NCBI RefSeq assembly: GCF_964355755.1
Contig: NC_092676.1
Location: 563,788 to 627,787 of the forward strand
Length of the DNA stretch: 64,000 bases
Reading direction: 5' to 3'
Origin: Antedon mediterranea
Lineage: Eukaryota; Animalia; Echinodermata
Shown here: positions 1 to 64,000 of the stretch, one piece after another
How the letters are laid out: every line of letters starts with the position of its first letter
Numbering within the stretch: position 1 is the first letter of the stretch
The notes under the pieces: generated by a model
Told to the model about the DNA's origin: nothing
Seen by the model: the letters and a program-made list of their open reading frames with translations, nothing else
Database searches by the model: none
Made by a program: the position numbers and the translations under genes

Positions 1-1837
1 AAAATATTAAATTACATTCTTACGTCATGTTGTGTGTACATTATTATTGATTTATTTTATTTTTCATTTTATTTAAAACGTTATCATCCTTTTAATGAAA
101 CTCTGTTGAAAAATGTGCAACTGTAAAAATATAAGAGATTATAACATTTACAAAAAATGATGAACTAAAATTGTAATGTAATTCATAAAAATAAAGCCAC
201 CAATAATATTAATATATAGCCCACACCTAAATCCAAAGATAGTTTTGTGAATATACATCATGTCATGTCATAATATTACCAAAGTATGGTTGCCTAATAT
301 TATTAGTTTTCCACAGTTTACTGTCATTTTGTATAGTTTAGGCAAAATTTCTTTTAATTGAAAGTAGCTCATGTAGGTGTATATGTGGGGAGAGTATTAA
401 TTCCAATTCATGAAGATAAAGATACTGGATACTAATTTGAAATGAACACATCATTTCAAATTATTCTTCATATCTGTCAACCAAAACAATGTCCAACATG
501 TATCGTCTTCTCTTGTCGAAAACAGGTAGTTTGGCGTAGGAGGCATTACTTATTATATTGTTAATTAATTTGACTTCCGCAATAAAAAACAACGTCGTTG
601 AAATAAAATTGATCCAATTGAATTAATCACGTAACAGTCTTAATTACAGTTTGATAAAATATGTTGTCAACAAATTAAATTGTGTGTTTTTCTTTTGCCT
701 TTGGAGATTGTCTATAAAGATCAAACATTGCGTCAACATGCGTTAGATAACGCGCCCTGAGTAACACTATGACGCGTAACATACAAATACGACGCATTCC
801 TTAAACAAACTGCCTGACAATCTAAACATAGAAAGATGTCTTTGAAATAATCATACACGGGTGAATAGGCTTAGCTGCAGAAACTGATCGATAATGTCAG
901 ATAGTTATTCTGAAGCCAGCTGTCGAAACGATTTATTAGTTCTAAAGCACGACAAGAAATTAGTAGCCAAATGAAGACGATTCATCATAAATAATACGTG
1001 TTTAACTAACATTTTGAATAATATTAGCCTTTTTACAGTCGATACTTTTTGTATGAATAATCACGATAAAGAATACCTCATGTATGAATACTGGTTAGAT
1101 TTAACAATTTTGCAAAATAATAAATATAGTACGTAAATTGTAAAAAATTTGGAAACTTGACAATAAAAGTCTCTTCTCTTCCAAAAAACAAATATATCTT
1201 CACACATGTATCACCTTAATAAAAGCAACAAAATCCATGAAGAATGTGAATTTCGATCATTAATGTCTGTAGGCCTACGATATTTTAGGATTCAGAAGAA
1301 GTCAAAATACATATTGCCTGCAATTTGATTTAATGATCATTTTATATAATTATAATCATCACCCGATTTATGAACATTAATAAATTTATTGAATAATCAA
1401 TATTAGTATAAAGTAAATCAATAGGCCTTGTCCTGAACTAATAATATTCTGTCAACCACGATCGGAAACATTCTAAGAACAGCTATAGCTGCCGGCAGAG
1501 AGAAAAAACATTGTTTAATACGAAACAGAATTGCTTTTTGCTATATATCAAGAAATACCCAATCAGACAGATTCTGTCTCGTAAAAATTAACAATTTCCA
1601 GGCATATTGTTGAAATGAACGATCAAACCGTAAAAATGCATTCTTCATAATTCACGTGCAAATATTGATTTACAGTGATTCATAAAGAATGTGTGTCGAT
1701 AATGTTATCAAATATATTATTCATTAGTTATAGCAAGTACATGTTCTTTTCATAAAGAGTAATATCTTCCCACTAAACGTGTCTGGAACATTCTGCGCAT
1801 GCTCGATATCGCGTTTGCACTGGGCGTAATTATATGA

Positions 1838-2210
1838 TTGACGCCGTATTTACGATTGATTTACCTTTACCTTACCTTTAGGCTTGACGTAATTGCGTAC
1901 TTGACGCCGTTATAACGCTTGACGTAATTGCGTACTTGACGCCGTATTTACGATTGAAGTAATCGCGTACTTGGCGCCGCATTTACGCTTGACAGTAATC
2001 GCGTGCTTGACACCGCATGTACGCTCGACTTAATTGCGCGTGCTTGACGCCGCTATTACGCTTGACGTAATTGCGTACTTGACGCCGTTATAACGTTTGA
2101 CGTAATTGCGTACTTGACGCCGTATTTACGATTGAAGTAATCGCGTACTTGACGCCGCATTTACGGTTGATATAGTTACGTACTTGGCGCCGCATTTACG
2201 TTTGACATAA
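1838..2210. repeat. Degenerate CpG-rich tandem repeat, unit about 39-40 bp (acgcttgacgtaattgcgtacttgacgccgtattt-like), about 9 copies
   Basis: Recurrent 'ttgacgtaattgcgtacttgacgccg' blocks visible directly in the sequence. Confidence 0.85.
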
Positions 2211-2405
2211 AATGTATTAAGTTTATTTGATTTTGATCAAATAACTAGAATGGCGTCACAATAAAGCAGCAACGAATTCCCTACGAAGTACTTTGAACAA
2301 TATTATAATTAGAAATCTTCAATCGTGTTTTTTCAAGTGTTTTGCGACAAATAACTTGCAATAAAACTAACTTTGGAAATCGTCCAATTGAATTATTTTT
2401 ATTAC

Positions 2406-2430
2406 CAATATATAGAACGCCAGACTGAAC
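2406..2430 (-). CDS. Candidate 25-nt micro-exon (GFSLAFYIL), possibly exon 2 of the unknown minus-strand gene starting at 6146
   Basis: Minus strand reads ttattttcctgttttgtag|GTTCAGTCTGGCGTTCTATATATTG|gtaata. The frame is compatible with the phase-2 end of 6004-6146 and continues its hydrophobic stretch. Could be chance. Confidence 0.25.
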
Positions 2431-4183
2431 CTACAAAACAGGAAAATAACAAATGTGTGAAAGTGAGTCGTGAATACCATTATATATTGTCATTATTAAT
2501 AAAACGTAAGAAACCCGTATGTTTCCAAATGTAGGAAATGTGTTTTACAATACATTGAATATTTTGAACTCGTATAAATTGATAGTTATCGTGATAAGGC
2601 ATCAAACGACGATTGTTGCATAAACGATTCTTACAAATGGTTTTACATACGTCACCCAAATACGCGTCACATAAACACGCGCCACGCGTCTACGTCAGCC
2701 ATGACTACGGTACGCGTTACAAATACGTAATAATACACCTGTATTATGAGACTGACCAAGTAATTGTTGTGTAACAATGCAGCACACATAAGATAAGCAT
2801 AAACATAAATATATGCAAGATTCCAATACTACAATACTACAGGATATACTTTTCATTGGGATAGCTTTAAATGCCGCATCTAATCTTAATGTGACGTCAC
2901 TCTTCTATTAGAGACGATCTTGTTAACACACACACTGCCGTGACGGTTTCGATACATCACGTGACGTTATTATCATACGGTTTGAAAATGAAGTTGAAAT
3001 GAAAAATGTAAATGCCTTACAATGCGACACTTTCAACTGATTAAGAATTTTAAAATCCTAAATTTATTGTTTTAAGGCGAACCTTTGTAAATGTCAAAGG
3101 TCGACAAATGACGCGTTACCAAACCAGTTCAGTAGAATTAATAGAAACACAAAAAAAGCACAACTGGTATGATTGAATTTTATAAAGAAAAAACGTTTCG
3201 ACATTTTCAGCCTTTTAAGCAGAAAATATCTATCCTGAGAGGGTCTCCTCCCAACCACCCGTCTTCGTCACGTTTGTATAAATACTAAATAGTCATAAGA
3301 AATTACCGCTTACCGTACCATTTACCGTTACCGCTCGTCTGTGTAAATTGCCATGAGGCCTATACGCGTACATGCGTACTGGTTTACGTCATACGCACTC
3401 GCGCTCATTTTTAGTCGATCTGGTTTGAATGTAAACAGTTTAATCACAAACGTAAAATAATTATAAACAAATCGGTGCGCGTCTGATGTCGTCACAAAAC
3501 AACTCAGCAAAACTAATACAAAATGTTCCTCGAGGGACAACAGCACGATTACATGAGTTATTTATTAATGAGATGCGGAATATAACAGTTCATTTACGAG
3601 GTGTTACATTTTTACCAAAGCTTATATTCGTCTCTGGATCTTATTTCAACATAATAATAATATAACATAGATATAATATTATGTAAGAATATAGGTTTTC
3701 AAAAATTAAATTGTATGGTTGTTTAAACGAACTTGATCCACAAAAAAATGTATAAGCACATTGGACCTGTAATAATTTAATAACATAACCATCCTGATTA
3801 TTTATACTGGCAATCGTCAGAATCTCATAAAATCATTTTCGAATTAGTAATTAATAATCTGGAATTGTCGAATAATAAACTCAGATTTCAGGTCGAAAAC
3901 AGAAATTAGAAATTCAAAGAAATGTAGAAAAGTGATAAAGCTTGGATCATGGAGGTATAAAAATACCTCCATGCTTGGATCGCGTACGCGCGCGCAACGT
4001 AAAGACATACACAACGCAAGTAATTTGACCAATCACAGGCGATGGTTTAATTTCTATTATTTATATCCTATCCTACATTTTATGGTTTCACCTGAAGGGC
4101 AATCGAATCTCATTAGTTGCTTCCCACACACTGATTGATCTCATCAATATTCACCATGACTACACTCAGCGAACTATCCTTAA

Positions 4184-4505
4184 AAATGTATTGTCCCCCA
4201 AAAACATGAACAATGAAGATTAATTAAATCAGACTTTGAATATGTTATTTTGTAGTTTTAATAAATTTAATCACGTCCGTTGGAAAAAAAAAACAAAAAG
4301 TAATGTTTTCACTTATAAAATGCCAAAATAAATGGTTAAATTCAACTAAAAACCCATTGGTTGGCGGCCAAGAAAATTTTTGTTTGAAATTACATTTTTT
4401 TCAGGTAAATACATGTTTTTTCGATCCTATTTTTGGTCAATGTGGATAACTATTATGTTATATTAAAATGGCATATTCAACAAAAATTGTGCTAAGAATA
4501 CATCT
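4184..4505. mobile_element. Short Kolobok-like non-autonomous DNA transposon, related to 14121-15441
   Basis: TTAA flanks at 4180-4183 and 4506-4509. The ends aaatgtattgtccc and aatacatct match the TIR of the larger copy. A further fragment lies at about 8390-8594. Confidence 0.65.
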
Positions 4506-6003
4506 TTAAATGTGACGTGTGCATAAGATGTAGATATTATAAAAAAAAGAATATTAAAAACATTTCATAATCTAAGAATGTATGACAATTTCTAAATAAT
4601 TTATTATGTTAAAATCAAAATCGTAAGGCCTTAAAATACCGTCACATGTTATGTTACCTGGAATGTTATCCAGTATGGTGTTGGCGATAAGAATGTAGTG
4701 GACAGTCACATTAATAATGACATTTACATGTTAATGTTATGTTATGGTTAAAATGACATTCACAAACTGTAATTGATGCATTCTGTTTCATTTCATATGT
4801 AGGCCTACGATAAAATATTATAAAACGTTGAATGACGTCATCGCACAACTGTGGTTAAATGTCATGCATTATTCTTCTGCGAATGATTTACCTGCGTATT
4901 GATAATCGTACAACAGGCAGGTGTGTGATTTAAAGAAATGACGCGAAAATGGAGACGATTCTGTTTCCTTGCTATTTTTAGAATATGTAGAATATTCTAT
5001 TTTTAAGTTAATTTGAATGAGTTGTTAACAGTACGACATATTGGATTTGGTCATCATTCTTTCACCATAGTTCAGTTTATAGTTCTTATTATTTCAGTCC
5101 CATAATTGAGATGGGCATTTCTTGATCAGGAAACCAACCCTATTTTAAAAATATATGCTACTGATTGACTATTAAACAAAAACAAACTATTATATGTGAG
5201 ATATCAGTAACACCTTTATACAATATTTCAATCTGAAAAATTTCAAAAACTGCCCATTCATACCCTCACCACTTTCCAGCTTAACTAATGTTCATGTTCT
5301 GACCGTATAGTATTGCTCGGTATTGACGCAATCGTGACGCAATCGTCAAACTTTAAACGAATTACTGAATAATTATTAGTATTTTTTTTCTCTTTTTTGG
5401 CGTTAACCACTATTTATTCATTTCATCTTCAACAGATTAATACAATTAGTGAATCTTCTGTGATAGTTATAATAATAATAATTATTAGTATTTTATTTAT
5501 ATTTATATATTATATTAAATTTTTGGTAAAATTTGGTTATTCAGGTATTGAATAGATACAAAATCCGCCATCAGTCATTTTCTCATAATTTGAATCGATT
5601 GTCAATGATGACGTCATTCACTCTTAATGTGTAATGAACATGATGTATAACAGTAGGTATGCAAAATGTGATCTAAAAATAACGACTTAATAACGACTTA
5701 AGTCTGTTTTGAGTCTGAGTTTTAATTATTGTAATTTATACAGTCTGAACAAAATTTAAGCTGTTATTGACAAGAAAATACATAGGATTGGAAAATAATA
5801 ATGATGATGATAATGATGAAGATTAGGATGACAATGACGATTGATCTTGTTATAAAGATAAAATTAATTCTATAATGTAGAAATTTATTTTAAAATATTT
5901 CTAATTTCATTTTATTCGGAAACACTAAAATCATAAAACAGACAAATTCCCAAACGATGATTTTGATAATAACGTATGATTTACAAGCAATAATGTCACT
6001 TAC

Positions 6004-6146
6004 CCAGCCAAGAGAGCTGTTCCCCCTATCTCCGAGAGTAGTCCTTCCCACTGTATATGTGCCGAAAGAGCATCTTGCAAGTCTTCCGTACTCGGTGAAT
6101 GTTCAAAAATTCCATAATCAACTGAAGCGGCCCGTGACGATCCCAT
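6004..6146 (-). CDS. Probable first coding exon of an unidentified minus-strand gene that continues out of the window
   Basis: aaaATGG start, 47 open codons (MGSSRAASVDYGIFEHSPSTEDLQDALSAHIQWEGLLSEIGGTALLA) plus GG, then a perfect GTAAGT donor. GC-richer than the flanks. Confidence 0.55.
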
Positions 6147-6512
6147 TTTAATCGCAATTTATTTTGTTTTCGTCAAATTTATTCAATTATTAACTGTTTT
6201 CTTTAAACACGTATCACTAGATCAAAGAGAATAAAAGAAGTTGTATATAGCGTAGTGTATATAGCGTAGTGTGTATAGCATATGTTGTGTGTGTAGTACG
6301 CCAGTGTGTGTGTTGTGACGTTGATTTTATGAATGAATATAAATCTATAATAACGTTGCAGTAGGAGGAGGAGGAGGAAGATTAATATTCACAATATATT
6401 GAGGGCGATATATTGAAGCCTGTTAGTTGAAGTTATTTTATACACACACAGTTCAAACCGTCCGTATGACACTGTGAGTACCACACCCTTATCACAGTTG
6501 TTTAACCCCTAA

Positions 6513-6666
6513 AGCGTGATTCCCACTAAAGACGCAACACAGAGACGTACGCGCAAGGTAAGCCAGCTGACCAATGACAAGCCACTGTTCGAATAATCCC
6601 ATTGCTTGTGATTGTCATATCACTTACGTTGCGTTACGTCCTTGCGCTGCTAGTGGAAACCACGCT
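6513..6666. mobile_element. Palindromic MITE, family 1 (AGC..GGTTCCCACTAG ends), PIF/Harbinger-like
   Basis: TAA|AGCGTG..TTCCCACT ... AGTGGAAACCACGCT|TTA with an internal inverted accaatgacaagc/gcttgtgattg. Several homologous copies occur in the window. Confidence 0.7.
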
Positions 6667-7829
6667 TTAAACAGGAGTGTCACCGTCACCGTCAACGAGA
6701 GTGTCACCAATAGACAATTGTCACCTTAAACATTGTCACCAAGTTAGTCCAGTCCCTAAGGGGAAATGATGTTACCATAGTGGATACAAGTGTGCCCTTT
6801 GGCATGTTGATAGAACATGATATGGAGATACCAAAACAAAGTTACTGGAAATCTGATTTGACCTCTGTGACCTCTGACCTCAATTTTTATATTTCTATCT
6901 TAAACAGCCATATCTCCGCAACGGGTTTGACAATTGAAATGATATTGGTGTCAAATAGATCAGAGGGTACATATTTATATTCGCTCTAATAGAACTTTTT
7001 TCAAAAAAACGACCGAAAATGTAATTTCTCAATGTTTTGACCTTTGACCTCGGCTTACTATATCTCAATAACTACTGGTCAAAATTTCTTGAAATTTGTT
7101 TCAAATTGTTAAGAGCATACATATTTATATATACTCTAATTAAACATGTTCTTCCAAATCCACAGGAAATGTAATTTACTGACCTTTGACCTTTAATGTT
7201 TAAATATGTCTGTATCTCTGTAACCAAATGTCATAAAAAGTTCAACTTGGTGTCAAAATGTTCAAAATGTAAACATTTATATTAGCTCTAATAGAAGATG
7301 TTATCATATTTTTACTGGAAATGCCAGTTTGAGGTATGACCAGGATATACTGTTAAGCGTGCGTGTGTCATACTTATAATAATATACCTAAAATATAGAT
7401 TTAATGGACCAGAACTACATTCAATATCCTATTTAGCCTTTTAAAATTTTTTTAAAACTTAATGTTTAATTTAATTTCAATATATAATTCCATCGCATGG
7501 TAGGCCTACACCGTAAGAGCAACACTTAATATCAACAAAAAATTAGATATTAAACTTAAAAGTTAAATAACAATAAAAAAAAAAAAGAAAATCAGGATCT
7601 TAAAGAAAGAAAAGAAGAATTAACCAATGCGATTTGATACTCATAAAACATATGACCTAATTATCAATTAATTGCTTGAAGTATGCTGAAAAAATAAAAT
7701 GTTTGAAACAGTAAGGAAAAAGCGAAGAAAAGAAAAACATATGTTTAAAATATTAGAAATCTGAAAAGGATCAAAGACAAATTAATTACAAAGTTGATTT
7801 CTTTTCAAGAACATACTGTAGTGGAATAT

Positions 7830-8390
7830 AAAAGGAAAACAAACCAGTGAGCAGTCAAAATTACCATCTTGGCTTGATGAGGCAATAACACATCCAGCTC
7901 ATAACACTAACAAAATCTTTGAAACCAGAAGAAATTAAGAGAAGCAATGATAATGTAACTTTAATCCACAAAAACATGACAAAACTGACATCAACCATTA
8001 CCGACCAAACGAACATTATCACATGTACACAAATAATTTACAAAAGTAATCAAAAAACAAAATCAGAGACCGACTAGAAGTAAATAAACCAATATATAAG
8101 GCTTTATACAGTAGGACCATCTTATACAGTTTGTCAATCAACTAAAATAAAAAGGAAATTAATATCACCAAATCTTTGATTTAGAGATTATCAGAAAGCA
8201 TTTGACTCAATAAAACAGGCATTACCATATTAGAGGGAAATATTATACCTCAACAAATATTGATTACGATCGTTCAAAGAGAAGTTAAGGAAGATTAGTA
8301 AGACAAGGCGACACTTAAGATCTTCACTGCATTGGAAGAGGTGTTTAATCAAAGAGCTAATCTAAAAAATAGAGTAAATATCACTTTAAA
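7830..8390 (+). mobile_element. Degenerate RTE-type LINE reverse transcriptase relic
   Basis: Frameshifted motifs LIHK..DKTDINHYRP, DYQKAFDSIK, VRQGDT and FTALEEVF appear in the expected order. Confidence 0.75.
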
Positions 8391-8844
8391 GACAAAATAA
8401 ACAGTTAATTTAACCAAAATCACAAAGACTTCCAGCCTATTTTTTGCTTTGAATTACAGTTTTTTTGGGTATGCACTATATCATTTTTTTTCAATCCAAT
8501 TTTTGGTGAAACTATTATGTGTGACATTAAAATTGCATATTCAACAAAAATATTTGTCAACATTACTTTTGTCAGGGGAAAAATAAGTATATCTTTAATA
8601 GCATGTGATATTATTAGCAAATATTTCAAATGTAGTTTTAAAACTTTCCCATTACAAACAATTGCCATAATTCTGATAACATTACAATACACCCATCCTC
8701 TGGGACTTATTTTCAAATGTAGCTAAAAACTTTCCAGTACAATTCCGGTCATTTTGATGTGTATAGATGCATGCAGTAGCATTGGAAAAGCGAGAGAGGG
8801 GGAGGTGGTTGGGGTGATGGAGAGACACATATTTTTTACATGTT

Positions 8845-8980
8845 TGTCTACACTATAAACTAGTTTAACAAAAAAGGTGTGATATGCCCAAATATGGTAG
8901 TGATATGTCATTCATCGTGTCCATATATGGGCACATCACATTTTTTTGTCGCATAAAAATGTTATAGTGTAGACAGAGTT
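8845..8980. mobile_element. MITE family 2 (AGCTCTGTCTACACTATCAAACT TIR), Harbinger-like, inserted at the centre of a palindrome
   Basis: tgtctacactat ... atagtgtagacagag. Homologous to the copies at 22712, 46974, 50522, 58868 and 63664. Confidence 0.8.
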
Positions 8981-10411
8981 TAACATTTGTGTAACATGTA
9001 ACAAAAATATGTGTCTCTCCATCCACCCCAACCCCCTCCCCTCTCTCGATCTCTTTTTATAGATTATTAATTGCTAAATATATGCAAAACGATGGGTCAT
9101 AGCTCAAAATGACATTTCCAATTGAATTCTGACAAAATATTTTGTTAGAGCAAATATAAATGTGTATATTCTAAACAATTTGACACCAAACTGAACTTTT
9201 TAGGACAAATAGTTACCGAGATATTGACATATTCAAACATTAGAGGTCAAGGGTCAAAAAAGCTTAATTTATGGTAATTTTTTGAAAAAAGTTTCTATTA
9301 GACTAAATATTAGATTTATTTTCTTAACATTTTGAGCCCATTTTCAAATCTCTGAGATTGCGTTTTATTGAGATATTAGACAATCAAGGTCAAAGGTCAA
9401 ACTGAAAAATAAAGCCTTTGCGGCCATTTTTGTACAATTATTTTCATTATAGCGAATATAAATATATATCTTCCAAGCATTTTGAAAAAAAAATTAATGT
9501 AAAATGTCCCTGCGTTGTCAAGATATGGCGATTTTTAGTTATATAATAGAAAAATATAAAAATTGAGGTCAGAGGTCACAGAGGTCAAATCAGATTTCCA
9601 GTAACTTTGTTTTGGCATCTCCACACTATACTCTACCAAACTGCTATACTGAAAAATTTGTATCCAGTCTGGTAACATCCCACCCCTTTTTCTCCCCTTA
9701 GGGACTGGACTACTAATAAAACATTACAGCCTAATAATATTAGGATAAAACCCACATTAGCCGTTATGTTGTTTGAATGATGTATGTTAGTGAATATAAT
9801 CGGAAGCTGCCGCCCACTATCCCTTCACACGACATTAAACGTCAACCAATTCATCAGTAATTCTCCCTAACTGTATTTTATAGTATTCTGTATCTTATAC
9901 ATCCTAAGTAATAATTTTTCAGCGGTACCGTGGAATTGTTCTAAATGTTAGGTTCTGTGTGTCAATGCTATGTACTGTAATTATGCCATTTGCCTAGATA
10001 CAGAATGAGCCGGCATTTTTTTCAAAGATGAGATGATGCCTAGCTAAAAGGGCCGGAAATTTACAAATCCGGCTACAAATCCATTTGTAATCATAAGTAC
10101 TGACTGCATCATTGCATTATCTTAATACTGTTTAATCTGCGTTTAATCTATTTGTTATTAGAATTTCATCAGGGGATTTTAATTATTGGATATGAGTATA
10201 TATTGAACAATTTAATAGTAGGCCTAGAGGAGTGTTTCGGACGCATATTGTACTGATGGGTGTCTCGGCTTGACTGATTGGTCCCACATAAAGAAAATAC
10301 ACTTTGACTCATTTCACCAGAAGAACTCCTAATGGAGTTTATAGTGATTATTTCACCCTTTATGCAAGTAACTTCTCATTTGTGCTAGGCGCGGCCTTTC
10401 TGCACGCATAA

Positions 10412-10543
10412 AGCTTGGTTCCCGCAAGGACGTAAGCGCAACGCAAGCGAATTGACCAATCAAAAGCTATGGATTATTCGAACTGTCGCTTGTGATTGGT
10501 CAATTCGCCTGCGTTGCGTTTCGTCCTATAGTGGAAACTCGCT
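10412..10543. mobile_element. MITE family 1 copy
   Basis: TAA|AGCTTGGTTCCC ... GGAAACTCGCT|TTA with the same internal palindrome as 6513-6666. Confidence 0.75.
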
Positions 10544-10940
10544 TTATAGACATAATATAAATTTAAAATCTGACACTTCCAACTGTAATTACTAATGAAC
10601 AACAACGAATTGTACGGAGTCTAATAGTATGAGTAATGCAATAGGTCGATATGTAATTAAGCTGTCTGATTGTGACCTATGACCTATGACTGATGCTGTT
10701 CATTTAGTACACATAAATTGCACTGAATTACTAATTATACTATTCCGTGATTATAATGATATGATTATGATTCAAAGCGATGTATACAATATTGTTGTAA
10801 TGCATGTACAGATTAGTACAGTATGATGAATATCGTGTTGTTGATGGTAATGATGCAAATGTATCGTAAAATATCATGCCATTTATCATGTTCTTTTAAT
10901 GTTCTCCTTTACAATGATTCTTTTTTTTTTTTCGTTTTAG

Positions 10941-11158
10941 GTGGTACCCTTGCTCCCCCTTAATGCAATCCATTCATACCCCTTCCCCATCCTCTTGGGG
11001 AAAACAATACCATTCCGAGAGACACTTGTAATACCATTTGGGGAGTTTCAGGGGACTCTTCGGAAGCGCCAGAACCCTTTCAGGAGGAACGTCGGGAGCA
11101 TCGGTAGCAACATTGAGTTAATCCTGATCAAATATGAAGATTGCATTGTTTTAAGGAG
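10941..11158 (+). other. Orphan exon-like segment (218 nt), possibly non-coding or an upstream UTR exon
   Basis: Long poly-T acceptor (tttttttttttttcgttttag), GC-richer body and GAG|gtaggt donor. No recognisable protein. Confidence 0.35.
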
Positions 11159-11280
11159 GTAGGTTGGTTTGAGTTGATGAATAAATACACTGGAATGCCG
11201 CAAGCATTATTTTAACGAAACCTATTATTAATTGCATGTTTCTATCTAACTTGATGCTCTACTCATCTGCAGTAGCGCGC

Positions 11281-11321
11281 CTCTAACCATGGAGGAAAAT
11301 TGTTTTCCTCCATGCTCTAAC
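11281..11321. mobile_element. 27-bp CATG...CATG hairpin between 7-bp direct repeats; P-element-like footprint or mini element
   Basis: ctctaac|CATGGAGGAAAA-TTG-TTTTCCTCCATG|ctctaac. Confidence 0.7.
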
Positions 11322-11873
11322 ACATCACCCACGCCCACCTACTCGATATGAGATTATCCGTGACGTCATACCCATATTAAGAATATATAATAACCATATA
11401 ATAGCCTATAGCACTACAGTATTACAAATAATAATATTTTGAAAAAATGAATGAATGAAAATATTAATAGAAATTCTGTTGTACTTCACGTAACCCGACG
11501 AACCGAAACAAAATATAGAAATAAGTGATATACTTACTGACATCAAATAGTAGCCGTCTTAGTGATGTACATGTAGTGATGATACCAGTGAAAAATTACG
11601 GTACTTAAGATACGGTATGATTGTAGGGTTTTTAAGCAATTGTCGCTTACGTACGTATCTGATGGTTATAGTTGAATATAGTGAGATTGCTTTATCAATT
11701 CTCTCCTAACACAACGAGCTAAATCTTATTATAATTAGTATTGCCTATGAACTCGTACTTAATGGAGCATGTAGATGGCGCTATCATTTTCAGCCTATAA
11801 TAGTAAAAATGTTTTGATATAGCTTACTTTTCGGGAATGTTTCTTCTTGATCTTTCATCTTATCATCATCGAA

Positions 11874-12217
11874 AGAACGTAAGCGAACGCAAGTAAATTT
11901 TAACTGTTCGCTTAATTGGTCAAATTAAGCTTTAAGCTTTAAGCTTGGTTCCCACTCAAGACGCAATGGTCAAATTGTTTGAGCTGCGCTTACATACTTG
12001 CGTTGCGTCCTAGGGGGGGGGGGGGGAACTATTGTTAAAGGTTGGTTCCCACTAGAACGTAACGCAAGGACGTAAACGCAACGCAAGCGTTTTAACCAAT
12101 GACAAGCGAAGTTATAGACAGTTAGCAATCACAAGCGAATAAGCCATCGCTTGTGATTGGTCAATTCACTTGCGTTGCGTTACGTCCTTGTGTTGCGTCG
12201 CCAGTGGGAACCACGCA
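11874..12217. mobile_element. Cluster of MITE family 1 copies (partial about 11874-11930, 11942-12030, full 12039-12217)
   Basis: Repeated ggttcccact / agtgggaacc ends with TAA/TTA flanks and an internal ccaat-containing palindrome. Confidence 0.75.
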
Positions 12218-12267
12218 TTAACGCCGCGCGTTGACTTTTTTGGCGTACACACACGCGCATCAAATAG

Positions 12268-12404
12268 AATAAAAAGGCACCGCTGCCACACACAATCTCA
12301 TCTTTCAAGATTTTTTGAATGCCAAGATGTTAATAAATTAACAAATTCTGTATGAACTATATAAATCAGCTTGTTAATTGATTCTACACAGCATAGTTAA
12401 ACCA
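12268..12404 (+). promoter_or_regulatory. Putative upstream promoter and non-coding first exon of the malic enzyme gene (isoform A)
   Basis: TATA-like ataaaaagg about 30 nt before a tca initiator-like site, GTAAGT donor at 12405, and acceptor actttcag at 12968 ahead of the ATG at 13015. Confidence 0.4.
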
Positions 12405-13014
12405 GTAAGTATATATAATTATTACAATATTATTTTTTTGTTGATATAACATTAATTACATGCAGATTTCGGCATGGAGATTGGGCATCATGCATTTTAT
12501 TTTTAAACAAAAGTATGAATGTGGTACTTCTAGGCTAGGCTAGGCCTAGCTTTGAAAACATTGAAAAATTGAAATTTTATTTTATAGTTTGTATAGGCCT
12601 ATAGATAAATAAATCTATGCCTAGGCATAGGCTAAATCGTATTTAAGTATTGGCATCGACTACTAACGTTGACAGCAGCCACTCATCATAAAAAAGACGC
12701 GCACGGTCTGTTGCTCCAAAAGAATGTTCGGCACGCATGCTAATAATGGTTCAAGTCATTGCTCATTAATCATTTTATCATTTTGTTACTGGTGAGAAAA
12801 TAATCGATAGGCATAATATATTACTACGACGAATATATACTGTATACGTTTGGACCAGGATTAAGAAGGAAGATCTCAGTAAATGGTCACAGGCTTAAAT
12901 TAAATTAAATACTTCTAAGAAGGTGAACCCTTAATATTTTTCTGTGATATAATTTAATATACTTTCAGTGCTGTCAAAGAAGATTGTAATTAGGTAATAT
13001 TAGTCACCGCCAAA

Positions 13015-25469
<12,455 letters not shown>

Positions 25470-26099
25470 ATACGGTAAACATTATGTTTTAAGGTTTAAT
25501 TGAGAGAAATAACCAATATACACATTATCAAATTTGTATTCTGGTCCTTGACCTTTTGACCTTTTGACCTTAATATTCCTACATTTTTATTCATGAATTA
25601 CAAAATTCAATGTTGACATTCTTGTTTTTTAATATGGTATGTTTATTATGGAAAGTTATGCAAAAATAAATTTTTATTTTCCCTTTTAGCTAGTTGAGTG
25701 TGAGTAGTAGACCAATATTAATAATTGGTGCCAGGACCGAGAATCCTGAGGGGTTAGGGAGTCAAGACATTTTATTTGTCCGTTTAAAAGGAATTCATTG
25801 TACTTTTCATTGTACTTGGCATAATTAAGACAATAAAACCAAAGATTGTATAGCGCCGTTACACCGCACAAGATATTCGTAATCCCATTGGACGGCATTC
25901 ACAAAATGTACTGAATTTAACCAAGAATTTGAATGAGTTTAAAAAGTAGTAGAAAACTATTCAAATTATTGGAACACAATGATGATCATTAAAACATAGT
26001 AACAAAATAATTGTTAACAAAATCATTATTAAAGAAAATAATCGCTAAAAACAAATACTGTACTACAGTATATGTTTTTACTCGTTAACTACTTTCTTT

Positions 26100-29000
26100 T
26101 TTTTTTTTTGGGAAAAATTGCCAAAATAGCCACTTTTTAAAATTCAATTATTAGGCGAAAATAGTGCAATATATGCGCATATATCATCATCTTATAGAGC
26201 CATAGTAACCAGTTAAATCGAAAAATAAAAAGATCGAAATTTGGCCATTTTTCAAAAATTTCCCTGTACTATAGTACAGGGATTTTTTCGAAAAATGGCC
26301 AAAATAGCCACCTTTTAAAATTCAATAATTATGCGAAAATAGTGCCATATATGCGCATATATTGTGTTATCATCATCTTTATAGTAACTAGTTATGTCAA
26401 AAAATAAAATGGTCGAAAATTATTTTTAGACATAAATGCGCAGAGTCGAATAATGGGTTCTGCGCATGTCAATTATGCTATAGTAACCAGTTATAGCGAA
26501 AAATAAAAAGGTCATTGTTGGAAAAAATCCCTGTACAGGGAAATTTTTGGAAAAATGGCCAAAATACGCACTTTTTAAAATACTGTTATTATGCAATATT
26601 ATTGCTATATATGTGCATATATTGCGTTATAAGCATCTTATAGACGTATAGTAACCATTTATGTCAAAAAATAAAAAGGTCGAAATATGGCAATTTTTTG
26701 AAAAAATCCCTGTACTATAGTAAGGGATTTTTTCAAAAAATGGCCAAAATACGCACTTTTTAAAATACTGTTATTAAGCAATATTATTGCTATATAAGTG
26801 CATATATTGTGTAATAAGCATCTTATAGACGTATAGTAACCATTTATGTCAAAAAATGAAAATGTCGAAAAATGGCCATTTTTGGAAAAAATCCCTGTAC
26901 TATAGTAAGGGATTTTTTCAAAAAATGGCCAAAATACGCACTTTTTAAAAAACTGTTATTATGCAATATTATTGCTATATATGTGAATATATTGCGTTAT
27001 AAGCATCTTATAGACGTATAGTAACCATTTATGTCAAAAAATAAAAAGGTCGAAATATTGCCGTTTTTGTAAAAAATCCCTGTACTATAGTAAGGGATTT
27101 TTTTCAAAAAATGGCCAAAATACGCACTTTTTAAAATACTGTTATTATGCAATATTATTGCTATATATGTGAATATATTGCGTTATAAGCATCTTATAGA
27201 CGTATAGTAACCATTTATGTCAAAAAATGAAAATGTCGAAAAATGGCCATTTTTGGAAAAAATCCCTGTACTATAGTAAGGGATTTTTTCAAAAAATGGC
27301 CAAAATACGCACTTTTTAAAATACTGTTATTAAGCAATATTATTGCTATATAAGTGCATATATTGTGTAATAAGCATCTTATAGACGTATAGTGACCATT
27401 TATGTCAAAAAATGAAAATGTCGAAAAATGGCCATTTTTGGAAAAAATCCCTGTACTATAGTAAGGGATTTTTTCACAAAATGGCCAAAATACGCACTTT
27501 TTAAAATACTGTTATTATGCAATATTATTGCTATATATGTGAATATATTGCGTTATAAGCATCTTATAGACGTATAGTAACCATTTATGTCAAAAAATAA
27601 AAATGTCGAAATATTGCCATTTTTGTAAAAAATCCCTGTACTATAGTAAGGGATTTTTTTCAAAAAATGGCCAAAATATGCACTTTTTAAAATACTGTTA
27701 TTATGCAATATTATTGCTATATATGTGAATATATTGCGTTATAACCATCTTATAGACGTATAGTAACCATTTATGTCAAAAAATGAAAATGTCAAAAAAT
27801 GGCCATTTTTGGAAAAAATCCCTGTACTATAGTAAGGGATTTTTTCAAAAAATGGCCAAAATACGCACTTTTTAAAATACTGTTATTATGCAATATTAGT
27901 GCTATATATGTGCATATATTGCGTAATAAGCATCTTATAGACGTATAGTAACCATTTATGTTAAAAAATAAAAATGGCCAAAAATGCGCACTTTTTAAAA
28001 TACTGTTATTAAGCAATATTATTGCTATATATGTGAATATATTGCGTAATAAGCATCTTATAGACGTATAGTAACCATTTATGTCAAAAAATGAAAATGT
28101 CGAAATATGGCCATTTTTGGAAAAAATCCCTGTACTATAGTAAGGGATTTTTTCAAAAAATGGCCAAAATACGCACTTTTTAAAATACTGTTATTAAGCA
28201 ATATTATTGCTATATAAGTGCATATATTGTGTAATAAGCATCTTATAGACGTATAGTAACCATTTATGTCAAAAAATGAAAATGTCGAAAAATGGCCATT
28301 TTTGGAAAAAATCCCTGTACTATAGTAAGGGATTTTTTTTCAAAAAATGGCCAAAATACGCACTTTTTAAAATACTGTTATTATGCAATATTATTGCTAT
28401 ATATGTGAATATATTGCGTTATAAGCATCTTATAGACGTATAGTAACCATTTATGTCAAAAAATAAAAATGTCGAAATATTGCCATTTTTGTAAAAAATC
28501 CCTGTACTATAGTAAGGGATTTTTTCAAAAAATGGCCAAAATACGCACTTTTTAAAATACTGTTATTATGCAGTATTAGTGCTATATATGTGCATATATT
28601 GCGTAATAAGCATCTTATAGACGTATAGTAACCATTTATGTCAAAAAATAAAAATGTCGAAATATAGCCATTTTTTCAAAAAATGGCCAAAATACACACT
28701 TTTTAAAATACTGTTATGCAATATTATTGCTATATATGTGAATATATTGCGTAATAAGAATCTTATAGACGTATAGTAACCATTTATGTCAAAAAATAAA
28801 AAGGTAGAAATATGGCCATTTTTGGAAAAAATCCCTGTACTATAGTAAGGGATTTTTTCAAAAAATGGCCAAAACATGCACTTTTTAAAATACTGTTATT
28901 ATGCAATATTATTGCTATATATGTGAATATTATACAAATAATGAATGTTTATGAGTGCAATGGTACAAATAATGGCACGAGGTGAATGATGAAAGGTTGT

Positions 29001-29965
29001 ATCAACGAGGCAAAGCCGAGTTGATATAACCTTTCATCATTCACCAAGTGCCATTATTTGTACCATTACACGAATACAAAACATTCATTATTTGTTTTAT
29101 ATAACATCTAGACGTTTTTTTTTCGTACACAAAAATTTTTCAAAAAGTACTATTTAACGATCGTTGAATAGTGCGTACTATTGCACGCCATGTGACCCAC
29201 ATTCGTCCAATCAAATGACAGGAATTTATATAGGTGTTATATAAATTGCGTTATAAGCATGTTATAGACGTATAGTAACCATTTATGTCAAAAAATAAAA
29301 AGGTCGAAATATGGCCATCTTTAGAAAAAATCCCTGTACTATAGTAAGGGATTTTTTCAAAAAAATTGCCAAAATACGCACTTTTTAAAATACTGTTATT
29401 ATGCAATATTATTGCTATATATGTGAATATATTGCGTTATAAGCATCTTATAGACGTATAGTAACCATTTATGTCAACAAAAAAAATGTCGAAATATAGC
29501 CATTTTTTCAAAAAATGGCCAAAATACACACTTTTTAAAATACTGTTATGCAATATTATTGCTATATATGTGAATATATTGCGTAATAAGCATCTTATAG
29601 ACGTATAGTAACCATTTATGTCAAAAAATAAAAAGGTAGAAATATGGCCATTTTTGGAAAAAATCCCTGTACTATAGTACAGGGATTTTATCGAAAAATG
29701 GCCAAAATACGCACTTTTAAAAATACTGTTATTATGCAATATTATTGCTATATATGTGAATATATTGCGTTATAAGCATCTTATAGACGTATAGTAACCA
29801 TTTATGTCCAAAAATAAAAATGACCAAAATAGCCACTTTTTAAAATTCAATTATTAGGCGAAAATAGTGCCATATATGCGTTATCATCTTACAGAGCCAT
29901 AGTAATCAGTTAAATCTAAAAATAAAAGGGTCAGAATTTGGTCATTATGTGATTCTGCGCATGAC
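26100..29965. repeat. Satellite array, unit about 185 bp, about 19 units, with an internal palindrome; probably carried by a Helentron/HINE-type element starting near 25822
   Basis: ccctgtactatagtaaggg recurs at 26708, 26893, 27078 and 27264. Terminal-type hairpin tgcgcaga...tctgcgca near 26437-26466, with a second tctgcgcatg near 29955. Confidence 0.9.
28931..29244. mobile_element. Insertion of about 314 bp splitting one satellite unit, with a double inverted-repeat architecture (Crypton-like, tentative)
   Basis: The unit gtgaatat|attgcg is interrupted. Arms acaaataatgaatg...cattcattatttgt surround a gaggcaaagccgag core, followed by ttatataacatcta...taggtgttatataa. Confidence 0.75.
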
Positions 29966-30678
29966 AAAAATTATGAAAGATCCTTTACTGGAGGCATCTA
30001 CCCCAAGTCCTGTTCCTCCATTTTTAAACATTCTTATGAAAGGATAGCAGGGATGGGTTTGCCCACTTATTTTATGTACTGAAATACTCATACAATATGC
30101 AATTTCCACCGTATTTCATCAGAAAGCATTATTATTATTTACTTAATAAAGAACAAACTCTCAACCTTAACATAGGTACAAATTGGACGTCTACATTTTT
30201 ATATAAATCTTGTTTAAACTTGTTAATATTAGTAATTTATAAATATAAGGTATAATTACTTTATGACGCTAATAATGTTTAACTTTCTAATGTAGGACAT
30301 TTGTTTTTAAGTTAGTTTTATAAAACTTTATATAATGGTGACAGAGTGTAAAGCTCAGGTGTGTGAATACAATGCCATACTACTAATGAATGTGTAATAT
30401 TGTAACCCAAAACATTTAGTCCATAAAAAAGCAAGTTGAAAATACTGTATACATGGAAAAACTATGATATCATCATAGTAATATTGCATTCGCAAGAACT
30501 AAACAATCTCAGAGATACAAGTGTATTGTTTTAGGTGCAAATGCTGTCATAGTTCCAGGATTTTCTGATGGCACATTACTACCTAGACTTAGAAAGCATG
30601 CGCTTGCCTGCAGTCAACTCATCAGTGTTGGTTGTATGTTTCACACCCACCCCAAGATGTGTTTAAAGCTGTGACAAG

Positions 30679-31105
30679 TAATGACTTAAGACTAATCAAT
30701 GACTTAAGACCAATCAATGACTTAAGACTAAGCAATGACTTAAGACTAATCAATGACTTAAGACCAATCAATGACTTAAGACTAAGCAATGACTTAAGAC
30801 TAAGCAATGACTTAAGACCAATCAATGACTTAAGACCAATTAATGGACTTAAGACCAAGCAATGACTTAAGACCAATTAATGGACTTAAGACCAAGCAAT
30901 GACTTAAGACCAATCAATGACTTAAGACCAATCAATGGCTTAAGACTAAGCAATGACTTAAGACCAATTAATGACTTAAGACTAAGCAATGACTTAAGAC
31001 TAAGCAATGACTTAAGACCAATTAATGACTTAAGACATAAGCAATGGCTTAAGACTAAGCAATCACTTAAGACTAAACAATGACTTAAGAATAAGCAATG
31101 ACTCA
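30679..31105. repeat. 18-bp minisatellite (aatgacttaagactaagc), about 23 copies
   Basis: Direct tandem units. They explain the NDLRLS/LKSLIG ORFs. Confidence 0.95.
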
Positions 31106-32782
31106 ATAAAGTGCTAAGTTATTGGGGATGTGACATTTTAAACAGGTAAATTTTAGAGTAAACAATTTTTACAGTTGGTCCATGAAACAATTTAAGTATG
31201 GTCTTTATGTAAAAACTTGAAAATTAAAGACCAATCTGTATTATTATATAACACTTTGGTCTTTAACTGTATACATCAAGCCAAGTTATTTATATTACAA
31301 TATTATACAACTTGAGAACAATCCAAAATAAAAGTTAAATAAAATGTCTGTAGATGTACATGAGTTATAGAATCTGATATTAACCTCTAAAATGTGGTCA
31401 ATCATTTCAGATCTAAAGGCCAGTTCACACTGAATAATGCACACGCAAAGCAACACGCATCAAATCGTAATCTTGATGTGACAAACTATTTTAAATGAGA
31501 TGTGACGTGTAGGCATCGGGTGATGTGACGTGTAGGCGTCGGGTCAATTCTCAACTTTAATGCGGGGAGTTTAGAACTTGCGCATGAATTTCCTTCACAA
31601 CTTTTTCAAGCTTTGCACGAATTTCTCTGACGCGTGAACTCACGTGTAAACGCTCAGTAGGAACCAGCCTTAATGAATACATATTTCCAAACATTCTACT
31701 ATACTGCCCTCTATATAGAAATCTACCAAATTTGGTGATATTACACACAATTTCACACATAAAAAAAAATTTATATCAAAAAAAGCAATCACACTTAAAA
31801 ATATATATCATTCTATGGTTTGTCTAAACCGGGTTAAATTAAGTATATTTTAATAATAAAATTTACATTTAACAAAAATACATAATTTAATTCCATTATT
31901 TATTTATCAAATTAATAATCTTTACTTTACACAACATTGCTTTACCCAAAACACTAAGTGCGTACATTTTAGTCTTAATTTAACCAGGTAAAGTTAGTCA
32001 ACCAGCTTCAAAATTATCTTTTTTTTAAATGAATTTAAAAATTAATAATCAACAGCACCCAAAAAATTAGTTTAATATACATTATCATTTTATTTTTATT
32101 AAATTATGCAGTATTTACTTAGTTTAAGTTTGTTTTTTTTTTCTTTCTCCCCGCCAACAGGATATAACCAACATAGGCCATCATATTAAGTTCATTTTCA
32201 AACAATTTTAGGCCCTATTTCAAAATTATGGATCTGCCAATGACAAAATATTAAACATTTTTTATTTCTTTATTTAACATGTTGTTGCTATGTATATGTT
32301 TTTGCTATGTATATACTGTATTTCTGTTTTTTTTCACCATGTGTAAACAGACCTTAACCAAGAATACTAACTTAACCATTCTAAGTAGTAAGCTTAATTC
32401 TCTAATACTTATTCATCTGTGGTAAATATGATATAAAACTTGGGTATAAAAATAACATTTAAAGTGTGGATATAAATTTCTTTCTTCTACCTGAAAAATG
32501 AATTCCAGTCATTTTGTACATCTATTTGAATATGGGTTTAGTAACAAATTCTACATCTAATTCAAATTCTGTATCATCCCAATCAGTCTGAACAGACCTT
32601 TAATTCCAATCTATATTATCATCCCAGTGTAAATAGACCTTTAATTTCAACCTGTACAATCATCCCAATCAGTATGAACAGACTTGTATCATTATCCTAA
32701 TCACAGTGTGAACAGACTTTTAATCTGTATAATCATAACCCTATAATGTATTATTATTATTTTTACTAGTGTGAACAAACCT

Positions 32783-35700
32783 CTAGTTCCAATCATCATC
32801 CTCCCAGTCTGAACTTGTATTACTATCGTCTTCAGAATCACTAAGTTCAACAGCCAGACGTCTAGCCAAGATAGCTGCTACTGAGTTTGGAGTGCTATCA
32901 GACCCCTGCTTTTTAGCCTGGGTACGATCTACTTCACGCAGCTTTATACCTGAAAAACAATTAGTAAAATGTCATATAGAATCATAACAGGTATAGTACC
33001 AATTTACCAATAACAGGTATAGTACCAATTTACCAATAACAGGTATAGTACCAATTTACCAATAACAGGTATAGTACCAATTTACCAATAACAGGTATAG
33101 TACCAATTTACCAATAACAGGTATAGTACCAATTTACCAATAACAGGTATAGTACCAATTTACCAATAACAGGTATAGTAGTAGTACCAATTTACCAATA
33201 ACAGGTATAGTACCAATTTACCAATAACAGGTATAGTACCAATTTACCAATAACAGGTATAGTACCAATTTACCAATAACAGGTATAGTACCAATTTACC
33301 AATAACAGGTATAGTACCAATTTACCAATAACAGGTATAGTACCAATTTACCAATAACAGGTATAGTACCAATTTACCAATAACAGGTATAGTACCAATT
33401 TACCAATAACAGGTATAGTACCAATTTACCAATAACAGGTATAGTACCAATTTACCAATAACAGGTATAGTACCAATTTACCAATAACAGGTATAGTACC
33501 AATTTACCAATAACAGGTATAGTACCAATTTACCAATAACAGGTATAGTACCAATTTACCAATAACAGGTATAGTACCAATTTACCAATAACAGGTATAG
33601 TACCAATTTACCAATAACAGGTATAGTACCAATTTACCAATAACAGGTATAGTACCAATTTACCAATAACAGGTATAGTACCAATTTACCAATAACAGGT
33701 ATAGTACCAATTTACCAATAACAGGTATAGTACCAATTTACCAATAACAGGTATAGTACCAATTTACCAATAACAGGTATAGTACCAATTTACCAATAAC
33801 AGGTATAGTACCAATTTACCAATAACAGGTATAGTACCAATTTACCAATAACAGGTATAGTACCAATTTACCAATAACAGGTATAGTACCAATTTACCAA
33901 TAACAGGTATAGTACCAATTTACCAATAACAGGTATAGTACCAATTTACCAATAACAGGTATAGTACCAATTTACCAATAACAGGTATAGTACCAATTTA
34001 CCAATAACAGGTATAGTACCAATTTACCAATAACAGGTATAGTACCAATTTACCAATAACAGGTATAGTACCAATTTACCAATAACAGGTATAGTACCAA
34101 TTTACCAATAACAGGTATAGTACCAATTTACCAATAACAGGTATAGTACCAATTTACCAATAACAGGTATAGTACCAATTTACCAATAACAGGTATAGTA
34201 CCAATTTACCAATAACAGGTATAGTACCAATTTACCAATAACAGGTATAGTACCAATTTACCAATAACAGGTATAGTACCAATTTACCAATAACAGGTAT
34301 AGTACCAATTTACCAATAACAGGTATAGTACCAATTTACCAATAACAGGTATAGTACCAATTTACCAATAACAGGTATAGTACCAATTTACCAATAACAG
34401 GTATAGTACCAATTTACCAATAACAGGTATAGTACCAATTTACCAATAACAGGTATAGTACCAATTTACCAATAACAGGTATAGTACCAATTTACCAATA
34501 ACAGGTATAGTACCAATTTACCAATAACAGGTATAGTACCAATTTACCAATAACAGGTATAGTACCAATTTACCAATAACAGGTATAGTACCAATTTACC
34601 AATAACAGGTATAGTACCAATTTACCAATAACAGGTATAGTACCAATTTACCAATAACAGGTATAGTACCAATTTACCAATAACAGGTATAGTACCAATT
34701 TACCAATAACAGGTATAGTACCAATTTACCAATAACAGGTATAGTACCAATTTACCAATAACAGGTATAGTACCAATTTACCAATAACAGGTATAGTACC
34801 AATTTACCAATAACAGGTATAGTACCAATTTACCAATAACAGGTATAGTACCAATTTACCAATAACAGGTATAGTACCAATTTACCAATAACAGGTATAG
34901 TACCAATTTACCAATAACAGGTATAGTACCAATTTACCAATAACAGGTATAGTACCAATTTACCAATAACAGGTATAGTACCAATTTACCAATAACAGGT
35001 ATAGTACCAATTTACCAATAACAGGTATAGTACCAATTTACCAATAACAGGTATAGTACCAATTTACCAATAACAGGTATAGTACCAATTTACCAATAAC
35101 AGGTATAGTACCAATTTACCAATAACAGGTATAGTACCAATTTACCAATAACAGGTATAGTACCAATTTACCAATAACAGGTATAGTACCAATTTACCAA
35201 TAACAGGTATAGTACCAATTTACCAATAACAGGTATAGTACCAATTTACCAATAACAGGTATAGTACCAATTTACCAATAACAGGTATAGTACCAATTTA
35301 CCAATAACAGGTATAGTACCAATTTACCAATAACAGGTATAGTACCAATTTACCAATAACAGGTATAGTACCAATTTACCAATAACAGGTATAGTACCAA
35401 TTTACCAATAACAGGTATAGTACCAATTTGGTTGACTAGGGGTGTCTGAGGGGTTATACTGTAGTTGAGTTTAAGAAGCTTGCTAAATGTTGGTTTGTGT
35501 TTGCTCCATGTTTTCAATAAATGAAAAATCAAAGACTAAATAATAATTTTTTTTTTTTTTTTTTTATTTCAACTTTATTTATAGAGGGTAACCCTTCCAG
35601 CTGAACCCGCAGGCCAGCTGATATTCAGGGGCCCTCTTGAAAATGACAAAATATATAAAACTATACTTAACTAATACGAATCTACTATATACATTTAAAT

Positions 35701-38700
35701 TTAAAACTATTATATAAAAAAATAATTATCCAAAAATAAGTCCTGGAATAAGACTACTGCAGTAACTGAATATATTTACTGTAGTAACTGAATAGAGTTA
35801 TAAAGCATGTTATTTATGTCAACTTCATCACTGCTTACTTGATGCAATAAAGGAAATAAATAAATAATAAATAAATAAAATATGCCAAATAATATTGCAT
35901 ATTTTCAAAATGTACAGTACCTGTTCTGATAGCAGTAAGTAGGTCACTCCTGGGATTTTCCTCTGGTTCCTTCGGTGGTGGTGGAGCTACTCTAGCTGGA
36001 GAAGACGTCATCATCGTCGGCACAGGAGGACCTTGCGGTACAGGAGGTGGAGGAGGTACAAAACCAACATCTGGTGGTGGTGGAGGTGCAGGAATATATG
36101 CAGATGGACCAGTATCATATGGTTCTGGATATCCCTGCATGGGTGGCGGCGGCGCTATTGGAATATGCTGCAGATTGTCATTCTGCTCGTCATAGTCTAT
36201 ATCCTGTCTGTAATCCTGGTCGGTCATCTGTGGTTGGTACGCCGGTGCATCTGGGTATTTAGGCGGTGACGGTACATGTTGTTGTAAATTGTACTCATTC
36301 TGGTATCCAGTATTTATTGGTAGTGCTCCGTTACCCATTGGTTGAGGCGGCGGTGGTGGTGGTGCAGCTGCCGGTCGGTGCGGTGCAGATCTACGTGCTT
36401 CCTGTCTGCTCATTCGGTCCCCTTGGTCTTGGTACGAAATACCGCCTGTGTACTGCGGGTCATCTTCTGGTACATGAAGCTGGTTTTGTGTAGTATTGTT
36501 CTCTTCTGGTGGCGCTCTGTGATGTTCAATCTGGGGTTTTTGGTCTTGCACAAGGTCCGCGCCATCTTTCAACCGCACCCATTGGTCCATCCTTGATTTT
36601 GCTTTTCTTGGCTGATGGGATAATGTTCCCTTTTCTGGTTTCTTATGCTAAAAATTTTTAAGGCAACAACAAAATTGTAAAGTAAAAAAAGTAAAGTATT
36701 GGTCTACAAACTACATTGAAGCAACTTCCATCCTATTGGTTAACATTTATAAAAGACAGACCAAGTCTGATAATTTGGATCACAAATTTTTAAAACTTTC
36801 TGTTATAAAGATTATAAGAACAAGTACAAACTACTTCATACTCCTCCAACAGCGAGTAACTCGCCAATTACACTACAGGATAGATAAACTATTTAATAAT
36901 TTATCGTGCTTATAAACTCAGTCTCATTTGAGGCTTAGGGAGTGGAGTTGAAAGAGTCATGAGTTACAACCCTGCACTAGGTCAGGATTGAACTCGGGAG
37001 CTTGGGATTGGAAGGCAAGCATGTTAACCACCAAACTACAGCTCCACTACTTATTTATTTATTATATGTAACACAACTGGTGTCTAACCTTTCGTCGATG
37101 CCTACGCTCTTGTTTGAGTACAGAAATGTTCTTTTTCTGTTCTTCGCACCATAATTCAAAGAAGTACCTTGGTTTGGTGTAGAATTCTAACCCTTCTTTG
37201 CCATCTTCCCTGTAAGAGAAACATAGTACAACTTCCTATCTTTGTTTTTACAAAAAAACAATGTGATACATTCACTAATGTAAATATATTTTAACTTAAT
37301 TTAATTGTTATCTTCATTGGAAGAAAGAAATACATTATAATTGTAAAATAGATTTTAAGTTGGTGGCCCATTCAGATTTTAAGCATGAGAAAGACTGAAT
37401 TTTGAAGTGCCATAGTATAATTTATTATTTTTATTACATTTTTAGAATGATAATTATGAAAATTTAATGAGCATTGTGGCTTAGAAGTTGAAAAAGTCAT
37501 GGACTACCATTAAACTTATGAGCTGTAAAGTAATAACTAACAATTATCAGTAAGTAAGTAATTATGCAGTCAAATAATCAGCCAACATCAGAGGGTTGGC
37601 AATACTTAACCATTTAATTTTATAATAACCTTTACATACAGGTATTTAAAATTGGGAATTTTTTGTTGTTGTCCACCAATGTTATTTACTGTTAAATGTT
37701 AAATTTGAGTTCGATTTTAAATAAATATCAAATGCTATTAGTTAGATATTTTCTTTATTTATTTAAATTGGGAGTTTTAAAATTTTTCTTTTTATCTGCT
37801 TTAAATGGTCAAGGAAACATTGTCAATTTGTTCATATTTTATCCAAAAAAGGAAGACAATTTCACGGTTTAAATAATGGACCATTTTTGGTATAAAACCA
37901 ATTGTAAAATTCAAATAAATTGGAACCATAAAGACTAATTTCATAATTGTTTATTTTGTAATGTTAATGGAGGCAACATAAATGTTCTTTAACCTTAATA
38001 AATACACAACAATAATGTAATAATAATAATAATATAATAATTCCCAAAAAAACATGAAAAAAAAAATGTAGTTATTAAAAGGAACCATTTTTCTGAACAC
38101 CTTTTAAAGACTTTGTAAACAAGAACAAACAAATGCTGGCATTGTATGTAACAACATGCCAATTGCATTCAAGTGTTGATGATTCTGAGAGTGTGTTCCA
38201 ATTTATAACAATGTCTCTCCCGAGGGCTCTGTACATCAGAGACTACTCATTTTTAAACGTCACCATTCTTGACGTGAATTGATCAAACTACTGCGTCTAT
38301 TAGCATTATCAATCCTTACGTGAATTGATCAAACTACTCCAGCTATTAGCATTATCAATCCTTTATAAATGGGTTTGGATAAAAAATGCATGACTTGACA
38401 TACAAACACACATGGCATACAACATTTTCAAATCTAATTTTTTTTCCAAACAAATACAAATTGAAAACTATATTGTTGAAATTAAAATAACACAGAAACA
38501 AAAGCACAACAAAATATTAGTTTAGTAATTTAAAAAATGATGTTCTGCTTTCTGACCGTAGTACCAGCATCATAGGTATGACATGCCATGTGTGCCAAAA
38601 TGTATCTTTTATGGAAAATATAAGCCTAATTTTTGCTTAGAACATAAGTTTTCTGATGTACAAACCCTAGGAGGCACTGTCATATTCAGGTATAGCTATG

Positions 38701-41700
38701 ACACGCAAAATGTATAAATTGTATACAGTGTCATATTGTAATTTTATACTATTCCATATTTATAACAACTTTTACCTAAACAAATTAAGGATAAGGTGAT
38801 TCTGGACGCAGCTTATACTTCAGTTTACTGAAATATCCAACTTTAACTACAAATTACTGGATACCGATATTTTAAACAGCCTATACTGCTATATGTTCCT
38901 AATGATCTGAAGTGTCAGTAAATGTATTAACTGTGATTTTTTTAGTGCTTTTCTTGTAATTTGTTTTTACTTGATTCATGACAATTTTAATTTGTCATAG
39001 AATAGGTTATAATGACATTGATTGATTTGTGTTTCCTTCACAATTTAGCCCAAAGCTGATGACATTTAAATAAATGGTAAAATTTACAAACCCTTCAAAG
39101 AGAAAATAGAACACAGAATAGGTAAAAATTTAACAGCATTTATCTTTCAAATAAATTTTGCTCAATATGATGTTAAATTTGTACAAATTTATTGTTAAAT
39201 TTTGGCAAATATGGTAATATAAGGGCAAATCATTATTGATTATCAGCCCAATTGAACGAGTTTAATACATACATGATTAACCAGATGATTTACGATGACT
39301 TATGCTAATAATAATAATCCACGACATTATGTTAAATAATATTCAAATTGAAATTCCTTGAGAATTCTAATCGTTTCACAAGGTTAAAATATATTTATTA
39401 AAGTTGAATGACTTATTTTGAATAAAATGCCCTGGGGTAGTTTATTATTCAGTAGGCCATTTATTTGAGGGGGCATAACACTAAAACATATATATATAAT
39501 ATGGTAGAACAGCTATTAAGGGGACACCTTTGGGTCCCAACAAAGCATTCCCTTAATAGAAGTGTCCTATATTTGTTGCCCTTGTTCATGTCATGGAAAA
39601 TTGTGCCCTTTGAGTAGTGTCCCACAGGAGACGTTCAACCGTACTCTAATAAACTTACCACTAAACCCAACATGGAAGCAAATGAATACATTACCTGTAT
39701 GGCGTAAGAATGTGTAAGAGTGGAGGTGGTTCGCACTTAACCGTGTAAGTGTCGTGAACGGCGGTCGGACGCTTCTCTTTCGATAACATTTCTTGGTCTA
39801 AAATCACTTTACTTTGAAACGGAGCATATGCCAGTATATCTTGTAAGGACACTAAACAACATTGACAACATTAAAGACAACATACAACATAGTAAATCAA
39901 AGATAATGTAACAACATTAACATACATCTCTTCCAATCAAAACTGTATAGAATTACAAGGTATAATTAAATAATTAAAGAAAAACAGTATTAATATGCAA
40001 AGAAGCGAATTAAAAAAATTATAAATTATGGTAGTATATTTTAAGCTGACCATATTTTAGTTTGTTTTTAAATTGTTTGTGTTTAATGTGTCACTGTCTG
40101 TACTATGATTGTGATAACATGACCATGATAATAATAAATCTGATATTTATTTAATGACCAATACAAAATACTGAAAAGTTTCTTTTGGGTCAATATAATG
40201 CAAAACTGTCACTGGACTTTGAACGTGGATATCAATCACTATACTTTCTTATCATGATTAAAGTCAATTCCTTAATACTATTAAATAATAATAGTAGTAA
40301 TGCTTAACTAATGTATAATTCCACACTAGGGGCAAACTGTTTTGGTATTATTATGTATCTGTAATAGTATGTCCAATAACGTTGTTCCTTTTTCAGTGAT
40401 TATCCTCTTTTATTTATCGAAAGTGTTAGGTCAAAACATGTTTACTCTATGAATGAGTACTGTATAACCTTTGGGGGTCTGGGTACAACATTTGGTAACA
40501 ATTGGGGGGGGGGGGGGAGGTGATAAAACTGGTATAATCAAATTTCATTAGTTACAATGGAATTGTCTTGTGTTCCTGTACAACGTTTTGTAAAAATTTG
40601 AGGGTGTGATTACCGGTATAATCAGATTTCATTTAAACAATGGAATTGTCTTGTGATCCGGTTTTAGCATAGATTATTGGGTGGTATTATACTTGAGCAT
40701 AGGATTTAACTTGGTCACAGCATTTAAACATTGAAGTCATGATCTCTTATCATTGTTATAATGCACAATCATTTAATATTCTACTAATGTCTTTAAAATA
40801 TACTGTACTCATGCGGATGTTACATTATAACATGTACAGTAGGTTGTTGAGTAAATGCAGAATGTAGATCTGATTTCAGTTTATTCTACTTAGAGAAACA
40901 CCTTAAATATTGTAAATTATTTTAATCATTGCTTTTTTTTTGCCAATTGCTATGTGGGTGGATTCAAATATTGCAGTAATAAAACTTAACACTGATTATT
41001 CCAAAAGAAAACAGACATTTATATAAATTAAATGTATAAACGAAACTAATGATGAGGCACGACCTGGATTTAACAGCAATGACGTCAAAGACAACTGTTT
41101 CCCAAACTTGATTGTTGATGCAAAATAACATCAAAATCTTTATTTCCTGTGCAAATGGACTTTTGATTTGTAGACATGATTGATGTGATAAGCCTCTCTT
41201 AGATGTAATCTTATTTGTTCTGATAAGATCTAGTAGGCTTATAGCATCAAGATTTCATCATCATTATACTGTACTTACTGGGAAAAAACTAGAAACATAG
41301 GGCATAGAAATCCAATAATGATTAATACAAAATTGAGAGTCTGCATGGATCAGGAAGATGATGAATACAGTAATGCCTCTATAGATCAAAAAGAGGGGTG
41401 GGGATCAAAAAGAGGGGTGGGGATCAAAAAGACGGGTGGGGATCAAAAAGAGGGGTGCGGATCAAAAAGAGGGGTGCGGATCAAAAAGAGGGGTGCGGAT
41501 CAAAAAGAGGGGTGCGGATCAAAAAGAGGGGTGGGGATCAAAAAGAGGGGTGGGGATCAAAAAGAGGGGTGGGGATCAAGAAGAGGGGTGAGGATCAAAA
41601 AGAGGGGTGCGGATCAAAAAGAGGGGTGCGGATCGAGGTGTATAGTATTTTAGTATTTGTATAGTCATTTTAGGATACCATTTGTTTATCTAGGTAAAGC

Positions 41701-44700
41701 ATACATTTGATGTCTCTATGAATCAGGAGGAGCAAGGGGGAGGGAGGTATATGTATTTGTTCTGTCCTAGACAAAATGCTTGAAAAAAATTATTATCGTA
41801 TTCTTCAGCACAAACTATTACATTAAAATTGCTCAATAATCATTGAATGTGTATTGTATTGAAATAATCCCAACATTTAAAATATACTAAATACACACTT
41901 ATACAACTACTGTACAATGTTTGATCAATACAGGAAGTCAAAGAATAAAATATATAATAATAATATTCTTTTTATAATGTTTATCTAGTAAGTCACAATA
42001 AATATACTCCCTCATTAAATGGTGATCTAGTATTTTATTATGATAAAAAACATTTGTTTGTTTTAGCTGACTACATACAGTGTAGTTTGAAAGATTGTAG
42101 TGGAAATAAAAGTCTAGTTTCTTTTCTCTGTTAAATAAACATACAGGCACTGCACATTATTGCATTTAAATCATGAATAGGAGGCTTGTATTGTAATACG
42201 GTGTGCTTTGAATTTGTGAGAATTTGAAATTATTGATTTGGTCAACCTTACCAGGGCTAACAGCAAACATACATAATTACAACACTAACAATATATTATA
42301 GATTTGAATACATTAAATACAACTGCAGCCAGAGTCAGAATGACTACAAATCAAATTAATGAACAGAGTACCTTGAACCCCAGTACATACGTACATGTTC
42401 ATTTTAGGCTATGGTGTTAATGATTTTAGGCCTGTAATCCAATATCTTCAATTGACCCAATTATTTATGATTATAATGTTACTAATTTAAAATCTTGTAT
42501 GTATCAATGAAGGGGATGCTGATCACCGAGTATAGTCGAAATTCTATTTTTGTGTTCCTAGAAATAATTAGTTCATACTATAATAATAAATAATGCTATA
42601 AATATTATACGTTACAATACATTCATTATTTGTACTAAAATAAAATGTAAATTTGAAAAACGCAATACATCAGTATCTAAATTGCTCAAGTCAAGTCAAG
42701 TCAGGACATTTGCTTAAAGCAAGAGATTTGTATTAGTATTAATATACAAATTGCTTGAGTTAAGCAGATATCATCCCAAGTGTACAAACCAAATTCAATT
42801 TGATCTTTACAGTATTTGGTTTCATAAGGGGGGTTAACATTAATAGCGATACATCTAACTAGGACAACATAAGCTGTGTAGACTTGTACAATGAATAAAT
42901 TACTATCAAAATATAAAATAACATATCACGATTAAAATTATTTTGATTTAAATAAAGAGGATTTACTTCAAACAAACTCAATCAAAAAATCGTATTAGAT
43001 TTCAATCAGAAATTATATATGTATGATTATTAAAGTAATATTGTCAACCATGAATCTATTTTAGCATTTTAAATGTATTATGACTTAAATCATTACTGTT
43101 ATACAGTAGCCTACAACCTGTGTAGTAATGAAAGACTGTAGAAGATTTTATTGTAAATTACCTTTTGGGAAAATTAAATAAATGAAAGAATTTAGAATTA
43201 TCTCCAATTAACATTAAACTTTAATAATTATTACTGCTTTCATTACATTGATATAAACATTAAAATAACATTATTAATGTTCCACATTTAGAATGACATG
43301 ACCTTTAAGTTTAAATTTAAAACTAAGGTTTGTATAAAATTCAGAATATTCTCATAAGATTTTGATAAATTAAACCTAAACCGAAACAATTTATAAAAAC
43401 ACAGACACTGTACTACATATTGTCACTGTTTATTATTTGTATGATACCACATTTTGTTGCCTAAATTATGATTTTTTTTTTTAATGTGTAAAAAACCGAA
43501 CAAAGACAAATATTTTAAATAATAAAATATATTTTATATAAATTCATAAAGGAAGCTAACTGGTAAATAATGATTAATAATGTAATGATGCATTATTACA
43601 AAACACATTAAATAGCTGACAATTTTGATTTATAAAACAGAATCTACTGTCATGATCTAATGCATTGTAATTATAATACTTAGCATCGTTAACATATATT
43701 TTTATCGTTTCTAATAAAACTGAAAATAAGAACTGATTGGAAACTAGGACAATAAAGACCAACGATCTGAGGAGAGGAAAGAGGAGGAGTGATGGGAAAT
43801 GGGCAAAGAGAAGAAGGGGTAGTGGAGAAGATGGAGGGAGAAGGGGTAGAGAGGAGGAGTTGAAGAACAAAATGTTTCAATGTTTCTTTCCTTTATTTCA
43901 ATTCGTAAACAAATTGAAGGTCAACATTTCAGTATAGTCTTATAAGGTTACAGCAAATTACTTAAAAGGGACATATCAACTACGTACGAGAATAAAAAAA
44001 GTCTATAAATATATACTGTAATGCAGTTGTAAATTTAAATACCAATAGTCAAGATGGATACAAATTTAGTATGAACATAGATTTTGGCAGGCAGTATTTC
44101 TTTATAAAGACAGTGGGGATAAGAGTTAAGACTAGAGGTAAGAGACTGTGTACACAGTAATCAAAATTGTATTTATTTGTATGTACTTTATGCAGTACAG
44201 TATAATATGCAAGAGGCTGTGTAACTTATATTTCTATAAATAGATAGTACTCAATTGCAAAAACAGAGAGCATGTTCCAAAATTAATTATAAAAAGAAAG
44301 GCTTGGGAATTTCTATGAATCCGATATTAATCAATTTTAAAAACATGAAATTAATTTCAACTGCTAGCCACAGCTACTGTCACTGATGATTATCAACGTG
44401 ATTGCATGTTTAATAAATGCAACTTACTTTATCGCCAACTTCAAATTTACGACTAACAAGTAGCCCGAGAAAAAAAGAATTTTATTCATGCAAACTGATG
44501 GAAACATAAGATTTTTTTGTAAGGTAATTATGAACATGTTTTACGCATAAATTATGCTTCAAGTCTGGATCGGTAAAGCTAGCTATAAATATAGTTAACA
44601 ATGTTTAAAGAATTTAACCATTTTATGCCTCTATGTTTTACAACTATATCAGTGAATATTCTGTATAATATATTACTGTATAATTAATATGCCTAGAATA

Positions 44701-47700
44701 AACACATACAGTAAGTGTTTAACTGATTCCAGCTACAGTATGTTTAAACTGCTCAGACAATATTCCCGGAGGCACTGATAAAACAAAAAAAATGTGTGCA
44801 GTGTTTAAGAATAGAATGACCTCATTTCGGGTTCCACATAAACATACTGAAGGTGCCAGAACTACAGAGCCCAACAATTCACAGTTCTTTTTAATTTCTC
44901 AAGTTAAACACTCCTCACTTTATTCAAGAAAAACAATAAGAGAGAGGGCACTCTTGCCACGATGAGAGTAACCCAATTTTATGAATATTTTCGTGTCGCT
45001 GTCATTAAATGATGGTGGTTATCTGATTTGGTTACAAGTTAAAGACTTTCAATTTAGAGGTATAATTGACAGATGTTACAAATCTATTATATTACTGTAT
45101 CAATGATCTATTTCTGTATCACAGTCAATGATGGTTTGTTGTTTTCATTTCTACAGCGGTGGTATATTCTACTGTTTATTTTGCCACATAGTTTTGAGTT
45201 TTGCTGATTCTATCTAATGCACTTGCGTAGAACTATTCTCACATCGCCTTACAAAATTCTGGAGTGTAAAATCATTCATCAGTTTTGCTATGCAATGTGA
45301 AAGGGGTAATACAGGTAAAAAACTAAATGACTAACTTTTAGCAAGATAATATACTTGATATTGTTATTGAAATTTTGGGAATAAAAAAAGTATGTATAGA
45401 TGTGTTGATTATATGTTTGTTTGTAAACATGAAATAATGATTTTTGATAACTTGACAAAATGACCACAAAGCAACATATCCGTATGATTACTGCACATGC
45501 CTACAAGCTAATCCGAGTTGTGATAGCTACCAAACTCCATCCAAACCAAGATCATATTGGAATTCAAGCTGTTAACCCACTTGACTGGTTGTACAAAGGT
45601 ACGTGGATGATTGTAATGTTCTGTTGCTTTATAGTCATGGTGTTGCGCAATCAAAAAGGTCTTCTTATTTCTACAGCATGCAAATAGTTTAGTATTGTGA
45701 TGAAGTTATAGATTATAAAACTAAAAAATATAAATGATTGTTTTATTCTAAAGCGTGTTTACTAAGAGCACCATGTTAGGCCAGTGTATAGTGCACCATG
45801 TTAGGCCTTGTGACTAGTCTTTGATTGGTAGAGACGTGTTGTTACACAACCTTTGATTTGCGTCCGTTTTAGACTAAACCATTACCTGTAAGGGGTGAGT
45901 AAGTTCAACTTCGGTGGTTTATCGCATAGCATATATAGCTCCCTCATTGTTGAGGGCATAGTGTGACCCGCAACTACTTGTTGGTCCATGAGCGTGGAGC
46001 TTTTGTAAGCTTTACGCAAATGAATATCTTGTAATAAAACTGAAAAATTGCCAAAAAAAATAAAAATGTATCGTCGACTGCTTATTACCATGGCAGACGA
46101 GACACAGGTTAATTGAAAAAAATAAATGATTAGCATAGTAATCACCCTACATTTGCATATTAATTGCATAATATTTGCATATTAATTGCATATTATTTGC
46201 ATCATTTGCATATTAATTGCACCAATGTCCTTCTCATGATTGAATTTTTTCAGGCCACAAAATTGTATAATTTGATAAAATTGAATTGAGAGCAATGTTT
46301 TGCGATATCAAAAGCTAATTTAACAAGACAGATAACATCACATATCATTCAAGACCTACAGTATATCAGACACTTGTTTCAACATAATTTAAGATTAATA
46401 AAATGTTTTGAAAATTTGCTGGCCAAAATGATTGCTGCGCACGACAAAATAATAGTGTAATGGCCAGTGAAGTTTGCTTTAATAAAGAATATGCAAATGT
46501 AGTGGTGAAACTTTATTATCTTTTCTATCTACAGCTGTGAATAAAAGCAAAATATAAACTATAAATGCTTTCAAGAAGTGTTTGTCTAGAACTGTATTTG
46601 ACTGGAATTACAAAATTCAAGACAAGCACTCTTGTATGCCAAATAATTATCTTTAAATTAAAAAATGTGCATTATTTAGTATAAAATAAGAAGAAGTAAT
46701 AAATGTGCGAATGACAGATTTTTATGATTAATTATTATATGTGCTAGATTAATACACCTTAATATTATTTAAATAAAAATAATATGAATTTGCATATTGT
46801 CTATAAATCAACATAATAATTTGAATAATTAACTACAAATTAGCTTTGCTATTATGTTGGTACAGTACTGCTTTCCTAGACTTGAATCCAAACCATTAGC
46901 TTAGTGGTCTAGAGTAAAACATCTCACCAATTATAATAAATCTTTATTTTTTTTTCTATTCATTATTAGCTAAAGCTCTGTCTACACTATCAAACTTTAT
47001 GCAACAAAAAATTGTGATGTGCCCATATGGACAAGATGATGTCATATCTCTACCATATTTGGGCACATCACACTACTTTGATAGTGTACACAAAGCTTTA
47101 TAGCCACAAAGAAATAATCTTCTTAAACATTTTTAGTCTTATTGAATTTGAACAAAAAATTTAAACTTTTGCAAATGACTATTTACTAAGCAAAGCAAAT
47201 ATTGCCATACAGTAGAATATGTCTGTGGTGTAGTGTCACCAACACCTTATCAGAAGGGACCAATTCCTTGCTACTCAGTGAGTTTAAATTATTCCTGTAA
47301 TGTTCTGTGATGCTGTAGGAAGTATAGCGTTTATTTTGTAATGACACGGTTTAAAAATCACCCAATTACATATTAAATAGTAATATAAAACCAAACAAAA
47401 TTTTATAAAAACATCTTGTTTTGAATTTTACAAACATTTTTGTTTCAGTGTTTTGTTTTTTTGTTGTGTTTTCCAGAAAGATTATAATTGAAACTTCTTT
47501 CTAATTTTATCAAGCGTAAAATAAATAAATAATTTAAATTGTTCATTGCACTATACCTGGATCCTGTGTTGCATCTAACTTGGTTACCTTCACCGACAGT
47601 TTATCTATCCTGTCTTGAAGAACATTGGCTCGGACAAAAACCGAGTTAGCCTCTTGATAGAGGTCGCCAAATATATCCTCGGCATGTTTACTAAGGTTAC

Positions 47701-47824
47701 TTAGTTGGCGTATAACACCAGCTAATGTACTGTTAGTCACACATTCAAGTTCGTTCCTAATTCCTTTGTCGATTGTGCCTCGACTAAGGTGTACTGGCTC
47801 TACGTGTCGTTTTATAAGCGGCAT
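32783..47824 (-). CDS. WASF: WAVE/SCAR (WASF family), 478/479 aa. Exons 47824-47557, [46039-45886 or 39851-39695], 37209-37089, 36647-35921, 32949-32783
   Basis: WHD start MPLIKRHVEPVHLSR..NELECVTNSTL..RQLSNLSKHAEDIFG, then EDGKEGLEFYT..YFFELW, a basic region, polyproline, WH2 (RSDLLTAIRTGIKLREV), C region (VAAILARRLAVE) and acidic tail DWEDDDWN*. All phases are consistent. Confidence 0.95.
32985..35427. repeat. 26-bp minisatellite (taacaggtatagtaccaatttaccaa), about 94 almost identical copies, in the last WASF intron
   Basis: Direct tandem units. The only visible variant is a 6-nt insertion near 33180. Confidence 0.98.
35547..35640 (-). mobile_element. 3' end of a retroposon (stem-loop followed by a poly-A tail)
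   Basis: Poly-T run on the + strand followed by the hairpin gagggtaaccct..cagctg...cagctg..aggggccctc. Confidence 0.45.
36850..37050 (-). mobile_element. tRNA-Gly(TCC)-derived SINE; tRNA-like head at 36973-37045
   Basis: Minus strand ggagctgtagtttggtggttaacatgcttgccTTCCAAtcccaagctcccGAGTTCAATCCtgacctagtgca shows A box, TCC anticodon loop and B box, with decayed stems. The 3' boundary is approximate. Confidence 0.7.
39695..39851 (-). CDS. WASF: WASF meander exon variant B (157 nt; VSLQDILAYAPFQSKVILDQEMLSKEKRPTAVHDTYTVKCEPPPLLHILTPYR), missed by the ORF track
   Basis: gttgtttag acceptor, AG|gtaatg donor, same phases as A, no stops. Conserves LQDI, DQ, P, Y, C-x-x-P-P and LTPYR. Confidence 0.88.
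39892..39944 (-). promoter_or_regulatory. Candidate splicing RNA-pairing arm Y, about 40 nt upstream of WASF exon B
   Basis: RNA AGUUUUGAUUGGAAGAGAUGUAUGUUAAUGUUGUUACAUUAUCUUUGAUUUAC pairs with arm X in three helices, with an 8-nt bulge. Confidence 0.65.
41384..41635. repeat. 19-bp G-rich minisatellite (ggatcaaaaagaggggtgc/g), about 13 copies
   Basis: Direct tandem units in the intron between WASF exons A and B. Confidence 0.95.
45816..45861 (-). promoter_or_regulatory. Candidate splicing RNA-pairing arm X, 24 nt downstream of the WASF exon A donor
   Basis: RNA GCAAAUCAAAGGUUGUGUAACAACACGUCUCUACCAAUCAAAGACU is complementary to arm Y at 39892-39944. Confidence 0.65.
45886..46039 (-). CDS. 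WASF: WASF meander exon variant A (154 nt; VLLQDIHLRKAYKSSTLMDQQVVAGHTMPSTMRELYMLCDKPPKLNLLTPYR)
   Basis: ttttcag acceptor, AG|gtaatg donor, phase 1 in and phase 2 out. Close to the canonical WAVE sequence. Confidence 0.93.
46974..47097. mobile_element. MITE family 2 copy
   Basis: TAA|AGCTCTGTCTACACTATCAAA ... TTTGATAGTGTACACAAAGCT|TTA. Confidence 0.85.
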
Positions 47825-48827
47825 TTCAATAACAATTTAATTCACATCTGAAAAAAAAAAAAAAAATCAGTTACAATTCTATTTCAATTCTAAATTTTCT
47901 GGTTGCAGTTTTCCCTCCAATAAGCAGTACATCAGTGTGTAAGTCGTGCTTAAATAAAGACTTAAATTTAAAGTAAATCCTTTCATTGAGCCTAAAACAT
48001 GCACCATGTGATACTGATCATTTTTGTCCCGTTTTCTAACAAGAAAATGGCGATAAAATAAAAAACAGGCACATGCGCTTGGAGATGGTGTTAAAGTGAA
48101 TTTACAAATACAAATCTAATCTCAGAAATACCAAAAGAAATAGTTTTTTTCTACTAAACCATTGGCCTTCATCTATTAGAACCACTTCAAATATAGTGAC
48201 AGGGACCAGCTAATACTAGATTAACACCATTTTACTTCATAAACCAGGAAGTATAATATTGACACAATCACTATTCAATCCATCAAATTTATGATTGATT
48301 CTACAATAGAATCAATCGTTTATTTAAGTTCAGTCAATGGAACAAGCATCACATGCAGCAATTGTTGTTGGCTATGCTAAATGCCGCTATGCTGTTATGC
48401 TGCTATGCCGTTATGCCGCTTCATTCACATTACATTTTATGGCCTGTTCCTATTGAAAAATCTTGAGAAACAGTTTTCCCCAAAACAGGAATTGGTAGTT
48501 TATACTGTAGATAAATTTTGATGCTGTTTTCAGTACAAGTTGATCTTAACAATCCGAGAACAGTTTTTGAAATCTTGAAAAAAGTAACAAAATTTAATTT
48601 TCACTATATTAGATTTTTGAATAAATAAATTATGAAATGATTTAAGCCATTTATTGGAGCAGAACATGAACTGATCATAAATGAGCCAACCACCTTGAAT
48701 ACAGTCTACAGTACAGAAAAAAATGACTGCAACTTTTCCTATGAGCTGGCGTCTGTAATATGACAATTATTGCAATGTTACTGGTGGTAGCACCTTTGAT
48801 ACGAGATTCACTAAAATGACTTTTGTA

Positions 48828-49280
48828 CTATTTAACATGGGTATAACACTTGTTGGTCTATTTAACATGGGTATAACACTTGTTGGTCTATTTAACATGG
48901 GTATAACACTTGTTGGTCTATTTAACATGGGTATAACACTTGTTGGTCTATTTAACATGGGTATAACACTTGTTGGTCTATTTAACATGGGTATAACACT
49001 TGTTGGTCTATTTAACATGGGTATAACACTTGTTGGTCTATTTAACATGGGTATAACACTTGTTGGTCTATTTAACATGGGTATAACACTTGTTGGTCTA
49101 TTTAACATGGGTATAACACTTGTTGGTCTATTTAACATGGGTATAACACTTGTTGGTCTATTTAACATGGGTATAACACTTGTTGGTCTATTTAACATGG
49201 GTATAACACTTGTTGGTCTATTTAACATGGGTATAACACTTGTTGGTCTATTTAACATGGGTATAACACTTGTTGGTCTA
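48828..49280. repeat. 30-bp perfect minisatellite (ctatttaacatgggtataacacttgttggt), 15 copies
   Basis: Direct tandem units. They explain the MLNRPTSVIP ORFs. Confidence 0.98.
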
Positions 49281-50521
49281 CAATTCTGTGAACCATTCTA
49301 TTCCTTTATATATGTTTTCAATGCATGAGTAATGTTTAGATTGGTTGTTGAGGTATACAGGTACCTGTCTTTAGGAATGTAGCTTTATTGTGTACCCTGC
49401 AGGGCATGCAGTAAGGTGAACACTTGTAACTTAAAATTGGTGAAAGAACTACCGGAAGATCCTAGAATCTTAGATCAGTTTACATGTGTCCTGTGGTTAA
49501 CACAGCAGTGATCAGACAGATAGTTTACAATCATTGCGACTTATTCCTCCAGGTTCTCTGCAAGTCCTCTACAGGTAACCTGCTAACACGTTTCTGATGA
49601 TTAATATGGCTATGGATGATTTAAAGCCTGTTACTCTGAAATGGGTACTTTAAATTTTGTTAAACACTAAAAAGAACCGATCTTAATTACGCATTTTAAA
49701 AACCCCAAAAGATTCCGGTCTAGATCGGCAAAACATGTTTTAAACAAATTTAGCTTTATTTAAACAAATTCATATATTGTTTGAATACTGTAGGAATTGG
49801 TAAAAGTAGAGATATATTTAAAAAATACATATTTTATTTTAAATCCCAACCAAATTGGTTTGAATTAACGCCACATTATACTGAATAATCTTTAGTTGTA
49901 TTAATTATTACGAATTTATTACACTTGCAGACTGTGAAATGACAAAGATTTTACAGGCTTTTCCTGTAGGAATGTATAAGCAACATAAATCGATAAAAAC
50001 AAATTTTATTTCAATCAAACATGTCATTTATAGCACTAGCCACTGAGCATGTGCAATGACCTGATAATAAATGTCACTGAGCATGTGCAATGACCTGGTA
50101 ATAAACGACAAGAATTTGTAAGCTTTACCAATCAATACCTTCATGTATAATAATGCAAGACAAAATATAATATTTGATTACTGCTGAAATGAAGAAGACC
50201 GATAGTCTGAGATGTCTTGAGGGATGTAATTCATCTACTGCTCAAATCGCAAACTAAAACTACATTTGTAATTTCAACATGCTACTTTTCACTTATTAAT
50301 TTAAACAAAAATATTTCTACTGTTTTTTTTTAAACTTCTTGGAAACTATACTGCATTAAGCAAATCAATATGATTTGAAAAATGTGACAACTATAGAAAC
50401 AGGCACAGATTTTTCTGAATATATTCTGTAATAATACAACTTGTCTTTGACACATGAAATCCATACTAATAACAGCACAGAACTTAAAAAGAAGAACATA
50501 TCATTAACAATACTTCTGTTA

Positions 50522-50846
50522 AGTTCTGTCTACACACTATCAAACTAGTTTGACAAAAAAAGTGATATGCTCAAATACAACAGGAAGTCAAGAAGTCAAG
50601 AAGATAATTTTATCTTGTAATTTTTTAGATGTTTTTATATGAATGGTTTTATGCTATATTTGTATTTATTGTGTTTTCTTTGTTCTTTTGACGAGCAATG
50701 AATTTCCTTTTTGAGGATCAATAAAAGTTATCTTATCTTATCTTATCTTATATTATATGGTAGTGATACTGTATGACATCATCATGTCTATATATGTGCA
50801 CATTACATTTTTTTGTCACATAAAGTTTGATAGTGTATACAGTGCT
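50522..50846. mobile_element. MITE family 2 copy interrupted by a 5'-truncated retroposon tail (about 50578-50753)
   Basis: The MITE halves flank a segment ending ggatcaataaaag(ttatc)n. Confidence 0.75.
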
Positions 50847-51852
50847 TAATTATCATCATCCTACTGTACAGAATCTGTATCATAACTTCTTAAATCCTAT
50901 TTTCTGGGAGATATCCTAAACAATTTAGATTCAAACATATGCAGGAACTCACTTATCATTGAGGAAATCATTGCACATTTTGTTGACTTGATTGATCTGA
51001 TTTTCAATATTTTCGCTGATGACTCTGAGCGAGCCAGATAGAAGTGTTCATTTTATACATCAATGATTTATCTAATTATATTATTATTACATTATGTTAA
51101 TGATTCAGGGTTCACCAACTTGTTATTAGCGCAAATGATCAACCTGAAGAACTATTAATACAGTAGAATATGACAATCTGTGTCTAAAAAAAAAACATAA
51201 AAATTGAGATTAATACAATCACACTTTTAATAGGCCATTTTACAGTTATTCACAGATTACAACATGTTGCAATGTAAATATTGATTCAATATAAATATCC
51301 ACAGTAACTGAGTAACTATATATAAAGCTGTTAGTGCCAGTCTTTAGAGCGCTATCACAGCAATAAAAAGGTGAGTTCAGAAACGCCAGACAAACGTGAT
51401 GAGGTAACAAATTTCAAAAACAGAGCTTTGACAAAAAATAACAAGATTGCCAAAAGCTTATTACATAATTGAATTTAATATTTTGAATACTTCTGTAGCT
51501 TTTACACTTACTTGACCAGACTACAAACTACATTATCTGAATAATTTGGTCCATGTGGAAATACTATCAACTAAATGAAATAGTTAAGCTGACATACTTG
51601 TGAAGCCTACTTGCAGTGCCATTGGGGAATCTAGTAAGGCTCCACCTTCAGCTTCTACAGGATATAAGGCCTGACTTCATTTCCTTTACTACTTCTGGCT
51701 CAGTTTATAAACAACAATAAGGAATCAAGGATATAATTGTTTGAACTGCTCTTGTTTTTCAACTATTAGAACTTTTACTTCTCATTTTTATTTCATAAAA
51801 GGCATGGGATTCGGGAACTGGGGGGGGGGGGGGGGTGACTCTAAAATATAAA

Positions 51853-52640
51853 TTTATTTTATTTATTTATTTCCCAACCAACAGTGAGCTCATGTTTCAC
51901 CACTTACAGGAGGGAACACAGACAAACACGAACATATACAATAAAAAACATTAAACTAAACTACTAACAATGTCACGAAACTTACGGAAATTATTACTAA
52001 AGATATCTAACTCAGGGTTTCTTAAAGTAAAAGAATTATAAGTTTGACTTAATCTACTACTAAAACCATTTTTTAAAACATTTACTCTACTAAAAGGAAT
52101 ATGAAAAGTAGTATTTCTTCTAAGACGACGACTAGGGACTCTAAGGTAAAAATTACTAACTAAGTTACAGTCAAATAAAGAATTAATACATTTATACAAA
52201 AAAACAAGATCAAAAAAGGTTCTACGGGACTCAGGAGATCGGACATGGAAATGAAAGTCAGGATTCTGGTTGTGGCTGATGTAGCGTAAAAAACGGTTAT
52301 GCAGACGCTGAATGCGCGTAGACTGAGTTTTCGAAAGAGAATAAAAAATAACAGAACTACAGTTGAGAATTGGATGGATAATTGAATAATAAAGGTGGAT
52401 TTTGGTTTACAATTACGCCACATCAGCCCAAGCAGTCTATTGCACTTGCCAACAAGATAATCAATATGAAAAGAAAAACAAAGGGAACTATCAATAAAAA
52501 CACAAAGATCTTTTTGCGATTGCACCCTATTAATGGGATTGTCATTAATTAAATAATTATACAATAAAATGTTCTTTTTCAAAGTAATAGTAAATATATT
52601 ACACTTAACTGGATTGAGGGACATACCCCATAAATCATGC
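51853..52640 (-). mobile_element. 5'-truncated CR1-clade LINE (C-terminal ORF2 plus (aataa)n tail)
   Basis: WGMSLNPVKC, RVQSQKDLCVFIDSSLCFSFHID and KCNRLLGLMWRN motifs with frameshifts, and an aataaataa tail at 51853-51872. Confidence 0.85.
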
Positions 52641-53904
52641 AAAGTAAACAATTAGTTTTGCCGAAACATCATATTTTGACTTCCACCCCAGAAATTGGTC
52701 TTATATGGCCTCTATTTATACAAGTATGGTTATTTAAATTCAAATCTTTTGTACACTATACGGACTCTTTTTATTTATTGTTGTGTAGGCTTTTCAAAAC
52801 AAACATGATGAATGAGTTTTATGGTATTGTTATAACCTTTATAATATTGAACTAGTGAAATACATACAATTTATTTGGAAGTTGCACTCTAAAAAGGGAT
52901 GTCTAGTGGAGGAAGGCGTGTCTGACTTAACATACAGTACAACTCTTAATATTCATTATACACACAAAAAGTACAAATTGAAATACTCATGTTAGATTTG
53001 TGTTAGTTTAAAAATAAAAAATTAATATATATATCATTGTTTTATAATACTTGCTTTATAATAAAATAATGTTGAGGTGGTTTGAAGCTTACAGCTTACA
53101 TGACCCTTCTCTCTCTCACTTAATGTAAACAAACTAAGCCATGCTTTCAACAAGATGCAAATGTGGCATACTAGTGAGTAACTTATGTAAAGGTAACACA
53201 GGCTGTTCCATAAGTTAATCACTCAAAATTTAAAAACAACATTGCAGAATATAGCTTTTATTGAAGCGAGATGGAAGTTCAACAGATTACTATAGTTTGG
53301 ATTTAAGGTCACACGTCTTTGTTTGTATCAAAGCTATTGTTAACTCAAGTCCAACAGAAGACATCAAGGTTATAATACACAATAAAAAGCAACAACAATG
53401 TTTGTTTAAAATCAAAACTGACAGTGAAAAAATGTTGATTTATTTTGTAGACAGTCAAATTTTGAAATCAAAACTGATGACAGTGAAAAAATGTTGCTTT
53501 ATTTTTATATTCACATTATTTTGCTCCATATTTTAACGATAGCTAAGTTGATTGGAAAAGGAGGCCTTATTTGTAGCCAAGAGTCTACCCAAGGTTTGAT
53601 AGAAATAGTAAATTTAGGAAATGAGAACTTTGTTATCCAGCAATACTGCTGTGGATGATAAACATGGGGGATGGGGATCAGGTGTAAATTAAAGATGCCT
53701 TTAAAAACTGCATCCAATCATGCATGGTCCTGATCATCTGTTGATGCTGAGATTAATTAATATTAATAGATATAGGCCTAGGCCCTATTCTATAATAATA
53801 CATTCAATTTATTATAACATTTTATATTTAGGCTATATTCATTTATTATAGGCTAGGCCTCTAGGCGCATAATAAATAAATTAAGCCTTGGCCTAGGTAA
53901 TTAA

Positions 53905-54725
53905 CACGTTCACTGCCACGGCATATTTATACGTCAAAAATTGCGTGTCGCTACTTGCCAAGACGTAATACTACGTCAAAACCGTAGCACTTTTGTATTG
54001 TATGTAGAATTGCTGGCAGTGGTGATTGGAACAGGAATTATCGCATGGCAGTTTATGAATGATGTACGTAAACGATAATCTAAAAATAAATGTCATATGT
54101 TTGTTTGTGTTTATTCCCTCATGCATTGAATATGGTTGATACGATGGCGCCCTCACACTCAATATAATCATCTCAAACATGTCATAAATTGCGCTAATAG
54201 TAAATAAAAATAATAAAGGATGAAATGATTCAGTGTGGTTTACTGTTTTTATCTCTCGATGATAGGGTGGGTCAGAGGATGGGGGTCAGATATTGACCCC
54301 AGCTTGTGACGTCATTGGAAATAAATACTTTATCTACATCATCTTCATCGTCTGCCATAAGTATAGCTATAGCTTGGTCAGCACTAATGTTTCCCGCCAT
54401 TGTGAAAAGCAATGTGGGCACTGATGTACCGCATGCACGTGGACAATGACGTATGAGCGTGGACAATGACGTATATGAACAGTTTGACCGATTTTAGCGC
54501 GGAAAATTCCCGACGTATATTTACGTTCCTGGCAAAGTCAATAAAATTGTTGGACCATTGCCAGTGACGTATTTATACGTCTCAACGGTTTTTCCCGCCA
54601 TCGTATTTTGAATGACATCATGATAGTCTGTGACCAGATGTTACACTTTCAAACTGTAATTTAATATGTAAACGGGACTTGGCACTGGGACAGAAATTAC
54701 GGAAAATGCCTTGGCAGTCAATGTG
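53905..54725 (-). mobile_element. Internally deleted piggyBac-like element
   Basis: TTAA TSD on both sides. TIRs CACGTTCACTGCCACGGCAT and CACATTGACTGCCAAGGCAT match at 17/20. An acidic ORF start MAGNISADQAIAILMADDEDDVD begins at 54400. Confidence 0.8.
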
Positions 54726-55063
54726 TTAATAATATAATATTAAATAATCAACGTTTAAACTTGCACAATATATACTGTACTGTATTACTACATGGTCCCG
54801 GATTCATTCTCGTCAATACAAGCAAGGTAGGCGTGAGGTAGAGTAGTAGGCCTAGTTAGTAGTAAAGCTAGCCTAGCTACTCTAGGCTCCTCTATATAGT
54901 ATAGGCCTAAGTACTAGGCACTAGGCTAGGCCTAGGCCTTGCTTCAGACGAGTTGTCGTCCTCCCTTCTCAGTTATAACTTGCTCAGTTGCTGTATATAA
55001 TAATGTAAAGTAGATTACTTTAAATTACAAAAAGTAGTATTCTCCAAACACAAAATTACATAC

Positions 55064-55285
55064 CACATTACGAAGTGAATTTATCAAGAAACAACACAGA
55101 ATGTCTTGACGCAAATTCTTATGACAGGCCGCACTCTACAAAAGTTCACGCCCCACTCTACGCGATCCTTCCCCGCCGTACGTGACGTGCGATGCGAGTA
55201 GTCAGCGATCGTACGTCGTCGACTTTTCTTCCGTGTGTGATTTTGTAAAAGATGGCGACAAATTTAACGATAGAGGGCGCATGTA
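55064..55285 (-). promoter_or_regulatory. Putative WASF promoter and non-coding exon 1, splicing to the acceptor at 47847
   Basis: Local CpG-rich patch, YY1-type aagatggcg at 55249, GTATGT donor at 55063. The first coding exon is preceded by a strong acceptor 23 nt before its ATG. Confidence 0.55.
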
Positions 55286-55675
55286 AATTAATTTTTTTTT
55301 TTCTTGTGTGCAAAATGATTTGTATCACTTGATTTTTAGTTCTCTTGTTGAGCACAGAGAATTAAATATTTCTTCAGTAATTAATTAATTTTTGAATGAA
55401 TGGAACAAGAATTGCTGCTGACTGCAAATACACAATATTTAAAACAAAAGAATTATTGCAATAAGTTTTTGCAATAAGAAAAGTGCAATAATTTTTTATA
55501 AACTTTAGTGACTTTAAACTAATAACTGCTTACAAACAGAATTAATGTATATTCATTTAATTCTAATATCTGATGTGTTCAATTCTCATCTATATTACTG
55601 CAATAAATCAATAACAAATATGCAAAATATATCAAAATATAACAAGTTTAATTTTTGATTTATAAATCTGTTTGA

Positions 55676-56620
55676 TTAAACTGTTGATGTACCAAGTTTT
55701 TCTTTCACTTTATCGTCAATGTTTGTGTAATATTTTAGTTTTGCTAGGACGTCTCTCGCTTCTTTCAACTGGTCATTCTTAAATAGCTCTGCAAGTTGTA
55801 TCATTAACTCTTTAATATTCAATTCATTTTCTTCACCAATTTTCTTTACAATTTCTAGGTTGGTTGTATCGGACAACTCTTCATTTAACTCCATCATATC
55901 CATAAGAAATACTTTATCGACCATTGAGTCGCCTTCTTCGATTGGGTGGCCTAGAAGTTCCAATAGATACAATCCTCTATTTAAAGGTTTTAATAATGTT
56001 GAATATGCTTTGTTGACAGCAGAGGACTGCCCAGCTGAGAATTCTTGTTCCTTAGGAGACTTCTGACTGAACTTATCTGGATGAAGTAAGCGTTGAAAAT
56101 TTCGGAATGTTTGAGTAAGTTCTTTTGTGTCAATGTCAAATGATTTTAGTAAACTCATTCTTTGAAAATAGTCAATATTTTCTTGACATGGTTGAATCAT
56201 TTTGCAAGATTCACAAAAAAAATTTACGCCAATCTCAGGATGTGAATTTGAAGCTAAACAATTCCAACATATTGATGAAGTATGGCAAAAACGAATTGGA
56301 CTGCATGTATCGTATCCAACGAGATGCTTAGGCCCAATAACCTTACACATACCACTCCCAAAACGAGCGGACGATATGGCCTTAGTTGCAACATGATCGC
56401 CAGTCTTCAGAAAAATTTCTGGGCCTGGCGAACCGTCCAACATTCTAACACGATATTTATAGTTACATAAGCTTGAAAAAGCCCTAAAATTACATATCTT
56501 ATTTACTTCAATAATATGTACATTACTTGGTTTTGGTAATATACATTTAAACTTCACAAAACACTGCCGTAACACAAATTTAGAACTTTGGATTCGAAAC
56601 ATTACCATGGGCGCTGCCAT
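55676..56620 (-). CDS. HSCB: Mitochondrial Fe-S cluster co-chaperone HscB/HSC20, single exon, 314 aa
   Basis: CWNC...FFCESC metal site, DYF, J-domain LHPDKF, AYSTLLKPLNRGLYLL, FLMDMMELNE and KLKYY. Kozak context aaaATGG at 56620. Confidence 0.95.
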   Translation of the reverse strand: MAAPMVMFRIQSSKFVLRQCFVKFKCILPKPSNVHIIEVNKICNFRAFSSLCNYKYRVRMLDGSPGPEIFLKTGDHVATKAISSARFGSGMCKVIGPKHLVGYDTCSPIRFCHTSSICWNCLASNSHPEIGVNFFCESCKMIQPCQENIDYFQRMSLLKSFDIDTKELTQTFRNFQRLLHPDKFSQKSPKEQEFSAGQSSAVNKAYSTLLKPLNRGLYLLELLGHPIEEGDSMVDKVFLMDMMELNEELSDTTNLEIVKKIGEENELNIKELMIQLAELFKNDQLKEARDVLAKLKYYTNIDDKVKEKLGTSTV

Positions 56621-56730
56621 TTTGTTTATTTGCAATTATAGAGGGCGCCAAAGGTAAACAAACTTTACGGCGTGTTACGTTATCGGAAATAAGTTCATAA
56701 CAAAAATAAGAACTAATTTATTTGCTAATT
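56621..56730. promoter_or_regulatory. 110-bp spacer between the HSCB and CLYBL start codons; bidirectional promoter
   Basis: Divergent ATGs at 56620 and 56731. Contains tagagggcgc and an ETS-like cggaaat. Confidence 0.7.
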
Positions 56731-59639
56731 ATGAATTTTTCTTTAGCCAAACACATTGCTCACTCATATTTTAAACATTATAGATTAATTTCATGTAAAA
56801 GATGGGTTAGGTCTAGAATTAACTCTTCAGATATAGACGTTCAAATGCTAGGCCCTGCCTCGTCAATCAGAAGGCAATCGGTTTTCACACCTCGGCGGGC
56901 CGTGATGTATGTTCCCGGGAGTGAACAAAAAAAGTTAGGAAAGTTAGAGGGCCTAGCAGTAGATTGTGCTGTGATGGATTGTGAAGATGGAGTGGCGATT
57001 AACAGAAAGGTTTTTTTCGTCTATTCTATTTTGTCTTACTAGGCCTACTGTATTCAATTTAAATTTTTTACACTGTGAACTCACAAATCTGTAAATCCTA
57101 ATATAGTAATAATATTACAGTAATTATATGTTGTTAAAAAGCAGCAGTGAATCCCAAAACAGTATCATCGTTTTTTTTTTATGCAGGATGTAGCCAGAGA
57201 AAACATCAGAGCATCACTTGACTCTTTATCAACGCCGGGTGTAGGCGACTTGGCTGTTAGAATAAATGCTATGGATTCTGGGATAGTATCGGATGACTTA
57301 AATATAATTTACAAAGCTCATAATTTACCAAAAACCTTAATGCTTCCCAAAGTTAACAGTCAGAAAGATTTAAATTTGGTGAGAAGATAATTACTTTTAT
57401 TTGTGATATTTTGTCTTGTGTACATGTACCTTTAAAAACTGTTGTGTGTTTGTATAATACCATTTATGTATTGGAAGCAGTGTTTAAAATTAAAACTACT
57501 TCTGAAAATATTTGACTTAATTTTATTGTTTTTTCAGTTTTCTGAAATCTTTGTAGATGTTTTGAGGAGAAAGAATTGCCCAAATTATAAAGCAAAGCTT
57601 GTCATATTCACTGAGAGTGCTATTGGTCTTATAAACTTGAAGGATATTCTACAAGAAGGCATGGAACTTTCTAAGACTCTTCCATTCCAGCTTGAAGGGG
57701 TGGTTTTTGGATCAGATGATTTTTGTGCTGACATCGGCAAGTGTTATTTTGAAAATCTTATTTACAGATGTACATAGTTATCACTTTTTCCATTTAATAT
57801 TTTTTTTTGTGTAATTTTTTGTGTGCTTTATTTTATTTTGTTAATCCTTATGAATTCTATTTATTTTAATTTTTGTTGTTGCATGTTTATGTCTTGTCAT
57901 GATGTATGTTGTTGCATGTTTATGTCTTGTCATGCTGTATGTTGTTGCATGTTTATGTCTTGTCATGCTGTATGTTGTTGCATGTTTATGTCTTGTCATG
58001 CTGTATGTTGTTGCATGTTTATGTCTTGTCATGCTGTATGTTGTTGCATGTTTATGTCTTGTCATGCTGTATGTTGTTGCATGTTTATTATGTCTTGTCA
58101 TGCTGTATGTTGTTGCATGTTTATGTCTTGTCATGCTGTATGTTGTTGCATGTTTATGTCTTGTCATGCTGTATGTTGTTGCATGTTTATGTCTTGTCAT
58201 GCTGTATGTTGTTGCATGTTTATGTCTTGTCATGCTGTATGTTGTTGCATGTTTATGTCTTGTCATGCTGTATGTTGTTGCATGTTTATTATGTCTTGTC
58301 ATGCTGTATGTTGTTGCATGTTTATTATGTCTTGTCATGCTGTATGTTGTTGCATGTTTTATGTCTTGTCATGCTGTATGTTGTTGCATGTTTATGTCTT
58401 GTCATGCTGTATGTTGTTGCATGTTTATGTCTTGTCATGCTGTATGTTGTTGCATGTTTATGTCTTGTCATGCTGTATGTTTGTGATGGACCACTCTCAT
58501 AAAATATTGTTGAAATAAATTTTAAAAAAAAGTAACCATTTAAAATACTTCAGAAATTTATACCTTATACCCCTTATTAGGTTCAAAAATTAAATAATTG
58601 TGTTTGTTTTCTAACTTCCTTTTATAGGTGCAAGTAGAACAGAAGGAGCCAACGAATTGTTGTATGCACGACAAAAGGTTGTTACAACAGCAAAAGCATT
58701 TGGATTGCAAGCAATTGATTTAGTTCACATTAATTTTCGTGGTAAGTTAGGAAGTTGTTCTAAGGCTGCGTTCACACGTAGAGGGCAAGGTTGGCGTGCC
58801 TCTTATGCAAGTCGTAAAGTAATCCAAAGCATTTGATTACAAGCTATCTATCTTCTAACTACTGTAAAGCTCTGTCTACACTTCCTATCAAACTTTATGT
58901 GACAAAAAAATGTGATGTACCCATATATGGACATGATGATGTCATATCACTACCATATTTTGGCACATTGCATTTTTTTTGTCAAACTAGTTTGATAGTG
59001 TAGACAGAGCTTTTGGTTAGGGATCTGGATGCTGTAATAGATCAGAAAATAAGGTTAGCTTAAATTGCTGCCAGTACAAAAGCATCATTTTGCAGAAATG
59101 ATGATGGCAATATTTAAAGCCTAATAATAAAAATAGCTAAAATTCCTTTTTTTTAAACAGATCTCAAGTCTCTTGAGAAACAATCACTAGAAGGAGCGAC
59201 TATGGGCTTTACTGGTAAGCAGGTCATTCACCCCAATCAGGTGGACGTGGTTCAACGAGCATTCAGTCCATCTGATGAGAAAGTTGAATGGGCTCAAGAA
59301 CTCATCAAAGAATTTGAAAATCACCAACAGTCAGGAAAGGTAAAGTTGTTGTCATGTCTGAGGTTTGGGGAAACTCTCCCAAAACTGAACACATTTGGGC
59401 TCGCCTAATATGTCAGATTTTCTGGAAATTCCGGTATTCCGAGAATTTTTTATAATTGTAAATATGAATTTGGAAACTTTTGTACCGATATTGATATTGC
59501 AATCAAGCAATGTATGAAAATGTTTTTGTTTTTTTAGGGTGCAATGACCTTCCGAGGCAGTATGATAGACATGCCATTAGTATTACAAGCTAAGAACATC
59601 CTAAGTCTTGTGAACACCAACAATAATGTGAAAAGGTGA
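56731..59639 (+). CDS. CLYBL: Mitochondrial citramalyl-CoA lyase (CLYBL), 354 aa. Exons 56731-57009, 57187-57378, 57538-57736 (GC donor), 58628-58741, 59161-59339, 59538-59639
   Basis: PRRAVMYVPG, VDCAVMDCEDGVA, VRIN, LMLPKV, VVFGSDDF, LYARQK..AKAFGLQAIDLV, MGFTGKQVIHPNQ and GSMIDMP. Confidence 0.95.
57873..58480 (+). repeat. 33-bp minisatellite (tgttgttgcatgtttatgtcttgtcatgctgta), about 18 copies, in the CLYBL GC-AG intron
   Basis: Direct tandem units. They explain the Cys/His-rich ORFs. Confidence 0.97.
58868..59011. mobile_element. MITE family 2 copy (a truncated copy also lies at about 63664-63787)
   Basis: TAA|AGCTCTGTCTACACT ... AGTGTAGACAGAGCT. Confidence 0.85.
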
Positions 59640-59966
59640 CAGACTAAGAACACAGCAAGATTAACTACCCATGATGCTCCAGCTCTTGCCAACTGAAATA
59701 CCAAGATTCAAATTCTATGTTTACTATTTACTGTATAGCTTTGTGATTAGTGTAGGTTTAAAATAATCATTTTGGGACATATGGCGTGTCATACCTATAC
59801 AAGAAACATGGGGGCAGGTCTACAATCTGATTAATAAATCATAAGACATAAAATAAAGAAAAAATGACATCTTATTGAGTTTGAAATATTTAATAAAGTT
59901 ATTGTAATTGCTATTATACATGATCTAGTATGTAATATACATACAATATTATGGCCTGGTTATGGG

Positions 59967-62900
59967 TTAGTATTCTAACACCTCTCTGCCTTGTTCAATT
60001 TGTTGGATTACAACTTCTCCACCTGACCCCAGATGACCTAACAACGACTTGTATGTCCTCCTGAAAATAAACAAACAAAATAATTTCATATTACTGTAAC
60101 TATCAACCTTTCTGGGGATGTCATAGTTTGTTAAATAGTGTATAGGAATTCACATCAAACAGGTTTGTTCTTTGACATACATTTCAAAATTATATGAAAG
60201 TCAGTTATTTATAAAATTCATCATTTAGTAATAATTTTACCTGATTCGGTTATCGGTGCCAGCACCTCTCTTCATCTCACATTTTGCAAGTAGTTCATTC
60301 AAATATGGAATCATGTCATACATCGGGAGAGGGTAGAGGGCAGCAACACTTTCAAGCACTTGAAACGTACTAGACTGATGAACTTGAAGATTGCGATCTA
60401 CAAATTTTTGTAATATGGACGATAAATCTTTGCTGTAAAAAAAGAAAATAATTTGTTTTTGGAATAACAGAATATAAAATCAAACAATATATTTTTTTCC
60501 CGTATTGACCATTAAGCAACGTTTCTTACTGGTATTTAAGCACTTACTTAATATTTTTATCTGCACTGCTCTTACAAGCCTGCATCATAATCACTAAAAT
60601 CTGAGATGCCTGTCGTTTCAGTCCACCATTATCGCACATCAACAAATAATTCAAAATTGTGTCTAAAAGTGGTGCTGCATTTCTGTACAAAAACATACAC
60701 ATTATTACTGTATAATAAAATGTTGTGTTTTAAAATATTCAATTCAATGCAAGTCTATTTTATACTGTAATCAGAAATCTCATAAAATACATTTTTTTAC
60801 AATGTTGTATAAGCTGCTGACCATAATTCTATGACAGACCATAGAGAAATATTGGGTAGAAGGTACATCACATCTTTGCATGCAAGATTACCTTTCACAA
60901 GTCACAACTACTTGTAACACGGAAATTCAAATATTGTCATTACAGTTATCTTTTAATACAAACACATTATACAGTATGTAACTGGATCCCACAAATGTAT
61001 ATACAGTATTTATAGTTTTGTTGCATAGAAAGAAAGGGTCATATAAGCTATTTAGGTTGTTAACTGACCTATTAACATCAAGCAAGTATACGTTTTGAAA
61101 TGGTTATATTATAGATCAATGTAAAATGTTAGTATCATATTAATTTCAATGTCTTACTTAGCTGTCTCATTTGCTAAACTAGTCCTGGTAAATAGTTCAT
61201 GAACAAACTGGAGTGCATTGGCTGCCTGGCTTGGTGCCTGCTGGCCTTTTAACGCAATAAATCTGGACCTTAAAACTTCAATTACAAACTGCCTCAGCTT
61301 TCTGTAGTTTAAAAATAAAAAACTTAAATACATAATAAAGTTATATTATTATATATTTCGGAAACACAGCAAACTTTTTGCAATTTATTATTATATTTTT
61401 ATAATTTATATCAGCTAAATTTATAATTTAATTTGTAAAGATAATTACTGTCTGTAAACCAACCTCATGTGTGGAGTTGGATTGTGTCGTTGAGATGGAT
61501 ATAGAGTGACCTATGAAATAAAGTAAATATATCAAACGTATACAAGTGCATTCTATGATGAAGATTTCTATGATGAAAAAATTGTTTAAAGCTCTGCTGG
61601 CCAACACAACCACCATAATTGATATACTCACCAACAATGGGTGATTGGCAGTTACACTGTTACTATTTGGCATCAGAGATGATTTCTAAAATATAAAATA
61701 TATCAAAATATTAATATTCTTGTTCAATAGCTTTTTATATAAATAAGCAATGAAGTAAAAAGCACACTGTTGTCCAAAGGTTCTACAAGAAAACTATTAG
61801 GCCAAAAATTGCTTATTCAAAGAATAACAAATTAAAAACAATTACTTACAATTGCAAATCTGATAAAATATTGTTGTACGATTTCCTGCATCTTCTGTCG
61901 AATGAACCCGTCTTTGTGGAAGTCCAATGTTGACAAGCCTTCAAGAAACTTAAAAAAGTAATTTAATTTAAAATATCTTCATTTCAATTTTCTAACCTAT
62001 TGTAGTAGGCCTAGCAAATTATTGAATATATAGCCATATATGTACAGTACATACAAGTGATAAGGATATCATCCCTATGAGCCCTTGCCTAAAAACCCAC
62101 ATTCTTCAACAACCATGATTGAAAGTGGATTTCTTCATATCTATATTTCACCTGCTTCATTTTAGACCAACAGACAACTCACCAAGTTAAGTGTGTCTCT
62201 GATTGCACTTAGCATGTTAGTTGGTAGTGTCTTGTTAGGGTTGAAGATAAGAGGTGGTAGCAGTAGTTCACTGATTAGACCTGGTAACTGTGATTGGTGA
62301 GGCTTGCTCTAAAAATAAAAATGAGCACAATTTATATTTTGTTTCATAAATTTGAGATGTAAGACACAAAGGAACAAGAGAATGAGAACATTTTAACAAT
62401 TTCTTTTTCTTTTTATATTGTATATGTATGCTTCATATGGACAGTTTGTCGGAAATAAAGTTGAATTTAATTGAATGGTCTTGTCTTTTAATTACTCTAC
62501 CATACCTGAACATACAACACAGGAGCACAATCTCTTACAATATAACCAATTGCTCTGTAAAGCCATTTCAGTTCCGCTTCAGCTGCGCTTGACTTCTTCA
62601 ATGAAAACTGGATCAGTTTAACAAGATCACCAAATAGTTGTAGCGTCTCCTTCCGAAACTGAATCTTTTCTTGCAAGTTCTGAAAATAAAACTTGATCTT
62701 TAAAAGTAAGAAACTTAGAAAATGATTAAGCTACAGACTAAACGTAAAGGAATTGTGACATACTTAAGTTTGCATTCTTACTAACCTTTGCAGAAGCAAA
62801 ACGTTGTCCAAGACATCTTACAAACTGGCTGAATTCAGGCTCATTGGTATCTGGTAACTGTGCCTGCATTTTAAATACACATTTTAATTAAATAATCTTT

Positions 62901-63913
62901 ACATTATAGTTTATAGACTTCACAGTAGGCCTATTGAGGGAAGAGTGAAATACCAATCGACAGGTTGGTGGCAGCATATTCAGTAATGGGACCAAAGAGG
63001 TACTTTATTGTTTTGTGAATAAACTAAGAATAAACAAAACAATAAAGAACAATAGCAATTTAATTGGATTAGCACACTTTAACAGCTCATGAGTTTTCCA
63101 CTCTTCCTGGCCTACTGTGATGCAATCATTTATTTTAGCCTTTTAAATTAGCCATCCAACTAGTCTGCAACAAGAAAAGTTATTAAAAGAAGACAACTTA
63201 CACGGTTTCCTAATATGGTAGTCATTGCTGGAAGCTTGTAAATAAGTCTGGTAAACTCCTGTAGTTCATCTGCATTTTGATTGGTCAATATTGAACACCT
63301 GACCCAAGCATGAATGAGGGTGGGTTGATAGGCTTCTCCGTAGTGTTTTTCTACTTTTTGCATGAGGGCAGTGTTTGGTAGAAGATGGCAAAGATAGCGC
63401 AATGAAATACTGAAAAGAAGAAACTAAATATACATAAAGTGATTGTATTAAATACATTGTCATTCTTGCACTGTATAATAATATTAAGAAATTGTTGTTT
63501 TTGGAGAAAAGGTAAAAGGTTTTAAATAAATAAAACAGATACAAACCTGAAATGTACGCTTGTGTCAGCTACACCAAAATAATTGAAAATATCCAACATT
63601 TTTTCTTGTGGTTCCGTCAAATTATCTTCCCTGTAAAACAAAACAAAAAATAATGAGTTTTTAAGCTCAGTCTACACTATCAAATATATGTGACAAAAAA
63701 ATGTGATGTGCCCAAATATGGTAGTGATATGCTCAAATATGGTAGTGATGTGCTTAAATATGGTAGAGATAAGACATCATCATGTCACTTACATGTCTGA
63801 GGCCAGCATAGTGAAACTAGCAGCAACGTCAGCAAGTAAACAATTTGGTTTAGAATTTGATGAACTTGATTTCACAAAAGAGTAAAAGTTATTCCATAAT
63901 CTTTGAATCAAAT
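59967..63913 (-). CDS. MMS22L: MMS22-like DNA repair protein, 3' part. Exons 63913-63793, 63630-63547, 63409-63202, 62863-62786, 62679-62506, 62308-62183, 61948-61850, 61685-61632, 61510-61464, 61301-61158, 60682-60548, 60432-60241, 60060-59967
   Basis: Thirteen in-phase GT-AG exons. LADVAASFTMLASDM, LLLPP..LPTNMLSAI, HPLL and the terminal YKSLLGHLG resemble the MMS22L C-terminal half as I recall it. The 5' part is outside the window. Confidence 0.85.
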
Positions 63914-64000
63914 CTGAAACAACAAAAGTTAGTAATGAATAAATAAATGGTAAAATCACAATAATTTATTCAATGGATGAAGCATCAAAATGTCCTCTCT

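Follow-up and report, generated by a model that had tools for sequence, protein, structure and literature searches.

A WAVE/SCAR gene of the crinoid Antedon mediterranea (NC_092676.1) carries, within the 64,000-nucleotide stretch of DNA analysed here (the window), a tandem pair of exons, A and B, that both encode part of the inhibitory meander. The favoured reading, to which a probability of roughly 0.55 is given, is that the two are spliced one or the other, under the influence of a long-range intron helix and of transcript decay, and that B gives the protein an altered grip on its actin-activating tail. How the WAVE regulatory complex (WRC) is activated is known chiefly through the tyrosine lock, and little functional dissection of the meander's first half is to be met with in the WRC literature covered; the six natural B exons described below keep the lock and drop otherwise invariant basic residues, and are usable in the existing WRC reconstitution assay. 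The WAVE family has been reported as nearly free of alternative splicing, the available text of the Kollmar 2012 survey (PMC3298513) giving no alternative exon in any WAVE, and the WASF3 swap discussed below misses the meander. No report of this exon pair was found in the literature searched, which left subscription journals and preprint supplements outside its range.

The exons concerned, in window positions, are:

47557..47824, minus strand: constitutive first coding exon, encoding WHD helix 1 (residues 1-89; phase 1 out)
45886..46039, minus strand: meander exon A, canonical, 154 nt, equivalent to about residues 90-141 of WAVE1; used in RefSeq isoform X2
39695..39851, minus strand: meander exon B, divergent, 157 nt; used in RefSeq isoform X1 and covered by an exon-shaped contig
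37089..37209, minus strand: constitutive exon after B, encoding the Tyr151 equivalent, the stem and a basic helix
35921..36647, minus strand: constitutive exon, encoding the proline-rich region and the start of WH2
32783..32949, minus strand: last coding exon, encoding the remainder of WH2, C and A

A preliminary description of this DNA had proposed A and B as intact paralogous exons of these lengths and positions with shared phases, which was confirmed in the sequence: both lie on the minus strand between AG/GT flanks, with phase 1 in and phase 2 out, and their 34% identity (17/50; blastp E 3e-11) marks them as paralogues. Its assignment of the segment to the WAVE meander held as well, since A and B match residues 91/92-140 of human WAVE1 (E 4.6e-12 and 3e-6, respectively; WAVE1 chains of 3P8C/7USC/4N78). 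By tblastn and HMM search, A and B are the sole two copies of the meander exon in the window, and no third copy was found within its 64 kb. The family features of WAVE/SCAR are present, namely an N-terminal WHD with meander, a basic stretch, a proline-rich region and a C-terminal WH2-C-A segment. The precomputed domain assignments are PF27569/PF27560; a local Pfam scan at E 0.001 assigned no family to the two Antedon isoforms, and scored WH2 in the sea-star and brittle-star orthologues. Matches in the Atlas were to WAVE clusters only.

When the exons 47824-47557, A or B, 37209-37089, 36647-35921 and 32949-32783 are joined, the product translates exactly to XP_071956096.1 (isoform X2, 478 aa) with A and to XP_071956094.1 (isoform X1, 479 aa) with B. 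Inclusion of both exons or of neither had been said to shift the frame, and indeed leads to an early stop, 962 nt ahead of the last junction when A and B are together and 825 nt ahead of it when both are skipped. The intron between A and B is 6,034 nt long and every splice site is GT-AG with ordinary donors; thus neither short-intron steric exclusion nor U2-U12 incompatibility applies to this pair.

Reads were examined over positions 35700-40300, with exon A and the 5' arm of the helix described below lying outside this interval. None of the listed runs is recorded as RNA; one was taken to be RNA on the ground that the 441-nt intron is spliced out in it (joint 37089>36647). In this run a 187-nt contig at depth 39, its first 27 letters falling off the stretch, spans B exactly, and intronic contigs flanking B have depths of 3.5-6.3, far below it; DNA-like runs continue without a break across B and its introns, their depth remaining flat. 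In simulations at k=31, two of 12 transcript sets gave the B contig (187/27/39853/39694) together with the start of the next contig at 37214. Both are one-or-the-other models, and sets with double inclusion or double skipping failed, a result limited by the loss of rare forms from contigs and by the decay that would hide them. The contig geometry strongly indicates that B is spliced between its flanking exons in the RNA-like run. The mutually exclusive use of A and B that had been put forward earlier is supported by the frame logic, by RefSeq isoforms in five species and by this geometry, the evidence on the side of A being indirect. RefSeq X isoforms are automatic gene models, as would suit an assembly artefact, a mis-annotation or a collapsed paralogue or haplotype, but this reading, which retains practically no probability, is refuted by the depth of the DNA-like runs, by the contig simulations and by the identical swap in five independently assembled species.

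These species are Antedon, Anneissia, Acanthaster, Asterias amurensis and Amphiura, in each of which RefSeq isoforms X1 and X2 differ in this exon alone, so that the swap spans two crinoid families, two sea stars and a brittle star, in three echinoderm classes. With one further crinoid they supply six B forms, known outside Antedon from proteins. The swap was unseen in the records examined for sea urchin, Asterias rubens, a hemichordate and amphioxus. Absence or disruption of B in relatives, which the preliminary description had named as evidence against the pair, was not encountered: B is intact in two other crinoids, with identities of 82% and 84%. Exon B evolves faster than A (82 vs 98% identity in crinoids, where the 98% is that of exon A in Anneissia, and 80 vs 100% in sea stars); across classes, B forms are 24-32% alike. 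This rate and this divergence are also compatible with relaxed constraint. Together with the failure to see B in sea-urchin or Asterias rubens records, they would fit a spare exon that is slowly decaying, has a low level of splicing and lacks a distinct function. Such an exon is very unlikely, given that open frame, near-constant length and phases are intact in 6/6 B forms across three classes, that identity within classes (80-84%) lies above the 59-60% of the gene's disordered, proline-rich middle, and that the exon-shaped contig stands far above intronic depth. The three-class breadth, like the intron helix, goes beyond the preliminary description.

The difference between A and B is concentrated in the first half of the segment. 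K99 is kept in all 16 canonical exons and lost in all six B forms, as is R98, which is otherwise invariant. Antedon B is without the R98-K99-x-x-K102 basic patch, has a one-residue insertion after Tyr125, and carries AYAPFQSKV as a replacement for a conserved stretch, as had been correctly noted. Among well-conserved columns, B forms keep 35 of 42 cells in 128-140 and 26 of 72 in 91-103, and most of the tyrosine-lock prolines are retained. P100, R117 and the one-residue insertion are also found where other animals have an ordinary WAVE gene with a single such exon, and so need not alter regulation. According to the available text of PMC9481577, P131-L134 line the tyrosine lock, deletion of PPPLNI autoactivates the WRC, and the W helix is touched by alpha2, which lies in the meander's first half. 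The meander does not have a fold of its own.

The earlier emphasis on regulatory tyrosine and Thr-Pro sites kept in both A and B is good for Antedon (Tyr125, Thr138-Pro) but not for all relatives, and is weak: Thr-Pro is missing from four of the six B forms and from the single exons of sea urchins, brittle-star B lacks both Tyr125 and Thr138, and the Abl site Y151 is encoded in the next, shared exon. Judged by sequence comparison, neither the Thr-Pro nor the Tyr site is a conserved feature of B. In sea stars and the brittle star, B forms have lost even LQDI at the start, and their net charge is acidic (-4 to -5 vs +2); these changes, with the two residues missing from the brittle star, could be expected if B altered some other property, yielding a non-inhibited or WRC-independent WAVE, another partner, or a different stability or localisation. 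This is rather improbable, as all B forms retain the PPII/L134/L137/Y140 lock residues, which are sensible only against CYFIP, and share with A forms the helix of the WHD responsible for binding Abi and HSPC300. WAVE/SCAR proteins assemble with CYFIP, NCKAP, Abi and BRK1 and are autoinhibited. Under the reading of an altered grip, B would still assemble into the WRC because the lock half is kept (C128, P131/P132, L134, L137, Y140), and its rewritten first half (R98, K99, K102, V111, V112) would alter contacts that help to hold the W helix, most likely resulting in looser autoinhibition in cells that choose B. It is plausible that the gene thereby provides two WAVE complexes with a predicted difference in activation.

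A predicted pairing joins one end of the A-B intron to the other, and the elements involved are:

45813..45865, minus strand: 5' arm of the helix, +21 to +73 after the donor of exon A
39875..39946, minus strand: 3' arm of the helix, at -95 to -24 relative to exon B, containing a bulge of 8 nt and three yUnAy branch-point candidates
39852..39874, minus strand: UG-rich acceptor tract of exon B, with a branch-point candidate at -20
38146..38172, minus strand: possible weaker second partner of the 5' arm, in the intron between B and the next exon, which would loop B out and may be due to chance

The predicted helix has 49 pairs (43 Watson-Crick and 6 GU) and an energy of -48.8 kcal/mol, which none of 1000 dinucleotide shuffles matched (mean -31.9, sd 4.4) and which one of 4471 intronic window pairs equalled; the opposite strand is weaker (-44.3 kcal/mol), and six other donor/acceptor end pairs of the same gene give -14.5 to -31.1. 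Across the whole gene the best partner of each arm is the other arm, and in a two-strand fold about 30 core pairs have a probability of at least 0.97. The candidate partner at 38146..38172 reaches -21.5 to -27.7, against -46.9 kcal/mol for the main partner and a background best of -27.3. The 3' arm aligns with the read-through intron peptide of another crinoid at 33.7 bits (control maximum 18.7), a comparison that covers one arm, in a single relative, through degenerate peptide sequence; the similarity begins at the start of the arm and its gaps fall in the bulge, while the preceding 200 nt fail to align. The conserved 3' stretch includes the acceptor tract and may be kept for splice-site reasons alone. 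The 3' arm is near single-copy depth in DNA-like runs, no variant in B or in this arm was among those listed (an absence of no weight, the expected count being below 2), and Rfam gave no match in 32000-52000.

The available text of PMC7969005 sets the steric limit for splicing at about 50 nt. From the donor of A to the candidate at -20, the predicted free span is 27 + 23 nt with the core helix and about 24 nt with the outer helix; these predicted distances agree with the approach of donor to branch point, to some 50-60 nt or less, that is expected of exclusion of the Dscam exon 17 type. The helix would leave about 25-50 free nt from the donor of A to the likely branch point of B or, alternatively, would mask B's branch points; either way, if formed in vivo, it would block the joining of A to B, with nonsense-mediated decay of frameshifted transcripts as a likely backup. 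Exclusivity might also come from splice-site competition and frameshift decay alone, the helix being due to chance or setting only the usage of B. This alternative is fairly unlikely. In its favour, the stops produced by both or neither exon lie far ahead of the last junction, composition by itself gives -31.9, one of 18 control intron-end pairs from single-exon WAVE genes of other animals is stronger (-52.3, with higher GC; mean -32.9), and the available text of PMC13762713 describes a predicted structure in Drosophila Rdl that proved dispensable. Against it stand the placement of the helix exactly at both ends of the A-B intron, the gene-wide mutual preference of its arms and the retention of the 3' arm in a relative in which the adjoining 200 nt cannot be aligned. 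If real, the helix would offer, from a deuterostome, a clear case of exclusion assisted by RNA structure across 6 kb.

An LG+G4 tree of the 50 exon columns, built from 18 rows, places all six B rows together (49/82; long-branch warning), and in the same analysis groupings of A with B within crinoids (p-AU 0.14) and within sea stars (0.49) are not rejected; a mixture-model tree of 29 rows requires two changes for B. A single and a repeated origin of B are both compatible with these trees. It is possible, and is offered tentatively, that one duplication in the echinoderm ancestor created a splice switch of WAVE autoinhibition which crinoids, sea stars and brittle stars have retained; B would then form a pre-loosened complex in certain types of cell, and the choice would be enforced by a conserved helix that clamps the 6-kb intron. 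If true, this would be the first case in nature of a swap of the WRC's inhibitory meander, with evolved variants that map the role of the meander's first half. A second exon pair in other animals, considered on account of B-like open reading frames, was rejected: all 78 loci have one full meander exon, with second HMM matches of at most 7 bits, and 21 have both flanking exons on the contig; these loci were retrieved with patterns from the B-like group and are not independent of it.

Other known systems resemble this one in part. The human/gnathostome WASF3 tandem-exon substitution (event 234, PMC8373072; ENST00000335327 vs ENST00000361042) is likewise a duplicated, swapped internal exon of a WAVE-family gene, but covers residues 181-239, two exons downstream and past the meander, and both vertebrate isoforms share the meander exon. 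Aplysia WASP exons 11A/11B, in the available text of PMC3298513, are also mutually exclusive, in the autoinhibition of an Arp2/3 activator, with a similar idea of tuned autoinhibition, but concern WASP, the WH2/C segment and one species. Drosophila Dscam 17.1/17.2 is likewise a two-exon cluster, for which the available text of PMC7969005, PMC6071210 and PMC13762713, citing Yue 2013, describes exclusion by steric hindrance combined with RNA structure; in Antedon, by contrast, the predicted helix would close a 6,034-nt intron, the acceptor looks normal and decay of frameshifted transcripts could act as well. The docking-site/selector clusters (Dscam 6, 14-3-3zeta, Mhc) likewise have duplicated exons with long-range pairing in the introns around them, whereas here one strong predicted helix lies between A and B, the second partner is weak and no convincing competing pair was found. 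Meander variation also exists among WAVE paralogues (vertebrate WAVE1-3 and several single-meander types), where it arose by whole-gene duplication with K99 kept, whereas in Antedon a single gene swaps just the meander exon.

The WAVE gene carries, on the minus strand, two paralogous exons for one segment of the meander, a canonical exon A and a divergent exon B:

46039-45886, minus strand, meander exon A: 154 nt, AG/GT flanks, phase 1 in, phase 2 out
39851-39695, minus strand, meander exon B: 157 nt, AG/GT flanks, phase 1 in, phase 2 out

The preliminary description had claimed two intact, like-phased paralogous exons, and its coordinates, lengths and phases were all reproduced; both exons lie on the minus strand and have AG/GT flanks. 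A and B are 34% identical, both match residues 91-140 of human WAVE1 (whose numbering is used below), and no third copy is found in the window. Exact translation of five exons gives RefSeq XP_071956096.1 (isoform X2, Antedon mediterranea) when A is included and XP_071956094.1 (isoform X1, Antedon mediterranea) when B is included; both isoforms are present as automatic RefSeq models. As also claimed, inclusion of both exons or of neither breaks the frame, with a stop 962 nt (both) or 825 nt (neither) before the last junction. A stop so far upstream of the last junction is a textbook trigger for nonsense-mediated decay. The introns around A and B are 1,517, 6,034 (A-B) and 2,485 nt long and all GT-AG, and thus the exclusion is not due to a short intron or to a mixture of spliceosomes. 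The probability that this is a real, mutually exclusive exon pair is put at about 97%.

Four sequencing runs, none on record as RNA, were mapped on 35700-40300, a range with exon A outside it. In one of them (run X1, treated as RNA and distinct from the isoform of that name) a 441-nt downstream intron is spliced out; the other three, from a single sample, pass through introns and are DNA-like. Run X1 contains a 187-nt contig of depth 39 that spans B (39853-39694), its first 27 letters lying outside the stretch, compared with depths of 3.5-6.3 for neighbouring intronic contigs and 106-132 for constitutive exons, contig depth being a mere hint of expression level. When k=31 unitigs simulated for 12 transcript sets were compared with the run X1 contigs, two sets yielded the exact B contig and the start of the next contig at 37214 (the 3' end of that contig, fixed by the simulation input, carries no test value), and both consist of upstream-A-downstream plus upstream-B-downstream. 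If A were joined to B, the leading letters would number 28 or 1, and under double skipping a contig would start at 37212; neither was seen in run X1. This contig geometry in one run is indirect evidence that B is expressed. A very high-copy element inside the 441-nt intron (36835-37050; depth 10^4-10^5 in all four runs) is likely a SINE, with a tRNA-like head by eye.

B is conserved in relatives, and more broadly than first described, being found in crinoids, sea stars and a brittle star. Anneissia japonica, of another crinoid family, has an equivalent X1/X2 isoform pair, and one more B of the crinoid type, the third, is encoded by a contig ORF (P0001; 84%). For each of Acanthaster planci, Asterias amurensis and Amphiura filiformis a pair of isoforms is annotated, and the meander exon is the only place where the two diverge; the sea-star WAVE models P0021/P0138 and P0146/P0145 differ also by an N-terminal extension of 31-40 residues. 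The survey covered the best 120 of 922 homologues, with clusters read for ten; no B was found among the members read of Asterias rubens (1), Diadema (2/2), Lytechinus (3/3), one further urchin-like protein, Ptychodera (1), Glandiceps (1) and Branchiostoma (5/5), and no sea cucumber is among those best 120. A crinoid B query against a 1.8-billion library gave 15 matches that did not include the sea-star or brittle-star B, so absence of B from annotation is weak evidence. An HMM built without B sequences still finds every B (21-60 bits), and by HMM each of 78 metagenome loci of other animals has one full meander exon. Among these other animals, WAVE paralogues of at least three types occur in loci L001-L074, all with a single meander exon, and one type carries crinoid B's one-residue insertion after Tyr125; in locus L030 (2434-2839) a full meander exon is followed by two partial repeats of its 3' half, either a duplication in progress or an assembly repeat.

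Antedon and Anneissia are identical at 49/50 residues of A, 42/51 of B and 134/223 of the proline-rich middle, and two sea stars at 50/50, 40/50 and 150/256, respectively; B is thus constrained, yet evolves faster than A. Across classes the B forms are only 24-32% alike. A97, T99, P100, Q102, L112 and P130 are common to crinoid and brittle-star B, which hints at one origin, although trees cannot decide; a single echinoderm origin is slightly favoured. P100, R117 and the extra residue are found also in single-exon WAVE genes elsewhere. All six B forms have lost R98 and K99 (K99 is present in 16/16 canonical exons) and K102 (once replaced by R), and V111 and V112 are altered in all six; K130 has become P in five. 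C128, P132, L134, L137 and Y140 are retained in 6/6, and P131 in 5/6. Thr138-Pro is missing from four of six B forms and also from sea urchins, and Tyr125 from brittle-star B.

The first half of the meander includes helix alpha2, which we take to lie near residues 91-102. According to Ding 2022 (PMC9481577), the actin-activating WCA is held by the meander and Sra1, alpha2 touches the W helix, P131-L134 form WAVE's half of the Y151 pocket, and PPPLNI replacement autoactivates the WAVE regulatory complex (WRC). A review (PMC11799376) and a preprint (10.64898/2026.10.08.757536) describe Y125 as a target of Src and S137 of WAVE2 as a target of CDK5. Y151 and the stem are encoded by the next exon, common to both isoforms; with the pocket residues retained and first-half residues changed, B leaves the lock in place and alters the first half of the meander. 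A B-containing complex would still assemble with a different grip on the WCA, more likely a looser one because invariant residues are lost, and retuning of the WRC by B is narrowly favoured. Event 54 in the supplement of PMC8373072 is a tandem-exon substitution in human CYFIP1, to which the meander binds.

An inverted repeat links the start and the end of the A-B intron. Folded together, the intron's two terminal 100-nt stretches reach -48.8 kcal/mol (matched by 0/1000 shuffles), compared with -14.5 to -31.1 for six other intron end pairs of the gene and -44.3 for the opposite strand. One of 4471 intronic window pairs is as strong; against the helix, one of 18 control intron-end pairs folds more strongly. 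In the predicted helix +21..+73 pairs with -24..-95 (43 Watson-Crick and 6 GU pairs, with high probability for the core); nothing else in the gene pairs better with either arm than its counterpart does, neither arm is a repeat when compared with those of the window, and the 3' arm is at near single-copy depth. The P0001 ORF reads through the intron, and its degenerate DNA aligns with 39947-39854 at 33.7 bits (maximum of 60 control stretches, 18.7 bits); the similarity starts at the arm's start and its gaps fall in the bulge, but the conserved stretch also takes in the acceptor tract, which counts against helix-specific conservation. From A's donor to a yUnAy at -20, about 50 free nt are predicted with the core helix and about 24 with the outer; other yUnAy candidates lie within or beside the predicted helix. 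Steric limits of about 50 nt, with the precedent of Dscam 17 (PMC7969005), and of 60 nt (PMC13762713) are given in the literature. Dscam 17 is a precedent for structure-assisted exclusion; the predicted WAVE helix is probably, with modest confidence, the enforcer of exclusion. Exon B is preceded by a UG-rich tract (39852-39951) to which a tissue-specific splicing factor might bind; TGTTG occurs five times over 250 nt here and is absent ahead of A and of the next exon. Downstream of A, one TGCATG is present within 250 nt.

General mechanisms of exon exclusion are described in PMC6071210. The WASP/WAVE survey of Kollmar 2012 reported an alternative exon in no family member but Aplysia WASP. In human WASF3 two tandem exons are swapped, an event listed as MXE in PMC8153164, but the exchange falls at residues 181-239, outside the meander (PMC8373072). 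No report of the A/B pair was found in the literature covered, subscription journals and preprint supplements lying outside it.

Other features of the window are:

18758-25466, plus strand, malic enzyme-like gene exons, from translations
56710-59405, plus strand, citrate lyase beta-like gene exons, from translations
55679-56620, minus strand, HSCB (Hsc20) co-chaperone, one intronless open frame with J domain and HSCB_C
32984-35429, tandem repeat, 26-nt unit x94, 99% identity, occupying most of WAVE's last intron
22871-24962, 26551-29664, 48828-49280 and 57874-58481, other large intronic arrays

The names malic enzyme-like and citrate lyase beta-like are presumptive. HSCB sits between WAVE and the citrate lyase beta-like (CLYBL-like) gene, and its intronless frame is possibly a retrocopy or the result of intron loss.

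What the first reader, a model, noticed from the sequence alone, without database searches (positions are those of the whole stretch)
39892..45861. Long-range RNA duplex joining the WAVE exon A donor to the exon B acceptor
Seen: 45861-45816, starting 24 nt after donor A, is an inverted complement of 39944-39892, ending about 40 nt before exon B. There are three helices: g(c/t)aaatcaaag, tgtaacaaca and c(g/a)tctct(a/t)ccaatcaaa. Three of the four transition differences form G-U wobbles on the transcribed strand. I did not notice either arm elsewhere in the window. Inference: pairing collapses a 6-kb intron to about 64 effective nt, leaving about 40-45 nt between donor A and the likely CUUUAAU branch point. 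That is below the roughly 50-nt steric limit known to block splicing between mutually exclusive exons, and it may also mask exon B. The UGUUGU-rich tract at acceptor B resembles a CELF/Bruno site that could act as the switch.
Basis: partly seen in the sequence, partly recalled or inferred. Interest (0 to 1): 0.88.

Follow-up and report, generated by a model that had tools for sequence, protein, structure and literature searches.

The report
RNA clamp on feather-star WAVE exons
In a feather star, the gene for the actin regulator WAVE uses one or the other of two duplicated exons, and the two ends of the 6-kb intron between them are complementary and conserved, so they are predicted to zip into an RNA helix that, with a second predicted helix just past the second exon, likely steers which exon is used.

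Summary
Observation confirmed. The gene is Antedon mediterranea WAVE. Exons A and B are duplicates; each alone yields a RefSeq isoform exactly, both or neither yield early stops. Contig breakpoints in two runs fit A and B forms. The arms give 41 bp, -46 kcal/mol; 1 of 1000 shuffles reaches the intron-end energy. They are single-copy and conserved: arm 1 is unchanged in a close relative, arm 2 is recognisable in a third crinoid. No compensatory change was seen. New here: a second helix (-26.5; 1 of 191 shuffles) joins the sequence just after arm 1 to the intron just after exon B, so B is clamped on both sides. The steric block is unproven: the linker is 44-48 nt, between the 42 nt modelled as compatible with yeast zipper stems and the ~50-nt limit. 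Ratio control, as in ATE1 and FGFR2, is more likely, with frameshift decay removing double inclusion. Sea stars also have two versions of this exon, which encodes part of WAVE's autoinhibitory meander. The scan noted the same architecture in octopus CaMKII.

The parts
47557..47824 (-). First coding exon of WAVE (upstream common exon)
   Evidence: 100% identical to Antedon mediterranea WASF3-like P0002; GT-AG borders
45886..46039 (-). Exon A, 154 nt, canonical version (human WAVE1 residues about 90-141)
   Evidence: A form equals P0002; ex1-A and A-ex3 junction contigs in runs X5 and X9, A-ex3-ex4 in X10
45816..45861 (-). Arm 1, starting 24 nt after donor A
   Evidence: 41-bp duplex with arm 2; no change listed in organism B
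45791..45814 (-). Box S1: predicted partner of box D; its first bases overlap the 6-bp extension of arm 1
   Evidence: -26.5 kcal/mol with D; no change listed in organism B
45767..45787 (-). Box S2: tandem copy of S1 (15 nt identical), second predicted partner of D
   Evidence: -25.3 kcal/mol; one substitution at 45779 in organism B breaks a C-G pair
39955..39960 (-). 6-bp extension helix partner
   Evidence: the two deletions of organism B (39948, 6 nt; 39962, 8 nt) fall on either side of it, and the refolded duplex goes from -53.0 to -55.1
39892..39944 (-). Arm 2, ending 40 nt before exon B; covers a cryptic AG at -93
   Evidence: no indel in organism B; recognisable in the intron-read residues of P0001
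39852..39891 (-). Unpaired 40 nt: branch candidate (A at 39871), UGUUGU-rich tract, acceptor B
   Evidence: Motif scan; branch use and protein binding untested
39695..39851 (-). Exon B, 157 nt, divergent duplicate (37% aa identity to A)
   Evidence: B form equals P0122; identity; contig of run X5 covers exactly this exon
39657..39681 (-). Box D, +14 to +38 after donor B
   Evidence: Best partner of S1 and of S2 among 6397 minus-strand windows; conservation not seen
37089..37209 (-). Downstream common exon (ex3)
   Evidence: Junction contigs
46101..46125 (-). Weak possible second partner of arm 2, upstream of exon A (lead only)
   Evidence: -18.7 kcal/mol, reached by 9 of 191 shuffles

Best explanation
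Exons A and B of crinoid WAVE are either-or duplicates, and the conserved complementary ends of the intron between them are predicted to form a long-range RNA helix that likely sets the A/B ratio by bringing B's acceptor next to exon A, while a second predicted helix would loop B out and frameshift decay would remove transcripts carrying both. Shown: exon pair, both isoforms, frameshift of A+B, complementarity, single copy, conservation of arm 1, arm 2 and S1. Inferred: (1) arm1:arm2 forms once arm 2 is transcribed and cuts the path from the upstream donor to acceptor B from about 7.7 kb to about 1.7 kb, close to the 1.5 kb to acceptor A, so the late exon can compete; it also places the UGUUGU tract beside donor A. 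(2) S1/S2:D crosses the first helix (order arm 1, S, arm 2, D), encloses exon B in a 210-nt loop and ties donor A to intron 3, favouring A. (3) Crowding of donor A and branch B (44-48 nt) may add to exclusivity but need not cause it. (4) The protein outcome is a swap of the meander segment that holds the WAVE complex inactive.
For: Isoform identity and frameshift. RefSeq A and B isoforms in Antedon, Anneissia, Acanthaster and Asterias amurensis. Contig lengths 54, 56, 158, 187 (X5) and 208 (X9) equal those simulated for A-form plus B-form transcripts. Duplex beyond shuffles. In organism B, 0 listed changes in 45791-45885 against 27 in 395 flanking intron nt, P=0.0012, or 0.038 if both unlisted substitutions lay there. 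Arm 2 in P0001: 32.8 bits against at most 18.6 in 150 random pieces, helices kept and bulge length changed. Second helix: 1 of 191 shuffles. Precedent: single non-competing duplexes changed the ratio and not exclusivity in ATE1 R2R5 and SCN9A; srp Us-Dd pairing activates the first exon by approximation.
Against: No structure probing, mutation or branch-point map. No two-sided compensatory change: arm 1 did not vary and arm 2 substitutions of organism B were not displayed (13 in 39617-40077). In P0001, three inner changes keep pairing with Antedon arm 1 (two A-to-G opposite U, one U-to-C opposite G), but all are transitions, and two changes at helix ends would break pairs (read by eye). D is not shown conserved, S2 is damaged in organism B, and D has one stronger partner elsewhere in the window (-27.3 at 21960). 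No strong competing structure that loops out A was found among 6601 window pairs. One of 12 RPL28-type results in the yeast paper shows a zipper stem that reduces splicing, so direction cannot be read from geometry.
Confidence: 0.5

Rival explanations
1. Structure-induced steric block: the helix holds donor A and branch B too close for U1 and U2 to act together, so A cannot be joined to B and whichever site is bound first wins.
For: Linker 44-48 nt is under the ~50-nt linear limit. The arms sit at the extreme ends of a 6-kb intron. Spacing from the last helix to exon B is similar in P0001 (49 nt against 44 from the same motif). A weak extension toward the branch region is possible.
Against: Stems with 42 nt or more of linker, 10 or more from the donor and 20 or more from the branch, were modelled as compatible with the yeast A complex; this one has 24 + 20. 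Branch point unmapped; the -20 motif is not clearly kept in P0001. Frameshift decay makes a block unnecessary, though decay was not the main factor in SCN genes.
Confidence: 0.27
2. Repression of B by masking: arm 2 holds upstream branch candidates (-42, -46, -86) and a cryptic AG (-93); pairing hides them and weakens B or prevents a poison acceptor.
For: Motifs lie inside the helix; the cryptic AG follows a pyrimidine tract with branch-like motifs and would add a stop; ATE1 R3R4 works by hiding an acceptor.
Against: The real acceptor, its U/G tract and the -20 candidate are unpaired; B-form contigs are present in run X5 and implied in X9.
Confidence: 0.1
3. The helix is a plain zipper stem that helps A-to-B splicing (a decay-coupled brake on WAVE level), or an ADAR substrate, unrelated to exon choice.
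For: Geometry fits the yeast zipper-stem window; A+B has an early stop 962 nt before the last junction; 41-50 bp with A-C and A-A mismatches could bind ADAR (recalled).
Against: No such pairing in the other introns of the gene; its position between duplicated exons and the second helix point to exon choice.
Confidence: 0.08
4. Chance complementarity or worn terminal repeats of a transposon, without function.
For: Weak as a DNA inverted repeat in unanchored searches; the window is rich in repeats.
Against: Flat single-contig cover over both arms in the whole genome run X6 at 80% likeness, while true repeats nearby drew many contigs; no second copy in the window; no target-site duplication visible; no Pfam hit in 4 of the 6 intron ORFs of 75 aa or more that were scanned; arms more conserved than flanks.
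Confidence: 0.05

Closest known systems
Human ATE1 exons 7a/7b, elements R1-R5 (PMC7797038; passages and section 14)
   Same: Two duplicated either-or exons; one pairing joins the intervening intron to the region upstream of the second exon (R3R4), another joins it to the intron after the second exon (R2R5, ratio control, favours the first exon); pseudoknotted set.
   Different: R4 overlaps the acceptor, arm 2 stops 40 nt short. R3 has two strong competing partners, arm 2 has one strong and one doubtful. R2R5 and R3R4 are nested, here the two helices cross. R5 is 30 kb away, D is 14 nt from the donor.
FGFR2 IAS2-ISAR stem between exons IIIb and IIIc (seen only as a passage in 10.1101/2025.08.16.670673; details recalled)
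   Same: Non-competing intronic pairing controlling an either-or pair whose double inclusion triggers decay; reported conserved from sea urchin to human.
   Different: Recalled: shorter stem, not at the very ends of the intron; acts by bringing protein-binding elements near the IIIb donor.
Drosophila srp exon 4.1/4.2 bidirectional pairing (PMC4691838, passages)
   Same: S:D has the layout of Us-Dd (after exon 1 with after exon 2), which activates the first exon by approximation.
   Different: The matching upstream pairing is weak here (-18.7; 9 of 191 shuffles); the main helix lies wholly inside the intervening intron.
Yeast zipper stems such as RPS17B (PMC12350175, passages)
   Same: A stem linking the donor region to the branch region with a 42-85 nt linker.
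   Different: Constitutive introns of about 400-500 nt, mostly aiding splicing; here 6 kb and between exons that should not be joined.
Steric exclusion in alpha-tropomyosin, OGDH 4a/4b, Dscam exon 17 (PMC7969005 and PMC5740500, passages; Yue 2013 not held, title only)
   Same: Donor-to-branch distance under about 50 nt between two either-or exons.
   Different: There the distance is short in the linear sequence; here only after folding.
Aplysia WASP exons 11A/11B (PMC3298513, passages)
   Same: The one either-or exon pair that survey found in the WASP family; also touches autoinhibition.
   Different: WASP, WH2/C region; that survey reported none for WAVE.

Membership tests
Tandem duplicated mutually exclusive exons | Homologous, similar length, same frame and splice phases | tested here: met
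   154 and 157 nt, 37% aa identity, both fit between ex1 and ex3
Tandem duplicated mutually exclusive exons | Each exon spliced in alone | tested here: met
   RefSeq isoforms matched exactly; contig lengths fit A and B forms
Tandem duplicated mutually exclusive exons | Double inclusion rare even without decay | not testable with these tools
   Only contigs, which drop rare forms; no decay-inhibited data
Functional long-range pre-mRNA duplex | Stability beyond shuffled controls | tested here: met
Functional long-range pre-mRNA duplex | Conserved in relatives | tested here: met
   Arm 1 and S1 in organism B; arm 2 in P0001; each arm seen base by base in a different relative
Functional long-range pre-mRNA duplex | Two-sided compensatory substitutions | tested here: inconclusive
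   No relative with both arms read base by base; only one-sided compatible changes
Functional long-range pre-mRNA duplex | Disruptive and compensatory mutants change and restore splicing | not testable with these tools
   Bench test
Docking-site/selector competing structures (Dscam, ATE1 R1R3/R3R4) | One site with two comparable, mutually exclusive partners, one per exon | tested here: not met
   Arm 2's second partner is -18.7 against -46; S1 and S2 both serve exon A
Steric-hindrance exon pairs (tropomyosin, OGDH) | Linear donor-to-branch distance under about 50 nt | tested here: not met
   About 6.0 kb to the -20 candidate; AGs between exclude a branch near donor A serving acceptor B
Steric-hindrance exon pairs (tropomyosin, OGDH) | Works like it: folded distance too short for assembly | tested here: inconclusive
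   44-48 nt, between 42 and about 50
Decay-enforced exon pairs | Both or neither give a premature stop well before the last junction | tested here: met
   Stops 962 and 825 nt upstream of the last coding junction
DNA transposon with terminal inverted repeats | Multi-copy ends, target-site duplication, transposase | tested here: not met
CELF/Bruno-regulated exon | Protein binding to the UGUU-rich tract | not testable with these tools
   Motif cluster only; motif preference recalled
WAVE/SCAR family | WHD at the N-terminus, WH2-C-A at the C-terminus | tested here: met
   Human WAVE1 chains, E=5e-72, both ends aligned

The most novel reading that the evidence does not exclude
A folded, switchable version of steric exon exclusion: a 41-50 bp helix turns a 6-kb intron into one too short to splice, and a crossing helix locks exon B in a loop, so RNA folding alone decides which autoinhibitory meander an echinoderm WAVE carries, a switch possibly as old as the crinoid/sea-star split.
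Probability: 0.27. Interest if true: 0.8.

Novelty: new member of a known kind. Interest (0 to 1): 0.57.

Why it matters
The one WASP-family survey I read found no alternative exon in WAVE (PMC3298513, passages). Here crinoids and sea stars swap the segment that carries human Y125 and T138 and helps hold the WAVE complex inactive. Both B versions replace the conserved RKAF motif, so the two isoforms may differ in activation threshold. On the RNA side, the helix is about twice as long as the 13-22 bp cases tabulated in PMC6027157, and its linker sits on the boundary between 'stem helps splicing' and 'too close to splice'. That makes it a clean minigene test of whether structure can create a steric block, which my searches did not find demonstrated. 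The two isoforms are already in RefSeq; searches showed no paper on them or on this duplex, within a library that lacks most subscription papers.

Tried and rejected
No whole genome is held, so genome-wide copy number rests on contig cover in run X6 and on the window. No RNA holder was listed on record; X5, X9 and X10 behave as RNA by their spliced contigs. No A-B junction appears in X5's contig pattern (simulated lengths 31, 57, 157, 161 not seen), but contigs drop rare forms and decay would deplete them, so this counts neither way. Contig depths (A 52-55, B 39) are not used as expression levels. X11 gave only repeat pieces and X12 nothing. Two metagenome scans found no related locus. A search for short B-exon proteins found none; the 50%-cluster search gave only P0001 as B-like among 15 hits. 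Rfam: one sub-threshold snoRNA hit (E=0.28) away from the arms. A third exon copy: none in the window. A 12-bp pairing between 46238-46227 and 37395-37384 (-22.4) was set aside as chance-level. The tree cannot tell whether crinoid and sea-star B exons share one origin (p-AU 0.435, 52 columns; P0139, P0142, P0143 and P0145-P0151 except P0150 left out). Yue 2013 (Dscam exon 17) and Baraniak 2003 (FGFR2) were not held. No structure or complex was predicted. No supplements were read.
Full report
Gene and organism. The window carries a WAVE/SCAR gene on the minus strand. Its first coding exon is 100% identical to Antedon mediterranea WASF3-like. Coding exons are 47824-47557, A 46039-45886, B 39851-39695, 37209-37089, 36647-35921 and 32949-32783, all GT-AG. 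The A form translates exactly to XP_071956096.1 (P0002) and the B form to XP_071956094.1 (P0122). A and B are duplicates (37% aa identity), with no third copy in the window. Including both gives a stop after 154 aa, neither after 96 aa, 962 and 825 nt before the last coding junction.

Transcripts. No run was on record as RNA, but laid contigs show splicing. X5 has ex1-A and A-ex3 junction contigs, X9 (organism B) an ex1-A-ex3 contig, X10 an A-ex3-ex4 contig, and X5 a contig covering exactly exon B. The loose ends map to ex1, ex3 and A. A simulated 31-mer graph of A-form and B-form transcripts gives contigs of 54, 56, 158 and 187 nt, as seen in X5, and 208 nt, as seen in X9; an A-only model does not. 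Both isoforms are therefore present in X5 and implied in X9. The word length of 31 is my assumption, borne out by the match. These data cannot measure levels or exclude rare A+B forms.

Wider distribution. RefSeq holds A and B isoforms for Anneissia japonica, Acanthaster planci and Asterias amurensis; the two hemichordate clusters have one member each. Crinoid B exons are 83-85% alike, sea-star B exons 81%, the two groups 27-37%; one origin is neither shown nor rejected. The exon aligns to human WAVE1 residues about 90-141. It keeps Y125 and the T138-P site in both Antedon versions, and B replaces the RKAF motif. A preprint's passages state that the meander binds Sra1 and that Y125 and Y151 phosphorylation releases the VCA (10.64898/2026.10.08.757536); the exact bounds of the meander and the kinase for T138 are recalled.

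The main duplex. One of 1000 shuffles reaches the intron-end energy and six other donor/acceptor combinations are ordinary. Each arm is the other's best sense-strand partner in 64 kb. Unanchored DNA searches do not single it out, so its significance rests on position and RNA pairing.

Not a repeat. In genome run X6 both arms are covered by one contig at flat depth, while an element at 36835-37050 drew the bulk of 4782 laid records. There is no second copy in the window, no Rfam family over the arms and no Pfam hit in the 4 intron ORFs scanned.

Conservation. In organism B, a close relative (2 of 154 nt differ in exon A), 45780-45907 shows no listed change, against 27 changes in 395 flanking intron nt; all gap letters of that contig are accounted for and 2 of its 19 substitutions are unlisted. 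Around exon B its contig has 13 substitutions whose places were not displayed, and three deletions, all outside the helices; two flank the 6-bp extension and slightly strengthen the fold. A protein called on an unnamed contig, P0001 (84% to exon B), reads through the upstream intron. Its residues match arm 2 at 32.8 bits, against 13.5 +/- 2.1 (maximum 18.6) for 150 random pieces and 12.7 and 16.0 for the other two acceptors tested. The helices are kept and the bulge is longer. Three inner changes keep pairing with Antedon arm 1, two at helix ends do not. No two-sided change could be observed.

A second helix. An all-against-all scan of 6601 pairs of 30-nt windows near the splice sites ranked another pairing first: S1 (45814-45791), directly after arm 1, with D (39681-39657), directly after donor B, at -26.5. 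A tandem copy S2 gives -25.3, and D is the best partner of both among 6397 windows, though D itself has one stronger partner outside the gene. One of 191 shuffles reaches it for that pair of regions, 2 of 191 for the best of six pairs. The two helices cross and could form together, enclosing branch, acceptor, exon B and its donor in about 210 nt (inference). S1 is unchanged in organism B, S2 has one pair-breaking change, and D could not be read. A possible upstream partner of arm 2 (46125-46101, -18.7; 9 of 191) is a lead only.

Mechanism. Folding leaves 24-26 nt after donor A and 20-22 nt before the -20 branch candidate. The ~50-nt limit was set on linear introns (PMC7969005 and PMC5740500, passages; 60 nt in PMC13762713). 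For stems, modelling on the yeast A complex accepted 42 nt or more (PMC12350175, passages). The geometry is therefore borderline, and the steric block is a hypothesis (0.27). Where single long-range helices near such exon pairs were mutated, they changed the ratio: ATE1 R2R5, SCN9A ISRE1/2, srp Us-Dd. I favour that role (0.5): the main helix lets the late exon compete and brings the UGUUGU tract beside donor A, the second favours A, and decay removes leaks. Masking (0.1), zipper or editing roles (0.08) and no function (0.05) remain.

Papers seen. Passages: PMC3298513, PMC11802352, PMC6027157 (with its table), PMC8042237, PMC13762713, PMC4691838, PMC5740500, PMC7404189, PMC12962786, PMC12350175, PMC7969005 and the two preprints. 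Passages and section 14: PMC7797038. First of five parts: PMC6071210. Not held, recalled: Yue 2013 and Baraniak 2003. No supplements were read.

Verdict. A real, conserved, probably functional long-range duplex at a real either-or exon pair: a new member of a known kind, in a gene family where the survey I read found no such exon. Interest 0.57; 0.8 if the folded steric block is proven.

Noticed in passing
P0124 and P0005 (Acanthaster, Asterias amurensis); window 39695-39851: Sea stars also have a divergent second version of this WAVE exon, only 27-37% like the crinoid one; their introns were not available.
   Followed up: partly
window 39943-39944 (minus): A cryptic AG 93 nt before exon B follows a pyrimidine tract with branch-like motifs, lies inside the helix and would add an in-frame stop.
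   Followed up: partly
window 39916-39923 (minus): The 8-nt bulge of the duplex holds a branch-like yUnAy motif; the longer bulge of P0001 is compatible with one too.
   Followed up: no
window 45677-45682 and 44487-44492 (minus): Two UGCAUG hexamers (Rbfox motif, recalled); the first is intact in organism B with changes on both sides. Count is near chance.
   Followed up: partly
window 55682-56635 (minus): Intronless HscB co-chaperone ORF (Pfam HSCB_C and DnaJ), head to head with a gene that looks like citrate lyase beta-like (name recalled from ORF text).
   Followed up: partly
window about 33000-35420: Near-perfect tandem array of about 26-nt units, about 2.4 kb, filling most of the last WAVE intron (read).
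   Followed up: no
window 36835-37050: High-copy interspersed element of about 215 nt in WAVE intron 4 (many contigs in runs X5, X6, X11).
   Followed up: no
window 46971-47100 and 50755-50847: Palindromic element with 24-nt inverted ends and a second copy upstream, like a small non-autonomous transposon.
   Followed up: no
window 46129-46221: Short repeats of an ATGCAAAT-like motif 90-180 nt before exon A; one 11-nt unit is missing in organism B.
   Followed up: no
window 41327-41672 and 48823-49280: Tandem arrays of 19 nt (inside the A-B intron) and 30 nt.
   Followed up: no
window 18758-25466 (plus): Exons that look like a malic enzyme gene (name recalled from ORF text).
   Followed up: no
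window 51954-52651 (minus): Two overlapping ORFs resembling a decayed LINE 3' end (recalled); no Pfam hit.
   Followed up: partly
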